Part shown: positions 1-64,000 of the stretch, one piece after another | How the letters are laid out: the number at the start of each line of letters is the position of its first letter | Position numbering within the stretch: the stretch's first letter is position 1 | Assembly (NCBI GenBank): GCA_963575745.1 | Contig: CAUYUJ010000067.1 | Coordinates: 1 to 64,000, forward strand | Direction: 5' to 3' | DNA: 64,000 nucleotides | DNA from: Prorocentrum cordatum | Taxonomy: Eukaryota | Translations under genes and position numbers: made by a program | Notes under the pieces: generated by a model | What the model saw: the letters and a program-made list of their open reading frames with translations, nothing else | The model's database searches: none | Told to the model about the DNA's origin: nothing

Positions 1-1830
1 CGTCCTGGAGGGCTCTGGGGCCGTCTTGGAGGCCATCTTGAGCGTCTTGGAGGCCTCTTGGGCCGTCTTGGGGGCCTCTTGGGCCGTCTTTGGGGCCCCT
101 TGGGCGTTCTTTGGGGGCACTTGGGCCGTCTCGGGCCGTCGGAAGGCCGAAAAGAAGCAAACGCCACAATCCTTCATACACTCATGGGAAATCCATGATT
201 TTGGCCTCTTCGGGCCTTCCTGGAGGCCCTCTTGGAGGCCTCTTGGCCCGTCTTGGGCCATCTTAGGGCCATCTTCGACCATTTTGGTGGGCTCCTGGGC
301 GTCTTAAGGCCTCCTGGGCCGTCTTGGGGCCCTCTTGGGGCCATCTTGGGGGCCTCTTGGGCCGTTCTGGGGCCATCTTGGCGGCCTCTTGCGCGATCTT
401 TGGGCGATCTTTGGGGGCTCTTGGGCCGTCTCGGGCCGTCGGAAGGCCGAAAAGAAGCAAATGTCAAAATCCTTCAAAAACCTTAGGACAATCAGTGTTT
501 TCGGCCTTTTCTGTCCTTCCTGGAGGCCCTCTTGGAGGCCTCTTGGGCCGTCTTGGGCCAGCTTCGAGCCAACTTCGGCCATCTTGGTGGGTTCCTGGCC
601 CGTCTGACTCCGTCGGGAGCCGTCGTGGGGGTCTCTCTGAACCCGTTTGGGGCCCTCTTGGGGCGCTTCAGGGCCGTCTTGGAGGCCATCCGGGGCGTCT
701 TGGAAGCCTCTTGGCCCGTCTTGGGGCCCTCTTGGGGCCGTCTTGTGGGCCTCTTGGGCCGTCGTAGGGGCCATCTTGGAGGCCTCGTGGGCGATCTTGG
801 GGCGATCTTGGGGGCCTCTTGGGCCGTCTTGAGCCGTCGGAATGCCACAGCACTTCAAAACCTCAAGGAAAATTAGTAATTTGGGCCTCTTCGGGCCCTC
901 CTTGAGGACCTCTTGGAGGCCTCTTGGGTCGTCTTGGGCCGTCTTGGAGGCTTCTTGGGCGAACTTGGAGGTTTCTTGGACTCTCTTGGGCCGTCTTGGA
1001 GGCCGTCTTGGACCATCTTGGGCGGACTTGGAGGCCATCTTGGACCATCTTGTAGGCCATCTTGAGCCGTCTTGGAGGATTTTTACTCGGATTGAGCACC
1101 TTCCCGGGACCCCGGCGGGACGCGCCGGAGGCCCAGGGGGGGTTCTTTTGGAAAAGCACCAAAACCGAAAGGGTCTAGCACGCCAGGCACCCCTGCGATG
1201 AATCGACAGCGGGCGGCGGATCGAGTGGCCTTTGGCCTATCCCGCCACAGTGCCTGGGTTGTGGGTCAGAGGCCTCTTGGATGTTCGTTTGGATATTGTG
1301 GGAGGCCTCTCGGGGGCCTCTTGGAAGCAGTTTTGAAGCCTCTTGGGGGCCGTTTGGGGGCCTTTTTTGAGCGTCTTTGGGGCCTCGTAGGGCCTTTAGG
1401 GGGCCTCTTGGGCTCTCTTGGGGGCCTCTTGGGGCCTCCTGGGGGCCTCCAGGGGGCTCGAATTGTCGATTCGTGAGGGGCCGTCTTGGGGCCCTTTTGG
1501 GCGATCTTAGGCGCCTCTTGCGCAGTTTTGGGGCCCTCTCGGACCGTCTTGGGGCCCTTTTGGGGGCCTCTTGGGCCGTCTTGGGGCGATCTTGGGCGCC
1601 TCTGGGGCCATCTTGGAGCGTCGGAAGCCCGAAAACGTGAGAACGCGAAGAACATAGAAGAATGAACATCAACGATTTTTGCCTCGGGTCCTCTTGGAGC
1701 GCTCTTGGGGCTTCTTTGGGGCCTCTTGGGCCATCTTGGGGCCATCTTGGGCATCGCAGGCCTGTTTGACTCTCTGGGGCGCTTTCTGGGGCCCTCTTGG
1801 CCCGTCTTGGGGCCCTATGACCTCTTGAAA
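1..1830 (+). repeat. GGCC(G/T/A)TCTTGG 10-11 bp satellite with recurring ~70 bp anchor blocks
   Basis: Near-continuous GGCCTCTTGG/GGCCGTCTTGG/GGCCATCTTGG units. The block gccgtcggaaggccgaaaagaagcaaa... recurs at ~135 and ~435, with variants at ~832 and ~1617. The ORFs here are low-complexity artefacts. Confidence 0.9.
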
Positions 1831-2249
1831 AGTCATGCGGGGCAGCCCAAGAGCGCGCGGGAACGCCCAGGAAATTTTGGATTTTGAGGCCCAAGCCCGT
1901 AGAATACTATAATCCCAGAGGCCTGTGCACAGAGAATAGAGGACACACGAGGACCTGGAGGACACTCCACTCCGCGCCTCGCGTCACGCTGGCGGAGCCA
2001 GGAGGAGAAGGAGCGGAGGAGGACCGCGGGCCGCTTCCGCGGGGGCGAGCCAGGGCCGGGGCCGGGGCCAGGGCCGAGGCCGGCCGGGGCCGAGGCCGGG
2101 GCGCAGGGCCAGGGCTGGGCTGCAAGGGCCAGGTCCGCGGGCGGGCGCCCGGGCCAGGGCCGGGGCGTTGGAGGGCCAGGGTGAAGTCGGGCCTGTCCCC
2201 CTACGGGGAGGTTCTCGACGAAGAATTCAGGATACCCCAGAAATAATCA

Positions 2250-2640
2250 AATGATACCGGAGAAAAAACCCAATCAGGGCTATAGGGCTATGAGGGTTAT
2301 GAAGCTATAGGGCTATAGAGCTATAGGGCTATGGAGTTGTAGGGCTATATGGCTATTGGGCCATAGGGCTATAGGGCTATAGGGCTTAGGGCTATAGGGC
2401 TATAGGGCACCCCCGGGCACGCCCGGGCACCCCCGGGCACGCCTGGGCACGCCCGGGCACCCGGGCACCCGGGCACCTGGGCCCCCCCGGGCACCCCCCG
2501 GGCACCCGGGCCCCGGGCACCCCCGGGCACTCGGGCACCCGGGCGTGCAGCGAAAATCGGCGACAAACCTAACCTAACCATATATGATACCGGAGAAAAC
2601 CCCAATCAGGGCTATAGGGCTAGGGGGCTATAGAGCTATA
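2250..2640 (+). repeat. ~335 bp composite tandem unit (GGGCTATA 8-mers + CCCGGGCA repeats); second copy interrupted at 2640
   Basis: tgataccggagaaaa...caatcagggctat occurs at ~2251 and ~2585. The second unit stops at ...gagctata (2640) and resumes at 22422. Confidence 0.85.
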
Positions 2641-4727
2641 CTTGGCGCTGATTCAAACGAGTGCACTTCCAGTGCGCTTCGTCATTGCGCGTGCTGAATA
2701 GAGCTTCGAGGTTTGATTCCCCTCCCCTACCCCCCTGGGGCGGGCTTTTCCTCCCTGCCTCGTTCTCTGCTTGATTCGTTATTCTACTTCGTAGTCGTGG
2801 AGCGCTTCCTTCTTCTGCTTCGCGATCGCGGGGCGCCTCGCTGTTCTGCTTCACAGTCGTGCTGCGCCCTGTTTTCACCGCCCGCCGCCGCGCGGATGCT
2901 ACCCTCAAGTTGATTGCTGGTTGCTGCTGATAGGGTGTGCCGGCCCATTCGATATCGCATGCTTCCGGGAAGCTCGCGGGGAATTTCTGCCTGGCGCCCC
3001 CTTTGCACGAGGGGTTTAACGGAGACGCGATAGCTTGCACCACATATTCGTGTCCACTGTTTATGACGACCTGTTTGCGCAGTGCTTCTGAAGACATGTT
3101 TGCCCAGCGCGAGTCCGGCTCCAGGGCCATTGCAGATTTTCGAGGCCGCGCCTTTGAACCCCGCTCTGAGTGCCACGTGTTCCACCCCTCCCTCCCTTTC
3201 TCTGCCCTGCATACCCTGTCTCGGCAAGATGAGCTTCGATCCAATTTTTGTCGCAATTCCGTGCGATGCCGACAGTTGTCGCTCGAGGGTGCCATTTGCA
3301 CATCAAGTCCCTCGTCTTCCTCTTCCCCCTCCTTCTCCCCCCCCCATTCCTCTCCTCCTTCCCCCGCGTAGGGTTGACATGCATAACGCAAGGGCCGTTG
3401 ACCGAATGCTTGCCCCGACGGCTGCTCACGAAATGTTTGCCCCTGCGCGTGTACCGTATGCTTTCATCGCGTGGTAGGCTGAGCGAGCTGGGGGGTCCAT
3501 CGCGCTGTCCGCCCCCATCTTCCCCCGCCAAAAATGCCAAGCGCGAGTGCCCCTACGCGCTTGTTGCCGGGAAGTTGCGCTGACTGCTGCCCCGTCGTCG
3601 TCGTCGTCGTCGTCAAGGTCGTCGTCGTCGTCGTCGTCGTCGTCGTCCGCCCCCGTCGGCCAGAACCCGATTGAAATGGGCCCCCGGAACCCTCCCGGGG
3701 TCCGAGCGCACAAGTTTTCCGCGCCGCGTCCGGCCGCGACGAGGAGAGCCGCCAGGGGCCAGAGGATCTCGATCCTCGAGGCTTGAGGCTCGAACCTGGA
3801 CGTCGGTGGCCGTTCGGGATGACTCCGGCGCCCCCGGGACGCAGTTTGTCGGTCCCGATCGATTTCTGACGGCCCTGGGTCCCGAAAGTGGTTCCCGCAG
3901 GCTACGACGCCGGAAGCCCGCCTCGAACTTCGAACCTCAGGGGTCGACGAAAATAGCTGGCGTCATCGGAGACGCGGCCATCTCGTCCGCCACAGCGGCG
4001 GCAGCCCAACTCCACGGGTTTCAGGCGGTGGGCGTGAGCGCGGCCCCCCCGAGCTCAGCCCACGCGCCGCTTCCGCGCGGGCGTCTTTGTAAGATTTGGG
4101 CGTCTTCGGCGCCGGGAACGGAAGGGGGGGTTCGAATCTCGAGGATCGAAGTTCGACGAGCTTTTTGTCGTTTTACGCCTCTGGAAGCCGCTTTCGGGCC
4201 CCGGGATCGTCGAAAATCGATCCATGGTGAAAAACTGCTTCGGAGGGACCCTGGGAAGGGCCCGGGGGCCGATTTTAATTCGATTTCGGTCATCCTGGGA
4301 AGAGGAGGGGGAGGGCGACGACGAGGGCGAGGAGGACGAGGAGGACGAGGAGGGCGAGGGTTGGACATGACTGGGCGCTCCCGTAAGTTGACCCGGGTCG
4401 TTCGAATGTGTTTCGCAAATATTATTGGGAATCTCGTTCAAAGTAAACTCCGACCTCCCACCCCTCCAGCCCCCGCCGCAGCCGCCCGAAGACAAATAAT
4501 TTCAAATTGCGGCCGCGCCCCCAAATTTGAAGCATGCCCCTTTGCGTTGCCCGGGGCCCCCCAGGAATCCCAGGGGCCCCGGCGGATTCTGTTGGTTTGT
4601 GGAGGATTCCTCGAACCTTCCATCCTGGAGGATTCATTCCTGGGCGCTCTCTTGGAGCCGTTTCCAATCAGCGGATGGCGCACCAACCGACGCGCATACG
4701 CGCGCGCGTGGCGCGTGCTCACTACTG
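2641..4727 (+). repeat. Left terminal inverted repeat (~2.1 kb)
   Basis: Reverse complement of 20284-22421 throughout, including an internal (GTC)n tract, with scattered substitutions and a few indels. Confidence 0.9.
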
Positions 4728-6730
4728 TGTTGACCGCGCTTGAACAGTCGCCATGCTGGCCTGGAGACCCAAGTGAGCCCTGAGCGGTGACCGATTGGAT
4801 GTTGAACTTAACAGTGGTTCACCACCTATGAGCGAATTGGCATAACCAACGACGCGCGTGTGCGCGCGCGTGCTCAGCTGTATTGACCGCAATGGACCAC
4901 TCGCCATGTAGGCCTGGAAATTCAAATGAGCCCTCAGCGGTGACCGATTGGATTTTGAAGTGATGATGGGTTCACCACCTATCTGTGCATTGGCACAGCC
5001 AACGACGCGTGCGCGCGTGGCGCGTGCTTAGTTTTGTATTGGCCGCAGTAGAACACTTGCCATGATGGCCTGGAAAATCAAGCCAGCCCTTGGCGGTGAC
5101 CGTTTGGGTTGTGAAGTTCACATGGATTCGCCACCGATCAGTGAATTGGCACAGCCAGCGACGCGAGTACGCGCGCGCACGCGCGCGGTGCGCGTGATCA
5201 GTTCTGGCTTGACCGCAGTAGAACAGTCGCCATGTTGGCCTGGAAACGCAAGTGAGCCCTTAGCGGTGACCGATTGGATTTCGAGGTTGACACTGGTTCA
5301 CCGCTTATCAGCGACTTAGCACAGCCAACGACGCGCGCGTCGCGTGCTCAGTTCTGCATTGAGCGCAATAGAACAGTCACCATGTGGCCAGGAGGCTGAA
5401 GTGAGCCCTTAGCGGTAGCCGATTGGTTAACATGGCTCCACCGCGTGTCAGTGAATGGGCACAGCCAACGACGCGTGCGCGCACGCGCGTGCTCAGTTCT
5501 GTGGTTCGTCAAAGAACCGTGGCAATGTTGGCCTGGAGACTCAAGTGAGCCCTTAGCGGGGACCGATTTGATTTTGAAGTGAACATGGGTTCACCACCCA
5601 TCAGTGAATTGGCACAGCCAACGACGCGCGTACGCGCGCGCGCGTGGCGCGTGATCGGTTCTTGTATTGGCCGCAATAGAACAGTGGCCATTTGGGCCTG
5701 GAACCCCAAGTGGGCCCTTAGCGGTGACCGATTGGATTTTGAAGCGAACCTGGGCGCACAAACTATCAGTGCCTTGGCACAACCAACGGCGCGCGTACGC
5801 GCGCTTGACAAGGTGTCAGTTCTGTATTGACCGCAACAGAATAGTCGCCATGTTGTCCAGGAAACTCACGTGAGCCTTTAGCGGTGGCCGATTGGATTTT
5901 GAAGTTAACCTGCGTTTGTCACTTACCAGTGAATTTGCGCCGCCAGCGGCGTGCGCGCGCGCGTGGCGCGTGCTCAGTTCTGCATTCACCGCAAAAGAGC
6001 AGTCGCCATTTTGGCATGGAAAATCAAGTGAGCCCGTAGCGCTGACCGGTTGAATTTCGAAATGAACATGCGCCCACCACTTATCACTGGATTGGCACAT
6101 CAAATGACGCGCGCGCGTGGCGCGAGCTCAGTTCTGCATCGACAGCAATACAGGCGCCACGTTGGTCAGGAGACTCAAGTGAGACTTTAGCGGCAGCCAA
6201 CGACGCGCGCGCGCGTGGCGAGCGCTCAATTCTGTACTGGCCGCACTAGAACAGTCGCAATGTTGGACTGGAAGCTCAAGTGAGCCCTTAGCGGTGACCG
6301 ATCGGATGTTGAAGTTAGGGTGGGTTTTATCTGTGAAGAATTGGCACAGGGGGCTCGTGCTCACTTCTGTATCGGCCGCACCATAAGAATCGCCACGTTG
6401 GCCGGGAAGCTCAAGTGAGCCCTGAGCGGTGACCGATTAGATTTTAATGTTAGCATGGGTTCGCTATCTACCAGTGAATTGGCACAGCCAACGACGCGCG
6501 CACGCGCGCGCGTGGCGCGTGCTCGGTTCTGCATTGGCCGCAATGGACGGTCGCCATGTTGGCTTGGAAACTCAAGTGAGGCCTCCGCGGTGGCCGGTTT
6601 TATTTTATAGTGAACATGGGTTCACCACCTGTCAGTGAATTGGCACAGCCAACGTCGCGCGCGCGCGCCCGTGGCGCGCACTCTCTTCTGCATTGATCAC
6701 AATAGAACAGTCGCCATGCTGGCCTGGAAA
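4690..6730 (+). repeat. Tandem satellite A, ~150-165 bp unit, ~13 copies
   Basis: gcggtgaccgattgg-type motif recurs at ~4784, 4937, 5093, 5263, 5412, 5556, 5721, 5881, 6039, 6291, 6427, 6587. Each unit has a (CG)n run and caatagaacagtcgccatgttggcctggaaa. Confidence 0.9.
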
Positions 6731-7006
6731 CATCATAGGGGTCACTACATCACCAGGGACAACGCCAAGAAAACAACGTCGACGACGCACGGGGGCATCA
6801 ACGCTAGGGGGGTGGAAGCCAAAACTCGCGACGGGGGCCCGCGAGAGAAAGGGTAACTGGGCAAAACAAAAAACAACGACGACGGCATCCCGGGCGGCAA
6901 ACACATTCGAAAAAAAAACGACGAAGAGACTCTCCCCGAACACTTCCCTGAATCTCCTACTTGCACTTGGGTTTTGCACTAGGGCGTTAAAGAAAAGGAA
7001 TTGCAC

Positions 7007-7007
7007 A

Positions 7008-7048
<41 letters not shown>

Positions 7049-7164
7049 CACTACTACTACCACTTGTACTAAGGAGTTGTACCAGGGAGATGCGCTAGGG
7101 AGCTGTACAATGGATATGAAGTGGTACTACCAGGGGGCCAGGGAGTTGTGCTAGGGAGTTGTGT

Positions 7165-7206
<42 letters not shown>

Positions 7207-7220
7207 CACTACTACCACTA

Positions 7221-7257
<37 letters not shown>

Positions 7258-7361
7258 GACTACTACTACTACTACTACTACTGCTACTTCTACGCCTACT
7301 ACGACTACTAGCACTACTACTTCTACTGTTACTGCTACTACTACTACTACTACGGCAACTA

Positions 7362-7393
<32 letters not shown>

Positions 7394-7402
7394 ACGACTA
7401 CG

Positions 7403-7447
<45 letters not shown>

Positions 7448-7501
7448 TACCAACCTACCTACCTACCTACCTACCTACCTACCTACCTACCTACCTACCT
7501 A

Positions 7502-7554
<53 letters not shown>

Positions 7555-7645
7555 GACTACTATTACGACTACTACTACTCCGACTACTCCTACGACTACT
7601 ACGACGACTACTACTACTACTACTACTACTACTACGACTGCTACT
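7007..7645 (+). repeat. (CTA)n microsatellite with (CGACTA)n and (CCTA)n sub-tracts
   Basis: Directly visible; source of the poly-T/poly-V/poly-L pseudo-ORFs. Confidence 0.95.
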
Positions 7646-7661
7646 TGTACTTGGGAGTCGT

Positions 7662-8625
7662 ATGGCCAACATGGCGACCTGTCCATTGTCGACAACGCTG
7701 GAATCCTCACGCGGTGCGCGCGCACGCGCGCGGGGCGTCTGTAGTGGCCATGACAGAGACCGTACTGAAGAAGCCAGGTTACCTCCGAAACGCAATCATT
7801 CACCGCTAAGGGGTCACTTTAGTTTCCAGGCCAACATGGCGGCTTTTCCATTGTCGACAATAAGGAAAGCCTCACGCGGCGCGCGCGCCCGCGGGGAGTC
7901 TGTAGCGGCCATGACAGAGGTCGTGCGCAAGAAGCCATGTGACCTCGGAAATCACGGCGGTCACCGCTCAGGGCCCAGTTTAGTTTCCAGGCCCAAATAG
8001 CGACTTTTCCATTGTCGACAATGAGGAAATCCCCACGCGGTGCGCGCGCGCACGAGGGGAGTCTGTAAGTTAGTGGCCATGAAAGAGTACATGCGCAAGA
8101 AGCCAGGTTACCTCGGAAATGCAACCGGTCACTGCTAAGGGGCCACTTTAGTGTCCAGGCCAACATGGCGACTTGTCCATTGTCGACATAAGGAAAGTCC
8201 TGACGCGGCGCGCGCGCGCTGGGAGCCTGTGGAGGCCATGACAGAGAACATGCACAAGAAACCATGTCACCTCCCAAATCCAATCGGTCACCGCGAAGGG
8301 GCCACTATACTTTCCAGGGCAACATTGCGACTTTTCCATTGCCGACAGTAAAAAATCCCCACGCGGCGCGCGCGCGCGTGGGGAATCAGTGGTGGCCATG
8401 GCAGAGAACATACACAATAAGCAACGTTGCCTCGGAAATCCCATCGGCAAGCGCTAAGGGCAACTTTAGTTTCCAGGCCAACATAGCGACATCTCCATTG
8501 GCGACAATAAGGAAAGCCTTACGCGGCGCGCGCGCGGGCAGTCTGTGGTGGCCATGACAGAGAGCATCTACAAGAAACCATGTCACCTCGGAAATCCAAT
8601 CGGCCCCGCTACGGGGCCACCTTAG
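7662..8625 (-). repeat. Tandem satellite B, ~160 bp unit, ~6 copies; inverted relative of satellite A
   Basis: gccaacatggcg-type motif recurs at ~7665, 7830, 7991, 8159, 8318, 8476. Its ccaatcggtcaccgctaaggg...tttccaggccaacatggcgac is the reverse complement of the satellite A core. Confidence 0.85.
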
Positions 8626-8930
8626 TATCCAATGATGGGGGTCCTCCCATGTCTTGATCTCCGTTCTGGTTTATTTTCAAAGAACGTTCGCCGCCGCACC
8701 GTCGGTTTTGCTTGGCCGGCGCGGCACATCCATCTATCTGCGTATACCCCCCCGGGCGCCGTCGGACCGATGCGTCTGCGCAAACTTTGTTGATCTGTCT
8801 GCCCCAACCCAGGCGCCGTCGCACCCTCGGCTTTGCTTCGCCGGTGGCGTCCATCCATGCATCTATCTGTGCCGCGCCCGGTCGCCGTCGCACGGGCGCA
8901 GACTTGCATGCGACCGCACCGGCGCATTCC

Positions 8931-11570
8931 ATTGTGGACAATGCAGAACTCAGACGCGCGCGCGCGCGACAGAGTTCTGCATTGTCAATAATAGAACCGG
9001 TGACATGTATTCCCAAAAACTGAATTCAAAAGTTCTGTGGCTCTTTAAGGGGGCCGACGGACGCGTCGACCTTTCTATTGTGGACCATACAGAACTCAGA
9101 CGCGCGCGCGCGACAGAGTTCTGTATTGTCCACATTAGCAAAGTCGACATGTAATTCCAAAAGCTGAATTCAAAATTTCTGTGGCTCCTTAAGGGGGCAG
9201 ACGGAAGCGTCGACTTTTCTGGTGTGGACATAACATCACTCAGACGCGCACGCGCTGACTTCTGCATCGCCACCTCGGCATAGTCGACATGTAACTCCAA
9301 CAAATGAATTCAAAATTTCTGTGGCTCTTCAAGGAGGCCGACGGACGCGTCGACTTTTCTATAGTGGGAGATACAGAGCTCCGACGCGTGCGCGCGCGCG
9401 CAACAGAGTTCTGAATCGTCCACAATAGAGAAGTCGACATGTAATTCCAAAAACTGGAGACAAAATTTCTATGGCTTTTGAAAAGGGCGACGGACGCGTC
9501 GACTTTTCTATTGTGGGCAATACAGAACTCAGACGCGCGCGCGACAGAGTTCTGTATTGTCCACAATAGAAGCCGATGTGTAGTTCCAAAAACTGAATTC
9601 AAAATTTCTGTGGCTCTTTAAGGAGGCCGACGGACGCGTACACATTTCTAGTGTGGACAATACAAGACCCAGAGGCGCGCGCGACAGAGTCCTGTGTTTG
9701 TCCAGAATATAAAAGTCGACATGTGATTACAAAAATGGGATTCACAATTTCTGTGGCTCCTTAAGGGGGCCGACGGACGCGTCGACTTTTCTATCGTGGA
9801 CAATGCAAAACTCAGACGCGCGCGCGCGCGCGCGATATAGTTCTGTATTGTCCACAATAGAAAAGTCGACATGTAGTTCCAAAAACTGAATTCAAAATTT
9901 CTGTGGCTCTTTAAGGAGGCCGACGGACGCGTCGACTTTTCTAGCGTGGACAATACAGAACTCAGACGCGCGCGCGCGCGCGAGCGCGACAGAGTTCTGT
10001 ATTGTCCAGAATAGAAAAGTCGACATGTAGTTCCAAATGCTGAACTCAAAATTTCTGTTGCTCTTTAAGGGGGCCGACGGACGAGTCCACTTTCTATTGT
10101 GGACAATGCAGAACTCAGACGCGCGCGCGCGCGACAGGGCTCTGTAGTGTCCATGCTAGAAAAGGTGATATGTTCTCCAAAAACTGATTTCAAAATTTCT
10201 GTGGCTCTTTTAAGGGGGCCGACGGACACATCCATATTTCTAGCGTGGACAATACAGAACTCAGACGCGCGCGCCAAAGAGTTCTGAATCGTCCGCAATA
10301 GAGAAGTCGGCATGTAATTTTCAAAAACTGGATTCAAAATGTCTGTGGCTTTTTAAGGAGGCCGACGGACGCGTCCACATTTCTAGCGTGGACAATACAG
10401 GACTCAGACGCGCGCGCGCGACAGAGTTCTGCATTGTCCACAATAGAAAAGTCGACATGTAGTTCCAAAAACTGAATTCAAAATTTCTGTGGCTCTTTAA
10501 GGAGGCCGACGGACGCGTCGACTTTTCTAGCGTGGACAATAAAGAACTCAGACGCGCGCGCGCGCGACATAGTTCTGTATTGTCCACAATAGAAAAATCC
10601 ACATTTAGTTCCAAATACTGAACTCAAAATTTATGTGGCTTTAAGGGGGCCGACGGACGCGTCGGCTTTTCTATTGTCGACAATACAGAACTCAGACGCG
10701 CGCGCGCGACAGAGTTCTGTATTGTCCACAATAGAATAGGTGACATGTACCTCCAAGAACTGAATTGAAAATCTCTGTTGCTTTTTAAGAAGGCAGACGG
10801 ACTCCTCCACATTTCTAGCGTGAACAATACAGAACTCAGACGTGCGCGCGCTCGCGACAGAGTTCTGTATTGTCCACAATATAGAAGTCGACATGTGATT
10901 CCAAAAAACTGAATTCAAACTTTCTGTGGCTCTTTAAGGAGGCCGACGGACGCGTCGATTTTTGTAGTGTGGACAATACAGAAATCGGGCGCGCGCGCGA
11001 CAGAGTTCTGTATTGTCCACAGTAGCATAGTCGACATGTAACTCAAAAAAACTGAATTCAATTTTTCTGTTGCTCATTAAGGAGGCAGACGGACACGTCG
11101 CTTTTCTCTAGTGTGGACATTACGCAACTCAGACGCGCGCGCGACAGAGTTCTGTATTGTCCGCATAGGCGACATGTAATTCCAAATGCTGAATTCAACA
11201 TATCCGTGGCTCTTAAATGAGGCCGACGGACGCGTCGACCTTTCTTTTGTGGACAATGCAGAACTCAGACGCGCGCGCGCACGCGCGACACAGTTGTGTA
11301 CTGTCCACAATAGAGTAGGTGACATGCATTTCCAAAAACTGACTTCAAAATGTCTGTGGCTCTTCAAGGAGGCCGACGGACGCGTCCACATTTCTAGTGT
11401 GGACAATACAAAACTCAGACGCGCGCGCGCGCGCGAACGCGACAGAGTTCTGTATTGTCCACAATAGAAAAGTCGACATGTAATTCCAAAAACTGAATTC
11501 AAAAATTCTGTGGCTCTTTAAGGAGGCTGGCGGACGCGTCGACCTTTCTAGTGTGGACAATACAGAATTC
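8931..11570 (+). repeat. Tandem satellite C (array 1), ~145 bp palindromic unit, ~18 copies
   Basis: ggccgacggacgcgtcg recurs every ~143-150 bp. Each unit contains the IR GTCGACTTTTCTATTGTGGACAATACAGAACTC-(aga(cg)n aca)-GAGTTCTGTATTGTCCACAATAGAAAAGTCGAC. Confidence 0.95.
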
Positions 11571-11699
11571 ATGGCAACGATGGACCGCCGAGGCGCTCGG
11601 ATTGCACTTCCGCGCGCCTGCGCGCCCTTGAAGGCACCGCAGGGCCCCTTCGGTGGCCCGTAGGCTGCCGCGCGGCAGCGAAGGCTCGCATGTTGGCAA

Positions 11700-12090
11700 G
11701 TGTGTCGCTAGCCACGACGCAAGCGCACTCGCTGGAATCAGCGCCGCGCTGCCTCCAGCGAGTGCGCTTACGGCGTGGCTAGCGACACACCAGCCCGGGC
11801 CGGCGTGTCGCTAGCCACGCCGCAAGCGCACTCGCTGGAATCAGCGCCGCGCTGCCTCCAGCGAGTGCGCTTACGGCGTGGCTAGCGACACACCGGCCCG
11901 GGCCGGTGTGTCGCTAGCCACGCCGCAAGCGCACTCGCTGGAATCAGCGCCGCGCTGCCTCCAGCGAGTGCGCTTACGGCGTGGCTAGCGACACACCGGC
12001 CCGCTGCCTCCAGCGAGTGCGCTTACGGCGTGGCTAGCGACGCCGTAAGCGCACTCGCTGGAATCAGTCGCTGCATTCGCTAGCGCTGAC
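11700..12090. repeat. 103 bp palindromic tandem repeat (3 full copies plus partial)
   Basis: gtgtcgctagccacgccgcaagcgcactcgctgga-atcagcgccgcgctgcc-tccagcgagtgcgcttacggcgtggctagcgacac repeats at ~11702, 11805, 11908. Confidence 0.9.
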
Positions 12091-12827
12091 ACGGCGCATT
12101 CGCGCCAGTAGGGCGATTGTGGGCCATTGCGCAGCTGCGCCGATAGGCGGGCGCATTCGCTTGATTCAGCGCTCCAGGATGGCCAGCAAGAGCGATGACG
12201 TGTCGCTGGAGCGGGGGGGCTGCCCCCCCACCGTAGCGACACTCCGGTCCGGTACTGAGTGTCGCTCGGCCCTTCCCTGTTGCAGTGTTGGCGCGACACC
12301 CAATGGCGAGGGAAAATGAGAGGGGAGTCCACACTGCAGCGCGGGAGGGCCGAGCGACACTCAGCACCGGACCTGAGTGTCGCTACGGCGGGGGGGCCGC
12401 CCCCCTGCTCTAGCGACGCCATTTTTTTTCAATCGACGTGGTTGGCTTGCTTGGGCCGCTGAATCGAACAAGTGCGCTTTGGCATGACCTGGCGGACATC
12501 AACCCAGCCCGCTCTCCGTCTCTTTCTTGCCCTGTTTCGCACCCTCCACTTTCCCGGCCATTCACCCTATCTCCTCACGCAGTGCTTGCACTTAGGGGTT
12601 CTTACTTCTGTTCTAAGGAACTGGGCCTGTGGGCTGGTCTGGCGGCTCCCTGCCGGCCGTCGCCGCCCCGTCGCCGCCTCGTCGCCGCCCGTCGTCTGGG
12701 CCGGTGTGCCGGCCTTGCGGTTCCGTGCCGGCCGTCGCCGCCCCGTCGCCGCCGGTTGCCTGGGCCTGTGCGTCGGTGTGGCGGCTCCAGGCTGGCCGTC
12801 GCCGCTCCGTCGCCACATCGTCGCCGC

Positions 12828-12998
12828 CCACAGAGATTGCACGACATAGACTTGCCCACATAGCTTGCCCACATAGATTGCACCACATAGGTTGCACAAC
12901 ATAGATTGCCCCACATAGAATGCACCACATAGCGTACACCGCGTAGAGTGCACCACAGGTATTGCGCCACATGGATTGCACCACATAGGTTGTACCAC

Positions 12999-13042
<44 letters not shown>

Positions 13043-13915
13043 TATTGCACCACGTAGACTGCACCACATAGACTGCACCACATAGTCTGCATCACATAGC
13101 TTACACCACATATATTGAACCGCGGATATTACACCACATAGCTTCCACCACATATCGTGCACCACATAGATTGCATCACATAGCTTACACCACATCGATT
13201 GCACCGCATAGAGCGCACGCACGATGTAGCTTACACCACGCAAATTGCACGACAGAGATTGCACGCACCACAAAGCCTACACCACATAGATTGCACAACA
13301 TAGGGTGCACGAACCAAGTAGCTTACACCACATAGTTCGCACCACAAATATTGTACGCGTTACTTAACGCACACCACATCTATTGCACCACATAGAGTGC
13401 ACGGAGCACATAGCTTACACCACAGATATTGCATGCACCACATAGCTTACACCACATATTTTGCACCACAACGATTACACGCAGCACATAGCGCTTACCA
13501 CATATATTGCACAACAGAGAGTGCACGCACCACATAGCTTGCACTCATAGATTGCACCACATGAAGTGCACGCACCACATAGCTTGCAGCACAGATATTG
13601 CACCACAGAGATTGCCCGCACCACAAAGCCTACACCACATAGATTGCACCACAGAGGTTGCACGCACCACGTAGCCTATACCACATATATTGCACCACAC
13701 ATATTGCACGCGCCACGTAGCTTACACCACATATATTGGACCGCATAGAGTGCACGCACCACATAGCTTACACCAAATAGATTGCATCACAGAGAATGCA
13801 CGCACCACATAGCTTGAACCATATAGATTGCACCACAGAGGTTGCACGCACCACTAAGGTTACAGCACATATATTGCACCACATGGGGTGCACGCGCTAC
13901 ACACCTCACACCACA
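12828..13915 (+). repeat. CACCACATAG(ATTG/CTTA) ~14 bp minisatellite with (TA)n tract
   Basis: Directly visible; (TA)n at ~12998-13045. Confidence 0.9.
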
Positions 13916-13927
13916 TTCCAATACGTT

Positions 13928-15315
13928 TCCAAGAGGACCCCAAGACGGTTCTAAGAGGGCCCATGTCCAACTCCGAGTTGGACATGGCCAAGGCCCTGGG
14001 AAGAGCCCAAGAGGGCCCCAAGACGTTTCCAAGATGGCCCCAAGAGAATCCCAAGAGGGCCCCAGACCAACTCTATGGCATAGAATTGGTTTGGGGCCCT
14101 CTTGGGGGCCTCTTGGAGCCGTCCTGGGGCCCTCTTGGGCCCCTCTGACGGCCCCGGGAAGGGTCCCAAAAGGCCCCGAGCGGGTTCCAAGAAGCTCGAA
14201 GAGGGCCCCAAGAGGCTCCCATGAGGGCCTCGAGATCGGTCACGCGACAAAGGCGTCGCGTGACCGCTCTTGGGGACCTCTTGGGGCCGTCTTGGGGCCC
14301 TCCTGGGCCCTTCCGAGGGCCCTGGGAAGGGGCCAAGAAGGCCCCAAGAGCGCTCTAAGAGGGCCCTAAGAGGGTCCCAAGAAGGGCCCAAGAGCGCATG
14401 TCGTGTGCATGTCGTCGTCGTTCTGGGCCCCATGTCCACGACATGCGCACGACATGCGCGATAAGAGCCCTCTGGGGGCTCTCTCGGAACCTGCTTGGGG
14501 CTATATTGGGCCCCTCTTGGAGCCGTCTTGGGGTTCTCTTGGGCCCTTCCGAAGGCCCCGGGAAGGGTCCAAAAGGGCCCCGAGAGGGCTCCAAGGGGCT
14601 CCAAGAGGGCCCCAAGAGGCCCCCAAGAGGGCCCCGAGATCGGTCACGCGAGAGAGGCTTCGCGTAAACGCTCTTGGGAGTTTCTTGGAACCGTTATGGG
14701 GCTCTCTTGGGCCCCTCCGACGGCCCTGGGAAGGGTCCAGGAGGGTCGACGGGGCCTGGGAAGGGCCATTTCTTTTATGTCATAGGGGCCGATGTGTCGC
14801 GGGCGGGTCGCGAGGCGGGTGGGTCGCGGGTGGGTCGCAGGCGCTGCGCCCGCCTGCCCGCGCCCTCACTGTTATCCGCAATTGCGGGGTGCTACGTATC
14901 CCCCCCGTGGCCATCTTGGGCCTTTCCTGGGGGCCCGCTTCGGGCCCTGTCGGGGGCCCTCTTGGAGCCCTCTTGGGGCACTCTTGGAGGCCTCGGCCCC
15001 CTCCAAGACGGCCTGGGAGGGCTCCAGGACGGCCCCAAGGATGCCCCAAGTGAGTTCCAGAGGCCCCAAGTGCGGCGTGCAATTGCACACCTTCCTTGGG
15101 GCCATCTTCTTGGGGCCCTCGGGCCTCTTCAAGACGGCCTGGGAGGGCTCCAAGAGGGAGTTCGAATGTCACGGAGTGGGTGCAAGACGGCCTGGGAGGG
15201 CTCGGCTCCAAGAGGGCGTCCAAATATCACGGAGTCGGTGCAAGACGGCCTGGGAAGGACCCAAGAGGGAACTACAATGTCACGGAATCGGTGCAAGTCG
15301 GCCTGGGAGGGCTCC
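13928..15315. repeat. GGCCTCTTGG-family satellite in mixed orientations
   Basis: Alternating ccaagagggccc and gggccctcttgg blocks, the same family as 1-1830. Confidence 0.8.
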
Positions 15316-15775
15316 ACGACGACGACGACGACGACGCAACGGGGGCAGCTCACGACGACGACGACAGCTCACGAAGACGACGACGACGACGACGACGACG
15401 ACGAAGACGACGACGACAGCTTACGAACTTCTGGCGGTTGAGGGCGGCAAGTGTGGCCACGCCCGTCCACCACTCTGTCCCTCTTTCCGCCCTCCCCTCC
15501 CCTCATCCCCCATCACTCCGGCCTCTCCGTCCATCTGTCCCCTCCCTCCTTTCCTCCCCGGTCGGTTTTCTGGCCATGGCTCGGGCCTCCGGCGGCCGCT
15601 CGGGACGATTCCCGCACCCCCGGGACACACTTTTCCATCCCGGGTCATTTTGTGACGGCTCCGGGGTCTGGAAGCGGCCCCAGGGGGCCGAAAACGACAA
15701 ACAACTGCCTCGAATCTCGAAGTCTTCTTCCTCCTCCTCCTCCTCCTCCTCCTCCTCCTCCTCCTCCTCCTCTTC
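15316..15775 (+). repeat. (GAC)n (15316-15418) and (CCT)n (15729-15773) microsatellites
   Basis: Directly visible. Confidence 0.9.
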
Positions 15776-15981
15776 CATGACGGGGCGCTGCTGTTCAACC
15801 CTATCGATTAGCTACTTCTTCTCTGGTTTTCGGCGTAATGCCAGGGTTACCCTGAACTTACCCAAGCATTTCAAAGTGTTGTGAAACAGCACTAAATACA
15901 ACCTCATTATTCTGGGACCGGCCTGGGGCTTGAAAGTATAGGGTCACTTTGAATTTACCGACGAAGCATAAAAGCTTCGGC

Positions 15982-18900
15982 CACACTAGCATCGTCGACA
16001 TGTAATTCCAAACACTGAATTCAAAATGTTGTTGCTCTTTTAAAAAAGCAGACGGACGCGTCGACTTTTCTTAATGTGGACGTTATATGACTCAGATGCG
16101 TGCGCGTGCGACAGAGTTCTGTATTGTCTGTCCACATTCGCCAAAATGGCATGGAATCCCACAAATTGAAATAAACATTTCTGTGGCTTTTTAAGGAGGC
16201 CGACGGACGCGTCGACTTTTCTGGCGTGGACAATACAGAACTCAGACGCGCGCGCGCGCGCGACAGAGTTCTGTATTGTCCACAATAGAATAGGTGACAT
16301 GCATTTCCAAAGACTGAATTCAAAAATTCAGTGGCTCTTTAAGGAGGCCGACGGACGCGTCCACATTTCGAGTGTGGACAATACAGAACTCAGACGCGCG
16401 CGCGCGACAGAGTCTTGTGTTGTCCAGAATATAAAAGTCGACATGTGGTTCCAAGAACTGAATCCAAAATTTCTATGGCCCTTTAGAGTGGCCGACGGGC
16501 GCGTCGACTTTTCTATTGTGTGTAAAACTCAGACGCGCGCTCGCGCGACAGAGTTCTGTATTGTCCACAATAGCAAAGTCGACATGTAATTCCAAAAACA
16601 GAATTAAACAATTCTGTGGGTCTTTAAGGAGGCCGACGGACGCGTCCACCTCTTTCTAGTGTGGACAATACAGGACGCAGACGCGCGCGCGCGCGACAGA
16701 GTTCTGTATTGTCCACATTAGCATCGTCGACATGCGATTGCAAAAACTGAATTCAAAATTTCTGTGGCCTTCTAAGGAGGCAAACGGACGCGTTCACCAT
16801 TCTAGTGTGGACAATACAGAACTCAGACGCGCGCGCGCGCGACAGAGTTCTGTATTGTCCACAATAGCAAAATCGACATGTGATCCCAAAAACTGAATTC
16901 AAAATTTCTGTGGCTCTTTAAAGAGGCCGACGGACGCGTCAATTTTTCTAGTGTAGACAAGGCAGAACTCAGACGCGCGCGCGCGACAGAGTTCTGTCTT
17001 GTCCACACTAGCAAAGTCGACATGTGATTCCAAAACCTGAATTCAAAATTTTTGCGGCCCTTGAAGGAGGCCGACGGACGCGTCGTGTTTTCTGTTGTGG
17101 ACAGTACAGAACTCAGACGCGCGCGCGCGCGACAGAGTTCTGTATTGTCCACAACAGAAACAGTCGACATGTAATTCCAAAAACGGAATTCAAAATGTCC
17201 GTGGCCATTTAAGGACGCCGACGGACGCGTCGTGTTTTCTATTGTGGAAAATGCAGAACTCAGACGCGCGCGCGCGCGACAGAGTTCTGTATAGTCCACG
17301 ATAAAATAGGTGCCATGTATCTCCAAAAACTGAATTCAAAATTTATGTGGCTCTTTGAGGAGGCCGGCGGACGCGTCCACATAGCTAGTGTGGACAATAC
17401 AGAACTCAGAAGCGCGCGACAGAGTTCTGTATTGTCCACATTCGCATAGTCGACTTGTGATTGCAAGAACTGAATTCAAACTTTCTGTGGCTCTTTAAGG
17501 AGGCCGACGGACGCGTCGACTCTTCTATTGTGGACAATACAGAACTCAGACGCGCGCGCGCGCGACAGAGTTCTGTATTGTCCACATTAGCATAGTCGAC
17601 ATGTAATTCCCGAACTGAATTCAAAATTTCTGTGGCTCTTTGAGGAGGCCGGCGGACGCGTCGACTTATCTAGTGTGGACCATACAGAACTCAGACGCGC
17701 GCGCGGCAGAGTTCTGTATAGTCCACATTAGGAAAGTCGGCGCGATTTCAAAAACTGAATTCAGAAGTTCGGCGGCTCTTTGAAGAGGCCGACGGACGCG
17801 TCCACCTCTTTCTAGTGTCGACAATACAGGACTCAGACGCGCGCGCGCGACAGAGTTCTGTATTGTCCACAACAGAAAAGTCGACATGTGCTTTCAAAAA
17901 AAGAATTCCAAATTCCGGTGGCTCTTTGAGGAGGCCGACGGACGCGTCGACTGTTCTAGTGTGGGCAATGCAGAACTCAGACGCGCGCGCGCGCGCGACA
18001 GATTTCTGTATTGTCCTCAATAGCAAAGTCGACATGTGATTCCAAAACCTGAATTCAAAATGTGTTGTGGCTCTTTAAGGAGGCCGACGGACGCGCCCAC
18101 ATTTCTAGTGAGGACGCTACAGAATTCAGACGCTCGCGCGACAGAGTTCTGTATTGTCCACAGTATAAAAGCCGACATGTGATTCCAAAAACTGAATTCA
18201 AAAATTCTGTGGCTCTTTGAGGAGGCCGGCGGTCGCGTCGACTTTTCTAGTGTGGACAATACAGAACTCAGACGCGCGCGACAGAGTTCTGTATAGTCCA
18301 CATTCGCACAGTTGACATGTGCTTTCAAAAAAGAATTCCAAATTCCCGTGGCTCTATGAGAAGGCCGACGGACGCGTCGACTTTTCTATTGTGGGCAATA
18401 CAGAACTCAGACGCGCGCGCGAGACAGAGCTCTGTATTGTCCACAATAAGATAGGTGGCATGAATCTCCAAAAACTGAGTTCAAAATTTCTGTGGCTCTT
18501 CAAGGAGGCCGACGAACGCGTCCGCATTACGAGCGTGGACAATGCAGAACTCAGACGCGCGCGCGCGCGACAGAGTCCTTTGTTGTCCAGAATTTAAAAG
18601 TCTGCATGTAATTCCAAAAACTAAATTCAAAAATTCGGTGGCTCTTTGAGGAGGCCGGCGGGCGCGTCGACTTTTCTAGTGTGTATATGTCAGACGCCGC
18701 GCGCGCGCGACAGAGTTCTGAATTCTCCACAATAGCACAGTCGACATGTAATTCCAAAAACAGAATTCAAAATTTATGTGGCTCTTTAAGGAGGCCGACG
18801 GACGCGTCGACTTTTCTGTTGCGGACAATACAGAACTCAGACGCGCGCGCGCGCGACAGAGTTCTGTATTGTTCACAATAGACCAGGTGACATGTATCTC

Positions 18901-19925
18901 CAAAAACAGAATTCAAAATTTATGTGGCTCTTTGAGGAGGCCGGCGGACGCATCGACTTTTCTAGTGTGGGCAATGCAGAACTCCGACGCGCGCGCGCGC
19001 GCGACAGAGTTCTTGTATTGTCCCCATTAGCATGGTCGACATGTAATTCCAAAAACTGAATTCAAACTTTCTGTGGCTCTTCCAGGAGGCCGACGGACGC
19101 GTCGACTCTTCTATTCTGGACAGTACAGAACTCAGACGCGCGCGCGCGACAGACTTCTGAATCGTCCACATTAGCATAGTCGACATGAATGTCCAAACGC
19201 TGAATTCAAAATTTCTGTGGTTTTCTAAGGGGGCGGACGGACGCGTAGACTTTTCTCTAGTGTGGACAATGCAGAACTCAGACGCGCGCGCGAGAGTTCT
19301 GTACTGTCCACAATAGACTAGGTGACATGTAAAGCCAAACACAGAATTCAAAATTTCTGTGGCTCTTCAAGGAGGCCGGCGGACGCGTCGACTTTTCTAG
19401 TGTGGGCAATACAGAACTCAGACGCGCGCGCGCGCGCGACAGAGTTCTGTATTGTCCACAATCGCAAAATCGGCATGTGATCCCAAAAACTGAATTCAAA
19501 ATTTCTGTGGCTCTTTAAGGAGGCCGACGGACGCGTCGACTCTTCTATTGTGGACAATACAGAACTCAGACGCGCGCGCGCGCGACAGAGTTCTGCATTG
19601 TCCACATAAGCATAATCGACATGTAATTCCGAAAAAATGAATTCAAAATTTCTGTGGCTCTCTAAGGAGGCCGACGGACGCGACGATTTTTCTAGTGTGG
19701 ACAATACAGAACTCAGACGCGCGCGCGCGACAGAGTTCTGTATTGTCCACAATGATTTCCAAAAACTGAATTCAAAATGCCTGTGGCTTTTTAACGAGGC
19801 CGACGGACGCGTCCACTTGTCTAGTGTGGGCAATGCAAAAGTCAGAAGCGCGCGCGACAGAGTTTTTGCATTGTCCACACTAGAACAGTCGACATGTAAT
19901 TCCACAAACTGAATTCAAACATTCT
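15982..19925 (+). repeat. Tandem satellite C (array 2), ~145 bp palindromic unit, ~27 copies
   Basis: Same unit and orientation as 8931-11570. Confidence 0.95.
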
Positions 19926-20283
19926 ATGTACAGGGCATCTGTCTGCCCCCCCCCCGTCGCCGTCGCACCGCGCGGAGAGTTTCGGAAACAAGTGGAAGGT
20001 CCATCTGTCGCGGCCCCGCCGGTCGCTGTCGCACCGTTAGCCAACCTGCGTGATTTGTGCTGCGCATGTGTGTGCCCCCCCCCCCCGTCGCCGTCGCACC
20101 AAAAATATTGCGTGCCGCGCGTGCTTGAACTGAGCTGTCCACGGCGAGCATATCGCACATCGCACAGCTCATTTGACCGATTAAAAAATGGCCCGTGCGA
20201 CGACATATCGTTTTTGCGCATTTGTCCACGACGGGCCCGTTGCCGCCGCACTTGGGAGATCCCGTCGGGGGGGGGCCCTTCAT

Positions 20284-21426
20284 CAGTAGTGAGCACGCGC
20301 CACGCGCGCGCGCGCGTATGCGCGTCGTTGGAGGTGCCATCCGCTGATTGGAAGCGGCCCCAAGAGAGCGCCCATGAAGGAATCCTCCAGGATGGAGGGT
20401 TCGAAAGATCCTCCACAAACCAACAGAATCCGTCTGGGCCCCTGGGATTCCTGGGGGGTCCCGGGCGACGCAAAGGGGCATGCTTCAAATTTGGGGGCAC
20501 GGCCGCAATTTGAAAATATTCTTCTCCGGGCGCCTCCGGCGGAGCCTGGAGGGATGGAGGGTTGGAGTTTAATTTGAACGAGATTCCCAATAATATCTGC
20601 GAAACACATTCGAACGAACCGGGTCAACTTACGGGGGCGCCCCGTCATTTCCAACCCTCGCCCTCCTCGTCTTCCTCGTCCTCCTCGTCCTCGTCGTCGT
20701 CCTCCCCCCCCTCCCCCCAGGATGACCGAAATCAAATTAAAATCGGCCCCCGGGCCCTTCCCGGGGCCCCCTCCGAAGCAGTTTTTCACCCTGGATCGAT
20801 TTTCGACGATCCCGGGGCCCGAAAGCGGCGTCCAGAGGCGTAAAACGACAAAAAACTCATCAAACCTGGATCCTCGAGGTTCGAACCTCCCCTTCCGTTC
20901 CCAGCGCCGACGACGCCTCAAATCCTACGAAGACGCCTGCGCGGAAGCGGCGCGTGGGCTGAGCTCGGGAGGGCCGCGCTCACGCCCGCCGCCTGAAACC
21001 CGTGGAGTTGGGCTGCCGCCGCTGTGGTGGACGAGATGGCCGCGTCTCCGATGACGCCAGCTATTTTCGTCGACCCCTGAGGTTCGAAGTCCGAGGCGGG
21101 TTTCCGGCGTCGTAGCCTGTGGAGGCCATTTTCGGGGCCCAGGACCGTCAGAAATCAATCCGGAACGACAAACTGCGCCCCGGGGGTGCCGGAGTCATGC
21201 CGAACGGCCACCAGAGTCCCCGAGACCGAATTATGGCCCGATAACCGACTGGGTCGGGTCGGCGTTCACGTCCAGGTTCGAGCCTCAAGCCTCGAAGACC
21301 GAGATCCTCTGGCCCCTGGTGGCTCTCCTCGTCGCCACGGCCGGACGCGGCGCGGAAAACTGGTGCGCTCGGGCCCCGGGAGGGTTCCAGGGTCCCATTT
21401 CAATCGGGTTTTGGCCGACGGGGGCG

Positions 21427-21488
<62 letters not shown>

Positions 21489-22421
21489 AGCAGTCAGCGC
21501 AACTTCCCGGCAACATGCGCGTAGGGGCACTCGCGCATGGCTGTTTTTTGGTGGGGGAAGATGGGGGCGGACAGCGCGATGGAACCCCCAGCTCGCTCAC
21601 CCTACCACGCGATGAAAGCATATGGTACACGCGCAGGGGCAAACATTTAGTGAGCAGCCCTCGGGGCAAGCGTTCGGTCAACGGCCCTTGCGTTATGCAT
21701 GTCAACCCTACGCGGGGGAAGGAGGAGAGGAATGGAGGGGGGGGGAGGAGGAGGAGGAGGAGGAAGAGGACGACGAGGGACTTGATGCGAAAATGACACC
21801 CTCGAGCGACAACTGTCGGTATCGCACGGAATTGTAACAAAAATTGGATTGAACTTCGTCTTGCCGAGACAGGGTAAGCAGGGCAGAGAAAGGGAGGGAG
21901 GGGGGAACACGTGGCACTCAGAACGGGGTTCACAGGCGCGGCCTCGAAAATCTGCAATGGCCCTGGAGTCGGACTCGCGCTGGGGAAACATGTCCTCAGA
22001 AGCACTGCGCAAACAGGTCGTCATGAACAGTGGACAGGAATCCGTTGAACCCCTTGCGAAGAGGGGGCGCCAGGCAGAAATTCCCCGCAAGCTTCTCAGA
22101 AGCATGCGATATCGAATGGGCCGGCACACCCTAACAGCAGCAACCAGGAATCAATTTGAGGGTAGCATCCGCGCGGCGGCGGGCGCTGAAAACCGGACGC
22201 AGCACGACTGTGAAGCAGAAGAGCAAAGCGTCCCGCGATCGCGAAGCAGAAGGAAGCGCCCCACGACTACGAGGTAGAATAACGAATCAAGTAGAAAACG
22301 AGGCAGGAAGGAGAAGCCAGCCCGAGGGTGGCACGGGAAGGGGAAGCAAACCTCGAACTTCTATTCAGCACGCGCAATGACGAAGCGCACTGGAAGCGCA
22401 CTCGGTTGAATCAGCGCCAAG
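20284..22421 (-). repeat. Right terminal inverted repeat (~2.1 kb)
   Basis: Reverse complement of 2641-4727, with an extra ~55 bp at ~21213-21267. Confidence 0.9.
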
Positions 22422-22688
22422 TATAGGGCTATTGAGCTATAGGGCTATAGAGCTATAGGGCGATAGAGTCGTACGGCTATAGGGCTATAGGGCAATTGGG
22501 CTATAGGGCCATAGGGCTATAGGGCTTAGGGCTCTAGTTCTATAGGGCACCCCGTGGCACGCCCCGGCACCCGGGCACCCGGGCACCCCCGGGCACCCCC
22601 GTGGCACCCGGCCCCCGGGCACCCCCGGGCACCCGGGCACCCGGGCGTGCAGCGAAAATCGGCGACAAACCTAACCCAACCATATGAA
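22422..22688 (+). repeat. Continuation of the interrupted GGGCTATA/CCCGGGCA unit
   Basis: Ends in gggcgtgcagcgaaaatcggcgacaaacctaacc, identical to ~2541-2574. Confidence 0.85.
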
Positions 22689-23727
22689 TCCGCGAGGCAA
22701 GCTCTGATTGGGGAAAATCCGCTAGGACCCCTGCAGAGGCAAGCGCTGATTTGGGAAAAATGGTGCAAAAATGGTCTGGGGAGTATTTTTTGAGTATGTT
22801 TTCGCTCTTGGGTCGGCCTGGCTTCGTCGACTACACGTAAGAGTGACCTTTCGCCGGAGTGACCTTTGGTGAGGGCCCAATGGGGCCCCCCGGTCACCGA
22901 TTGCGATGCGGTAGTAGCGTCTTGCGCGCCTGAATCTGGTCCCCCCGCGGCCCCCCAAAAAGCCGCGCACCAAAGGTCACTCCTACCCAGGGTCACTCTT
23001 GCGTGTAGCTGACTTCGGCGAACAGGAGCTGGGAGCGTGGAGCAGCCTCGGCCCGCCGATCCCCCCCGCTCGCTCGCGCATCCCCCCCCCAGTCGGTGTT
23101 GGCCATAGGGTCGGCCCGACCACCATCGTCGTTAGGCTTACAATCTCTCGTGATGCCCGGGGCTGGGGCCAGGGCCGGGACCGGAGCAAGTGCCCGAGGC
23201 GGGGGGCGGGTTCCTCTTGAAGCTCCATGGCCGACAGCGAGGCCACCCCCCAGTTCTGAATGGGACCCCCCCCCGGGGTCCTCCCCCCTCCGTCCCCCCT
23301 CCCCCCGGGGCGGGGAAGGGACAAAGTTACGGGGCTGCCCTTCGACGTGATTACGACATTGTTCGACCCGCTGAGTCGTTCGATCTCCCTTACGACGACG
23401 GTTCAAAGGAGGCTGACGTACTTCAGTTTGGGTTGGGCTGACCTCGCGTCGAAGAGCCGCTCATACACGCCGACTGTGTCGGCGGATTTCTGTGTTGTAG
23501 ATGTGGCGCATGCACATGCGTGAACACCGATTGGAACGCATATTTCTACAGGTTCAGTCCCAGGAGATTTGCGTATATGTGCTCACGGTACCCAGCGCTC
23601 GTCTGATGAAGCGTGCAGAGGTACGTGTCATGTCCGCATTGGCATGTCATGTTGTTCATGCGTCATGCGTATTGTCCATGCGACCCCTCCTTGACACAGG
23701 CTCGAAATATCCGTTCGGCTCTCCCGT

Positions 23728-24030
23728 CTGGGCCCCCTCTCGGAGCCGTCTTGGTGGCCTCTTGGGCCGTCTTGGGGCGATCATGGGGCCTCTTAAGCTG
23801 TCTGGGTGCGCCGGCAGGCCAAAAATAGGCGAGAAAGCCAAAATCCTTCAACAACCTTAGGACAACAAATAATTTGTGCCTCTTGACGCCCTCTTGGGAG
23901 GCCTCTTGGGGCGTCTTGGGGGTCTCTTGGGCCGTGTTGAGGTCATCTTGGGAGTATTGGGGCGATCCTCCGCGACTCGGGGTCCTCTGGGGGCCGTCTT
24001 CAGGGCCTCTTGGGGGCCCTCTTGGGCCCG
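23728..24030 (+). repeat. GGCCTCTTGG-family satellite with anchor block
   Basis: aaatccttcaacaaccttaggacaa at ~23841 matches ~467-491. Confidence 0.75.
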
Positions 24031-24447
24031 GAAAGAGTCACGCGACAGCGCTTCCTGCAGCCCAGTGGGCGCACGTCAGGCCACTGGAGATTTGAGAATT
24101 TGTGGTCCTCCTCCTCCTCCTCCTCCTCCTCCTCCTCCTCCGGGCCCCTGAGAGATTCTTCAGGAGTGGAGACCGAGGATCAGGGGATGGGCAGAGGACC
24201 TGAGGACATGCCCGCTCCGTGCCCCGCGGCACGGCGGGGGGTCTGACCCTTCAGGAGCCCTCTGGTGGGGGTCCTCGGCGGGCCCTCTGGGGGCACCGCG
24301 GTAGCCCCTGGGTCCTCTTGCGGACCTCGTTGGCCCTGTGCCCTTCCACGCAGAGTGGACAACCACACATGTCAAGGGTTAAGTCGGGCGTGCCCCTCGA
24401 CGGGGGGAACATTCAAAAGTAGGAAAGAGCGTGTTCTACCACTGCTG

Positions 24448-25300
24448 GCGGAAAACGGGGGGGGGTCACTACCTGTTCGAAACCCCCTCCCCTCGAAAAC
24501 AGGGGGGGGGGGTCACTACCGGTTCGAACCCCTCCCCCCCCCTCCAGTCCATCGTGAAAAGGGGGGGGGTCACTACCGGTTCGAAGCCCCCCCCCTCGAA
24601 AATCGGCGGGGACAGTGGTGACAGTGGGGGAACGGTGTGGTGGGGAGTGGTGGGGACTGGGGATAGTGGGAGAGTGATGGGGACAGTGGGACGGTGGGAC
24701 AGCACAGTGAGACAGCGGCGGGGACAGCGGGACTGGTGGGTACAGTGGGGACAGTGGGACAGTGGTGGGGGCCGTGGTGAAAGTGTGGAGAGTGGTGGGG
24801 GTGGGGGGAGGGGGGGGTTCGAATCGGTAGTGACCCCCCCCGGTTTTCCGGAAGGGGGGCCCGGGGGGCTTCGAGCCGGTCACCCCCCGGGTTTTCCCGG
24901 AGGGGTTCGAACCAGTAACGCCCCCCGGTTTTCCGGAGGGGGCAGGGGTGGGGGGTCGAACCCGTAGTGACCCTCCCCGGTTTTCTGGAGGGGGCGGGTT
25001 CGAACCGGCAGTGACCCCCCCTCTGGTTTTCCGGAGGGGGGGGGGTTCGACCGGTATACCTTCCGGTTTTCCTGAGGGGGGTGGAGTTCGAACCGGTAGT
25101 GACCCCCCTACCCCCCCGGTTTTCCGGAGGGGGGGGGGGTTCGAACCGGCAGTGACCCCCCCGGTTTTCCGGAGGGGGAGGGGGAGGAGGGAGGTTCGAA
25201 CCGGCAGTGACCCCCCCGGTTTTCCGGAGAGGAGGGGGGGGGGGTTCGAACCGACTCCCCCCGTTTTCCGGAGGGGGGGGGTTCGGGGGAGGGGGGGGTT
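24448..25300. repeat. Inverted arrays of a ~50 bp G-run/GGTTCGAACC unit flanking a GGGACAGTG 9-mer tract
   Basis: About 3 copies of Gn-tcactaccggttcgaaccCn at 24448-24605, then gggacagtg repeats at 24609-24770, then ~9 reverse-complement copies at 24810-25300. Confidence 0.8.
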
Positions 25301-26689
25301 TTGCCGGGAGAAAGGGGGGGGTGTCGGCAGAGGGGGGGGGGATTTTTGGAGGGGAGAGGGTAAACTCCTGGGTTCCGGAGGAAGATGGGAGGGAATGTTT
25401 CATAGTAAAGCGGCGGCGGCGGCGGCGTTCTAGTAAAGCAGTAGTCTGGGGACGATGTTTTGACTATTTTTGCTATTTTTGAGTATTTGTTTGGCTACTT
25501 TCGAGCTTTCCTCCGCAATTCGCCTGTGCATGGGAGGACATGCCCGACCTACGTCAAGGGCCTTGAGCCCTCTCGGGGTTCTCTCGGGTGTCTCTTGGGC
25601 TTGCTCGGGATCCTCCTGGGAGGTCCCGTGGGCCGCCGTTTTGAAAACCTCCCTGGACCTCTTGGTGCCTGCTCTTGGCCTTTGTCGCACCCTCGAAGGC
25701 TCCGCTGGAGGCGTGGGGGGTCCTCTCTCGGCTCTCCCGTGGCCGTCGTTGGGCCTGCTTTGGATCCTGCTGGGAGCTCCTCCGAGGCACCGCTTGGGGC
25801 CTCCTTGGCACTCTCACGGGCCTCCTTGGGGCGCCTGGCGATTGCTGGCAAGCAAGCGCAGTGCAGAATGCGAGCCTTGCGTCGGCACGCCGGTTTTGAT
25901 CGGGGTGTTTGGGAGTCGTTGCTGAACGCGTGTTGCTGAATCTTGTGTGTCTGTGTGTGTGCGTGTGTATGTGTGTGTCGCCTCTCTAATGGCCGTCTTG
26001 GACCCATCCTGGGTCTCTCGGGATCCTCTGGCACCCTCTTAAAGGCCTCGCTGGAGCTTCTTGAACCCTTTTTAGACCTGCAGACGTCTCGACCTATTGA
26101 GGTGGCCAGAAGCGTTGAATTACATGTTTTCGCCTGGCCTAGCCGTCGAAAGAACGTTCGGTTGCTCCCTCAACAAATAGTTGAAACTGAACTGCACTTC
26201 ACGTATGACTCCTCAGTTCGCTTGTTTCTGCACCTCCCTCCAGGGGGGAGTCCAGACATTCAACGTGAACGTGCCCGAACAGAGAAAGGTAGCCTCAGAG
26301 AGAGGGCTTGCCAGAGATGGTGAACACATAATAATATCCATACATACCTATACGACCACCCTGCGGGTGATAAGGAGGTTTGGGGGGGAGGGGGGCCAGC
26401 AATTGGCAACAGTGGTGATTGTTACGTTGCCGCTCGCTCTTGGGAGCCTTGGTGTCGAGTTGTTTACGTCATCCTTCGCTCTTGGGCGCCTTGGTATCAT
26501 TCTCCCCCCCCGGGGAACCAACGAAGTAATAAGTTATGTTGTTCTTTTTGCAAGGGCTTGGGGGACCGTTTGGGCGCGTCTTTTGGACCTCTTGGGGGGT
26601 CTTGGAGGCCCCTTGGGCGGCTCTTTGGGGCCTCTTGGGTGCCTCTTGGGAGCCTTTCGGGGATGGCGCACGCTTGCTGCTTTTCCAGC

Positions 26690-26995
26690 CGATCGATATC
26701 ACTATTCATCTCACTATCGATCTCACTATCGATCTCACGATCGATCTCAGTATCGGTCTCACTATTGATCTCACTATTGATGTTATAATCGATTTCGTCA
26801 TCAGTCTCACTATCGTTTTCGCACCAGCGGGACACCGGGACACCGGCGGGACACCGCGCGCCACCGCTTGCCGGAGAGAGAATCATTTGGTCCGGCCAGG
26901 GCCCAGCCACAAGCGGGACACCGGCGGGACACCGGCGGGACACCGCGCGCCACCGCTTGCCAGAGGGAGAAGCATTTGGTCCGGCCGCGCCTCAG
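26690..26995 (+). repeat. CTCACTATCGAT 12-mer and GGGACACCGGC 11-mer minisatellites
   Basis: Directly visible; the ~60 bp block accgcgcgccaccgcttgcc...catttggtccggcc is duplicated. Confidence 0.8.
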
Positions 26996-27143
26996 CCGCA
27001 GGAGACTTTCCTTTCGCCCGCCCACGCAGCTTCACCTCGCCCGCACGCACGGCACGCGCGAACACGAAACCGAAACGGATTTCCCGGTGGGGGGCTCTCC
27101 GTTCCACTTCGATCCCACCCCACAACCCCCGATTCTACATAAT

Positions 27144-27243
27144 TAGAGATAAAGAGAGGGATACTGTAGAGAGAGAAGATGACATAACGAAAGAGAGAGA
27201 GAGAGAGAGAACGATATAGAAAGACAGAGAGAGAGAGAGAGAG
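27144..27243 (+). repeat. Imperfect (AG)n microsatellite
   Basis: Directly visible. Confidence 0.85.
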
Positions 27244-27819
27244 GTTGTGAACTCCAAGTGCTGTTTTTAGAGAGGTGTGTTGGCGGGTCTCTGCCAGGCT
27301 ATGATGTCGGATCAGTTTGCTACGGCGTGTTTAGGGGAATGTATCCGTTGCCGCTACATGTGTCAGCCGAGTACTCGCCCTCAGTTTGCGCGGGTTCTTT
27401 GGAGAATGTATTGGTTCGCGGTCAACACAGGAAAAGTAATCTTACGAACAGTTCACACGGCTTCCCATGTAGGTTCTACGTGGCCCCGACATTTCCCCAG
27501 GACGATCCTGAGCCGCCTCGAGCGATGGCTCCCCCGAGTTCTCACGGAGGCAGCGCGGTGCCCCGGCGTCCCGCTGTGTCTCAAGGAGAAGCTGCATAAA
27601 CATAAGTTTCGGAGGTCCGCGCGGATATCCAGGATCGGCGGAAGGCTCCCCTCCATTCCATGGTGCGCGGAGCGCACCAGGGCTGGCACTGGAGGCGTCG
27701 CCAAGGTTGGTCCCGCGCAGATCCAAGAAGTCCGCGCGGACCGTCCGAAGCTTATGTTTCTACAAAGTTGTTATATTCTTCCGGCGCCTGGGCTCTAGAC
27801 CTCGCAGATGGGTCGGAGT

Positions 27820-27990
27820 GGATGGGGTTGGAGGATCGCGCCGCATCGCCGATGCATCGGCGTTGCGGCTCGATGTGGAGCCCGATGTTCTCCACGCCGA
27901 CGGCGCCGACACGCTGCCGACGTCGCCGATGTAGCGCCAATGCATCGCCGATGCATCGGTGATGCGGCGCGATCTTCCGACCCCATCTTC
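27820..27990. mobile_element. Small MITE-like palindromic element (~170 bp)
   Basis: ~45 bp imperfect IR gatggggttggaggatcgcgccgcatcgccgatgcatcggcg / cgccgatgcatcggtgatgcggcgcgatcttccgaccccatc. TCGGAGT occurs at 27813-27819 and 27991-27997. Confidence 0.55.
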
Positions 27991-28546
27991 TCGGAGTACT
28001 TCTAGGATTAGGATGCTTCAACCTACTTTAGCCTGAACCACCATCATGAATTTCGAGCACCAAGAACATACCGAAACTGGAGGAGGGTTTTCGCGAGTCG
28101 GGCTCTGGGAGGCGATTGTCGGTCGACCCTGTTTCGATGTTGTACTGAGTGCTCGCAATTATTTCTGGGACTTGGCTCTTGAGTACGATGAGAACAACAT
28201 ACCTATCGGTCGTTGAACGTAGGTATTTTTGGATTCCCCGATACTTTAAGCGCCTTTCTACTACAATGATCGAGTGGCTTCACCTTTTTCCGTCCGCCTT
28301 AAGGGACGGACGGAACCCAATCTATTTTCAACGCCTTCCTACTTGATTTTTCAACCTACTTCTTCCGACCGATAGGTAAATCTAGGAGGCCTCTGTGGAT
28401 GGCGTCCAAGAGGGTTCCCCGAGCGTTCCCGAGGCTGTTTTCGCGGGCCGGCCGGTGGCCGTCCTGCGGCAGCATCGAGAGGCCGCGAGGGGGTTCGGTG
28501 TAATGGCAGTTTCGGGGGGTTTCGGGTACCGGAGACAGGTCCTTCT

Positions 28547-28631
28547 CCTTCCTCCTCCTTCCTCCGCTCTCCTTCCTCTTCCTGCTCCTCCTCCTCCACC
28601 TCCTTCTCCTCCTCCTCTCCCTCCTCCTCCT
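28547..28631 (+). repeat. (CCT)n-rich tract
   Basis: Directly visible. Confidence 0.85.
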
Positions 28632-28757
28632 AGTCGGCGTTGGAGGCTCAGGCACTTTGACATCCCACGGAGGGAGGACATGCTGAAGCTTTCTCTCACG
28701 ACGACCGCCCAGCAATCGCATGGGCCACAGAGGGAGCAGGGGGTGCATGGCTGATGG

Positions 28758-31070
28758 ATGGCGGCTGCAGTGCTTTCGATCTGTGCATTGGTGAAGCTGG
28801 TATTATACAATTCGCTGGCGGCGAATGCCACGGATAGGCTGGAAGAAATCTGCAGTGCATTGCGAGAGTGGGACGTGATTGTGCTGACAGGCGCACGCCA
28901 GTGGGCTGGTCCAGAGCCGATGACGAAGACGAATCACGAATATCATACGGCACTGCAGTTCGGGGCAAAGAAGGGAAAATTCATCAACAAGTCATGTAGT
29001 ACGACGCTCCAGGTATCTGGCGATATGATGAGCGACAAGGCTTTCCACACTCAGTACTCACCTCCTGCCCAAACGCAAGGCAGAATGGCGGGGGTCAGAC
29101 TGCGGACGAGAGCATGCGACGTCACATTCTTCTCAACGTATTTACCGCCAGATAGAGGGCGCACAAACATTTGATATATTTTGAAAAAATCGGACGCGGG
29201 TAGAGGAGAAGCGTGACGACACGGGTGGCAGATCTACTATCCTTGTGGGAGGGGGCACTAACAGCCTGTTGGAATGTACAAGTCACACAGCAGGGATCTT
29301 GTGGTCAGCAGGCGCAGCTCGGGCAAACCTGCAGAAGCATTGGGGCCAGTGGCCAAGGAGGTGGATAACTACAATGGTATGGCATTCAGGGACTTCTGTG
29401 CACACGGCTCATTTTCAGTGGTCACGACTTTGGTCGATTGTGGGCCTACTTACTACTGCGTGAAAGACGAGAAGATGAGGGCGAGCAAGTTAGATCACAT
29501 AGCGATGCCGTCGGGGGCATTGCCCCATGTTCGAAGGTGTGCTGCGTTGAGAGTAGTGGCGCAAACATGGCAGACTACAAACGCGAGAGGACAGAAATCA
29601 CATCCCTTAGGGCATGGAAATTGGGCTGGAGCATCAGTCATTTCTCGAGAAAGCACTGACAGCAAAGAGCGGGCAAGAAAGTGGGTCGCAACATGCTGAT
29701 GGAGTGTCTGAGAATAGGTCGCCTGCGAGCGGAGGTCCTGAGCGCGCCCGACCGCCGCCTGCAGGCCGCCCTGCCCCAGCAGCCAAGAGGGTGCACTAGC
29801 GAGATTTTCTCGGAGTGCGACCCAGGCCGATCATTCAGTTCTCCGCGGAGATGCATCAGCCGGGTTTCTCCTCGGAGCACAGCCCAGGGGGAACTTGCCG
29901 AGCTCCCGGGAGCTTCATTTGCGAGGTTTTCTCGGAGTGCCACATCAGGAGAGATGACGGCAGGGGAAGAATGGACTTAATGGCAGGAGCGCCCTACGGC
30001 AGACCATATACGAAAGCAATGGAGTGGCGCGGGCAGGGGCGCCATGACATAATTTTCCCTTTTCCAGGAAGGGCAGGCGGACAGGGGGGCGCCCGCCTTC
30101 CAGCTACTTCGTCTCTCTCTACTAGCAGAAAAGGACGAAGCTAAGAGCGGGCGCGTCTGATTCCGACGCGCAGGAGGAATTGGGGAAGATCAAGAAGGAT
30201 TTGGCGAAAATGCACAAGTGCCACGCAGACGCGGGTCAGATTTGGAAAAGGAACGAGAAGCTGGCAGAAAAGATATGGAGAGCATGCGAGAACAACGACC
30301 GCAGCGAAATGCACGGGCTCAGGGTGGAACGCCAGAGGGATGGGAGATGACCGCAAAAGAGGTGCATCTTCTCAGCGAGGACATGGTGGAGCACGCCGGA
30401 ATTTTTCAGAGAATTGGGCAAGCGCCCGCGCGATGGGGCTGGCAGCTGAATCGATGGACCCGGTAGAGTGCGAGCAGGGGCGCGGCGAGAGGATGGCAGA
30501 GAAACTGCCGCCCCTATTGGACATGGATTTGAAAGCCCAAGTGGGGAGGGATAAAAGAGACATGCTAAAGTACTGCAGGAAAGCGGCAAAGAGGGGGGCT
30601 TCCCGCCGTTGGGGGCGCCGGCGGAATTCACATGGATGACGCCAGAACCCGCAGTCAGCTCGGAAGACCCTCAGCCGCTGAGCAAAATGCTGGAAGTGCA
30701 GAAAGTACGGGGGGCGAAGAAACGAGAGGACGAGGCGGGCTCGGACAAGCGCAGTTCATTATGCAAATACAGAGTGGAAAGGTGTAGATTACAATGAATG
30801 GGTCGGACATTAGGCAGAGCGCTGGGTGGGACAGACGGAGACGAGGATGGCGAAGCACTGCGAACAAAAAACAAGAGAGCGCGTCGCTTGGGGAGATGGG
30901 GAAGCGGGGCTGGGATCGTCGGCGCTGGAGAAAGACGCAAGTATAGAGTGCAGGGACAAGCTGGGGGACATCCCCATCAAGCGTCGCCGATCTCGAGCTG
31001 CTCCATTGGAGTCGCGCGCGCACATTGCCCAATGGGAACGGCCTTCTGCAGAGGCGCCCACTACGGAGGG
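28758..31070 (+). pseudogene. Old degenerate LINE, 5' part: APE endonuclease plus N-terminal half of RT
   Basis: APE-like motifs across broken frames: VLYNSL, DVIVLTG, FFSTYLPP, ILVGGGTN, NYNG..FRDFC, GPTYY, SKLDHI. Ends ...AHCPMGTAFCRGAHYGG at the insertion site. Confidence 0.7.
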
Positions 31071-31116
31071 AAAACACCGAGGCACCCGTGTCGGGCGCAG
31101 GGGGGCTTCGAAATAG

Positions 31117-31119
<3 letters not shown>

Positions 31120-31200
<81 letters not shown>

Positions 31201-31213
31201 GAGAGAGAGAGAG
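31120..31213 (+). repeat. (AG)n tract at the 3' flank of the giant LINE
   Basis: Directly visible. Confidence 0.95.
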
Positions 31214-31581
31214 ATCGGACAAGTAGGCGGACCAGGGTCCGTCCGCGAGGCGCACTGCGGTGCGACAACTCGCATGCACTATTTGCGGCGGTGCAGCCTT
31301 TAGATACGAGGGCGGGCAACAAAAACCCCCTCCCCCGGCGCAGTGCGACAGACGCTACAGACGGCGGACAGACGATGATGATCTCACCTGTCAGACCGCG
31401 TGAGGAAAAAGGCCCCAACAAGAAAGGCGACGTGCTGGCACGTGGCTAGGCGGCTTGGCGGACCGCCTGTTGGGCGCTTGGCCGCTAAGCGGCGCGCAGT
31501 GACGGGGCACCCCCCGCCCCCACGCCCTGACACCGTGGACGCGGAGCCACACGTACACACGGGCAGGCAGAAAGGAGGAGA

Positions 31582-34500
31582 TTAGCGCGGGGCACCGGGT
31601 GGAGCGCCGCGGAACGATGACAACATAGCTTGGATGTTGAGTGACGGCACGGCACCATCGGGCGAGGCCGTGAGCAGCTCGGCGAAGGCTCGCCCAGCAC
31701 TGTGGAGGCGCTGGAGTAGAGGGCCTTGACGAGCTTGGGCGGCGGCGAGGTCCGCGGCGAGAGCTAAGCACCTCTGCTGGAGGGCAGCCATAGCCTGTGA
31801 CAGCTCGGTTTCGCGGTCGGTGAGGGGTGGCTGCTCAGTGCCAGCAGCCGAGGGCCTCGAGACAGAGGCGAGGTCCTCGGTACGCCTGTCCAAATGGTGG
31901 ACTAGCGTAGTGCGGGACCCTGTACGCTGACGTCCGTCCCCCTTGAAGGGTGACTGGAGGGGCTGGCGCGACCCCAGGGCTGGAGCCGCTAGGGCCGCGC
32001 CCCGAGAGGTCAGGGGAGCCGCTTCCTCTCGCTCAGCAACGAAGGAAGCGTGGATGGGGCACGAGGGCCTGTCTGGTTTAGTACCCTGCGGGGGGGCTGA
32101 AGCCGCCCCCGCGGGCTGCCGGCGGTGGGGAGGCGGAGTGGTTTGCGCGGTGGGACCAGTCGTGATGCCGTGCAAGGCCGCTGAGGTCGGTCGCGTAGAA
32201 GGTTGGCGTCTCGGTGGGGCGGCATGGTCGGCAGCGTGTGGTATCGGCGGTGCGTCCTCAATGCCACTCGTTCCTCGGGGGTCGCCCAGGTCATGGTCGG
32301 CGTCTTGGCGGTGGCCGATATCATCGTATGTGGGCGTTATCGCTCTTGGGGACGGAGTCGCAGTAGGGGTCGAGAGGTTTCCCGACGGGGCGGGATTTTC
32401 GCTGGCTGGTCCGTCGTCCAAAGCGTCCGATCCCCCACCGAAGCTGAACAGGTCATCGTCCTGCTCATCAGCGTCTTGAAAAGGAACGGCGTTGTCGTGT
32501 GGGTGCGCTGCCGCACTCAGTGGCGGAGTCGGGGGCGCCGTGCGGGTACCCGACGGGGCAGGGTTGGCGCTGGCTGGCCCGTCGCCTAGGAAGTCCAGGC
32601 CTCCACCAAAGCCGAACGGGTCGTCCTCCTGTTCGTCGAATAACACCCGTTGGGCCTCGGCCCAGAGCTCGTCGGGGTCTTGTGGGATGTCTGGTCCAGC
32701 CGCGGGTGGTGCCTGGTCAGACAGCAGGGGGTTTGGTTCCATTTTGTTTAGTTCCGCAGCTGTAAACCCAGCCCTGCGGTGTGGGAGGGGGAGTGTACGA
32801 TGTCTACGCTCGTAGATGGCGACAGCGACTCCGTGAAGCACGGTCGCTTGGCGATGTCGTGATTTGGCAGCTTCGACGATGTCGTCTGGAAGGTTATGAG
32901 TACGTGCCGCCGCTGTGGCGAGGGCGTCAGCCTGACGATTGAACTCCTCCGCGATGGGCCCGATGAGCCCGAGGTCGATGCCCATGTCGCCCTGGTGGCT
33001 AGCGACTTTCTCGACGCGGAACATGTTTGGCTTGGCCATGACGCATCGGTGGACCTTTTCCCAGAGCTCCACGTGCGTGCCCTGCGGTGGTGAGTGTCCG
33101 TCGATGATCCTTTGGAAACCGTCAACCACCGCCTGGTTGTCCACGAAGACGTGTACAGGCCGTTCGGCACATGCCGTGAGGTGGACAATGGCGAGGGTCT
33201 CCGCAAGCTGTGCGTTCTGCGTGATGCCGTGAACGCGCGCACTGTAGTTCATGCGGTGGTCGATGCCGTAGTAGACGCCGTAGCCCGCTCTTGCAAGCAA
33301 TGGGATGGCTTGGTTGGTGCATGCACCGTCCGTGGCAGCGTAGACCCATGTCCAACCAGTGTCATGGTCAAGGTAGGTGGTGTAGGAGTCCTGGGCTGAA
33401 GCCGCAGGATCTCCCTCAGGTGGGGGCCGCGGTATGGGCTGAGGTAGCGGGTCCCTCGCGAGGTCGGCCTGCAGGTCGAGGAGGGCTGGGTCTTCATCGA
33501 AGAGCCCGCAGTGTCTTGTGTGCGGTGGAAGACGGGCCCACTGCTCGTCACTGATGAGGGTGGTAAGAGGGACTCTTTCTCGGGCCCAGCACTTGCAGTC
33601 GCGAACAGTGTGCTCCTGAGTTTCCTCTTCCTCGTCGCAGTAACGGCAGATGGGGCTGGGGTCAGCGGACGTGTTTGATCGAGATCGTCGCTGTTGGGTG
33701 TGGTCCCCGCCCGACAGGTAGTTGAGGAGGAGCGCCAGCTGCCATGCGTTGCATTTGGCTGCTCCTTTCGTGCGGGCGAGCCACGTGCTGGCGAAAAGGT
33801 CGAGGCCCTGTCTGACCGAAGCCAGGTGTCCAAGGTCATGACGCCGCGGCTTGATTTTTCTCAGAAAGGCTCTGCGTTGTGAGGCGCGCAGCATGTGAAG
33901 GAAGGCGTTTTGGGGAAGGTTCAGCCAACTGATCTGACAGCCCCAGTCGTCGTACATGATGCCAAATGTGGGCCAGGTCCAACGGAGCTGCTGAAGCGTC
34001 TGGACAAGTCGTCCAACAGGTCCTCCCCCGAAAAGGGTCTGGACATGGTGTTGGAGATCCCTGACGAGACCGCAAAGAGTGGCGTCGCGGTTGACCTGTC
34101 GCCGCAGACACAGGAAGACTTCACGCTGCATAATGGCGTCAATCTCCAGGGCGTGTCCTGGGACGCACACGGCCATGAGAGTCCAAAACTCGACCCACCT
34201 GTTTCCCTTGGGGCGGATAGCCGCCTTAAGGGCATGGTTGTAGGCAGTTTTGACGGGGCCTGATGGGGCTTGAATGTCAGTGCCCGTGGTACAGACGCTG
34301 GCAGCAAGGGAGCGGGCGTGCCGCGCCTTAATACGCATCGGTGATGGGAGCTTGCCAATGCGCGGCAGGCGACTAGTCGCCCTGCGAACACGAGCGTCGG
34401 CGGTGGCCGTGAGGTTAAGCGCGGCTGGAGCCGGCGCTGCCTCGGCGTTGATGTAACTTCCGACGAGCTTAAAGGAGTCGACCACGCGTAAGGGCCGTTC

Positions 34501-37412
34501 CGCCAAAGTGAGCTGGGTAACGGCGGTGTGAAGCTCGTCAGTGAGCGCCCACCCCGCCACTTTTCCAGGATGAATGCGTTGACCCGAAAATCGATCAAAC
34601 TTGGCGGTTTCATCAAGAGATTTCTGCAACTCGGGCGCGGTGTGGGTAGTGGAGTTGCTGTCGTCAACAAAGGTAGTGCTGAGTGATCGCGGAACGTATC
34701 GATGCTGTCTCTTGGTCCATACACACATGAGCAGCTTAATGTCGTCCAGGGACCAAGAGCTTCCCTGGAGGTGACCGTTTGTCCTGGCCAGTTCCTTAGA
34801 GTACGCACCGTTCATGCGGATGTAGCGTTTGTGGCGACTGTAGAAGTTTCTGCGGACAGTAACGATGTCTTGGGGACACCCCGCGTGAAGCGCAAGGTTA
34901 AGGCATATGTCCGTGATGAGATAGTCGAAACACTTCTGTCGGTCCAGGGCAGCTCCAGCTAAGGGAAGGAGTAAGGCCCTGGCGTGTTCGATGCGCAGGG
35001 CAAGAGAAGTGCTGACGTCCCCAATGGTAGCTTTGGGAACGGCGCCAAAACTCGTGGCGTGGGTCCATCCTTTCCGCCAGTCCGTGAGGCTGCGGTAAGC
35101 TGGCGCTTCCCACGCATACATCCAAACGGAAAGCACCGAGAGAAGTCGTTGGTCCGTTGGGAGTTCGCCTCGGCCTTTTCGGAGGCACGGGTTTGGCACG
35201 TGGAGGAGGGGTTCTGGGATGGTGCCAGTGCGTTGCATAGCTCGTAGGACGCTGGCGAAGAGGCGAAGAATGTCGTCGGGTAGCTCCTTTGCCTCCTTAG
35301 TAGTCCAGCCGTCCAGTCCCCCCGCGCGGCGCGGTGAACGGGTGCGAATGAAGTGGATGAGTTGGTCGTCGGTGAGGTGGAAAGGGGTAGCTGGTGATGG
35401 CGTAGGCAGCTCCTGTCGGTACTCGTCGTAGAAGTCGGCCCACGTCGGCATGGCTTCGGCGTCATGTCCCGCACGTGCACGGTACCTGCCCAAGATGGGC
35501 TCCCAGGTGTCGACCATGAGCTTCAGCATGTCCTTGGTGTTAGCAACAATGGCGTTGGCAGGAAGGATGTCGGGGACTTGCGCAGGTGGTGGTTCACGAG
35601 TGTGGTCTTCGTCGCTGTCCGTGTCGGGCGAACTACCGTCGCTGGGGCTGAAGCCGCCAGCTTCGGTGTCAGCGTCGCTGTCGTCCGTGCAAGCTTCGTC
35701 AGGTTTAAAGGCGTTGGTGTCGCAGTGGAGTTGCGTATCGTCAGGAGTGGTAGGCGTGCGGAGATACGCCGTGGGCGAGCTGTCAGCAGCCCGTGCGTAT
35801 ATGGCCGCCTTTCGCCCGCTTGGCTCACGGACGCCCTCAGCCCATATCCTGATGCGTTCAGCTTTGGCACGGTTCGCGCGTCGCGCCAGCTCCAAGTCGA
35901 GGTGTTGGATCAAAACGTCAAGGTGCTCTCCGTGCGGCACTGGCTCGTCGGGGGACCAGGCCTCGGGGAAGTCTAGGAGAACCGTGGGGCGCAGCTTGTG
36001 GCATAAGAGGCGGGCCGCGGCCCACGTGCAGTCGATGCGCTGCGCGAGGTACGGCGGGATGGCACGGCAATCCAAATGATGGTGCTGTCCGATGAAACGG
36101 AGCTCGCAGAGTTGCCGATGGAGCTTGCGCAGTCGGTTCATGTGTATCGTGGAAGCTCCGTAGGTGGGGAAGGCGCGGGGGACAACTGGTCGATCTTCGA
36201 ACGTGGGCGTGAGCCCGTGCATGGTGGGGGGCTTCTTTTTTGGGTGGTCGGACGGTGGAGGTGGCAGGTCGCGCAGACGGGTGAGATGGTACTCATGACT
36301 GGCCTCGTTAGCCAGGGCGAACATGCGCTCCACGTCGTCTCGTGTGTCGGCCTGCTCCATGCGGTCCTGATATCGCTCAGCGATGAGGGTCCCTAGTGCC
36401 TGCAGCTCGTGACCCTCATGAGCTCCATCGTCGGGCGGATAGGGCGTGGGGGCAAGAAGACGTCGGGCCGTATGGTCGAGGCGACTGAGGTCAAGCGTGA
36501 CCTGCAGGCCAACGTGAGACTTCGCAGGCAAGTCGCGAAGGTAACAGAAGTCGGTGACAAGGGATCGCGCCGCTTGGTTGGCAATGATATAGTCGATGCG
36601 CGAAGTGCGGGGGCACTTGGTGACGCGGTCCCAGTCAGGGATATTGCCGTAAGTGTGCATGGTGTGGTCTGGTGTGCCCTCAGCAACGTTGAACCATCCG
36701 TGCTGCAACATGTGCAGAAGGTGTGGATTGTCGTCAATGTTCGTATTGGCGTCCATGCAGATGAAGTAAGGGGCTGAGCCGACCCTAGCGGCGGCGCAGT
36801 CAGCGAGCCGAAAAAGAGCTGTGCTGTCTCCTCCAGCAATCCCGTAGAGGCTCGCTATGTAGATCCCCGCGGGCCCGTGGTTGTTTCGTCGCCGCCTGCG
36901 GCGGTGTTGAGTGCAGAGCGGGAGAAAGACCTCGTGCCATCTTTTCTTGGCCTTGAGGGCGGCGATACAGGGCGCATTGTCGTCGACAGTGGAGTCGACA
37001 ATGGCATCCTTAGAGAGGATGGCGACCCCTCCCGAGGCGCCAGTGCTGCCCACAACGGTGTGGTCTGTGCCGCCGTGGGCAGCTCTGCGCTGGGCTCGCG
37101 CCAGATCAGGTCAGGTCCAAGACTGGCGTGGTATCCTCCGTGGAGTGGATTGGCGGCGCTGGTAGCGATGGCTTGCCTAGTCGGCTTGGCATGTCGGGTC
37201 TCCTGCAGTGCTATGACTGCGGCGTTGTGGTCGACACCAAGGGCGGTGATGGTTGGCCAATTCGCTGAGAGACTGGTGATGTTAAGGCTGACGAGGTGTA
37301 TGGAGCGACCTGGCCCGTCTCCATCGGTGGAACTGGGGTTTGCACGCCCCGCACGGTGAAGGTCAGCTTGACCCTCGCCCAGGTAGGAGGCTTGGCCACA
37401 GTAGGAGCTCAT
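31582..37412 (-). CDS. LINE-A pol: APE endonuclease - reverse transcriptase - CCHC zinc knuckle - RNase H (one frameshift at ~37106-37115)
   Basis: APE: SLNITSL, IALQETRH, GGVAIL, SLYG, ICMDAN, SRIDYIIAN, SH. RT: AGGLDGW, DQRLLSVL, LDRQKCFD, NGHLQGSSWS, FVDD, HPGK. CCHC: CRYCDEEEETQEHTVRDC. RNase H: ATDGAC, AGYGVY, NAQLAE, FVDN, KVASH, NRQADALA. 1823 aa are uninterrupted from 37053. The start at ATG 37412 is tentative because the frame is open further upstream. Confidence 0.92.
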
Positions 37413-37540
37413 GGCGTTCCTATGGATTAGCTTGACCGGGGCTGAAGCCGCCGTCAGGCCAGAAATATAGGCGGGACACGGTCGGCACTGCGCCAGGGGG
37501 GGTTCATAAATGTCAGTATAAATGTTACGAAAATTCCTCC

Positions 37541-40500
37541 TCACTCCAGTACCGTAGGGGACGAGGGGAGGAGAGGTGAGACGGCAGCAGAGGGGGAGGG
37601 AGGCGACTCCTCGATCCGTCCTGCCGAGCACAAAAACAAAAGCGAACCAGCGGCGGCGGCTAGGCGCGGCGGCGGCACAACGCACGCGCATGTACTGCGC
37701 ACGCGACACCGCTGGTCCCTCCTGCGGTGGCGCGCCCGCCCCGTCAGTATCTTGATGAGCAGCATCTGGTGGAACAGCTCCAGCAGCACGGTCGGAGGCC
37801 TGGCGCTGGGCCTCGTCCATGCCCGCTGCCGTGAGGCCCACGTTGCGGACAGGGCTGATTCCCCGCGGGGCCGCCGCTGCCGCGGCAGCAGCTGGGTGGC
37901 GGGGGCTCCGCCCCGACTCTGAGGTGAGAGCGGTGAGCCCCCGCCGAAACCCGCCACAAGGTTCTTGACACGGTACTTGTTCTTGAACGGGTCGAAGGTT
38001 GGCGCCTCGTCGATGGGGACGATCACGCGGGTGAGCAGCGGCGGCTCGTGGTCCGTGGACGGCGTCGGCGAGAGGTCGACCTGGCCAGGATCAATGACGC
38101 TGGCTCCGAAACGTGGCACCACTTCGGGGGCTCGGCCATCGGCCTGAGTCTCGCGAGGCGGCGAGCTCGTGGAGCTCCCTGGGGCCTTGCGTGAACTGTG
38201 GCGGCTGCAGGTCCTGCTGCGCGGGACGCGCCCGCCCGTGTGGCGGTCGCGTGGCGAGGTCGCCTGGGCATTAGCGCGCTCGGAATCCGCCCTGCTCGGG
38301 GATCGGATCGGCGCCGCGCAGGGTGATGGGCTGGGCTGGCGAGAGGCGCTTATGCCGCCTTCCGCCGTGGCTGTGGCCTGGTCGGGGTCGACCGCGTCGG
38401 GGCGGGGGCTGACGTGGTGGGCGCTTCCCTCGCTGTGCCGCGGGGAGGCGCTGTGATGCGCCTGGATGTGCGTGAGGACGAGCGGGGTAAGCGGCTGCCT
38501 CTCCCGCTCAGGTGGGGCAGGTTTTGCCTGGGCAGGGCGCAGTGCTGCAGCTACGTTTGGCGGGGGCGTGTGCTGGCGAGGTTGCCGAGCGCGCACGTTC
38601 GCATCACGCCATCCTTCGGGGCGCCCAGTCCTGCCACGGTTTGTTGCAGCCCCCTGGGCTGAAGCCGCAGGGGTTATCACTGCGGGCTGGTTGCTGGAGG
38701 AGCCATCCTGTCGGCCTGAGTAAAGGCCCCAGGCGCGCGTGGACCCTGGCACTGGCGAGGTGGCCCTTAGGGCCTGCACGGGTGCACGCGGGTAGCCGAT
38801 GACCGCTGGGTGTACCCTGGCATGGGGGGCGTGGCCGTAGCTGGAGGCGGCTGCTCCAGCAGCCGCGGGCCTGGCGCCTATGGGGCCACGGTAGTAGGCG
38901 GCAACCCCGTCGTAGGCCGTGTTGCCGCCTGTCGGGACTCGCGCAGGGGAGCGGTAGCGTGGCGTGCCGTGCTGTCCTGCGTCACGTTGGTCCCGCTGCT
39001 GGATGCGCTGCTGGTGCTGTTGGTGACGCTGCCAGTCGGCTCTCGAGAGGGGACGGGTGTCGGGGAGGATGGTGGGCACGTCGGGCCGCTGCCAGCCCCG
39101 ATAAACGTGCTCGAAGGCGTGGTCAGGGTAGGTCCTCCCCTACGGGTGAGTATCGCCGCACATGCTCCATGTAGTCGATGTTCTGCGGCTCAGCGATCGC
39201 CGTGATGTTGACGGCTCGCTGGTGCGCTGGTCCATAGAGGCAGAAGCTACCACGGTTGCTGCGGTCGTGGTTTAGCTCGGCTTCGGTCGTGGCACGGCTC
39301 ACCATGGCGTCGCAGAGTCGCATGTCGTAGTCGAGGGCTTGAGGCCCAGGACCACCCTCGGCGTCCCAGTACAGTACCACATCTCGCCAGCGGGTGCGGG
39401 TAATGTGGATGCGCTCGGCGATCAACTCGCAGACGGTCCTGACCGTGACACGATCCCTGTACATGTTAGTAATGGCTAGGGAGTAGGGTCGGCGGACCGT
39501 CTTGTTGAAGGTGAGTTCCTCCTTGAGGGCCTGGTGGGGACTGAAGAGCACGAAGCCTTCCCTCCAAAGCGGTTGGTCGGGGGAAGGTTCTTCGGGCATC
39601 CCCGTTCCTGTGAATCCAGGTGGCCGCCTTGTGCCGTCAGGCAGTCCCTGCCTGGGGACGCGCCGCGGCTGCGGTGGGAAGTACCATTGACCCTGGTAGC
39701 CTGCTTGCCCTGGTTGTGGAGGTTCCCCCCCGGGGCCTGAAGGCGCTCGGGGGGGTTCCTTGAGGTCGTGAAGGGCTGGCGCGTTGCCGAATTGGCGGGC
39801 AAGGATGTGCGGCGGCATCCCTGTGGCACGGACGTCGAGCAGGTTGTGTGGCCTGGGGGGGTGGGGGCACCTGCTGGACAGGCAGCATGTGTCGGAGTCC
39901 CTGTTGTTGGTGCTGTATGCACACGTCCAACTGTTGCACGAGTAGTCCGTGGACCAGTCCATGAGTGTACGCAGTCCGCTGCGGCCGCAGTCTGGGCACG
40001 TTGGTTGGCCCGAGGTGCCGAGCTGCGTGTTGCGGCGAGCCGCACAGTACTGACAGCATTGGAATCGACACTGTAGGCAAGACCAGCGTCCTGGTAGAGG
40101 CGGGAGCGCATGCTCATTTGTGCCTGGGTCGTCTGGGTGGGGTCTCGGGCGGTCCCACAAGGGCCAGACGTCAGCAAACCAGGATTGGCCTGTAGTGCGG
40201 ACAACCTCGGCGGGGAGGCGTGCGTCCTCGGCATGGCACCTGATCCACTGGGGCCCCATGTCCGCTGGTACCATGACGGTGCGCCAGGAGTCGTCCGCTT
40301 TGACGTGGACTTGGGTCGGTGCCCAGAGCTTAGTAGTGGTGTCGCCGTGGTCGTGGTGGAGGATGACCCAGCCGTCACGCCCGTCCACCGCAGGGTCAGT
40401 AACGCGGTGGCCCATGACTGTCGTCCCCCACGGTAAGTAGGCACCATCGTGGTGATCACCAGGGTCGAGCCAGACCTCGATGCCAGGGGCATTGACACGG

Positions 40501-43500
40501 GACCGCACATCACGAACGTGGTAGGCGAGGACGTGGTAGGCAGTCGGCTCCTCCTCCGTCACAATGTGCTCCCACGTCTCGATGCCGCTGTTGTCTGAGG
40601 TGGAGTTCCCGTCACTCTGTCGTGACGAGCGAGAGGCAGATCGTCGTGGACGGGCACGGCCTCGGGCGAGGGCGGCGGCCGCGCTGATGAGGGAAGGCGT
40701 ACGGCGTTCGTCGACTCCAGATGACGTCGATGAGCGGTCTGGACTGTACGCTAAGGCTGTGCCTGACTTGTACGTGCGAGGTGGGCCCGACGCGGCCCCA
40801 GGGCTGGAGCCGCTGGGGCGCGACCCGCGTGCGTCAGGGTGCCCCCGCACGGGGACAGCTTGCAAGCCAGTGTACACCAGGTCGATGAGTGGTTTCGGGT
40901 CCAGCTGGAGTATGTGAAGCGAGACGCGTGGGCGGGGCTGGTTAGGGTCATCCCTGGTGGCTGCTTCCGTGTCGTAGTGCTGTTTGGCCCATGCTCGCGC
41001 TGCCTCTGGCGCGTATAGCGCCTGCGGCGGTGGCCATGCTGCCGCGATGGCTGGTCTGCGCCTGGTGCTAGCTTCCTGGTCGTGAGCTTCAGCCGCCTCA
41101 CGGAGATCTGGATGATCGTAGCCAGCGATGTGGAGGGCGTGCGCGCAGTCGCCCATGCCATAGGCGTGTGGAAGGGCACGGCACCTGGAAGCAGCTTCTG
41201 TGGGGGCGCACCAGTCCATGCGGATGAGGAGGCTCAGGACCCGAGGGTAAATGAGGCGCGCTCCGTGGGCCTCCCCTTTCACGTAGTTGTGCCTGTTTTC
41301 CCCGCGCGGTGGTTGGGTGGCCTCGCACATCCAGAGTGCGATGGGTCCCCACGCGAGGGTGTCATCTTCGAGACTGTAAGGCGGGTGGGGCGGCATTGCG
41401 TACCACGCGGCCAGCGAAGGGTGCACGCTCGCGTACGTGCGGCCAACGTTGGTGCCAGTTCGGCCCTTCGCTTCACGGCGGGGGCCTGGCAAGAGGTGCC
41501 CTCCACTGGCAGCAAGACGGGCCGCAAGGTCGCCGCGGGTCCCATGCCAGAAGACAGTGGGCGCGTCGGTGATGGGTTGGCGGAGGTCCCACGTGAGGTA
41601 TGGGAAGATTGTCTCGCCCGAGTTCCCGCCCGAGTCTTCCAGCACCCAAGTGAGGCGGTTCGGTGGCCTCTGCATGATGTCCGTCCACGGCCCCAGCGCT
41701 TGGAGTGTTGGATCATGAGTGAATCGAGGATGGTCGTGGAGTCGTAGAGCGTCTTTGATGTCCTCTGTAGACACGCCACTGTTCCCTAGCGCAAAGCCGT
41801 TTTGATACAGGGCGTTAAGTATGCTCTTCGGCGGCTCGGGGACCGCTGGGTCGCGCTGGATGGTGTTGCGTAAGTTGCGTGTCGGTGGCTTGAGGGCAGT
41901 GTAAGGCGTACCAGGGCCTGAAGGCGCCTGGGGCCTGTCGGGGGATGCATAGCGTGCTCGCCGTCGTGGTGGTTGGGTGTCCGCGTCGGGGGATGAACCA
42001 CGAGCGTCAGCGTGTCGGAAGATAGACCACGGGCTATCATGGGTGCGCTCACGCGTTTCCCTTGCCTCGGTGTCGCTGCCGTGTGCTGTGGCGTCCTCGT
42101 TAGTCGGTGGGTTACCGAATGTTGGGCCGCTCTTGGAGCCGTCTCGTGGAGTCGGGCTGGTCGATCTTGGTGTGACAGACGAGGCTCGCGATACGGCGGC
42201 GGTGACTTCGACGATGGCGGCGGTGGTGGCGGTGGTGACGTCGGCGACTGCGGCGGCAACTGCTGCGGCGTAGTGTTCCTGTAGCAGCGGATGTCGGAGT
42301 GCGTGCACATGCTGGTCGTCGTGTTCGTCGGCGAGCGTGCACGGCATTTTGTATGTGACCTCGTCCCTCGGCCTCCTGCTCGGTTGGCAACAGCGGAGGC
42401 ACCACTGGGCAGTGGATGAGTCCAGGGCCCGCGCACAGATGCGGGCTCCAACGTGTCCGACAGCTCCCTGGGCAAGAAGTTTGGCACCGACGAGTAGAAG
42501 ACCACACACGACTCCACCCGTGGCAATAGCCCCTAGCTTGCCGCTGGCCCATTTAAGGACACCCCCGAGGCCGACCCCGACTGCAGTGGCTCCGCCCGAG
42601 ACGCTATCTCTGAGTTTGACGCTGGTCCATTTGAGAGTGGCCCTCAATGTGGACGTGACATTGTATGTCGTTTTGCGTCGGGGTGTGGTGGACACCGATG
42701 GGCCTGGTGCCGTCGCTTGGCGTCGTCGTCGTTGTCGGTAGCTGGGGTCTCGGCTCGGTGTCGGCAAGTACCCGTCGATCTGGTCCTTGTACGGCATTGC
42801 TATCGCGATGACGTACGTGGCCACCAAGAGGCAGATGAGGCAGCCACAATGTCGTGATGCCGCTGCGCTGTGCTGGGGCTCGTGGGGACCGCTGGCATCT
42901 GGGTACTCATCATCGATGGGATCGTTGTCGATGTCGGCCTGCCCGTGGTCAGTGGCACTGAAGTTGGAGTCAGTCACGCTGTCACGGTGCACGGAGGTGA
43001 AGGGCGTGGTGCTGCCACCTGCGGTATGGGGATGTCCAGGTCTAGCCAGTGGTGCAGCGGGGCTGAAGCCGCCACTGCACGGGCTGGCATGAGCTGGCGA
43101 TGCTGTGGAATGGCTTGGCACGTCAGCGGCAGTGACGCCTTCAGCGTCGTTGAGCCGAGCGCTGGGGTCGGCCTGAGCTGAGGTGTGGGGCGGACTGCTT
43201 TGCAACGAGGTGTGCCCAAAGTAGGGTTCACTGTCGCGGTCACTCTGGGCCGAGTTGCCTGGTGGTATCGTGCCGTCTCGATCCTGGGTATCGATGCCGT
43301 CCTGGCTATCTTCCGACGCGTGGAACGAGTCCATGGATGTGTTGCCGATGTCGCTGGCCGCGATGTGCTGAAGCAGCCATGATACAGGGTCATCTGCGGC
43401 CTGATCGGTGCCGTCCATCGGCGCCGCGGCGAGCTCCGCCTCGACGAGCGGCAGCATGTCTGGCGGTTGGTGCAGGATCACGTCGGCGAGGTACGCCATG

Positions 43501-44377
43501 GCGTCTTGGTCGGGTGGAGGGAGGCCTCTTGGCAGCAGAGCATGGGCCCGTGAGAGGTATGGCGGCAAAGGTGCCGTGAAAGCCTCAGGGCCGACGAGAG
43601 TGGCACGAGCGCCCTGGTATTCCAGAAGGAGGCCAAAGTAGCGGGTGGCGTACTCGCGGCTGCTCTGGATACGAGTGAGGTTGCGGTTGATGCGCTGCCT
43701 GTCGGGGCCCGCTCTGTGCCAGATGTCCTCGCACATGTCGACCGCGGTGCGCTGACGCAGGGCGTCGGTTGTGTCCTCAGACTCCTCCTGGAAGAGGTGA
43801 TCGTACTGTGGCAGATGGAGCGTCGCCAGGATGTATGGGACGCAGTCCTCGAGCCATGCCCAGAACATGTCCTGGTGTCCTCACCTGGTGCCCACGCCGC
43901 AGCACACGGTATGAGCCGGGCGCGGATCATCATCAGGTGCCAGAAAGCAGGGTCCTCCTCAGGTTCGCCCCTATCGCACAGGGGAGTGGTGAGACCCGTA
44001 GGGCGATAGCGGGGCACAACAGCGGGGCTGAAGCCGCCACTGTGTGTCTGGCCAATGCCGCACGGACCCGCGGCAACGGTGCCGTTCACGATCGGGTCCA
44101 AAATGGTGCAGTGATCGTACTTGTAGATGCTGTCATCGTAGAGGTAGAAAAGGGTCCCACGTTCAGCGTGTCGCAGGAGAAACTCACCTCCATGCTGGGG
44201 CGCACCGCCTGAAGACGGGTGTGCTCCAGCGAGCGAGGGGAGGGCCAGGCTGCAGGCAAGGCGCCACATGATGGCGAGGCCTGGCGGGCGGCGCGAGCGA
44301 TGAGCCAAAAGCTGCATGTCAGCACGCATCCTTAGATACCCCTGCATGCTCATGTACATTGCAACAAACACACCCAC
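37541..44377 (-). CDS. LINE-A accessory coding region (segments 43478-44377, 39123-43868, 37541-39079 joined by frameshifts); PARP-like ART motifs, putative SH3-like, Cys-rich and Ubl-like segments, hydrophobic segments
   Basis: 1581 aa uninterrupted ORF with non-repetitive sequence; FWHGT...GRTYAS...AAWYA motif series. The neighbouring ORFs join it by small indels. Confidence 0.65.
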
Positions 44378-44530
44378 AGCAAGATGACAGGTGTCCCTAC
44401 ACCAGATAGCTTGCTCGTGCTGCTGCCAAAACTGACATGATATAACAAGAAAGAGATACGGGGCAAAGTGAGAAGAGATGCCTCTGAAGGCGCTTCCTCG
44501 GAGGGCTGAGGCAGGCTCTCTGAGGCACCT

Positions 44531-47101
44531 TCAATAGGGTTCCTGAGTGGCCCGACCCTTGTCTTTGCCTTTGTCAGCCCCTGGGGGCCCCGTCCCTGGG
44601 GTGACCTGGCCTGGCTGGTCAATCCACCCGCAGACAGCCACGGGATCGGCAACTGATGCAGCTTCCTCCTTTTTGGTTTCGAGGGTGGCCACCTGTGGCA
44701 GGTGGATGGTGCCCCCCGTGAGGTGCCCGAGGAGGGCCTGGATGTCGCCACGCAGTGCAGCAGCTTCGGTAGTTGCCGTCTGTTGCTGAGTGACGACGGT
44801 GGCAAGCCCTCGTTCCAAACCTGAAACGTGCTCCGTGAGTGTGGCCTGGGATGAGAGAACGCCCGCAAGCTGGACCTGCATGTTATCCACCGTGTTGGCA
44901 AGCAGCTCGTGCTGTTGTTCCATGTGTTGGATGCGGGTCGTGGCGGCATCTGACAGTTTAGGGGCCGTAGCGAAGCGTTCGCCGAGGGTGTTCAGTTCGC
45001 GAGATGCCACGCTGAATTCGTCCCCTGATGAGAGGATCTCGACGTCGTCATCGTCGCCTGGTACCTCGGCGGCTGTGGCAACGTCCCCTTCCGTGTGGCC
45101 CCCGCCTTCAGCCGCCACCGTGCCAGGTTGCGGGTCATGCCCACCTGGTCCTTGGACGGCCGTCTGCTCGGCAGCTCCATCCGTGCCGTGCGGGGGTGCA
45201 GAGGAGCTGCGGCCTGGGGCGCCGTGTGATCTTGCGTGCGGCGTGGCGTCGCGTTTCCCGCTGGAGGATCGGTGGCGCTTGGCTAGAGGCTCCTCCTTGG
45301 GGATCGGGAGCGGTGCGACGCCCTTGCCTTTGGGCGTGGCAGTCATGAGGTCGTGGAGGTAAGGGCTCTGGGCCGCTTTGGTTAGGAGTGTGCCCGTGGC
45401 GGGGCTGAAGCCGCCACCACGGGCTGGCGGCGTCACAGGCTCTGTGATAGTGGTAGGGGTGACAATGGTAACGTTGTCCCTCTTCGGCACCACCTCAGCC
45501 AACGGGGCCTCGGTGATGCTCCACGGGATGGGGCACCCTGCGACCTGTACCGTATATGTGGGTGGGGGACGATGGGCGCGCACTAAGGCAAACTGAGCCG
45601 AAGTGGCTGGGTCCCAGGCGGTGTGGTAGACCTCACAGTCCCATTTGACGGACGGGCCCGTGAGAGTCTTAGCAAGCTGGGTCAGCGTGGCGTGGCGTGC
45701 CGCAATGCCAGTGATGCGGTATCGCGTCTTGGCGAGGGTGGCTTCACAGCCACGGATGCTGACGGCAGCAGCCTTGGCGGCGTCTGACCCTCGTGCAACA
45801 CGGATCCCCAATAAGCCTGACTTGCCGTGCCTGACGACTCCTAGGGCCTTGAAGTCCACCGACTTCTGGAACGCATCTGCCATCGTGATGGGCTGGTCCT
45901 CAGGGAACCACACGGTCTGGTACTTGTCTGCAGTGGGCTCGTCTGCACCTACGTTGCTGAGGTCGTAGGTGGCGCCGAGTTGCCCTGAACCCGCCAAGAC
46001 CTTGTCAACCGCTTGAAGACTGACGCCGAAGGTGGCAGCCAGGGACCTCTTTCCGACGCCCGATCCATACCTGCCTAGGCTTTTGCAGGGTTCGAGGATG
46101 GTGACGGCTTTAAAGTTGCCGTGGAAGAGGGCCTTGAAGGTGTCCTGGAGCTGACTATCAAGCTCCTGGCGGCGAGCGTCTTTCTTGGACTCCCTGTGCT
46201 TTTGGTTTTGGCGCGCCTTGTCCTGTGGAGCGGTGTCCTTTCGGAAAGGACCCTTGGCGCGTGGACCACCGTTCACGGGGGCACCTCCCGAGAACTGATC
46301 CTCGAAGGCCTGATGCATGGAGGGGACTGCGGCGATGGCTTCGGTTTCATGTATGGTCACCCGAATCCAGCATACGTGGTCGGCAGGATCGATGGTGGCG
46401 ACGGCAACTTTTTCCGTGCAGGCGACTTCCTTGGTGCCCAGCTGGTACACGGTCACGGGGACGTGCGTGTGGACCACTTTGGGCGCCTTGGGGTGGCGCT
46501 TCAGCACGGGGACGGCGAGCTCGGTACCGACGTAGTTATCGTTTTTTGGGCCCATGACAGCAATCGCAAGCTGACCCGTGGTACGCTTACCCTGCTCGAG
46601 ATGGTGCTGCAGCAGCCGTTCACCGCTCTCGTAGTCGTGGAGGCTGATGCTGGGCTTGTACGTCTTGCCGTCATCGAGTGATGTGGGTTCGGCCAGGACT
46701 GGGACCTTCCAGAAGGCCGGGTCCAAGGCAATGAATTGGGCGTCCGCAGCCTGAAGACGTGCGGACGCAGCTGGTGGGTAGGGTGTGTCACCACCACTGC
46801 GCTTAGGCTTGCTGCGCTGGTGGTGATCCAGCGTGTAGCTGATCTGGTTGGCGGCACACATGCGGATCAAGGCACTGCCGAGCTTCTTTGTGTTGGTCTT
46901 GTGCATGTCGTACGTGGCCTGCAGCTCGTCCGCGTTCAGCTCGGCGAGCCCGTTGTATGCGGCCGTGGGGCGGTCAGACCCCGCTTGCTTGAAAGCTGCA
47001 ATGCAGTCCTGTTTGCGTTGGAGGAAAGACCCTTCAGCTGCAGGACGTGAGCTCGGCGGCTGCTTGGAAGAGCGACGGCGCTCCGGCTTGGCGGGGGCCA
47101 T
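44531..47101 (-). CDS. LINE-A ORF1 (~856 aa, putative nucleic-acid chaperone with C-terminal coiled coil)
   Basis: Intact ORF from ATG 47101 (MAPAKPERRR), 70 nt from the element's 5' end. Heptad-like segment IQHMEQQHELLANTVDNMQVQL...LRGDIQALL. First ORF upstream of pol. Confidence 0.75.
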   Translation of the reverse strand: MAPAKPERRRSSKQPPSSRPAAEGSFLQRKQDCIAAFKQAGSDRPTAAYNGLAELNADELQATYDMHKTNTKKLGSALIRMCAANQISYTLDHHQRSKPKRSGGDTPYPPAASARLQAADAQFIALDPAFWKVPVLAEPTSLDDGKTYKPSISLHDYESGERLLQHHLEQGKRTTGQLAIAVMGPKNDNYVGTELAVPVLKRHPKAPKVVHTHVPVTVYQLGTKEVACTEKVAVATIDPADHVCWIRVTIHETEAIAAVPSMHQAFEDQFSGGAPVNGGPRAKGPFRKDTAPQDKARQNQKHRESKKDARRQELDSQLQDTFKALFHGNFKAVTILEPCKSLGRYGSGVGKRSLAATFGVSLQAVDKVLAGSGQLGATYDLSNVGADEPTADKYQTVWFPEDQPITMADAFQKSVDFKALGVVRHGKSGLLGIRVARGSDAAKAAAVSIRGCEATLAKTRYRITGIAARHATLTQLAKTLTGPSVKWDCEVYHTAWDPATSAQFALVRAHRPPPTYTVQVAGCPIPWSITEAPLAEVVPKRDNVTIVTPTTITEPVTPPARGGGFSPATGTLLTKAAQSPYLHDLMTATPKGKGVAPLPIPKEEPLAKRHRSSSGKRDATPHARSHGAPGRSSSAPPHGTDGAAEQTAVQGPGGHDPQPGTVAAEGGGHTEGDVATAAEVPGDDDDVEILSSGDEFSVASRELNTLGERFATAPKLSDAATTRIQHMEQQHELLANTVDNMQVQLAGVLSSQATLTEHVSGLERGLATVVTQQQTATTEAAALRGDIQALLGHLTGGTIHLPQVATLETKKEEAASVADPVAVCGWIDQPGQVTPGTGPPGADKGKDKGRATQEPY

Positions 47102-47168
47102 TGCGGCGGCCACTCTGGTGGGGGGGGATAAGAGGTGACGCGAATCAGTAGGGTCCTGCTGGGACCCC

Positions 47169-47171
<3 letters not shown>

Positions 47172-47229
<58 letters not shown>
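47172..47229 (+). repeat. (AG)n tract at the 5' flank of the giant LINE
   Basis: Directly visible. Confidence 0.95.
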
Positions 47230-47233
<4 letters not shown>

Positions 47234-47561
47234 CAATTACCTGCGTCGAAGCTACGCAGCGGAGAGCAAGGCAGGCAGGGGTGAGCACCGTCGCCGGCAA
47301 CTCCGACTGCACAAACAAACGCCTTCGCGAGCACGAAGCGCAACCTCCTGCCGGCATCTGTCTTCGCCGCGTCGAAAGAGGGGGGCCTGCCGCGCGCTGT
47401 CGGTCGCGCTGCGCCGCGCGTCAATGAGCGTTGAGCGCGTGGGCCACTGGCTGCGCGCAAGGACCGCGCGAGGGGCGCAAATGGGCTTTTTGCAGTGCAC
47501 CGCTGACGAGCAGGCTCCAAGGGCAACGAGTTGCCTGGGACTGGAGGCCAGGGCAGAAAAT

Positions 47562-50500
47562 TTACATATCAGGCCACGCAGTGAACTTCCTGGGCGGCGG
47601 CAAACCTTTACACAGCCGCTGCAGGACCACGAGGCGAGCCTGGGTGAGGGCGCGAGGACCGAACTCGTCCACTGGGCATCGCTCCTTCAAGGAGACGGGC
47701 CTAGAGGTGGCCCAGTCCCCGCGCGCCCCGAAAACATACATTGAGGCTTTACACCACAGCACATGGGACTGATGAACAGGCTTTCCTGCGACCCAGGACT
47801 CGACCCTAGACGGCAAAGGGTTGAGCCCCAAGGATCTCCAGAGGGCGTCACCCCGCTCAGGCAAGGGCCTGGCTGGCTCCGCCCATTGGTGATGCACGAC
47901 GTGCTTCGCCTCCTCCCCCCGCTCGCGCGCAACGCACGCAGACACATGCCCTCCTTCCTCCTCGAGAGCAGCAGGGCGCAGGCTCTGCAACCTAGCGCGG
48001 ATGGCGGGGGCTCCGCCCCTAACCTCGACGGCGCAGGAACCGCACCTCCACACTTGATCGGCAAACGTCCATTTGTGGGGGGCAGACAAAACAGCCTCGG
48101 CGAGCCAGCGCCGCCGACGCAAAACATAGTCGATGGGTTCCTTGATCCGTCGCCTGTCGGGGCCAGCACGGAGAGAGGCGCACTCTAGAATGATGGCTGC
48201 ATGGCGGGTCAAAATCTGGCAGTCCTGCAGCGCAAGCGAATTGTTGTCGCGCGCGACGTCTGGAGGGGCCTGAACCTCCGACGCGCGATCATCGGCCAAC
48301 CTGTCGGCCAGAGAATTCAAATAACGTGGCCCCAACCAACAACATCCTGGAAACGCTCGCGCTTCTTGGCGTCCTCTAGGAGGTGAGAAGGGATGTGGGA
48401 CAGGCGAGAAGGGGTAGGACGGGAGTCGAGAAGCCCCCAGAGTTCCCACCACAGATCAGCATTGGCCAATCTGGAGGTGTGCGACCGCCCACCTGCAGAG
48501 GCCTTGACTATATTAGCACGATCAGAGACCACGTGCAGATCTTGGGCTCTGGCAACGTACCGAACACACTCCACGATCGCCGCAAGCTCTGCGCGCGGGA
48601 CAGTTTGTCGCTCCGAGTCGACAACTCCAGTGACAGCACAATCCCACTCGAATTCTTCACCAGGAACCATGCGAACAACGGCGAAGGCAACCCTTCTTAA
48701 AACATGACTTTTCCCAAGTGGGCCCCAAGGGCCGTCGGTCCCGTACAGGCCCCCAGGCAACGCTCCATGGGCGAGGGGGCCCGAGGGCCTCTTGCCACGG
48801 AGCGACCGAGAAACGGGGGTCGGAGGAAGTCGGAACCACGCTTTGGGAATAAGCCCCCTTCATCCAGAAACAAGGAAAGACATGAGCCTCCTGGATGGCC
48901 GCATGCCTCAAATGCTGCGACTGAACTACATCAGGGCACGAAGACCTATCATTGCACATGCATTGCCAAACACGATGCACAGTGGACTCGGGGTCCCGCC
49001 TGCAACGTCTACAAATAGGGTCAGGGGAAAGCTGGGCGAGGTGCCTTCTTTCCTCAATCCAGTATCCTCCTGCAGCAACGAGCCTAACCATGGCTGCAAC
49101 ATCTCGACGGCCTTCCTTCTCAAGAGACGCCACAAGCTCCCAAACGTGGAACAACGAAACAGGACCCTCGATTCCTTTGCCGTCGAGATGTTCCGAGGCC
49201 TGCCGCCACTGGCGTTCGTCGATCGATTCGTCGAAGGCTTTTAAAAGGGGGGCCAGGGGTCCTCGGCCCTCGGCCTGCAAGGCCCACCGCTCACCATCGG
49301 GAGAGACAAGCTCGAAGGGAGACGCAAGACCACCCGATGGCAATGATCGAGGCCTGAAAGGCTCCCAGCGGCCCTCGGACCCAGGCCCACCCCCGACGAA
49401 CCTTGTCGAGCGAAGCCTGCCAGTGACGGTTGAGGCGGGCGAGCATCTTACGATAATACATCTGCACAGGATCATGACCTAAACCAAAAGTCAACCTAAT
49501 GGAAGTGGTAGCGCAAACTCCTCTCTGTGGGATCCTGCTGGCCGCTCTGGCCATGCTCCTGAGGCCCTGCAGCATCGATGGGGCCACGCCCTGGATCTCA
49601 GGAGCCCACATTGCCTTGGCGAGCGCATTGGGATAAAAGAGTTTGCTGGCGCTGCGATTCGTCCTGGGAAGCTGAAAAATATTATCAGTAGCATGCCTGC
49701 CTTTTTGAAACCTGGTCTTCCGAATAGCCACGGTGCGACGAGCGCCTAGCGAGGTGTCATGGCCCAAATCCCTAGCGGCCAGCGAGGCCTGAAAGGGGCA
49801 CTGAAGATTAGAGGCAAGCCCTGAGAGCGTGGACCGAAGCTCGGGCGAGGATGCAAGCAATTGCGATTTATCTACAGCAATCTCGCCGCGCCGCCGCTTG
49901 AGGCTAACCAGCAGGGCCCTGTGGAGCACTGGGAAGGTGGCTGCGATGCTAGTGTGAGTGCCAAAAAGTCTGGCTGAAATGCCGTCTACCCACTCACGCT
50001 GGCGCAGGCCAGCTACCGACTGGTGAGCCGCGCCTAAAGGCTCGTGGAGGTGAGCACGGGCTAGCGAGGTCGCCTGGCCACAGCCCGCGAGCATACCTCC
50101 ATGCGCCTTGAGGCCGGTGTGCGCCGCGCCTTCGATAGACAGATGGCGCACGCCCAAATGCATATCTACAGCCAAGACCAGGAGCCTCAAGGGATACCCG
50201 AGCGCGACAGCTGCTTCGACTAAATCCTCGAGGCAAGCCTGGTCATAATATTTCCTCACGTCAAGTAAAGGGCCACCCACTAGGAAGCCAGAATGGAGCG
50301 CAAGCTCTGTTTCCAGTTCGTCAATCCAGCCAGCAGCCTCGGCCGAGCCCCCCACCGTGGCGCCCCAAGGACCGTGGGCTCTTTTGTCCCAACTAGAAAT
50401 AAGGGGCTTGCGGATCCGAAGAAGCAAAACGCAAACCAAGCCGAGGAGGGCGATCGGTCTTTTACCCCCGTCGGGCTTCGGCAACATAGCGATCAGAGAA

Positions 50501-52362
50501 AACAGCTGTTGAAGTGGCAACGTGCGTTGATCTTCGATGGCATGCAGAACATCGGTCAGGTGCAGCTTGACCTCGTTGCTATCCTGCTTGAGCAGGCGCG
50601 GCTCCAAACAATCGATGCCTTGGCCCCTCTTGTCGGGAATGGTGGCCAGAGCGCGATTCACAACATGTCGAGAGAGATGGGCTCTAGCCGAGGGGATGCT
50701 CGTGCCTCGACTCGGAGCGCCGACAACGATGCTCTAGCACCTTCGTAACTATGCTGCTGCCAAATGCTGGCCCACGCTGCCGCCTCAAAATCTAAAACTT
50801 GCGCTGCGGTAGTGCATGGTCCATCTTCGCCGATTTTCTCAGGAGGGAGGGGGTCAACAGGAGGCCTCAAGAGACGGTGGGCGGGCCCCGCAGAGCGGTA
50901 CAAGGCTTGCTTTAGCCGCGTCTGCCATGCTACCGAGTGCGCCTTAAGAGCTGAGCGATGCGATTTATCTGCGACCAGAGTGGCCTCTGCAACGTGCAAA
51001 AGCAGGTCCACATGGGGGGCGCTACTCACATGCCGAAGCCTCTCGAGCCAGACCTCAAACAGCTGGATCTGCTCGGGGTCTGAAGGGTCGGGCGGCTCAG
51101 GGAGCACCTGCTGGGAAAGCCAATCCAGGGTCGCTCGATACTGGGCCGCGTGGGAAGGCTTGGGCTGAGGCGGGGCTGACGGGTCCGCGTCATCGGGAGC
51201 AAGCCGAATTAACAACTTCAACTGAACAAAGACCGACTGCCACCACCTAGGCCTACGATCAGCGATGCATGGCCCTTCAACCTGGGCAGCAATGAGAGGC
51301 ACCTCTCTGAACCTCGGCTGCTGGCACCTGCCAACGTACTGGAACACCGACTCCTGTGGAGGGCCCAACCTGGAGAAAGCCTCAAGCTCGACAGCGAGGG
51401 CCCAACTTGATAACTGCTGGCCAAGAGCTAGAGACACTTCCGCATTGTCATGCTCCAAACGGAGCAAGGTAGCTTGATAGTAATTCGACCTGAAAAGCGC
51501 TGGCCGCTTGCGCTGCAGTAGCTCCGCTTGCGCTAAGTGGTGGGGCCAAGCCATCGCAGGGCCAGCCAGATCCTTGACGGGAAGCGCCGTGGGCCTCATG
51601 GCCTTCCAGGCGGTGATGCCCCGAGGAGTGCTGACAGCGCTGAAGCTAGAGCACAGTGAGTGCCCCAAGGCACTGGCACTAGCCCAGTAAAAGGCACAGA
51701 AACTAAAGTATAGTCGATGCGACTGGTGGTGACCGTGGCGCACGTGACCGAGACCCCAGGCATGGGGGCAGGGATGAGGCCGAGAGACTCCAACCAACCC
51801 GAGGCTTTGAGCTCCTATTGCGGCACCTGCCAGTCGCCGACAACAGCGGCAGGAACACCAGCTGCCGACAAGTGCGCACCTAGGTCAGCTAGCAGCCTCA
51901 GATTGTCGCCCCCAAGCTGCCCACCGGCGTGGAGGTAGACTGGCGCGATGGTGAGCGAGACGTGGCGCAGCCGCAAGGTAGACGGCAAGTAGCGGGAAGT
52001 CCCGACGTCAGACCATTCACCCGCTGCATACGTCAAGCCTGACAACCCCAGGTGCGAACGAGCAATAACCATGACTCCAGAGGACGCGTCGTCCGCATCA
52101 GTACGATGAGCCTCCTGAGCAACAACCTTCCAGCCGAGTTTGTGCAACTTCTTGACCATCGCTTGGAACTTCGCGGCACGCTGCCTGCGCTCCACGAAGA
52201 GAACGACATCTGCATTGGGCTCTTGAACCCACCGAAGCGCGGCGGGGCCCCACGCAGAGATATTGGAGTACACGAAGGAAATAGCCTTGGGCTCACTCGG
52301 CGGATCTGGCGAGCCCTTGGGCGGTCGAAGCCGCCCCTTGGCCACTTGGCCGCAGGGTCCAT
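47562..52362 (-). pseudogene. LINE-B pol (APE-RT-CCHC-RNase H) with multiple stops and frameshifts
   Basis: APE: YSNISAW, DVVLFVE, SSGVMV, PVYLH, VVGDW, SRIDY. RT: GQGID, LPKPDGGKRPIALL, LDVRKYYD, GGMLAGCGQA, WVDG, DKSQ, RDLG. CCHC: CRRCRRDPESTVHRVWQC. RNase H: GTDG, QTVPRAE, VVSD, NADLW, HIPSH, NSLADRLA. Confidence 0.88.
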
Positions 52363-52370
52363 CAGGAACT

Positions 52371-53582
52371 CTACTCCCCCTTAGCCTTGGCTGCCTTAGC
52401 CTGCGCCTTGGCCAGGAGGTCCTTCCTGAGAGCCTCGACCTTGGCCTGCTTGTCCGACACGACCTGCGCCGCTGGGGCCTGGGCCGAGCTGGCCGCGGCC
52501 GCGCCCGCCGCCGCCGCGGGGGGCGCTCCGCCCGCAGTGGGGGCTGGCCGCGCTGGGGGGGCGCCTCCTCCAGCGGCAGGACCAGGGCCTGCTGGGGAAT
52601 TGGCGCAGTCACCCGCAGCGGCCTGCGCCGCTCCATGCTCAGGAGGGGCCCCGCAGGCGGCTGGCGCTGCATCTCCATCAAGCTTCCGACGCTTGCGGAG
52701 CTCGCCCATGCGCTTGAGGTATTCAGTGTGATGAGCATTTGCTTGATCCTTGACCTGAGTGAGCGCTGTATGAAGTAGGGCGGCGACCTTGGAGGACTGC
52801 TCCTTCTGGAAAGCCTCGAACTGGCTGCGGTCCTCGTCCGAGAAGGCGGGGCCTGAGAGGTCGATCTGGTCGCCGAAGTCGAGCGTGAGCTCATCAGCAC
52901 TGTCCTTGAAGAGATTCGATATGTTGATGACGTGAGAGCTGGCCTCCTTGAGAACACCAGCTGCCAGAGCTCTGGTAGCATGCTCCCACTCCTTCTCAGC
53001 TCGTAAGTCATCCTCCATGAGCCGCTCGAGCGTGAGGTTGGACTCCGTGGCCTGCCGATCCAACTCGACACGCTTCGCCATGGCACGCTCAAGCTTGTCT
53101 GCAATCGACTTGCGATGCTGCTGAGCAAGGTTCCACGCCGCCTGGGTGGATCGCGGCGCCTTGGCTCCAGAATCGATGGGAACAAAGGGCGCCAGCAACT
53201 TCTGGGCCTGAGCAACGGGGGGCGCGCCAGCGATCTCCCTGGCCATGGTGAGGGTGTCTGGCGGTAAACTGACGGCGGCCTGACCTTTCCTCCACCTCCC
53301 CTTGGCAAGCCCAGGGGGTGCTGAGGTGAACCCGTCCTGGGGAGCTGGAGACTGTCCTGCATGCGCACGAGGCGGGGCGCGAGCAGGGTCGCAGATGTCC
53401 TGGCACCCGACGCACAACCACTTGCGCTTGGCCAGGAGCTCGTTCCAAGTCCAGTGGCCACACGCACAGACAGTGTCATCGCCACGGCGAGCACGCTGAG
53501 CGCGAGGCTTGCCGCCGCCACGCCCGATCCGCACCCGCGGCTCGTAGTGCCAACTCCCCTGGTCGGTGGCATCCTGGCCCAT
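52371..53582 (-). CDS. LINE-B ORF1 (403 aa; N-terminal CxC...CxxC putative zinc ribbon, coiled coil)
   Basis: Intact ORF immediately upstream of pol; VCACGHWTW...LCVGC; charged helical centre. Confidence 0.7.
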   Translation of the reverse strand: MGQDATDQGSWHYEPRVRIGRGGGKPRAQRARRGDDTVCACGHWTWNELLAKRKWLCVGCQDICDPARAPPRAHAGQSPAPQDGFTSAPPGLAKGRWRKGQAAVSLPPDTLTMAREIAGAPPVAQAQKLLAPFVPIDSGAKAPRSTQAAWNLAQQHRKSIADKLERAMAKRVELDRQATESNLTLERLMEDDLRAEKEWEHATRALAAGVLKEASSHVINISNLFKDSADELTLDFGDQIDLSGPAFSDEDRSQFEAFQKEQSSKVAALLHTALTQVKDQANAHHTEYLKRMGELRKRRKLDGDAAPAACGAPPEHGAAQAAAGDCANSPAGPGPAAGGGAPPARPAPTAGGAPPAAAAGAAAASSAQAPAAQVVSDKQAKVEALRKDLLAKAQAKAAKAKGE

Positions 53583-53745
53583 CTGCGAGGAACCCTGACC
53601 TGGAGTAGGCCAGGCAGGAACGTCGTGTTGCTCCGAGGAGCGAACAGAAGCTGCGTCGCCTGGGGCGGCTCACGCAGCGGCGCGATGAAAGCTGGGACTA
53701 GCCGCGGACAAGAGGCATCCACTAGTTTCCCAGGGAAACCAAACC

Positions 53746-53767
53746 CTTGAGACAAAATGGCTACGGA
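53746..53767 (-). other. Relict dinoflagellate spliced leader (DinoSL)
   Basis: Minus strand reads TCCGTAGCCATTTTGTCTCAAG against the consensus DCCGTAGCCATTTTGGCTCAAG (1 mismatch). It is followed by GG rather than an SL-gene GT donor and lies ~164 nt upstream of the ORF1 ATG. Confidence 0.9.
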
Positions 53768-54271
53768 GGGGCGCAAATGGGCTTTGCATTGCGCCCGAGG
53801 CAGTTCAACGATGCCCACGACCTCCACGTGGGACAATGGCGCCGGGGGGGGGGGGGGGGCGAGATGCAGCCCGCGCGCGATGCACTGGGCCCAGTCAACG
53901 AACAAGAGCACGACCTCTCGCTCAACACCTTCATGGACGACATCGCAAATAGCCGCGCAGTGGTCTCGTCGGGGGCCGCCCCGCTGGGGGCTGAAATTTG
54001 CGAGGTGATCTCGAAGTGCTAGTAGGGGCTCGGCGAAAGCGAGGATTTCTCGGCTCGCCCAGGCCCCCAGTTCCAATCGATCTTTGGCGGGGGCGAGGTT
54101 GCCTCGGATCGCCCGAGAGCCCGCGCGACAAGAATTGCCGAGCAGATCAATGCAACCCCGCAGCGCCAAGGGCGCAAGCTGGAAAGAGGAGGATGGAGCC
54201 TGGGCCCAGTCAAGACCATCCACCTAGTGGCTCTTCGAGGCCAGGGCGGGGCGGGGCCGCAAGGCAGCTGC

Positions 54272-54331
<60 letters not shown>

Positions 54332-55450
54332 ACCAAAAGCGCGCCGACGAGGGGGATGAGAGCACCGGGGCCGCACCTACCAGGGGATCAGGGATACGCG
54401 GGAGAGATCAAGAGGAGGTGCGAGGCCATGCAGTTGGCTTGCAGACGGCGCGCATGTGTCTGGCTTTCAGATACTACAGACAAGATGTGCTTTGCCAGAA
54501 AAAATAGAGATGCCCCGGGCGATTGTTTCGGGGGCAGGCCGAAGGTCATTGACGGCACTTGCGTTGGAGGAACGTCACTTGAAAGCGCTCGACAGTGCGA
54601 TGGCATTTCTTTTTGAGAAGAATGACAGGAGGCAAGATGAGCCGGGCAAGAGCATATGGCACGACCAGGTGCTGCGCCAACAAGGCGGTTTTCACGGGGT
54701 GGGGGGCGCCGCGCTGCTCGACGGCGCCGAGGATGCGCGGGCTTCGGTGGCGCAGACACTGGGCGAAATATCCAGAGGATGTCGGCAGTGCGTTCGCGGC
54801 AGTTTGGCGCGTCGAAGCTGGGCGGCCTCTGCCGGGCCAGGAGACTGGGCAACGGATGGGCATGCGAAGCGTCCGCGCCTTGGGCTAAGCAGGCGGCCAG
54901 GTACTTCCGGGCGCTGGCGGAGGTCACGTCGCCGAGGGCGCGCGGGGTCGGTCCCCGAGGAGGCAGTGGGCACGAGATATTGGGATGCTTGGATAGGGGC
55001 GGACACCAGTGTCCTACGCCGCGCTGGAGAGGCATGATGGAGCGCAACGCTACCAGAAATTACGGTGGGGGGCGATGTGGTGGCTCAGTTTTGGCGTGAC
55101 TGGGAAATTGGGGCAGAGGGGCAGGTGCGCGGGGCGCAATTTTCCGCGGGCGGCGCTGGCAGGGCGCAGGGGGGTGGCGGACAAGCGTGCTTCGCAGATC
55201 CCCAGCCTGGTGGCCGCGAAGCAAAGTCCGGGGTGCATGAGCTCTGTCGCATCAGAAAAAATATCGGCCGACCAGAGAGTCACGGGATGTGCTACAAAAA
55301 CAGAATTTGTTTGAATCGCCCAGTCCGCGGGCCCCCTTCCCTCGTCTGCGTCCTCTGCGGCTTTCAGGCTCAATCCTTTGAAGGTCTTCAGGTGCGCGTT
55401 CGCCGCCGCCGCCCTGGGCCGCGCTGCGTGAAAGATGGCGGTAGAAACGC
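53761..55450 (+). pseudogene. Old degenerate LINE, 3' part: RT motifs B/C, thumb and a degenerate C2H2-like finger
   Basis: YGGAQMGFALRPRQFN, LNTFMDDI, PGPHL...EIKRRC (after an (AG)n at 54272-54326), and VCVLCGFQAQSFEGLQVRVR at ~55345-55405. Confidence 0.6.
54272..54326 (+). repeat. (AG)n microsatellite
   Basis: Directly visible. Confidence 0.95.
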
Positions 55451-56958
55451 GGTGGGCGCCACGGCCCGAACGAGGGGCAAGCGCGAAGATGGAAGGAGAG
55501 CCGAAGCACCGCGTGGGCGGCAAGGGGAAAGGGACAGGACGAGTGGCGCGCAGAAGGGGCCAGCGCCACGGCGGCGGGCGGCCCGCCAACGTCCGCGGCC
55601 GCGGAGGAGAAGGAGGGCGCAGACCACCCTCCCCGCCAGTTATGCGCAGCGGACGACTACGAGGAGTCTGACCTAAGAGGGTTCATCAACTGACTACAGA
55701 GGTAGGCCCTCCGCCCGGCCGCAGGGATCAGAGATATGCACCACATGGCCTCGGACTTCTCTCTCGTGCCAGTCAGCAAGTGGGCGCTTCGGAAGACGAT
55801 GTCAGCGGGCGCAACTACGTGAACCAGGTCAGGGAGAAGGGCAAGGGGCGCAAGTTGTGGCCACCGGGCATCCGCGCGGGAATGGCGCTCATGGAAGGCA
55901 TCCAAGAGCTGGCGTCGGACTGGCAGATGGAAATGGCAGTACCAGCGTCAAAGGATTGAGCAATGGACGCCCTAGACGACTGCCTGGAGCTGTTGGGGGA
56001 TAACAGCGAGCACAGCATGGGGGAAGACGCCGTGGCGAAGGTGGGCCAGTTCGCAGGCCGCGGCCTGAAGATGGCGACGGGGATGCTGATCGTCTACGAG
56101 GGAGGCAAGGAGTCCCAGTCGCCGGCGCCCAAGTTGGAGCTGGAAAGGATGGTGGAGAGGGGGCTTCAGCGTCGGCGCCGCTGAGGGTGGAGGAAGTGGT
56201 GGCATTGGCGAGTTTTTCTCAGAGTACTGCGCCGCAGAGGCCAGAAGGGGCAGTTGCATCAGCGAGGTCCTCTCGGAGTGCAAAGGCACCAGGGCAGAGT
56301 GCCAGGCTGCGGCTGACGCGGACATGCGCGTGCACTGCGCCACCGACGGCGTCGGCGTCGCGCAATGAGGGCGCCGCCTCAGGGGGGGGCCCCTAGGGCA
56401 GTTGGGCATGGATGCCGCGCCCGACAGCGTGCAGACGAAGCGGGAGAGATACTTTTCGCATGATAAAAAAAGAAGCACAAACCGAATCGATCAGCGCGGG
56501 CGTTGAGCGCCTCGCCAAACTCGGACGTGTTGCCCCAGATGGTAGGATATACGAAAAGGTCTTGAAGTTCCGAGCAGGACGGGGAGCTGAGTGACGGAGA
56601 AACACCATGGGGAATGGCCTGCCTGGCAACATCCAGCCTGCCCGCCCCAGTCAGTACACGGCGTCATCTACCATGGCGACGCGATGCGTTCCCCCTTCCT
56701 TCTTTCCATTGCAGATGCGGAGAGGTGGTCGGCGGGGCACTTTGCAATCAGCACAGCATGCGCACATTGCAATGACGGGTCACGGTCGACGAGGGGAGAT
56801 GGGGCCAGCATGCGAGGTACTACGAGTTTGACAGGACAGCGGGGAATTCGTGACCATGCCGACAGTGGCAGATGGGGCCAGCATACGAGGTGCTACGCGT
56901 ATGACAGGGCAGTTGAGAATTGCACGCTGGCCTAGGTGTGCAGCGGGGCGCGTTGGCG

Positions 56959-56992
<34 letters not shown>
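56959..56992 (-). repeat. Poly(T)34 (possible poly(A) tail of a minus-strand retrocopy)
   Basis: Pure T run; no TSD identified. Confidence 0.6.
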
Positions 56993-56993
<1 letters not shown>

Positions 56994-57215
56994 TTCCATC
57001 TGTCTTCCCATTCTACTCCTTTTCCGGTGGCCATGGCCTTCGCGGGCAGCAGCCAGCTATAGCCCTGCTGGCGCTGCAACCGCGGGGCACGGCGCTGCGA
57101 GGTGATCGAGAACAGCAGAGAGCACGCGAGAAACGTACCAGGTTTTTAAGAGGGCCAAGGCGGCACAAGGGAGTGAATGGAGAGGGGCGCGCATCGACTG
57201 CGAGCTGGAGCTGAG

Positions 57216-57275
57216 GGGGGAGGGGGGGGGGGGGGGGATATTGGAGCGATGAAGAGAAGACATGGCACGGGTGAG

Positions 57276-57342
<67 letters not shown>
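57216..57342 (+). repeat. G-run, (TA)n and (GA)n microsatellites
   Basis: Directly visible. Confidence 0.9.
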
Positions 57343-57343
<1 letters not shown>

Positions 57344-57494
57344 AGGTCCGCCGAGAGCAGAGGTGGAAAGCGAGAGGGGCCGCGCGGGCAGCCCAGGCAT
57401 TGGGGCAGATCAACGCGGCCCAGGCACTTCTGGCAGAGGAAGAAGGCCCAAATAAAGAGTCTCGCATGCAAATGATCCAAATCGCCATGGAGCC

Positions 57495-58953
57495 ATGGAG
57501 AAGCCGAAAGAGATGGCAGAGGCGCTGCTGGAGGGAATCGAAATGAATGGGCTTATACTTGTAGCCTTTATCAGAGCAGGAGAGAGAATGGGGCTCTTCG
57601 ACGTCCTACTCGACACGTGCATGGCCATGAATGTCAATGGCGAAGATGCGCTGGAGGTGGCAAAACGAGAGTTCGAGGAGAAAGAGGAAGAGCTGCGCGA
57701 GACGGGCGACTGCAGGGCGGCGGAGAACAATGGGGAGAAGCAGCCAGAGTTCCTCAGGGCGCTGGACATCGCAGACAAGTCGAGCGACGACATGCAGCTG
57801 TTCAACGCATGCTGGATGAGCGCAGGATGGGCGGAAAGAGAGGGGGGGCTCGCGCGCGCGGGCTCGCCTTCCCGGACTAGCTGCGGCGGAGAGGCCCCTG
57901 CCCCAACTCGAGATGGGACGGGTGGCTGTTCTCGCGCAAGGTGGACCAGCCGTAGCTCGTCAGGGCGCAGGAGAGTCACCCAGAGGACGTGCTCTTGAAG
58001 AAATGGGTGGGCGAGACGAAGGAAACGCGCGGGGCCGACTACGACGGGTGGCCAAAGATCGGGCCGTCGACGGTGGTGAAGCTCCAGGTGGGGAACGACT
58101 TGGAAGCGTTCATTGCGGGAAGGCTACCGCGGCAACTCGACGACGCCATCAAGGAGCGCTACTGCCAGTGCTTCGACGCGGCCCAGATAATGAGCCCAGA
58201 AGTGCTATTCGAGCTGGTCCCCGCGTCCTTCCCGATGACGCACAAGATCGAAGGTTGCGACCTCGTCGCAAGGTGCCCAGTCGACCACTGGGAAAGATCA
58301 GGGAGGAAGGCCTGCACCGTGCAGAGCTGGCGCGAGCCGGCGCTGAAGATAGCGAAGAACGGCGAAGAGAACCTCCGCGCAGTAATGAAGGTCGCCAGAG
58401 AGGAGCTAAACAACGAGGACAGCGTGGGCCCAGGAGACAGCGCGCATGCCATGCTGGATGGCACCGAGATCTTCGCGGCCAAATTCGGCTACCCCAGACG
58501 ACTGCGGCCAGCTTCCCCAGCGGCCGCCAGTGAGCGCACCCACTGGGGCCTGCTGGTGTGCCAAGAGGAAACATTCGCGAGGTGTCTCGGAGTGCTACTT
58601 TAGGAGAGCTGTGAGCTGGCGGTGCCCACAGGCAGTCAGGAGGAGCATTAGCGAGGTTTCTCGGAGTACAACTCATGATAAACAGAATGGGCACCGCAGC
58701 GCGCTCGCGCCGCCATCGCAATGGGAAGTATATTTTTGACTACCGGCAGTACACTACTGCAGGGTGTCGGAGGATAAAAATGATCATCAGGAAGCCCGCC
58801 AGTGTGCTCCTCATTGGCCCTACCATATACCGTGACGACCCGTATGCTCTACCTCGCATGCACTTCGAGGGGGGGCGATGGGTCACTTCAACAGGGTACC
58901 AGAGTACAGATGCGACAATACATGGGGCATCTCTCGGAATGACCGAGAAGTGA
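57495..58953 (+). pseudogene. Unassigned fragmented coding-like region (ORFs 57495-57998, 57989-58603, 58675-58953)
   Basis: Consecutive same-strand ORFs with protein-like composition; no family recognised. Confidence 0.35.
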
Positions 58954-59387
58954 GCCGAGCGGGAGAGGGGGGCACGGCATCAACGCATTAGAATATGCAG
59001 CCCACCCAGCAACAGTTTGGGGTCTCGGGCCTTCGGTCACTCCCCCCTTCCTCCTTTTGAGTTCGTGTCGTCGTCTCCTCCCCCCAAGGCTTGGGCGCTC
59101 TGCTCAGCTCGCGCGCCCCCCCCCCCAAGGGCGCGCGGAAGGGCCAGCAGGCGCTCCCCCCTCGCTGACCCGCGGGGACTCGTGATGTAAGGCAACGGGC
59201 CTCTCTTACGGGGCCACCCCGGAGCCTAGTCCTTGAGCTACGTGGTCTGTCCCCTGCCGACCCGAGTGAAAAGGCAGGGCTGTAGCAAGACAGGTCGCAA
59301 AGGAGTGTGACAGAAGCGCGTAGGTCACCTGAGTCGGTGTTCTGACGTTGGCCCCCTTTTATGCGGATGTCCTTGTCCTTGTCTCCA

Positions 59388-59514
59388 TCCTCCCTCCTCC
59401 TCCTCCTCCACCTCCTCCTCCTCCTCCTCCTCCTCCTCCTCCTCCTCCTCCTCCTCCTCCTCCCGCTTCCTCCTCCCCCCTCCTCCCCCTTTTTCTCCTC
59501 GCCCTCCTCCTCCT
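59388..59514 (+). repeat. (CCT)n microsatellite
   Basis: Directly visible. Confidence 0.9.
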
Positions 59515-61924
59515 GCGCCAGCGTCGGGTAATCGATGAGACAGCGTCGGTTTCTCGCGGAGGCTCGGCGGTCGAGGCTCGGGGGTCGAGGCCGGAGGAAG
59601 AGGCGGTGGCGTTCGGTCGCAGAGCCCCGGAAGCCCTGGATGTCCTCGCGGTCCCGTCTGTAGAGTGCAATGGCTCGAGGAAAAAACACCTGGACCCGAT
59701 ATCGGGCATTAGCTAAGCGGCCCTGGGCGTTTACTGAACAGCCTTGCCTTGTTCGATTTTCCCTTGGTGCGTTTACTGAACGGCTTCGTGTGTCGGGGTG
59801 ACGGGTGGCTACTGTGACGGTGGATGTTGTGTTCTCTGCTGGCGTGCGCCAGCGACGGGTGATCGATGAGACAGCGTCGACGAGCGTGGAATTCCCTTCG
59901 ATCAACGTCGATTCAGCTTCGACCCGCGCCGGCGAGCGTCGATGCGCGCAGATTAGCGTCGAGCCGCAAGAGCCAGCAAGATGCCATGGGAGGCACTCGT
60001 GAGTTGCCACCGAATAGTGAGGCGAAGATAGCAGCAGTCAGACAACGTGCGAGCTTCTCAGGAAACCATTTGGTGCCTCCTTCGGGTTCATGGGCCTATT
60101 AGGTGTTGTGTTGGGCTCTCACAAGGCGTTCGGGGGCTAGTAGGGCCGCCGTGAGGAACATTTGACTGGTTAGGTCTGTGTTGATTCGTCCTCGGAGCGC
60201 CTTGGCCGTTTCACGGCCGAGGAGACTGTGAGAAAGGAACAGGTTGAAGGCTGTTTCGTACAGCTTGTTTCTGGCTGAGCCCTACCAAACAGACCGCAAC
60301 GCGATTCTGAGACGCCCAACGTGCCACGGGAAACATTGAGGCATTCGCACCAGCCTAGATCTTTGCGAAGGTGGCCACAGCGTTGCGGGTCGGGCGTTGG
60401 GGCTGAGTCTGTTTCTTCTCCAGTTGCCACAAAGATGCAACTGTCTTCTGAGGGTGGTGGTGCTAACGCCTGCTGATCTGCTGGCCCTTCTCGGGCTCTC
60501 TCGCTTGTTCTGCTGCCAACTCCCGCTGCTGCTGCTGCGGCCGCTGCTTTTCTCCTGCTGCTGCTCATCGATCCCTCGCATCTGTTTTTGGCATGCATTC
60601 AAAGCGTGCCTCTACTGGCAGGTAGCAGCTTGATGTCAGCTTTCAAGCCTGCCACGCGAACGAGTGGGCGGAGCGCCATGTAATGCCTTCGCGAATGTCC
60701 TCGCGCTCGCGGACGGTCGCCGCTAGCCACGCCGCAGCTGTCGGGATTGTGCAGGGTCAGGCGCTTCGTCGCAACGCTCCCCTCCAATCCTGTTAACCCA
60801 CACGTGCATTTCGGGTTTAACGAAGTCGGTGATCGCCTTTTTCAGGCCACACGCGAAGAATAGCCTAGGTTGAGTACACCTCGGCACCGACGAGGGATGA
60901 GGAATAGGGGGGAACGAGGAGGGGGAGGAGGAAGAGGAATTGGCGAGGGACCCATTTCTCGGAACCCACTCCACGCCTGCAGGGTAATCAAGGCTTTATC
61001 TTCTGGCATTTGCCAAAGGGCGATCGCCGTCTTCGTCTACGCAGGGTAAGTTACGCTACAGTGCTTTTTAGCTTACTGGATACACTATGCCAGCCACACC
61101 GCACCACCACAATGCGTGCGTCGCGCTATGCTACGCTACGCTTCACACCACATCACGCATCAGGATACTCCATCATACTACTCAGCATCCTATCACGTTC
61201 TAGTATTCCCCGGTTTTTGACGAGACCCAAAACAGGGTTGCACTACGTGAGTTCACTCGGAGCAAATAGCACGGTTCCACCTCATGATATTGCGTTGGTG
61301 GTTTATTGTTATTGTATCCGCATTACCTCACTTGTTTCAGTATCCACATTTCTGATGCTGTTTTTTGTTCTCCAGACAGTGCTTGCACTTAGGGGTTCTT
61401 ACTCGTGCTCCTGAAGTAATGGGACACGTTCGCCGAGGATTTTCCACCTTGCCGCCTCGTGGGCGCTCGCGGACGCCTGATGCGCTGGGCGTGTCCGCCG
61501 AGGATGCGCCACGGTGCTGGCCATGCCGCCTTGTGGGCGCTCGTGGGCGCCCTGTGCGTTGGGTGGCTTCGCCGAAGTTGCGCCGCGTTGCCACCCGTGC
61601 CGTCTCGGGGGCGGTGCCCGGTGCTTTGAGCTTTAAGCTTGCACCACGTAGCTTACACCACATAGTTTGCACGACGTGGCTGGCACTACATCTCTTACAC
61701 CGCATAGCCTACACGACGTATATGATCCAGGGTTGCCCCCTCCCTGCCCCCCGCCGTGCAGGTGGGATTGAGCCCTCCCCCCCGCTGGATGCGTACGCCC
61801 ATGAGCCTCGCAAACGCGACGGCCTCGCGAATGGGGTCGCCCCCCACCCCCATGGTCGTGGCCTTGTGGGCGTGGCGTGGTGGCGGGTGCTGGTGCACCC
61901 CCCGCTCCTGCCCCTGTGGGTGTG

Positions 61925-61944
61925 GCGTCGTCCTCGTCGTCGTC

Positions 61945-61980
<36 letters not shown>

Positions 61981-62096
61981 CGCGGCGTCGGCGTCTGCGT
62001 CGGCGTCGGCGTCGGCGTTGGCGTCGGCGTCGGCGTCGGCGTCGGCGTTGGCGTCGGCGTTGGCGTCGGCGTCGGCGTGTGCGTCGTCGTCGACGT

Positions 62097-62128
<32 letters not shown>

Positions 62129-62265
62129 TCGGCGTCTGCGTCGTCGTCGACGTCGGCGTCAGCGTCGGCGTCGGCGTCTGCGTCGACGTCGGCGTCGGCG
62201 TCGGCGTCGGCTTCGGCGTCGGCGTCGGCTTCGGGGTCGGCGTCGGCGTCGGCCTCGGCTTCGTC
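61925..62265 (+). repeat. (GTC)n and (GGCGTC)n microsatellites
   Basis: Directly visible. Confidence 0.9.
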
Positions 62266-64000
62266 GTTCCCCCCCCAGGTCATCTGGGGGGTGGGCCTGT
62301 GGAGCCCTGGGGTCCATCCCACTGGGGGGAGGCCTGCGAACCCTCGACCCAAGATCATACAATTCACCACTTGGCTTAAACTATAGCTTGCATCACTGCG
62401 TGCTCACACCACAGCTTGCACCGCAGAGCTTCCACCTCTACCTTGCAGCAACTCACCGCCTTGGAGTCCACGTTGGCCAGCATTGTCAGAACTACGTGGG
62501 GCCAGGCTTGTCGGCCTCTTCCCAGGGACAGCCCTTTGCGACCTATAGCGCCTTTGCCTGTCTGAGAGCCCACAGCGGTCCCAAACGGCTGAAAATGACG
62601 AACCACATCCGTCTTTCTTTTTCCAAGTCGTTGGATGTCCGGGTTGATTTGGCTGTATCGTATCATTTTACATGACATTCCATGACGTCGTACTCGCCAG
62701 GGAAGCGGGCATCCGACGGCCGCTGTAAGGCTGCCCCCGGAAAATCGCAAGCTTGCCTGCCTGACTTGCGCGCGAAACTGCACCTGGACCCGCTGATCAA
62801 GTTTGACGTCTTGCCCTTTCGGAGGTTGCTTGGTCCTTTCTGCGGGATCAGGTGGTCAGGGCTGGACTCGGCTCGAAAACTTGTCAGGATGGACCCCGCG
62901 AGGGGTCGGCCAAATGATTTCGCGGCAGGCCTGGCCGTCCGAATGTGGTGACCCGATGGTGTCGCGACGTTTTTTGGGGACGCTGGTCTGGTTGAGCCCC
63001 GACTATATTCTCGTGCTATCCCACATAGTTCTGACAGAAACAGCTTCCCTGTATCGTGCCGACGGGTTGTTTGTCAACGTTGGTCCCAGTTGCGTCCTCG
63101 TGGATTTTCGATGGCACCCCATTTGAGGTCTGACGCTTTCCCCTGGAGTCCCCCAATAACGTTTTCATGTGGTTTCTCGATGTCTGTCCCGATTGATCCC
63201 CGATGGCATTTTGCTAGTGCCCCGACTGATTTGTGTCGTCGCATCGATCGCTCAAGCCAAGGCGCAGGGTAAGGCGAGGCATACCCCTTGTTCGTTGCAC
63301 GTGGGTAGCTTTGGAGTCCCAGGTTCCAATCACTTCCACTCGCCTTCCTATTTCAAGAGTCGAATGGTTCTCACTTGCCCTTCCTTTCCAGGGTGTGGGG
63401 GGGAACCCAATCTGTGTTCTACGCTTTCTCACTTTCTGGTGGACCTGCTTCTCCGAACGATAGGTACCCATACGGAGCTTGCAATGATGGGGCCTCTCTT
63501 GAGGTGCGAATATCTGCCCGGCAGCAGTGCCGCGCGTTCCTTGTCCCAGCCCCGTCCCCGACTCTCCCCCGGGCCCCGGTGCTGCACTCTGCCGCCACCA
63601 CTCTCTGATGTCCCTGCCCACGGCGGCCGCTGGGGACCCCCCTGTGCGTGGCACAGGAACCTGGGACTCCGAAGTTGCTGAGGGAGATCAGGCTCTGTTG
63701 CGCGTCACACGTGGATCATCGCGTGCCTCGCTGTGAGGCTGGTTGCATCGATGTGCACAGGACAGCGTCAACAGAGCACCATGCCGGTGGATCGGTTCTC
63801 CCCCCCCCACACTGCTGGAAACCGCACACCAAGCGCAAGAGATATCGAGGTTCGCCTGATCATCGCAACCATCATCTCCAACATTCGACTTCTTGGCTCA
63901 ACCGAAATCCGCATGCAGCTCGCTGTGGGCTGTGGGCAGCGGCCACAGCGAGCCCCAGCAGCATTCACTCTCAAGGTCCGCCCGAGCTGTGTCGGATGGC

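Follow-up and report, generated by a model that had tools for sequence, protein, structure and literature searches.

A probable 16-kb APE-type LINE of Prorocentrum cordatum with a large accessory coding region and an array of RNA hairpins

Typical LINEs are 3-8 kb in length and have an ORF2 of about 1,000-1,300 codons. In the parts of the sources available to us, SymbioLINE-Dnmt and related dinoflagellate LINEs are described as having an APE-RT-RNase H ORF2 and no poly-A tail (de Mendoza et al. 2018, PMC5890265), Kibi-type LINEs, the named elements of which come from fishes, as inserting into TC microsatellites (PMC3812793), and Stringent-type LINEs as encoding an ORF2 protein that recognises a stem-loop in the 3' UTR (PMC4176376). 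The window analysed here is a stretch of 64,000 nucleotides of Prorocentrum cordatum DNA, and it probably contains one copy, slightly damaged, of an abundant 16-kb LINE (a non-LTR retrotransposon of the APE type), the intact form of which would combine an ORF1, an ORF2 of about 4,259 codons and an array of hairpins. The element resembles SymbioLINE-Dnmt, as far as the available text of PMC5890265 describes it, in its APE (Exo_endo_phos)-RT-RNase H pol, its extra upstream coding sequence, the absence of poly-A and its high copy number, and a DNMT-carrying relative, P0004 (DNA_methylase domain, 52.8 bits), matches the RT-RNase H region of the window at E 2e-104 and 29% identity. It differs in having ~2,300 accessory codons that match no Pfam or NCBIfam family, a (TC)n tail and no DNA methylase (the Pfam DNA_methylase model gave no hit in ORF1 or any accessory piece); the same parts of PMC5890265 describe no hairpin array. 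Like Kibi, as presented in the accessible part of that source, it is an APE-type LINE inside (TC)n/(GA)n tracts, with (TC)n on both sides of the window copy and of a second copy, L006. However, the size and coding content are very different, and the (TC)n may here represent a tail that belongs to the element no less than a target.

The element is a unit of 15,956 bp on the minus strand (window positions 31215-47170), lying between two (GA)n arrays at 31120-31214 and 47171-47229 that were located by tandem-repeat search (TRF). Its features, in sense order and all on the minus strand, are as follows.

47171-47229, minus: sense-strand (TC)n immediately 5' of the element, which for the adjacent LINE at 47230-54271 is the 3' tail or the target (TRF and sequence)
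47102-47170, minus: 5' untranslated stretch as in the window copy (sequence; copy L006)
44531-47101, minus: ORF1, 856 aa plus TGA stop (ATG at 47101; pN/pS 0.11 against L006)
44360-44530, minus: ORF1-ORF2 spacer, in the same frame as ORF1, no GC3 coding signal (GC3, frames)
43877-44359, minus: ORF2 piece 1, beginning with its first ATG, 44359 (frames; fragment P0154 starts at the equivalent Met)
43876, minus: frame break 1, a C run one base short, with one more base in other copies (contig variants; P0154)
39136-43875, minus: ORF2 piece 2, accessory region (frames, homologues, selection)
39135, minus: frame break 2, a G run one base too long, with one base fewer at 39134 or 39136 in other copies (contig variants; P0153)
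37895-39134, minus: ORF2 piece 3, rich in Pro/Ala/Arg/Ser, GC3 0.78-0.83 in part (frames, GC3)
37894, minus: frame break 3, where one more base in some copies joins the accessory frame to the APE frame (contig variants)
37107-37893, minus: ORF2 piece 4, a linker and then, from about 37334, the N-terminal part of APE (phmmer, motifs)
37106, minus: frame break 4, within the APE domain, with one more base at 37106 or 37107 in other copies (contig variants)
36436-37105, minus: APE endonuclease, C-terminal part, with FICMDANT, SRIDYIIAN and SHVGL (phmmer, motif alignment)
34411-35358, minus: reverse transcriptase core, GLDGW ... FVDD (homologues, motifs)
33589-33699, minus: CCHC zinc knuckle, zf-RVT-like (domain search)
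32911-33363, minus: RNase H domain (domain search, homologues)
31582-32910, minus: ORF2 C-terminal extension of 440 aa, with two DPFGFGGG repeats, a coiled-coil-like end and a TAA stop (sequence)
31215-31581, minus: 3' untranslated region (fold against shuffles; hairpin model search)
31120-31214, minus: (TC)n 3' tail (TRF; L006 likewise terminates in (TC)n at this point, with different sequence beyond)

Several lines of evidence support the view that 31215-47170 is a single repeated unit. First, the sequence-only reading of this DNA had proposed one minus-strand unit bounded by (AG)n that holds an ORF1 of 856 aa, ~2200 codons of accessory sequence and an APE-RT-CCHC-RNase H pol, tied together by a shared hairpin; (GA)n arrays do flank the unit, the ORF1 opens at the ATG at 47101, the accessory region comes to about 2,300 codons and makes up the first part of ORF2, the pol motifs follow in that order in the last two open stretches, and 15 covariance-model hits are spread across ORF1, accessory region and pol. 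Second, L006 joins the equivalent of window 31345-31119 (the 3' end and (TC)n) to that of 47170-45657 (the 5' end, 97% identity), with 91 extra bases between its upstream (TC)n and the position of the window's 5' end; beyond the (TC)n tail, L006 is unlike the window. Third, self-comparison of the window finds no terminal repeats other than (GA)n, and no internal terminal repeats or tails. Any TSD would be hidden by the (TC)n microsatellite that flanks the element on either side; both copies with visible ends (window and L006) sit between (TC)n tracts, the aligned contigs being cut at the repeats. From 30001 to 48000 the GC skew runs at 0.09-0.21; it falls to about 0 in the adjacent 2-kb bins, with further positive bins at 24001-26000 and 54001-58000. 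The 3' UTR folds no better than its shuffles (z -0.63). The RNA of such an element would end in (UC)n, and the element may use target-primed reverse transcription to enter (GA)n/(TC)n tracts, the targets often being the tail of an earlier LINE, which would produce head-to-tail arrays.

Similarity searches place the pol among APE-type LINEs. The RT groups, by these searches, with APE-RT-RNase H LINEs, some of which carry DNMT or OTU-like N-termini; the RT-RNase H query retrieved 2,056 proteins at E<=0.001, and of 13 relatives scanned several exceed the Pfam cut-offs for Exo_endo_phos, RVT_1 or RNase_H. The APE domain is split by a 1-nt break in this copy, and its two pieces match P0022 in phmmer at 1.3e-10 and 2.8e-40 and P0004, P0016, P0055 and P0054 at between 3e-18 and 6e-08. 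Its catalytic motifs align with those of the relatives, P0025 passes the Pfam Exo_endo_phos cut-off at 40.9 bits, and the window's own APE pieces have no Pfam match. The xxDD box of the RT reads FVDD; RVT_1 matches the window protein at only E 0.18, and its cut-off is passed by relatives such as P0055 (56.4 bits) and P0016 (44.5 bits). Residues 1-1400 of pol have no near-length homologue in a word-index search, and pol has no relative in the viral contig scan. Features of an APE-type LINE found here are an APE N-terminal to the RT, an xxDD RT, no LTRs, a simple-repeat tail and dispersed, diverged copies. The ORF1 has a coiled-coil-like C-terminus and matches 0 Pfam families, 0 NCBIfam families and nothing in the ESM Atlas (best score 0.77). 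A shared frame with a single TGA between ORF1 and ORF2 raised the question of stop-codon read-through, which was rejected; the shared frame is taken as a coincidence because the spacer carries no coding signal.

Downstream of ORF1, the minus strand contains five open stretches (44530-43478, 43880-39123, 39139-37541, 38090-36855 and 37110-31582), the overlaps of which imply four frame changes. Comparison with other copies supports a single ORF2 of about 4,259 codons, with the accessory region fused to pol, as the form that an intact family member would encode. Indels of 1 nt occur in other copies at all four breaks, and each links exactly the two frames that meet there; in addition, P0154 (89% identity) spans break 1 in frame and P0153 (61%) spans break 2. 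The single polyprotein of ~4200 aa that the sequence-only reading expected once four small frameshifts were repaired is thereby recovered, and its stop-free entry into the APE stands as well, with the minor correction that this frame opens at 38090 and not at 37841. Position 43876 is intact in 232 of 2,573 units of depth in public run X1, and most of the depth in runs X1 and X2 has the broken state of the window at all four sites; the intact master must therefore be a minority form. Programmed frameshifting at the four breaks was rejected, there being no slippery heptamer, one break falling inside the APE fold, and 1-nt indel variants being present.

The strongest rival is an element of three ORFs, in which the accessory region would be an ORF2 ending at 37541, pol an ORF3 starting from the ATG at 37412, hairpin 10 part of an ORF2-ORF3 spacer, and the extra base at 37894 a secondary change. 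Such an arrangement is a real possibility, if not the one we would expect. The ATG is present, and without the extra base at 37894 the accessory frame does stop at 37541. The window state at 37894 accounts for 1,812 of 2,067 units of depth in X1, all 1,397 in X2, 57 of 87 in X12 and 81 of 161 in X3; GC3 gives no clear coding frame over ~37800-37300, resembling the ORF1-ORF2 spacer; and P0022, a 55% relative, has a Met start ~45 aa before the APE and, further upstream, does not resemble the window. Against three ORFs, the frame is open from 38090 to 36855, and three proteins (P0004, P0005 and P0025) have accessory N-terminal domains fused to APE. The share of depth with the extra base at 37894 also tracks that with an unbroken APE at 37106/37107 (12% against 14-17% in X1, 35% against 27% in X12, 49% against 42% in X3), which fits one intact haplotype; X2 breaks this pattern, with 0 carrying the extra base against 11-23% with an unbroken APE.

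Comparison of copies provides evidence that the accessory region is under purifying selection, like ORF1 and pol, at least as read from sequence divergence: of the 51 sites at which it differs from L001, 34 are third codon positions (pN/pS 0.16), and pN/pS is 0.11 for ORF1 (against L006) and 0.17 and 0.13 for pol. The start of ORF2 is hydrophobic and, by eye, signal-peptide-like, and is followed by two membrane-span-like segments (42783-42863 and 42456-42545). Further on come a conserved block that contains FWHGTRGD (about 41076-41852), clusters of CxxC motifs rich in Cys (about 39990-40080) and, at the C-terminus of piece 2, another conserved block. Homologues number 9 among 7,999 scored candidates, at 41-97% identity; two fragments, of 63 and 67 aa, are labelled as coming from a green alga and not from a dinoflagellate. 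The accessory pieces match no Pfam family, no NCBIfam family and no solved structure (PDB profile search with A1), and PADLOC returns only weak matches for ORF1 and accessory pieces (E 0.01 and 0.34), the one at E 0.01 being to the accessory region. The accessory ORF has no near-length homologue in the word-index search, and its protein no relative in the metagenome contig scan. Two AlphaFold2 models, built on alignments of 4 and 3 sequences, have mean pLDDT of 35.8 and 29.6. The FWHGTRGD motif is one that we take to resemble the H-Y-E type of PARP/ADP-ribosyltransferases; for this block the ESM Atlas lists PARP, Tox-ART-HYD1 and Arr-ms clusters at scores of only 0.79-0.80, and there are 0 Pfam matches, 0 PDB profile matches and a model pLDDT of 35.8.

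A regular array of hairpins runs through all three coding parts. The 15-nt hairpin core, GGCGGCTTCAGCCCC, has 9 matches (6 exact, 3 with 2 mismatches), always on the minus strand within 32093-45415; the number expected is 0.49, and none of 100 shuffles gave as many as 9. A covariance model gives 13 hits at E<=0.01 and 2 of lower score; every one lies within the element in sense orientation, and the best hit outside the element within the 64 kb has E 0.52. The 15 covariance-model hits are listed in sense order.

46735-46773, minus: hairpin 1, 22.5 bits, E 0.0077, in ORF1, identical in L006
45389-45427, minus: hairpin 2, 43.7 bits, in ORF1, read GGFSP
44193-44231, minus: hairpin 3, weak, 14.8 bits, E 0.43, same architecture
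44012-44050, minus: hairpin 4, 36.6 bits
43047-43085, minus: hairpin 5, 41.6 bits
41902-41940, minus: hairpin 6, 35.6 bits, apical stem GGC:GCC flipped to GCC:GGC, intact in L001
40788-40826, minus: hairpin 7, 24.6 bits, loop UCCA
39721-39759, minus: hairpin 8, 32.3 bits
38643-38681, minus: hairpin 9, 39.0 bits
37426-37464, minus: hairpin 10, 33.6 bits, just upstream of APE
35632-35670, minus: hairpin 11, 38.1 bits, stem U-A changed to C-G in the 88%-identical L009
34409-34447, minus: hairpin 12, weak, 16.1 bits, E 0.22, loop UCCA
33380-33418, minus: hairpin 13, 37.6 bits
32081-32119, minus: hairpin 14, 42.7 bits
31964-32002, minus: hairpin 15, 29.2 bits, loop UCCA

The hairpins share an architecture of variable stem, bulged C, 3-bp apical stem and U(U/C)CA loop. 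Aligned cells are paired in 83.3% of cases, a level that none of 500 shuffles attained (62.4% in shuffles), compensatory changes affect 9 of 12 stem pairs, and G-U pairs are present. Spacing is ~1.1 kb, with a gap CV of 0.41 against 0.94 for random placement (P 0.0003). The hairpins are located in low-complexity linkers and are read in all three codon phases; the 3' UTR (31215-31581) contains none of the repeated type, the nearest being ~750 nt from the 3' end, inside ORF2. Rfam returned a single sub-threshold miRNA hit, on the opposite strand. Contig joints that adjoin hairpins, with short sides of 20-35 nt, were considered as deletions and rejected; they are read as a repeated hairpin that fits two places. 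Hairpins are absent from the relatives at 55-67% identity (L002-L005), so the wider clade does not need them.

The hairpins are probably signals that act in cis on the RNA; a protein encoded by the element would bind them and so mark or assemble the long RNA, and such recognition would let frameshifted copies such as the window's be mobilised in trans. As a tentative proposal, the array may constitute a packaging or assembly code, in which ORF1p or an accessory module of ORF2p would bind a hairpin every ~1.1 kb and so coat or identify the 16-kb RNA. In ssRNA viruses, packaging-signal hairpins with a common loop motif and variable stems are dispersed along coding RNA. The array is comparable in its shared loop, its variable stems and its spread over the reading frame, although this is a retrotransposon with no known capsid, and the likeness would be one of working principle and not of family. 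The proposed sequence-specific recognition of a hairpin in the element's own RNA, allowing mobilisation in trans, would also parallel Stringent-type LINEs as far as the accessible part of PMC4176376 describes them; unlike in those, the hairpin lies outside the 3' UTR and is repeated ~15 times inside ORFs, and its binding is here a supposition. An unlikely alternative is that the hairpins carry no signal and stem from short palindromic insertions, tolerated in linkers, which have multiplied in the family as some in-frame elements do in bacteria. Gaps of 6 aa and 5 aa in L002 fall exactly at hairpins 11 and 13, the conserved core of 15 nt equals five codons, and both the low-complexity sites and the hairpin-free relatives fit such inserts. 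A mobile insert would, however, bring its own stem, whereas the lower stems here have no sequence in common but still pair; the U-A to C-G change between orthologous copies is likewise compensatory, and the even spacing, strict sense polarity and G-U pairs fit selection at the RNA level.

The family appears to be extremely abundant. Contigs from all four public runs (91,233 aligned in X1, 7,087 in X2, 1,057 in X12 and 2,025 in X3) cover all 28 bins that touch the element, against about 0-9 in the flank bins, and summed contig depth over the element, which is neither a copy number nor proof of linkage, exceeds that of both flanks by hundreds- to thousands-fold. In X2 it is 3,292-18,478 in the 26 wholly internal bins, 5,923 and 1,358 in the boundary bins, and only 4.65 and 9.45 in the flank bins, for which X1 gives 0 and 0. 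Copies at 88-97% identity are present in G001, and words of the element turned up in sequencing runs from 15 studies, a large number of which are aquatic metagenomes; among the 24 runs listed there is none of RNA. All aligned contigs are short, none of the contigs or reads from another copy spanning ORF1, accessory region and pol, and no position within the element was reported at which many contigs start or stop.

That the copy number arose mainly by tandem or segmental duplication of a dead element, and not by retrotransposition, is rather improbable. The four frame breaks shared by most of the depth in X1 and X2, the two copies head to tail in L006 and, as a weak reading, a cover that stays flat from the 3' to the 5' end, lacking the drop-off towards 5' that is usual, would suit duplication. 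Descent through functional lineages is instead indicated by the third-position bias and low pN/pS (0.11-0.17) of the divergence between copies, and also at odds with duplication are the single-copy level of the window copy's flanks, the different sequence after the tail in L006, and the intact variants at every break in all runs, except at 37894 in X2. A chance nest, with an unrelated high-copy element of ~6.5 kb inside an ordinary LINE between ORF1 and pol, is very improbable: typical LINEs are much shorter, summed depth is no proof of linkage, and no long molecule of another copy was found, but ORF1, accessory region and pol share a hairpin type that the rest of the 64 kb lacks, the frame can be traced from the accessory region into the APE through 1-nt variants, selection is equally strong in all three parts, and no cluster of contig starts or stops and no internal terminal repeats or tails mark a junction. 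The parts had been taken in the earlier reading as one element and no chance nest, and depth, the ends of L006, hairpins, selection and frame-restoring indels all agree with this.

A different LINE adjoins the element at 47230-54271 and shares with it only a similar zinc knuckle (E 2.3e-4); it was rejected as a homologue, the colinear tblastx matches not being upheld by blastp. This neighbour contains a 20/21 match to the dinoflagellate spliced leader (DinoSL, motif as given in PMC6050394) at 53746-53766, which 0 of 100 shuffles match. It is the only such relic, and there is none at the 5' end of the 16-kb element; its presence points to a genome of dinoflagellate type.

The family is a new and very large form of LINE, in which LINE length is doubled and ORF2 more than tripled, and the hairpin array, with its proposed function, is its newest feature. 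The presence of ~2,300 extra codons under purifying selection implies that the element has taken on a large function of its own. We know of no LINE counterpart to a regular hairpin array within coding sequence, and searches of the literature on LINEs brought up none. If the hairpins are a recognition code, they would offer a direct, testable handle on a LINE's choice of RNA, and a handy annotation marker for the family in dinoflagellate assemblies. If they are a packaging code, sequence-specific recognition would replace cis-preference, and this would explain the growth to 16 kb, the retention of full-length copies and the mobilisation of frameshifted copies in trans. The family may also account for a measurable share of the DNA in a very large protist genome.

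The element at 31215-47170 is a multicopy LINE with defined ends, a (TC)n tail and a LINE-type pol. It forms the 15,956-bp unit between two (GA)n arrays mapped with Tandem Repeats Finder at 31120-31214 and 47171-47229, which bear out the (AG)n boundaries proposed in the sequence-only reading. Plus-strand GC skew is positive (0.09-0.21) in all 2-kb bins of 30001-48000 and ~0 in the adjoining bins; the element's minus strand is thus C-rich from end to end. Bins 24001-26000 and 54001-58000 also have positive skew. An ORF scan agrees with the anatomy first read, namely an 856-aa ORF1, ~2,200-2,300 accessory codons and four small frame changes, with one frame running into the endonuclease (38090-36855).

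Open reading frames of the element
47101 (ATG) to 44533-44531 (TGA), minus strand: ORF1, 856 aa
44530-43478, minus strand: open stretch 1, frame 0
43880-39123, minus strand: open stretch 2, frame 2
39139-37541, minus strand: open stretch 3, frame 0
38090-36855, minus strand: open stretch 4, frame 2
37110-31582, minus strand: open stretch 5, frame 1, ending in TAA at 31584-31582

ORF1 and ORF2 lie in the same frame, separated by one TGA (44531-44533) and a 171-nt spacer without coding signal. The final TAA is followed by 367 untranslated nt and then (TC)n. An acidic DPFGFGGG-type motif, present twice in the ORF2 tail behind RNase H (31582-32910) and also near the C-termini of the protein relatives P0008, P0019 and P0033, resembles a conserved short linear motif.

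The region 31215-47170 is one element and no nest, because contigs cover it throughout, another copy shares its ends, one hairpin recurs in all three parts, and selection on these parts is equal. First, contigs of the public runs X1, X2, X12 and X3 (91,233, 7,087, 1,057 and 2,025 mapped, respectively, on 30200-48200 at a likeness of at least 85%) cover all 28 bins touching the element. Depths, which are sums over contigs rather than copy numbers and were used for cover and boundaries alone, range in X2 from 3,292 to 18,478 in the 26 wholly internal bins, with 5,923 and 1,358 in the two end-straddling bins; flank bins have 4.65 and 9.45 in X2, and both are at 0 in X1. The X2 accessory bins (37412-44623; 4,458-13,776) fall inside the range for pol and ORF1 bins, and no pile-up of contig starts or ends was reported across 30200-48200 in the four runs. 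Second, bases 1-227 of L006 (contig C329 of the genome bin G001) correspond to 31345-31119, the 3' end and (TC)n, and bases 312-1818 to 47170-45657 at 97% identity. L006 thus holds a second copy with the same 3' end and tail type followed by sequence unlike the window, and the start of another copy, which opens with the window's own 5' sequence; the two are arranged head to tail. The 91 unrelated bases between the matches (221-311) reflect either a 5' truncation of the window copy by ~91 nt or an unrelated spacer. Third, the hairpin said to tie the parts together recurs in each of them (ORF1, accessory part, pol), and the rest of the window has none. L006, like L001 and L007-L009, is a short contig of this eukaryotic LINE in a bin titled as a bacterium, evidently mis-binned eukaryotic repeat DNA.

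Selection is equal in ORF1, the accessory part and pol, and the accessory region is real coding sequence under selection. L001, a 1,423-nt contig, aligns ungapped with 42509-41087 and differs at 51 bases (8, 9 and 34 at codon positions 1, 2 and 3). Of the codon differences, 32 are synonymous and 15 non-synonymous, and pN/pS, a crude measure here, is 0.16. Values for ORF1 (0.11, against L006) and pol (0.17 against L008, 0.13 against L009) are similar. Among the best-supported family-wide variants in the frames, a small and pre-selected sample, 22 of 38 are at third positions and 24 of 38 are synonymous. A protein search found no near-length homologue of the accessory frame; nine homologues (41-97% identity) were found among shorter proteins when 7,999 candidates were scored, and jointly span most of the 1,585-aa frame. 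Two short accessory-protein fragments (63 and 67 aa) are labelled green alga as source, at odds with the dinoflagellate origin favoured by the spliced-leader match described below.

Searches of Pfam, NCBIfam and PDB gave no match to the accessory part, PADLOC gave a single weak match (E 0.01) on its C-terminal block, and neither structure model was usable. The region opens with a hydrophobic N-terminal stretch that, in our reading, looks like a signal peptide. Two strongly hydrophobic segments of 20-30 aa are kept in diverged homologues, and there are CxxC clusters, a conserved C-terminal block and a conserved block around FWHGTRGD. The series FWHGTRGD ... GRTYASV ... WMCEA resembles the H-Y-E motif of ADP-ribosyltransferases. 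ESM Atlas clusters (PARP, Tox-ART-HYD1, Arr-ms), at scores of just 0.79-0.80, are rated as a lead only to a possible relationship with these enzymes.

The pol is a diverged LINE pol to which Pfam is almost blind: its 1,842-aa frame matches RVT_1 at E 0.18 and zf-RVT at E 0.16, and RNase H1 structures match at E 0.11. With the RT-to-RNase H segment as query, full HMMER searching retrieved 2,056 proteins at E<=0.001, including 85 at E<=1e-30. Thirteen of the 2,056 were scanned against Pfam, and several exceed curated cut-offs.

Pfam scan of RT-RNase H relatives
P0025: Exo_endo_phos, 40.9 bits; RNase_H, 42.8 bits
P0016: RVT_1, 44.5 bits
P0055: RVT_1, 56.4 bits
P0004: C5 DNA methylase, 52.8 bits, N-terminal to APE

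By eye, P0025 also contains an OTU-protease-like motif. The halves of the window endonuclease match the APE regions of relatives (P0022, 1.3e-10 and 2.8e-40; P0004, 3e-18), and the APE catalytic motifs align. The order APE-RT-CCHC-RNase H, in some cases preceded by a DNMT, is that of the dinoflagellate SymbioLINE-Dnmt LINEs, which have TSDs and conserved UTRs and lack a poly-A tail (PMC5890265). DNMT is their defining feature, whereas family searches of ORF1 and the accessory pieces found none in the studied element.

The element carries a regular array of covarying hairpins of a single polarity. A 15-nt core occurs nine times at no more than two mismatches in the 64-kb window, versus 0.49 expected, and all nine share one fold, in which a variable lower stem is followed by two conserved pairs and a bulged C, and the 3-bp apical stem is capped by a UUCA loop. 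In their alignment 83.3% of cells are paired versus 62.4% in shuffles (0/500 as high), compensatory changes occur in 9 of 12 pairs, and G-U pairs in the stems fit a sense-strand RNA. A simple structural scan counted eight hairpins of this build for the minus strand, none for the plus strand, and 0-1 for each of 11 permuted control loops. A covariance model built from the nine, run over the whole window with filters off, yielded 13 matches at E<=0.01 (the nine themselves plus those at 39721, 31964, 40788 and 46735) and two weaker ones of the same build, at 34409 (E 0.22) and at 44193 (E 0.43). The 15, with a U(U/C)CA loop and a G(G/C/U)C apical stem, all lie on the minus strand within 31964-46773, the best match elsewhere having E 0.52; none lies in the 3' UTR. 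Gaps average 1,055 nt with a CV of 0.41, versus 0.94 under random placement (P 0.0003; P 0.0009 with the 13 strong hairpins alone). The core is translated in all three codon phases (GGFSP, AASA/APSG, RLQ), and no peptide accounts for it.

Hairpin 6 (41902-41940) is unbroken in L001, and hairpin 1 (46735-46773) is identical in L006. In L009 (88% identity) the stem of hairpin 11 (35632-35670) has a double change from U-A to C-G; in L008 this hairpin is degenerate. Diverged accessory homologues have GRLQ[TA]P at the window's GGFSP, as the core reads in another frame; at the protein level this is suggestive only. Such hairpins were not found in the relatives L002-L005 (55-67% identity), and L002 has gaps of 6 aa at hairpin 11 and 5 aa at hairpin 13 (33380-33418), which makes the array an addition specific to this family. 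The hairpin has no match in Rfam.

The four breaks in ORF2 (43876, 39135, 37894 and 37106) are 1-nt indels of the window copy's lineage. Every variant found in the mapped contigs connects precisely the two frames meeting at its site, and two sites have homopolymer runs.

Frame-restoring variants (variant depth/total depth)
43876, one base more: X1 232/2,573; X2 1,129/5,453; X12 40.9/40.9; X3 212.8/212.8
39134, one base fewer: X1 34/2,479; X2 438/2,137; X12 17.8/47.5; X3 68.8/269.9
39136, one base fewer: X1 391/1,831; X2 755/2,525; X12 29.7/47.5; X3 122/241
37894, one base more: X1 255/2,067; X2 0/1,397; X12 30.1/87.2; X3 79.5/160.8
37106, one base more: X1 704/5,024; X2 978/8,850; X12 22.5/83.2; X3 174.8/418.5
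37107, one base more: X1 144/4,476; X2 1,319/11,150; X12 0/112.9; X3 0/418.5

ORF continuity in other copies is also seen in proteins: P0154 (89% identity, 471 aa) starts at a Met equivalent to 44353 and continues across break 1, and P0153 (61% identity) continues across break 2 into the following frame. With the restoring variants, ORF2 runs from ATG 44359 to 31582 (12,775 nt with a net gain of 2, ~4,259 codons). The single polyprotein of ~4200 aa envisaged earlier thus finds its frame restored at all four breaks, with break 3, at 37894, the least certain. Pol could instead be a separate ORF from ATG 37412, the accessory frame stopping at 37541 without the extra base; GC3 gives no clear coding frame in 37800-37300, and P0022 has a Met start directly ahead of its APE. 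However, the extra-base share at 37894 tracks the unbroken-APE share in three of four runs, and relatives join accessory domains to APE in one protein. On balance we lean towards fusion of the accessory frame to pol across break 3. The broken states hold the majority of depth in X1 and X2; the window copy therefore comes from a defective lineage that is the majority there, which requires trans-mobilisation by an intact minority or another amplification mode.

The neighbouring sequence is rich in repeats. Five (GA)n arrays (27145-27245, 31120-31214, 47171-47229, 54272-54330 and 57293-57342) enclose four units, two of them LINEs. The second LINE (47230-54271, minus strand; APE, RT, CCHC) is only distantly related, bounded by (TC)n and arranged head to tail with the element described here; bin 47629-48200 there has low depth in the mapped runs. 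A 20/21 match to the dinoflagellate spliced leader (PMC6050394) at 53746-53766, equalled in 0/100 shuffles, lies ~500 nt inside its 5' boundary, and a trans-spliced transcript was probably the template of this copy. The match makes a dinoflagellate the most likely owner of the genome. Units 27246-31119 and 54331-57292 showed no similarity in pol when compared with the RT relatives and may be other (TC)n-tailed retrocopies. Farther off, an inverted ~2.1-kb pair (2636-4727 and 20284-22426; 90-91% identity, ~15.5 kb apart) encloses satellite arrays. Long satellite arrays of period ~144-161 bp and up to 27 copies lie at 4676-6731, 7664-8631, 8933-11571 and 15981-19919, and there are a (TAC)n-like array (7165-7645) and a 14/46-bp array (12828-13916).

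The element is of the LINE kind, close to dinoflagellate LINEs with accessory domains. It is unusual in its 16-kb size and ORF2 of ~4,259 codons, in ~2,300 selected codons without known family, and in a regular hairpin array inside genes; no such element or array was found described in open-access papers and preprints on LINEs. The accessory region may serve in membrane anchoring or in modifying the host. It is plausible that the element integrates by target-primed reverse transcription into (GA)n/(TC)n tracts, often the tail of an earlier LINE, to yield head-to-tail arrays; this would fit both its placement on a different LINE's tail in the window and the two head-to-tail copies of L006. Kibi LINEs, specific to TC microsatellites, provide a precedent in principle for such integration (PMC3812793). 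The hairpins may be sites at which a protein encoded by the element binds and thereby marks or assembles the long RNA. If so, such sequence-specific RNA recognition would account for the predominance of frameshifted copies in two of the runs.

Follow-up and report, generated by a model that had tools for sequence, protein, structure and literature searches.

The window, the whole 64,000-nucleotide stretch of DNA that was analysed, contained a very long, high-copy LINE-like non-LTR retrotransposon with a (CT)n tail on the minus strand (Table 1). The 5' end of the element lay directly behind the (CT)n of another element, while its own (CT)n tail formed the 3' end. Summed contig depth was approximately 10^4 within the element compared to 15–33 in the flanks, with shifts at bins 31077 and 47232 (run X2), and the depth from 3' to 5' across the element, a rough measure, was roughly flat in all four runs. 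Self-comparison revealed (CT)n runs only, without terminal repeats, which together with the simple-repeat 3' tail and the high copy number fits a LINE. Contig G001:C329, from the same family, reads tail-(CT)n-5' end. The element sequence occurred in 20 sequencing runs from 15 studies, with no RNA run among those listed.

The Pfam scores of the pol ORF itself were weak and limited to RVT_1 (E 0.18) and zf-RVT (E 0.16). Its relatives, aligned over approximately 880 amino acids, carried Exo_endo_phos, RVT_1 (down to 1.9e-11), zf-RVT, and RNase_H domains, and these domains together with the FVDD motif present in pol indicate a reverse transcriptase of the non-LTR type. For an APE-type endonuclease, no Pfam match was obtained in the element's own protein; Exo_endo_phos was found in relatives P0025 and P0002, and the N-terminal region of pol was conserved with P0001 and L009. 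The giant LINE named as host in the initial annotation was thus borne out by the (CT)n tail, the high copy number, and the domains of the pol relatives.

Table 1. Features of the element and its hairpins (window positions; bit scores from covariance model R1)
Feature	Position	Strand	Basis or remarks
Whole element, non-LTR retrotransposon of ~16 kb	31120–47170	-	Sequence at both ends and summed contig depth
(CT)n 3' tail	31120–31215	-	Sequence
3'-terminal hairpin GCGGAC-N8-GTCCGC, just upstream of tail	31227–31246	-	Fold; same sequence in L006
pol ORF, stop to stop, 1842 aa	31582–37110	-	Endonuclease-like N-terminus, RT (FVDD), zf-RVT-like region, RNase H-like region
Accessory ORF C, 532 aa	37541–39139	-	No recognised family
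Accessory ORF B, 1585 aa	39123–43880	-	No recognised family
ORF A, ORF1-like, ~857 aa from ATG, long C-terminal helix	44531–47101	-	Sequence and relatives
Hairpin 1, CGUCCGCA-C-GUC-UUCA-GGC-UGCGGACG	46741–46767	-	29.6 bits; identical in L002
Hairpin 2, 11-bp lower stem, C, GGC-UUCA-GCC	45392–45424	-	33.5 bits
Hairpin 3, GUC-UUCA-GGC core, long lower stem interrupted	44194–44230	-	27.7 bits
Hairpin 4, CAGUGG-C-GGC-UUCA-GCC-CCGCUG	44020–44042	-	34.1 bits
Hairpin 5, 23 nt common to hairpin 4	43052–43080	-	34.1 bits
Hairpin 6, CCAGG-C-GCC-UUCA-GGC-CCUGG	41911–41931	-	31.9 bits; identical in L003
Hairpin 7, UCCA loop	40796–40818	-	33.4 bits
Hairpin 8, GCC-UUCA-GGC core, one A.C mismatch in lower stem	39725–39755	-	31.0 bits
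Hairpin 9	38651–38673	-	35.3 bits
Hairpin 10, one 3'-side bulge in lower stem	37433–37456	-	28.5 bits
Hairpin 11, GCUGG-C-GGC-UUCA-GCC-CCAGC	35641–35661	-	32.2 bits
Hairpin 12, UCCA loop	34418–34438	-	28.5 bits
Hairpin 13	33389–33409	-	31.2 bits
Hairpin 14	32088–32112	-	34.7 bits
Hairpin 15, UCCA loop, extends to 13-bp lower stem (31965–32001)	31972–31994	-	32.4 bits

The initial annotation had described fifteen bulged-C/UYCA hairpins along the element, and all fifteen intervals could be folded on the minus strand in the arrangement it gave: a lower stem, a C bulge, three base pairs, a U(U/C)CA loop, three base pairs, and the complement of the stem. Minimum free energies of the 15 sites ranged from -9.7 to -28.8 kcal/mol. 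The bulged base was C in 15/15 hairpins, always with 3 bp above the bulge and a UYCA loop. In 13 of the 15, the lower stem ran for 4 bp or more without interruption, while a single bulge or mismatch occurred in hairpins 10 and 8. Eight positions were invariant. No conserved bases lay beyond -5 to +7 around the loop, and a search across the sites for an extended motif beyond the hairpin found none. This narrow set of fixed bases fits a compact protein-recognition surface.

The core CGGCTYCAGCC was matched 11 times in the window, each time on the minus strand and within 31978–45413, compared to 0.13 matches expected (maximum 1 in 100 shuffles). The relaxed core CGBCTYCAGVC gave 17 matches against 1.42 expected, and 15 of these were the listed sites; the two extra matches (12782 and 45103) were on the plus strand, with upper-stem triplets unable to pair as written. 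A structure-only scan recovered 13 strict minus-strand hairpins, all within 31965–46768, and one weak hairpin elsewhere (4624–4644, plus strand). When the 64 kb were scanned on both strands with covariance model R1 and filters off, the fifteen sites scored 27.7–35.3 bits and the next match 13.2 bits (E ~1), in agreement with the earlier remark that the motif had not been seen outside the element. None of the remaining 48 kb, in which further (CT)n-tailed elements lie, contained the motif. The motif is therefore confined, within the 64-kb window, to the sense strand of the element. The 14-mer GCGGCTTCAGCCCC occurred 119 times in viral contigs and was flanked there by a lower stem of 5 bp or more in 2 of the 119 cases, whereas 5 of its 6 occurrences in the element had one, indicating that the core alone brings no stem. 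An Rfam scan at E up to 5 gave a single match, mir-598 on the plus strand (43062–43148), with 28.2 bits against a gathering score of 69. When hairpins of any kind were counted across the window, the remaining recurrent cores belonged to tandem or interspersed repeats.

The gaps between successive hairpins were 1346, 1196, 181, 965, 1145, 1114, 1067, 1078, 1217, 1794, 1223, 1029, 1299, and 117 nt, with a coefficient of variation of 0.41 (P = 2.7e-4). A spacing of 1.1–1.3 kb had been claimed at first; this approximately described 11 of the 14 gaps (965–1346 nt) and failed at two close doublets and one 1.8-kb gap. The count of gaps within 950–1350 nt was reached by none of 200,000 random placements; this size window was picked after seeing the data, and a ratio-window version was likewise reached in 0 of 50,000. 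The hairpins were spread throughout the ORFs, at least 770 nt upstream of the tail.

The claims that the motif is read in different frames and that the constraint lies on the nucleic acid were examined using 500 synonymous-codon shuffles of the four long ORFs. These retained the core 0.71 times on average (maximum 4) compared to 12 observed, and strict hairpins 0.26 times (maximum 2) compared to 11 observed. The loop U occupied codon position 1 in four sites, position 2 in one, and position 3 in seven, while three sites lay outside the four long ORFs. Most lower stems had no common sequence, yet they paired, as had been noted before: 93.7% of lower-stem cells were paired compared to 63.5% in shuffles and 32–57% in slid controls. 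The covariation score of the lower stems was 0.739 against 0.159, a value reached by none of 500 shuffles. Because the motif occurs in three codon phases, is lost in codon-preserving shuffles, and covaries, both claims could be upheld, and selection acting on the nucleic acid rather than on the protein is well supported.

Conservation in other copies, which had been put forward as a check, was found in part. The hairpin was retained in three of the four contigs covering a site (L002, L003, and L005), whereas hairpin 11 had decayed in L004, which is expected of dead copies and is uninformative. Hairpin 11 in L001/L005 had the lower stem GCCGG/CCGGC, a compensatory change of U-A to C-G in a copy (L005) 88% identical, and this was the only DNA-level compensatory change between copies. 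None of the 40 variant places listed, out of about 2,290, fell in a hairpin; approximately one was expected, so this is uninformative. A search of genome contigs returned one contaminant contig and three further pieces from the same genome, a search of 146 other genomes of the same order returned a (CT)n-tail match only, and viral contigs searched with the pol profile yielded no relative.

Hairpin-compatible peptides were kept in relatives at 56–86% protein identity amid variable flanks; here retention was read from peptides, and the back-translation test had a background of about one compatible site per 850 aa. Pol relatives with 76% and 67% identity retained the peptide 'GGFSP', and AAPAPAA was replaced by AAPASAA in a relative at 86% identity, which corresponds to a loop change from UCCA to UUCA. 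In ORF A relatives at 85, 70, and 56% identity, 'GGG(F/S)SP' and 'SARLQ(A/T/P)AD' were kept, where F to S equals UUCA to UCCA and A/T/P sets G/A/C against the third position of the Arg codon; 'SARLQ.AD' adjoins a conserved protein segment, so its conservation may lie at the protein level. A relative of ORF B with 63% identity carried 'APGRLQTPGG' in the linker that holds 'SGGFSPAAP' in the window, a peptide that is hairpin-compatible in another frame. The motif was absent from the four usable sister-family DNA fragments among five metagenome loci, and since these sister families, at 55–82% pol identity, lack it, such elements can do without the motif.

The MS2-type operator has a bulged A, 2 bp above it, and an ANYA loop. 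Like the MS2, Qbeta, and PP7 operators, the hairpins are short, with a single 5'-side bulged base, a short helix above it, and a small loop in which certain bases are fixed; they differ in having a bulged C, not A, a UYCA loop, not ANYA or others, and 3 bp above the bulge. None of the 15 hairpins was of the MS2 type, the element has fifteen copies compared to one operator, and no coat-protein homologue was found, so that the MS2 likeness drawn in the initial annotation stands for the architecture as an analogy and fails for the bases. In the iron-responsive element, the upper helix measures 5 bp and the loop reads CAGUGN. Both structures have a bulged C on the 5' strand, a short helix above it, and fixed bases in the loop, but in the hairpins the upper helix is 3 bp and the loop UYCA, and no Rfam match to the IRE, the histone stem-loop, or another hairpin family was obtained.

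Among single-stranded RNA viruses (MS2, STNV, picornaviruses, and the HBV pregenome), dispersed stem-loops are described as packaging signals with proposed cooperative binding of the particle protein (PMC6281560). Both systems have many stem-loops on one RNA, a short shared loop motif, differing stems, and a location partly in coding regions. Unlike the viral genomes, the carrier here is a non-LTR retrotransposon without a recognisable capsid protein, in which protein binding is our proposal, and its motif is far more uniform (8 invariant positions) with nearly regular spacing. Stringent LINEs such as eel UnaL2 need a conserved RNA hairpin in cis (PMC1636434). That hairpin resembles the present ones as a conserved hairpin in LINE RNA; it is single and lies in the 3' tail at the start of reverse transcription, whereas the UYCA hairpins are dispersed. 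The element has a separate 3'-terminal hairpin with a different motif, which makes the dispersed hairpins unlikely as a site for starting reverse transcription.

The hairpins may be selected cis-acting structures on the sense-strand RNA, most likely a series of docking sites at which one protein, specific for sequence and shape and probably encoded by the element, would bind; we hold this reading with slightly less than even confidence. We infer that it is RNA that folds, that a protein binds the hairpin, and what this binding accomplishes. Whatever the sequence of its stem, each hairpin would present one and the same compact surface for recognition, consisting of the bulged C, the G-C pair below the 3-bp upper helix, the C-G loop-closing pair, and the U-Y-C-A loop. 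With sites approximately 1.1 kb apart, no stretch of the long RNA would be more than about 600 nt from a bound protein. Such binding would nucleate the ribonucleoprotein or keep it together, and would thereby label the RNA as belonging to the element and shield or order it during reverse transcription. As candidate readers, ORFs A, B, and C gave nothing above noise in Pfam, with no RNA-binding or capsid-like domain recognised. PDB sequence searches with ORF B and the ORF A profile gave nothing, or coiled-coil-like matches to the C-terminal helix of ORF A only, and the AlphaFold model of ORF A (4-sequence alignment) was unusable with a pLDDT of 35.

A host factor may instead be recruited by the hairpins to a very long intronless transcript for nuclear export, localisation, stability, protection from premature 3'-end processing, or evasion of silencing, the even spacing then providing coverage along the RNA. 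The folds, spacing, covariation, covariance model, and codon shuffles agree with such a factor as well as with a protein of the element, and none of the element's own proteins offered a recognised RNA-binding domain. A precedent exists in the localisation signal (ILS) of the Drosophila I-factor, a bulged stem-loop within LINE coding sequence that is bound by host Egl-BicD (PMC13186709). The ILS occurs once and is longer, its helices measure 6 bp or more, its bulges lie on the 3' strand, and its shape counts for more than its sequence, whereas the present element carries 15 short hairpins that have fixed bases and a bulged C on the 5' strand. A general host signal would be expected more widely, yet neither the 48 kb outside the element nor the sister-family fragments, admittedly a small sample, contained the motif, which favours an element-specific partner; no Rfam family matches either. 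Recruitment of a host factor is accordingly considered unlikely.

The functional form could also be single-stranded DNA, either first-strand cDNA (GGC-TGAA-GCC with a bulged G) or the displaced sense strand, with the hairpins serving as pause, re-priming, second-strand, or template-jump sites during target-primed reverse transcription of a 16-kb copy. The antisense folds were nearly as stable as the sense folds (mean -15.7 compared to -16.3 kcal/mol), and two hairpins were more stable in antisense, while six G.U pairs favoured the sense strand. The element has an RNase H-like region, and its flat depth, rough as the measure is, suggests many long copies. Six of 13 contig joints ended at most 9 nt from a hairpin edge and could be template jumps, but these joints had short sides (21–35 nt) and most likely reflect cross-matching between similar hairpins. 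In two hairpins, moreover, the U.G pair of the 3-bp upper helix becomes a C.A mismatch on the antisense strand. We know of no LINE that uses such single-stranded DNA sites, and a function at this stage appears distinctly unlikely.

The array might have no function and be a by-product of copy-and-paste of a short palindromic module, by gene conversion or template switching, inherited from one master. Paralogy among the hairpins is clear: 31956–32015 and 40780–40839 share 61 nt at 82% identity, and hairpins 4 and 5 share 23 nt, so part of the similarity is by descent. The hairpins also lie in variable linkers and coincide with indels relative to sister families, which lack the motif; gaps of 11 and 5 residues in L009 fell exactly over two hairpin peptides, and a 6-residue gap in P0001 fell over a third. 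Descent alone is a very improbable account, since most lower stems are unrelated in sequence yet paired, and it leaves unexplained the even spacing, the compensatory change in the 88% copy, and the hairpin-compatible peptides retained, once in a different frame, down to 56–63% protein identity. Clean in-frame insertion of a mini-module could be rejected, as most hairpin lengths are not multiples of three.

Slowing of ribosomes at interdomain linkers of a giant polyprotein, aiding co-translational folding, agrees with the location of 12 of the 15 hairpins in P/G/S/A-rich variable linkers within the four long ORFs, and the other three are in frames joinable to long ORFs by indels seen in other copies. 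There is hardly any likelihood in this, as pausing needs stability, which varied widely among the hairpins (-9.7 to -28.8 kcal/mol), and not an invariant bulged C, closing pairs, or a fixed UYCA loop. A peptide motif such as GGFSP used by the proteins, with the hairpin incidental, is scarcely credible and was rejected: GGFSP does appear in three ORFs (A, B, and pol) and persists in relatives, but translation of one nucleotide motif in three codon phases gives GFSP, AASA/APAPA/APSGP, and RLQ, codon-preserving shuffling abolishes it, and the flanks pair.

If the hairpins are docking sites for the element's own protein, the element could be a giant LINE with a virus-like, multi-site 'address code', in which evenly spaced identical hairpin tags are read by a protein that recognises, coats, and holds together the 16-kb RNA, and cis-preference would arise by sequence-specific assembly and not by co-translational proximity alone; this extension is conceivable but doubtful. 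It touches the open questions of how the proteins of a LINE select their own RNA and how a very long element comes to be copied in full, at least one of which the element appears to solve with a simple, repeated, mutable signal of 15 sites and 8 fixed bases. A specific protein-hairpin pair, if true, would provide a new orthogonal RNA tag like MS2 or PP7. Whatever the function, a regular covarying hairpin array in coding sequence is a clear second code over the protein code. No description of an evenly spaced hairpin array in LINEs was found in the open-access literature, and within that text the array looks like a feature not described for LINEs. Green-alga genome papers gave repeat totals and mentioned a 16-kb retroelement insert, with nothing on hairpins. 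Related families may use different tags, as suggested by a sister family (L009) in which three perfect 8-bp hairpins with CAA loops were observed in three codon phases.

The 15 minus-strand intervals for which the initial annotation had proposed hairpins along the non-LTR element were all confirmed to fold as described (15/15). Each hairpin consisted of a lower stem of variable sequence, a single bulged C, a 3-bp upper helix, a loop and the complement, with MFE values of -9.7 to -28.8 kcal/mol. The upper helix was GGC/GCC in 11 hairpins, GCC/GGC in two and GUC/GGC in two, and the loop was UUCA in 12 and UCCA in three. Eight positions were invariant (the bulged C; the upper-helix G and C on both sides; the loop U, C and A), and no conservation was found among the 15 hairpins beyond -5 to +7 around the loop. 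Analysis of the lower stems revealed 93.7% of cells paired, against 63.5% in shuffles and 32–57% in slid controls, with both-sided changes in seven of nine pairs. The covariation score of 0.739 (0.159 shuffled) was equalled by 0/500 shuffles, which upholds the covariation proposed earlier.

Coordinates of the hairpins and other features in the window (gap, nt to the next hairpin in the 5'-3' direction of the element)
Feature	Position	Strand	Detail
Hairpin 1	46741-46767	-	gap 1346
Hairpin 2	45392-45424	-	gap 1196
Hairpin 3	44194-44230	-	gap 181
Hairpin 4	44020-44042	-	gap 965
Hairpin 5	43052-43080	-	gap 1145
Hairpin 6	41911-41931	-	gap 1114
Hairpin 7	40796-40818	-	gap 1067
Hairpin 8	39725-39755	-	gap 1078; one lower-stem irregularity
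Hairpin 9	38651-38673	-	gap 1217
Hairpin 10	37433-37456	-	gap 1794; one lower-stem irregularity
Hairpin 11	35641-35661	-	gap 1223
Hairpin 12	34418-34438	-	gap 1029
Hairpin 13	33389-33409	-	gap 1299
Hairpin 14	32088-32112	-	gap 117
Hairpin 15	31972-31994	-	
ORF A		-	~857 aa, upstream of pol ORF
ORF B		-	1585 aa, upstream of pol ORF
ORF C		-	532 aa, upstream of pol ORF
pol ORF	31582-37110	-	1842 codons
Own (CT)n tail	31120-31215		
Neighbouring element's (CT)n tail	47171-47231		
Further (CT)n runs	27168-27244, 54272-54330, 57293-57342		
Joints at hairpin edges	45398, 35639, 38645, 44011, 44012, 44193		
Other recurrent cores	49-1562, 14093, 23753	+	
Other recurrent cores	13112-13733, 61666	-	
Other recurrent cores	61996-62231	+	

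The core CGGCTYCAGCC occurred 11 times, on the minus strand only (31978-45413), where 0.13 matches were expected, and the relaxed core CGBCTYCAGVC 17 times (1.42 expected), 15 of these being the hairpin sites. A structure-only scan of both strands (128 kb) detected one weak case outside the element and 13 strict hairpins, none of which lay off the minus strand or beyond 31965-46768. When the 15 hairpins were used to build a covariance model and this was run without filters over the window, as the initial annotation had suggested, the 15 sites scored 27.7–35.3 bits and the next match 13.2 bits. The enrichment also held against synonymous-codon shuffles of the four long ORFs (n = 500; proteins and codon usage kept), with 12 cores observed (shuffled mean 0.71, maximum 4) and 11 strict hairpins (mean 0.26, maximum 2). 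The flanks were complementary at every sense-strand core, and a lower stem of 5 bp or more accompanied the 14-mer GCGGCTTCAGCCCC in five of six occurrences in the element but in only 2/119 in unrelated viral contigs; the choice of sites is therefore not circular. The gaps had a CV of 0.41, an evenness reached in just 2.7e-4 of random placements, and 11 of 14 fell within 950–1350 nt (0/200,000 simulations, the range being picked post hoc; 0/50,000 in a ratio-window version). Merging the two doublets to single sites reduced the CV to 0.17, matched by 0/100,000. The observation of dispersed hairpins is thus real and strong.

The carrier element extends from ~47170 down to its own (CT)n tail, and its 5' end directly adjoins the tail of a different element. 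Contig C329 of genome G001 (copies L002/L006) likewise carries a tail, (CT)n and 5' end in succession, all of this family, so (CT)n tails seem to serve such elements as insertion sites, building up head-to-tail arrays. Among contigs from four sequencing runs, copies were 80–99% alike, and the summed contig depth in run X2 was ~10^4 inside the element compared to 15–33 in the flanks, with the change in the bins that begin at 31077 and 47233, which indicates a high-copy family. Copy differences showed strand asymmetry in all four runs; on the plus strand, A>G was seen at ~400 places vs T>C at ~175 and G>A at ~310 vs C>T at ~115, raw counts uncorrected for the skewed composition (GC skew +0.14 to +0.16). 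The Pfam matches of the pol ORF itself were at noise level only; it aligned over ~880 residues with proteins carrying Exo_endo_phos, RVT_1, zf-RVT and RNase_H, which identifies the carrier as a divergent non-LTR retrotransposon. No recognisable family was found for ORFs A, B and C in Pfam, or for A and B in PDB sequence searches. Single-base indels were present in other copies at the long-ORF junctions (37106/37107, 37894, 39134/39136 and 43875/43876), at 9–30% of depth in X2 and, at 43876, up to all depth in runs X13 and X8. With them, the frames between 44530 and 31582 would become a single ORF of ~4,300 codons, and the three hairpins outside the long ORFs would then probably be coding as well. 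Either the copy in the window may have a shifted frame, or frameshifting may be employed by the family.

Other copies of the family, where the initial annotation had called for positional conservation, mostly retained the hairpins. On G001 contigs the hairpin was unchanged in L002 (site 46755) and L003 (site 41922), and a compensatory substitution at site 35652 of L001/L005 (88% identical) had turned the lower stem GCUGG/CCAGC into GCCGG/CCGGC; the same site had decayed in L004 (loop GUCA, C.C mismatch). Comparisons with protein relatives were read from peptides, and since the back-translation background was ~1 compatible site per 850 residues, the positions of compatible sites carry weight and their counts do not. 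Pol relatives at 76% and 67% identity kept 'GGFSP' in a highly variable linker, and AAPAPAA is replaced by AAPASAA at 86% identity, a substitution that corresponds to exchanging the loop UCCA for the equally permitted UUCA. Two peptides persisted in relatives of ORF A (85, 70 and 56% identity): 'GGG(F/S)SP', whose F-to-S exchange corresponds to UUCA becoming UCCA, and 'SARLQ(A/T/P)AD', where the A/T/P codons set G, A or C against position 3 of the Arg codon. In place of the window's 'SGGFSPAAP', the linker of an ORF B relative (63% identity) had 'APGRLQTPGG', compatible with a lower stem of at least 6 bp in another reading frame. A 70-aa protein (P0161) from a eukaryote collection, with a green-alga genus as source label, shared 91% identity with residues 736-805 of ORF B.

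No model match above 10.2 bits was found in the sister-family fragments L009, L010 and L011 (55, 62 and 74% aa identity) and L012 (82% over the RT core). Alignment gaps of 11 and 5 residues in L009 lay exactly over two hairpin peptides, and a 6-residue gap in the protein relative P0001 covered a third. The array thus belongs to this family and its closer relatives, where it is built into variable linkers. At the hairpin 11 site, L010 (nt ~517-540) encodes 'APSGP', the peptide of the GCC-UUCA-GGC variant, spelled GCC CCC TCC GGC CCC, synonymous codons that form no hairpin. In L009 itself, three hairpins (nt 1103-1122, 1249-1267 and 3002-3020) had perfect 8-bp stems and loops containing CAA, each in a different codon phase, a number reached by 0/1000 synonymous-codon shuffles with the loop chosen post hoc; L011 keeps only the first, the second being broken there. 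These could possibly be a family-specific hairpin type. A 2068-aa pol relative (P0006) carried a C-5 cytosine DNA methylase (PF00145, 5.4e-14) upstream of RT and RNase H.

The hairpins are very probably a selected nucleic-acid element. The compact invariant surface on arbitrary stems, the strand and element specificity, the even spacing and the retention under divergence suggest cis-acting hairpins under selection at which a single, specific reader would dock again and again, with coverage of the whole RNA as the thing selected. We tentatively favour folding as RNA and binding by a protein, probably encoded by the element itself, that would assemble or protect a ribonucleoprotein. Of the signal array proposed in the initial annotation, the nucleic-acid level is supported by codon phases, shuffles and covariation, while the protein-binding function stays putative. 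No Rfam family matched the hairpins. Coat-protein operators and the IRE are similar in architecture but differ in the defining bases, and the dispersed packaging signals of ssRNA viruses (PMC6281560) are similar in arrangement, although the element has no recognisable capsid protein. The cis hairpins known in LINEs are single, namely the UnaL2 3'-tail stem-loop (PMC1636434) and the I factor ILS (PMC13186709). The tail-adjacent hairpin of the present element, where reverse transcription should start, differs in kind from the dispersed ones. No description of such an array in LINEs was found among the papers listed in searches of the open-access literature. Dispersed protein-binding RNA hairpins being a known kind, a carrier of non-LTR type would be a new setting for a putative function.

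Recruitment of a host factor is an unlikely explanation, with a precedent in the I factor ILS, which lies in the coding region and is bound by host Egl-BicD (PMC13186709). Action as single-stranded DNA during reverse transcription is quite unlikely. Either strand may fold; six G.U pairs, two within the 3-bp upper helix, favour the sense strand, and the mean energies of the sense and antisense folds are nearly equal. A neutral by-product of internal copy-and-paste is very improbable. Some hairpins did arise by copying another, as 31956-32015 and 40780-40839, two hairpin regions, have 61 nt in common at 82% identity, and 43052-43080 and 44020-44042 share 23 identical nt; most lower stems nevertheless pair without sharing sequence. 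Ribosome pausing is more doubtful still. An incidental effect of a peptide motif can practically be dismissed, since the loop U falls on every codon position (first in four sites, second in one and third in seven, with three more sites lying outside the four long ORFs), as the earlier claim of different reading frames had implied, and the constraint thus acts on nucleic acid.

Among 13 contig joints on the element (window 31568-45398 and others), six ended within 9 nt of, or inside, the low-coordinate edge of a hairpin, and one further joint deletes hairpin 31972-31994. With joint sides as short as 21–35 nt, the joints probably stem from similar hairpins matching one another; they may otherwise be template jumps at hairpins. 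The other recurrent hairpin cores in the window, CCTCTTGGG, GGTGTAAGCT and GCGTCGGCGT, occurred within repeats, tandem or interspersed, that have no relation to the element.
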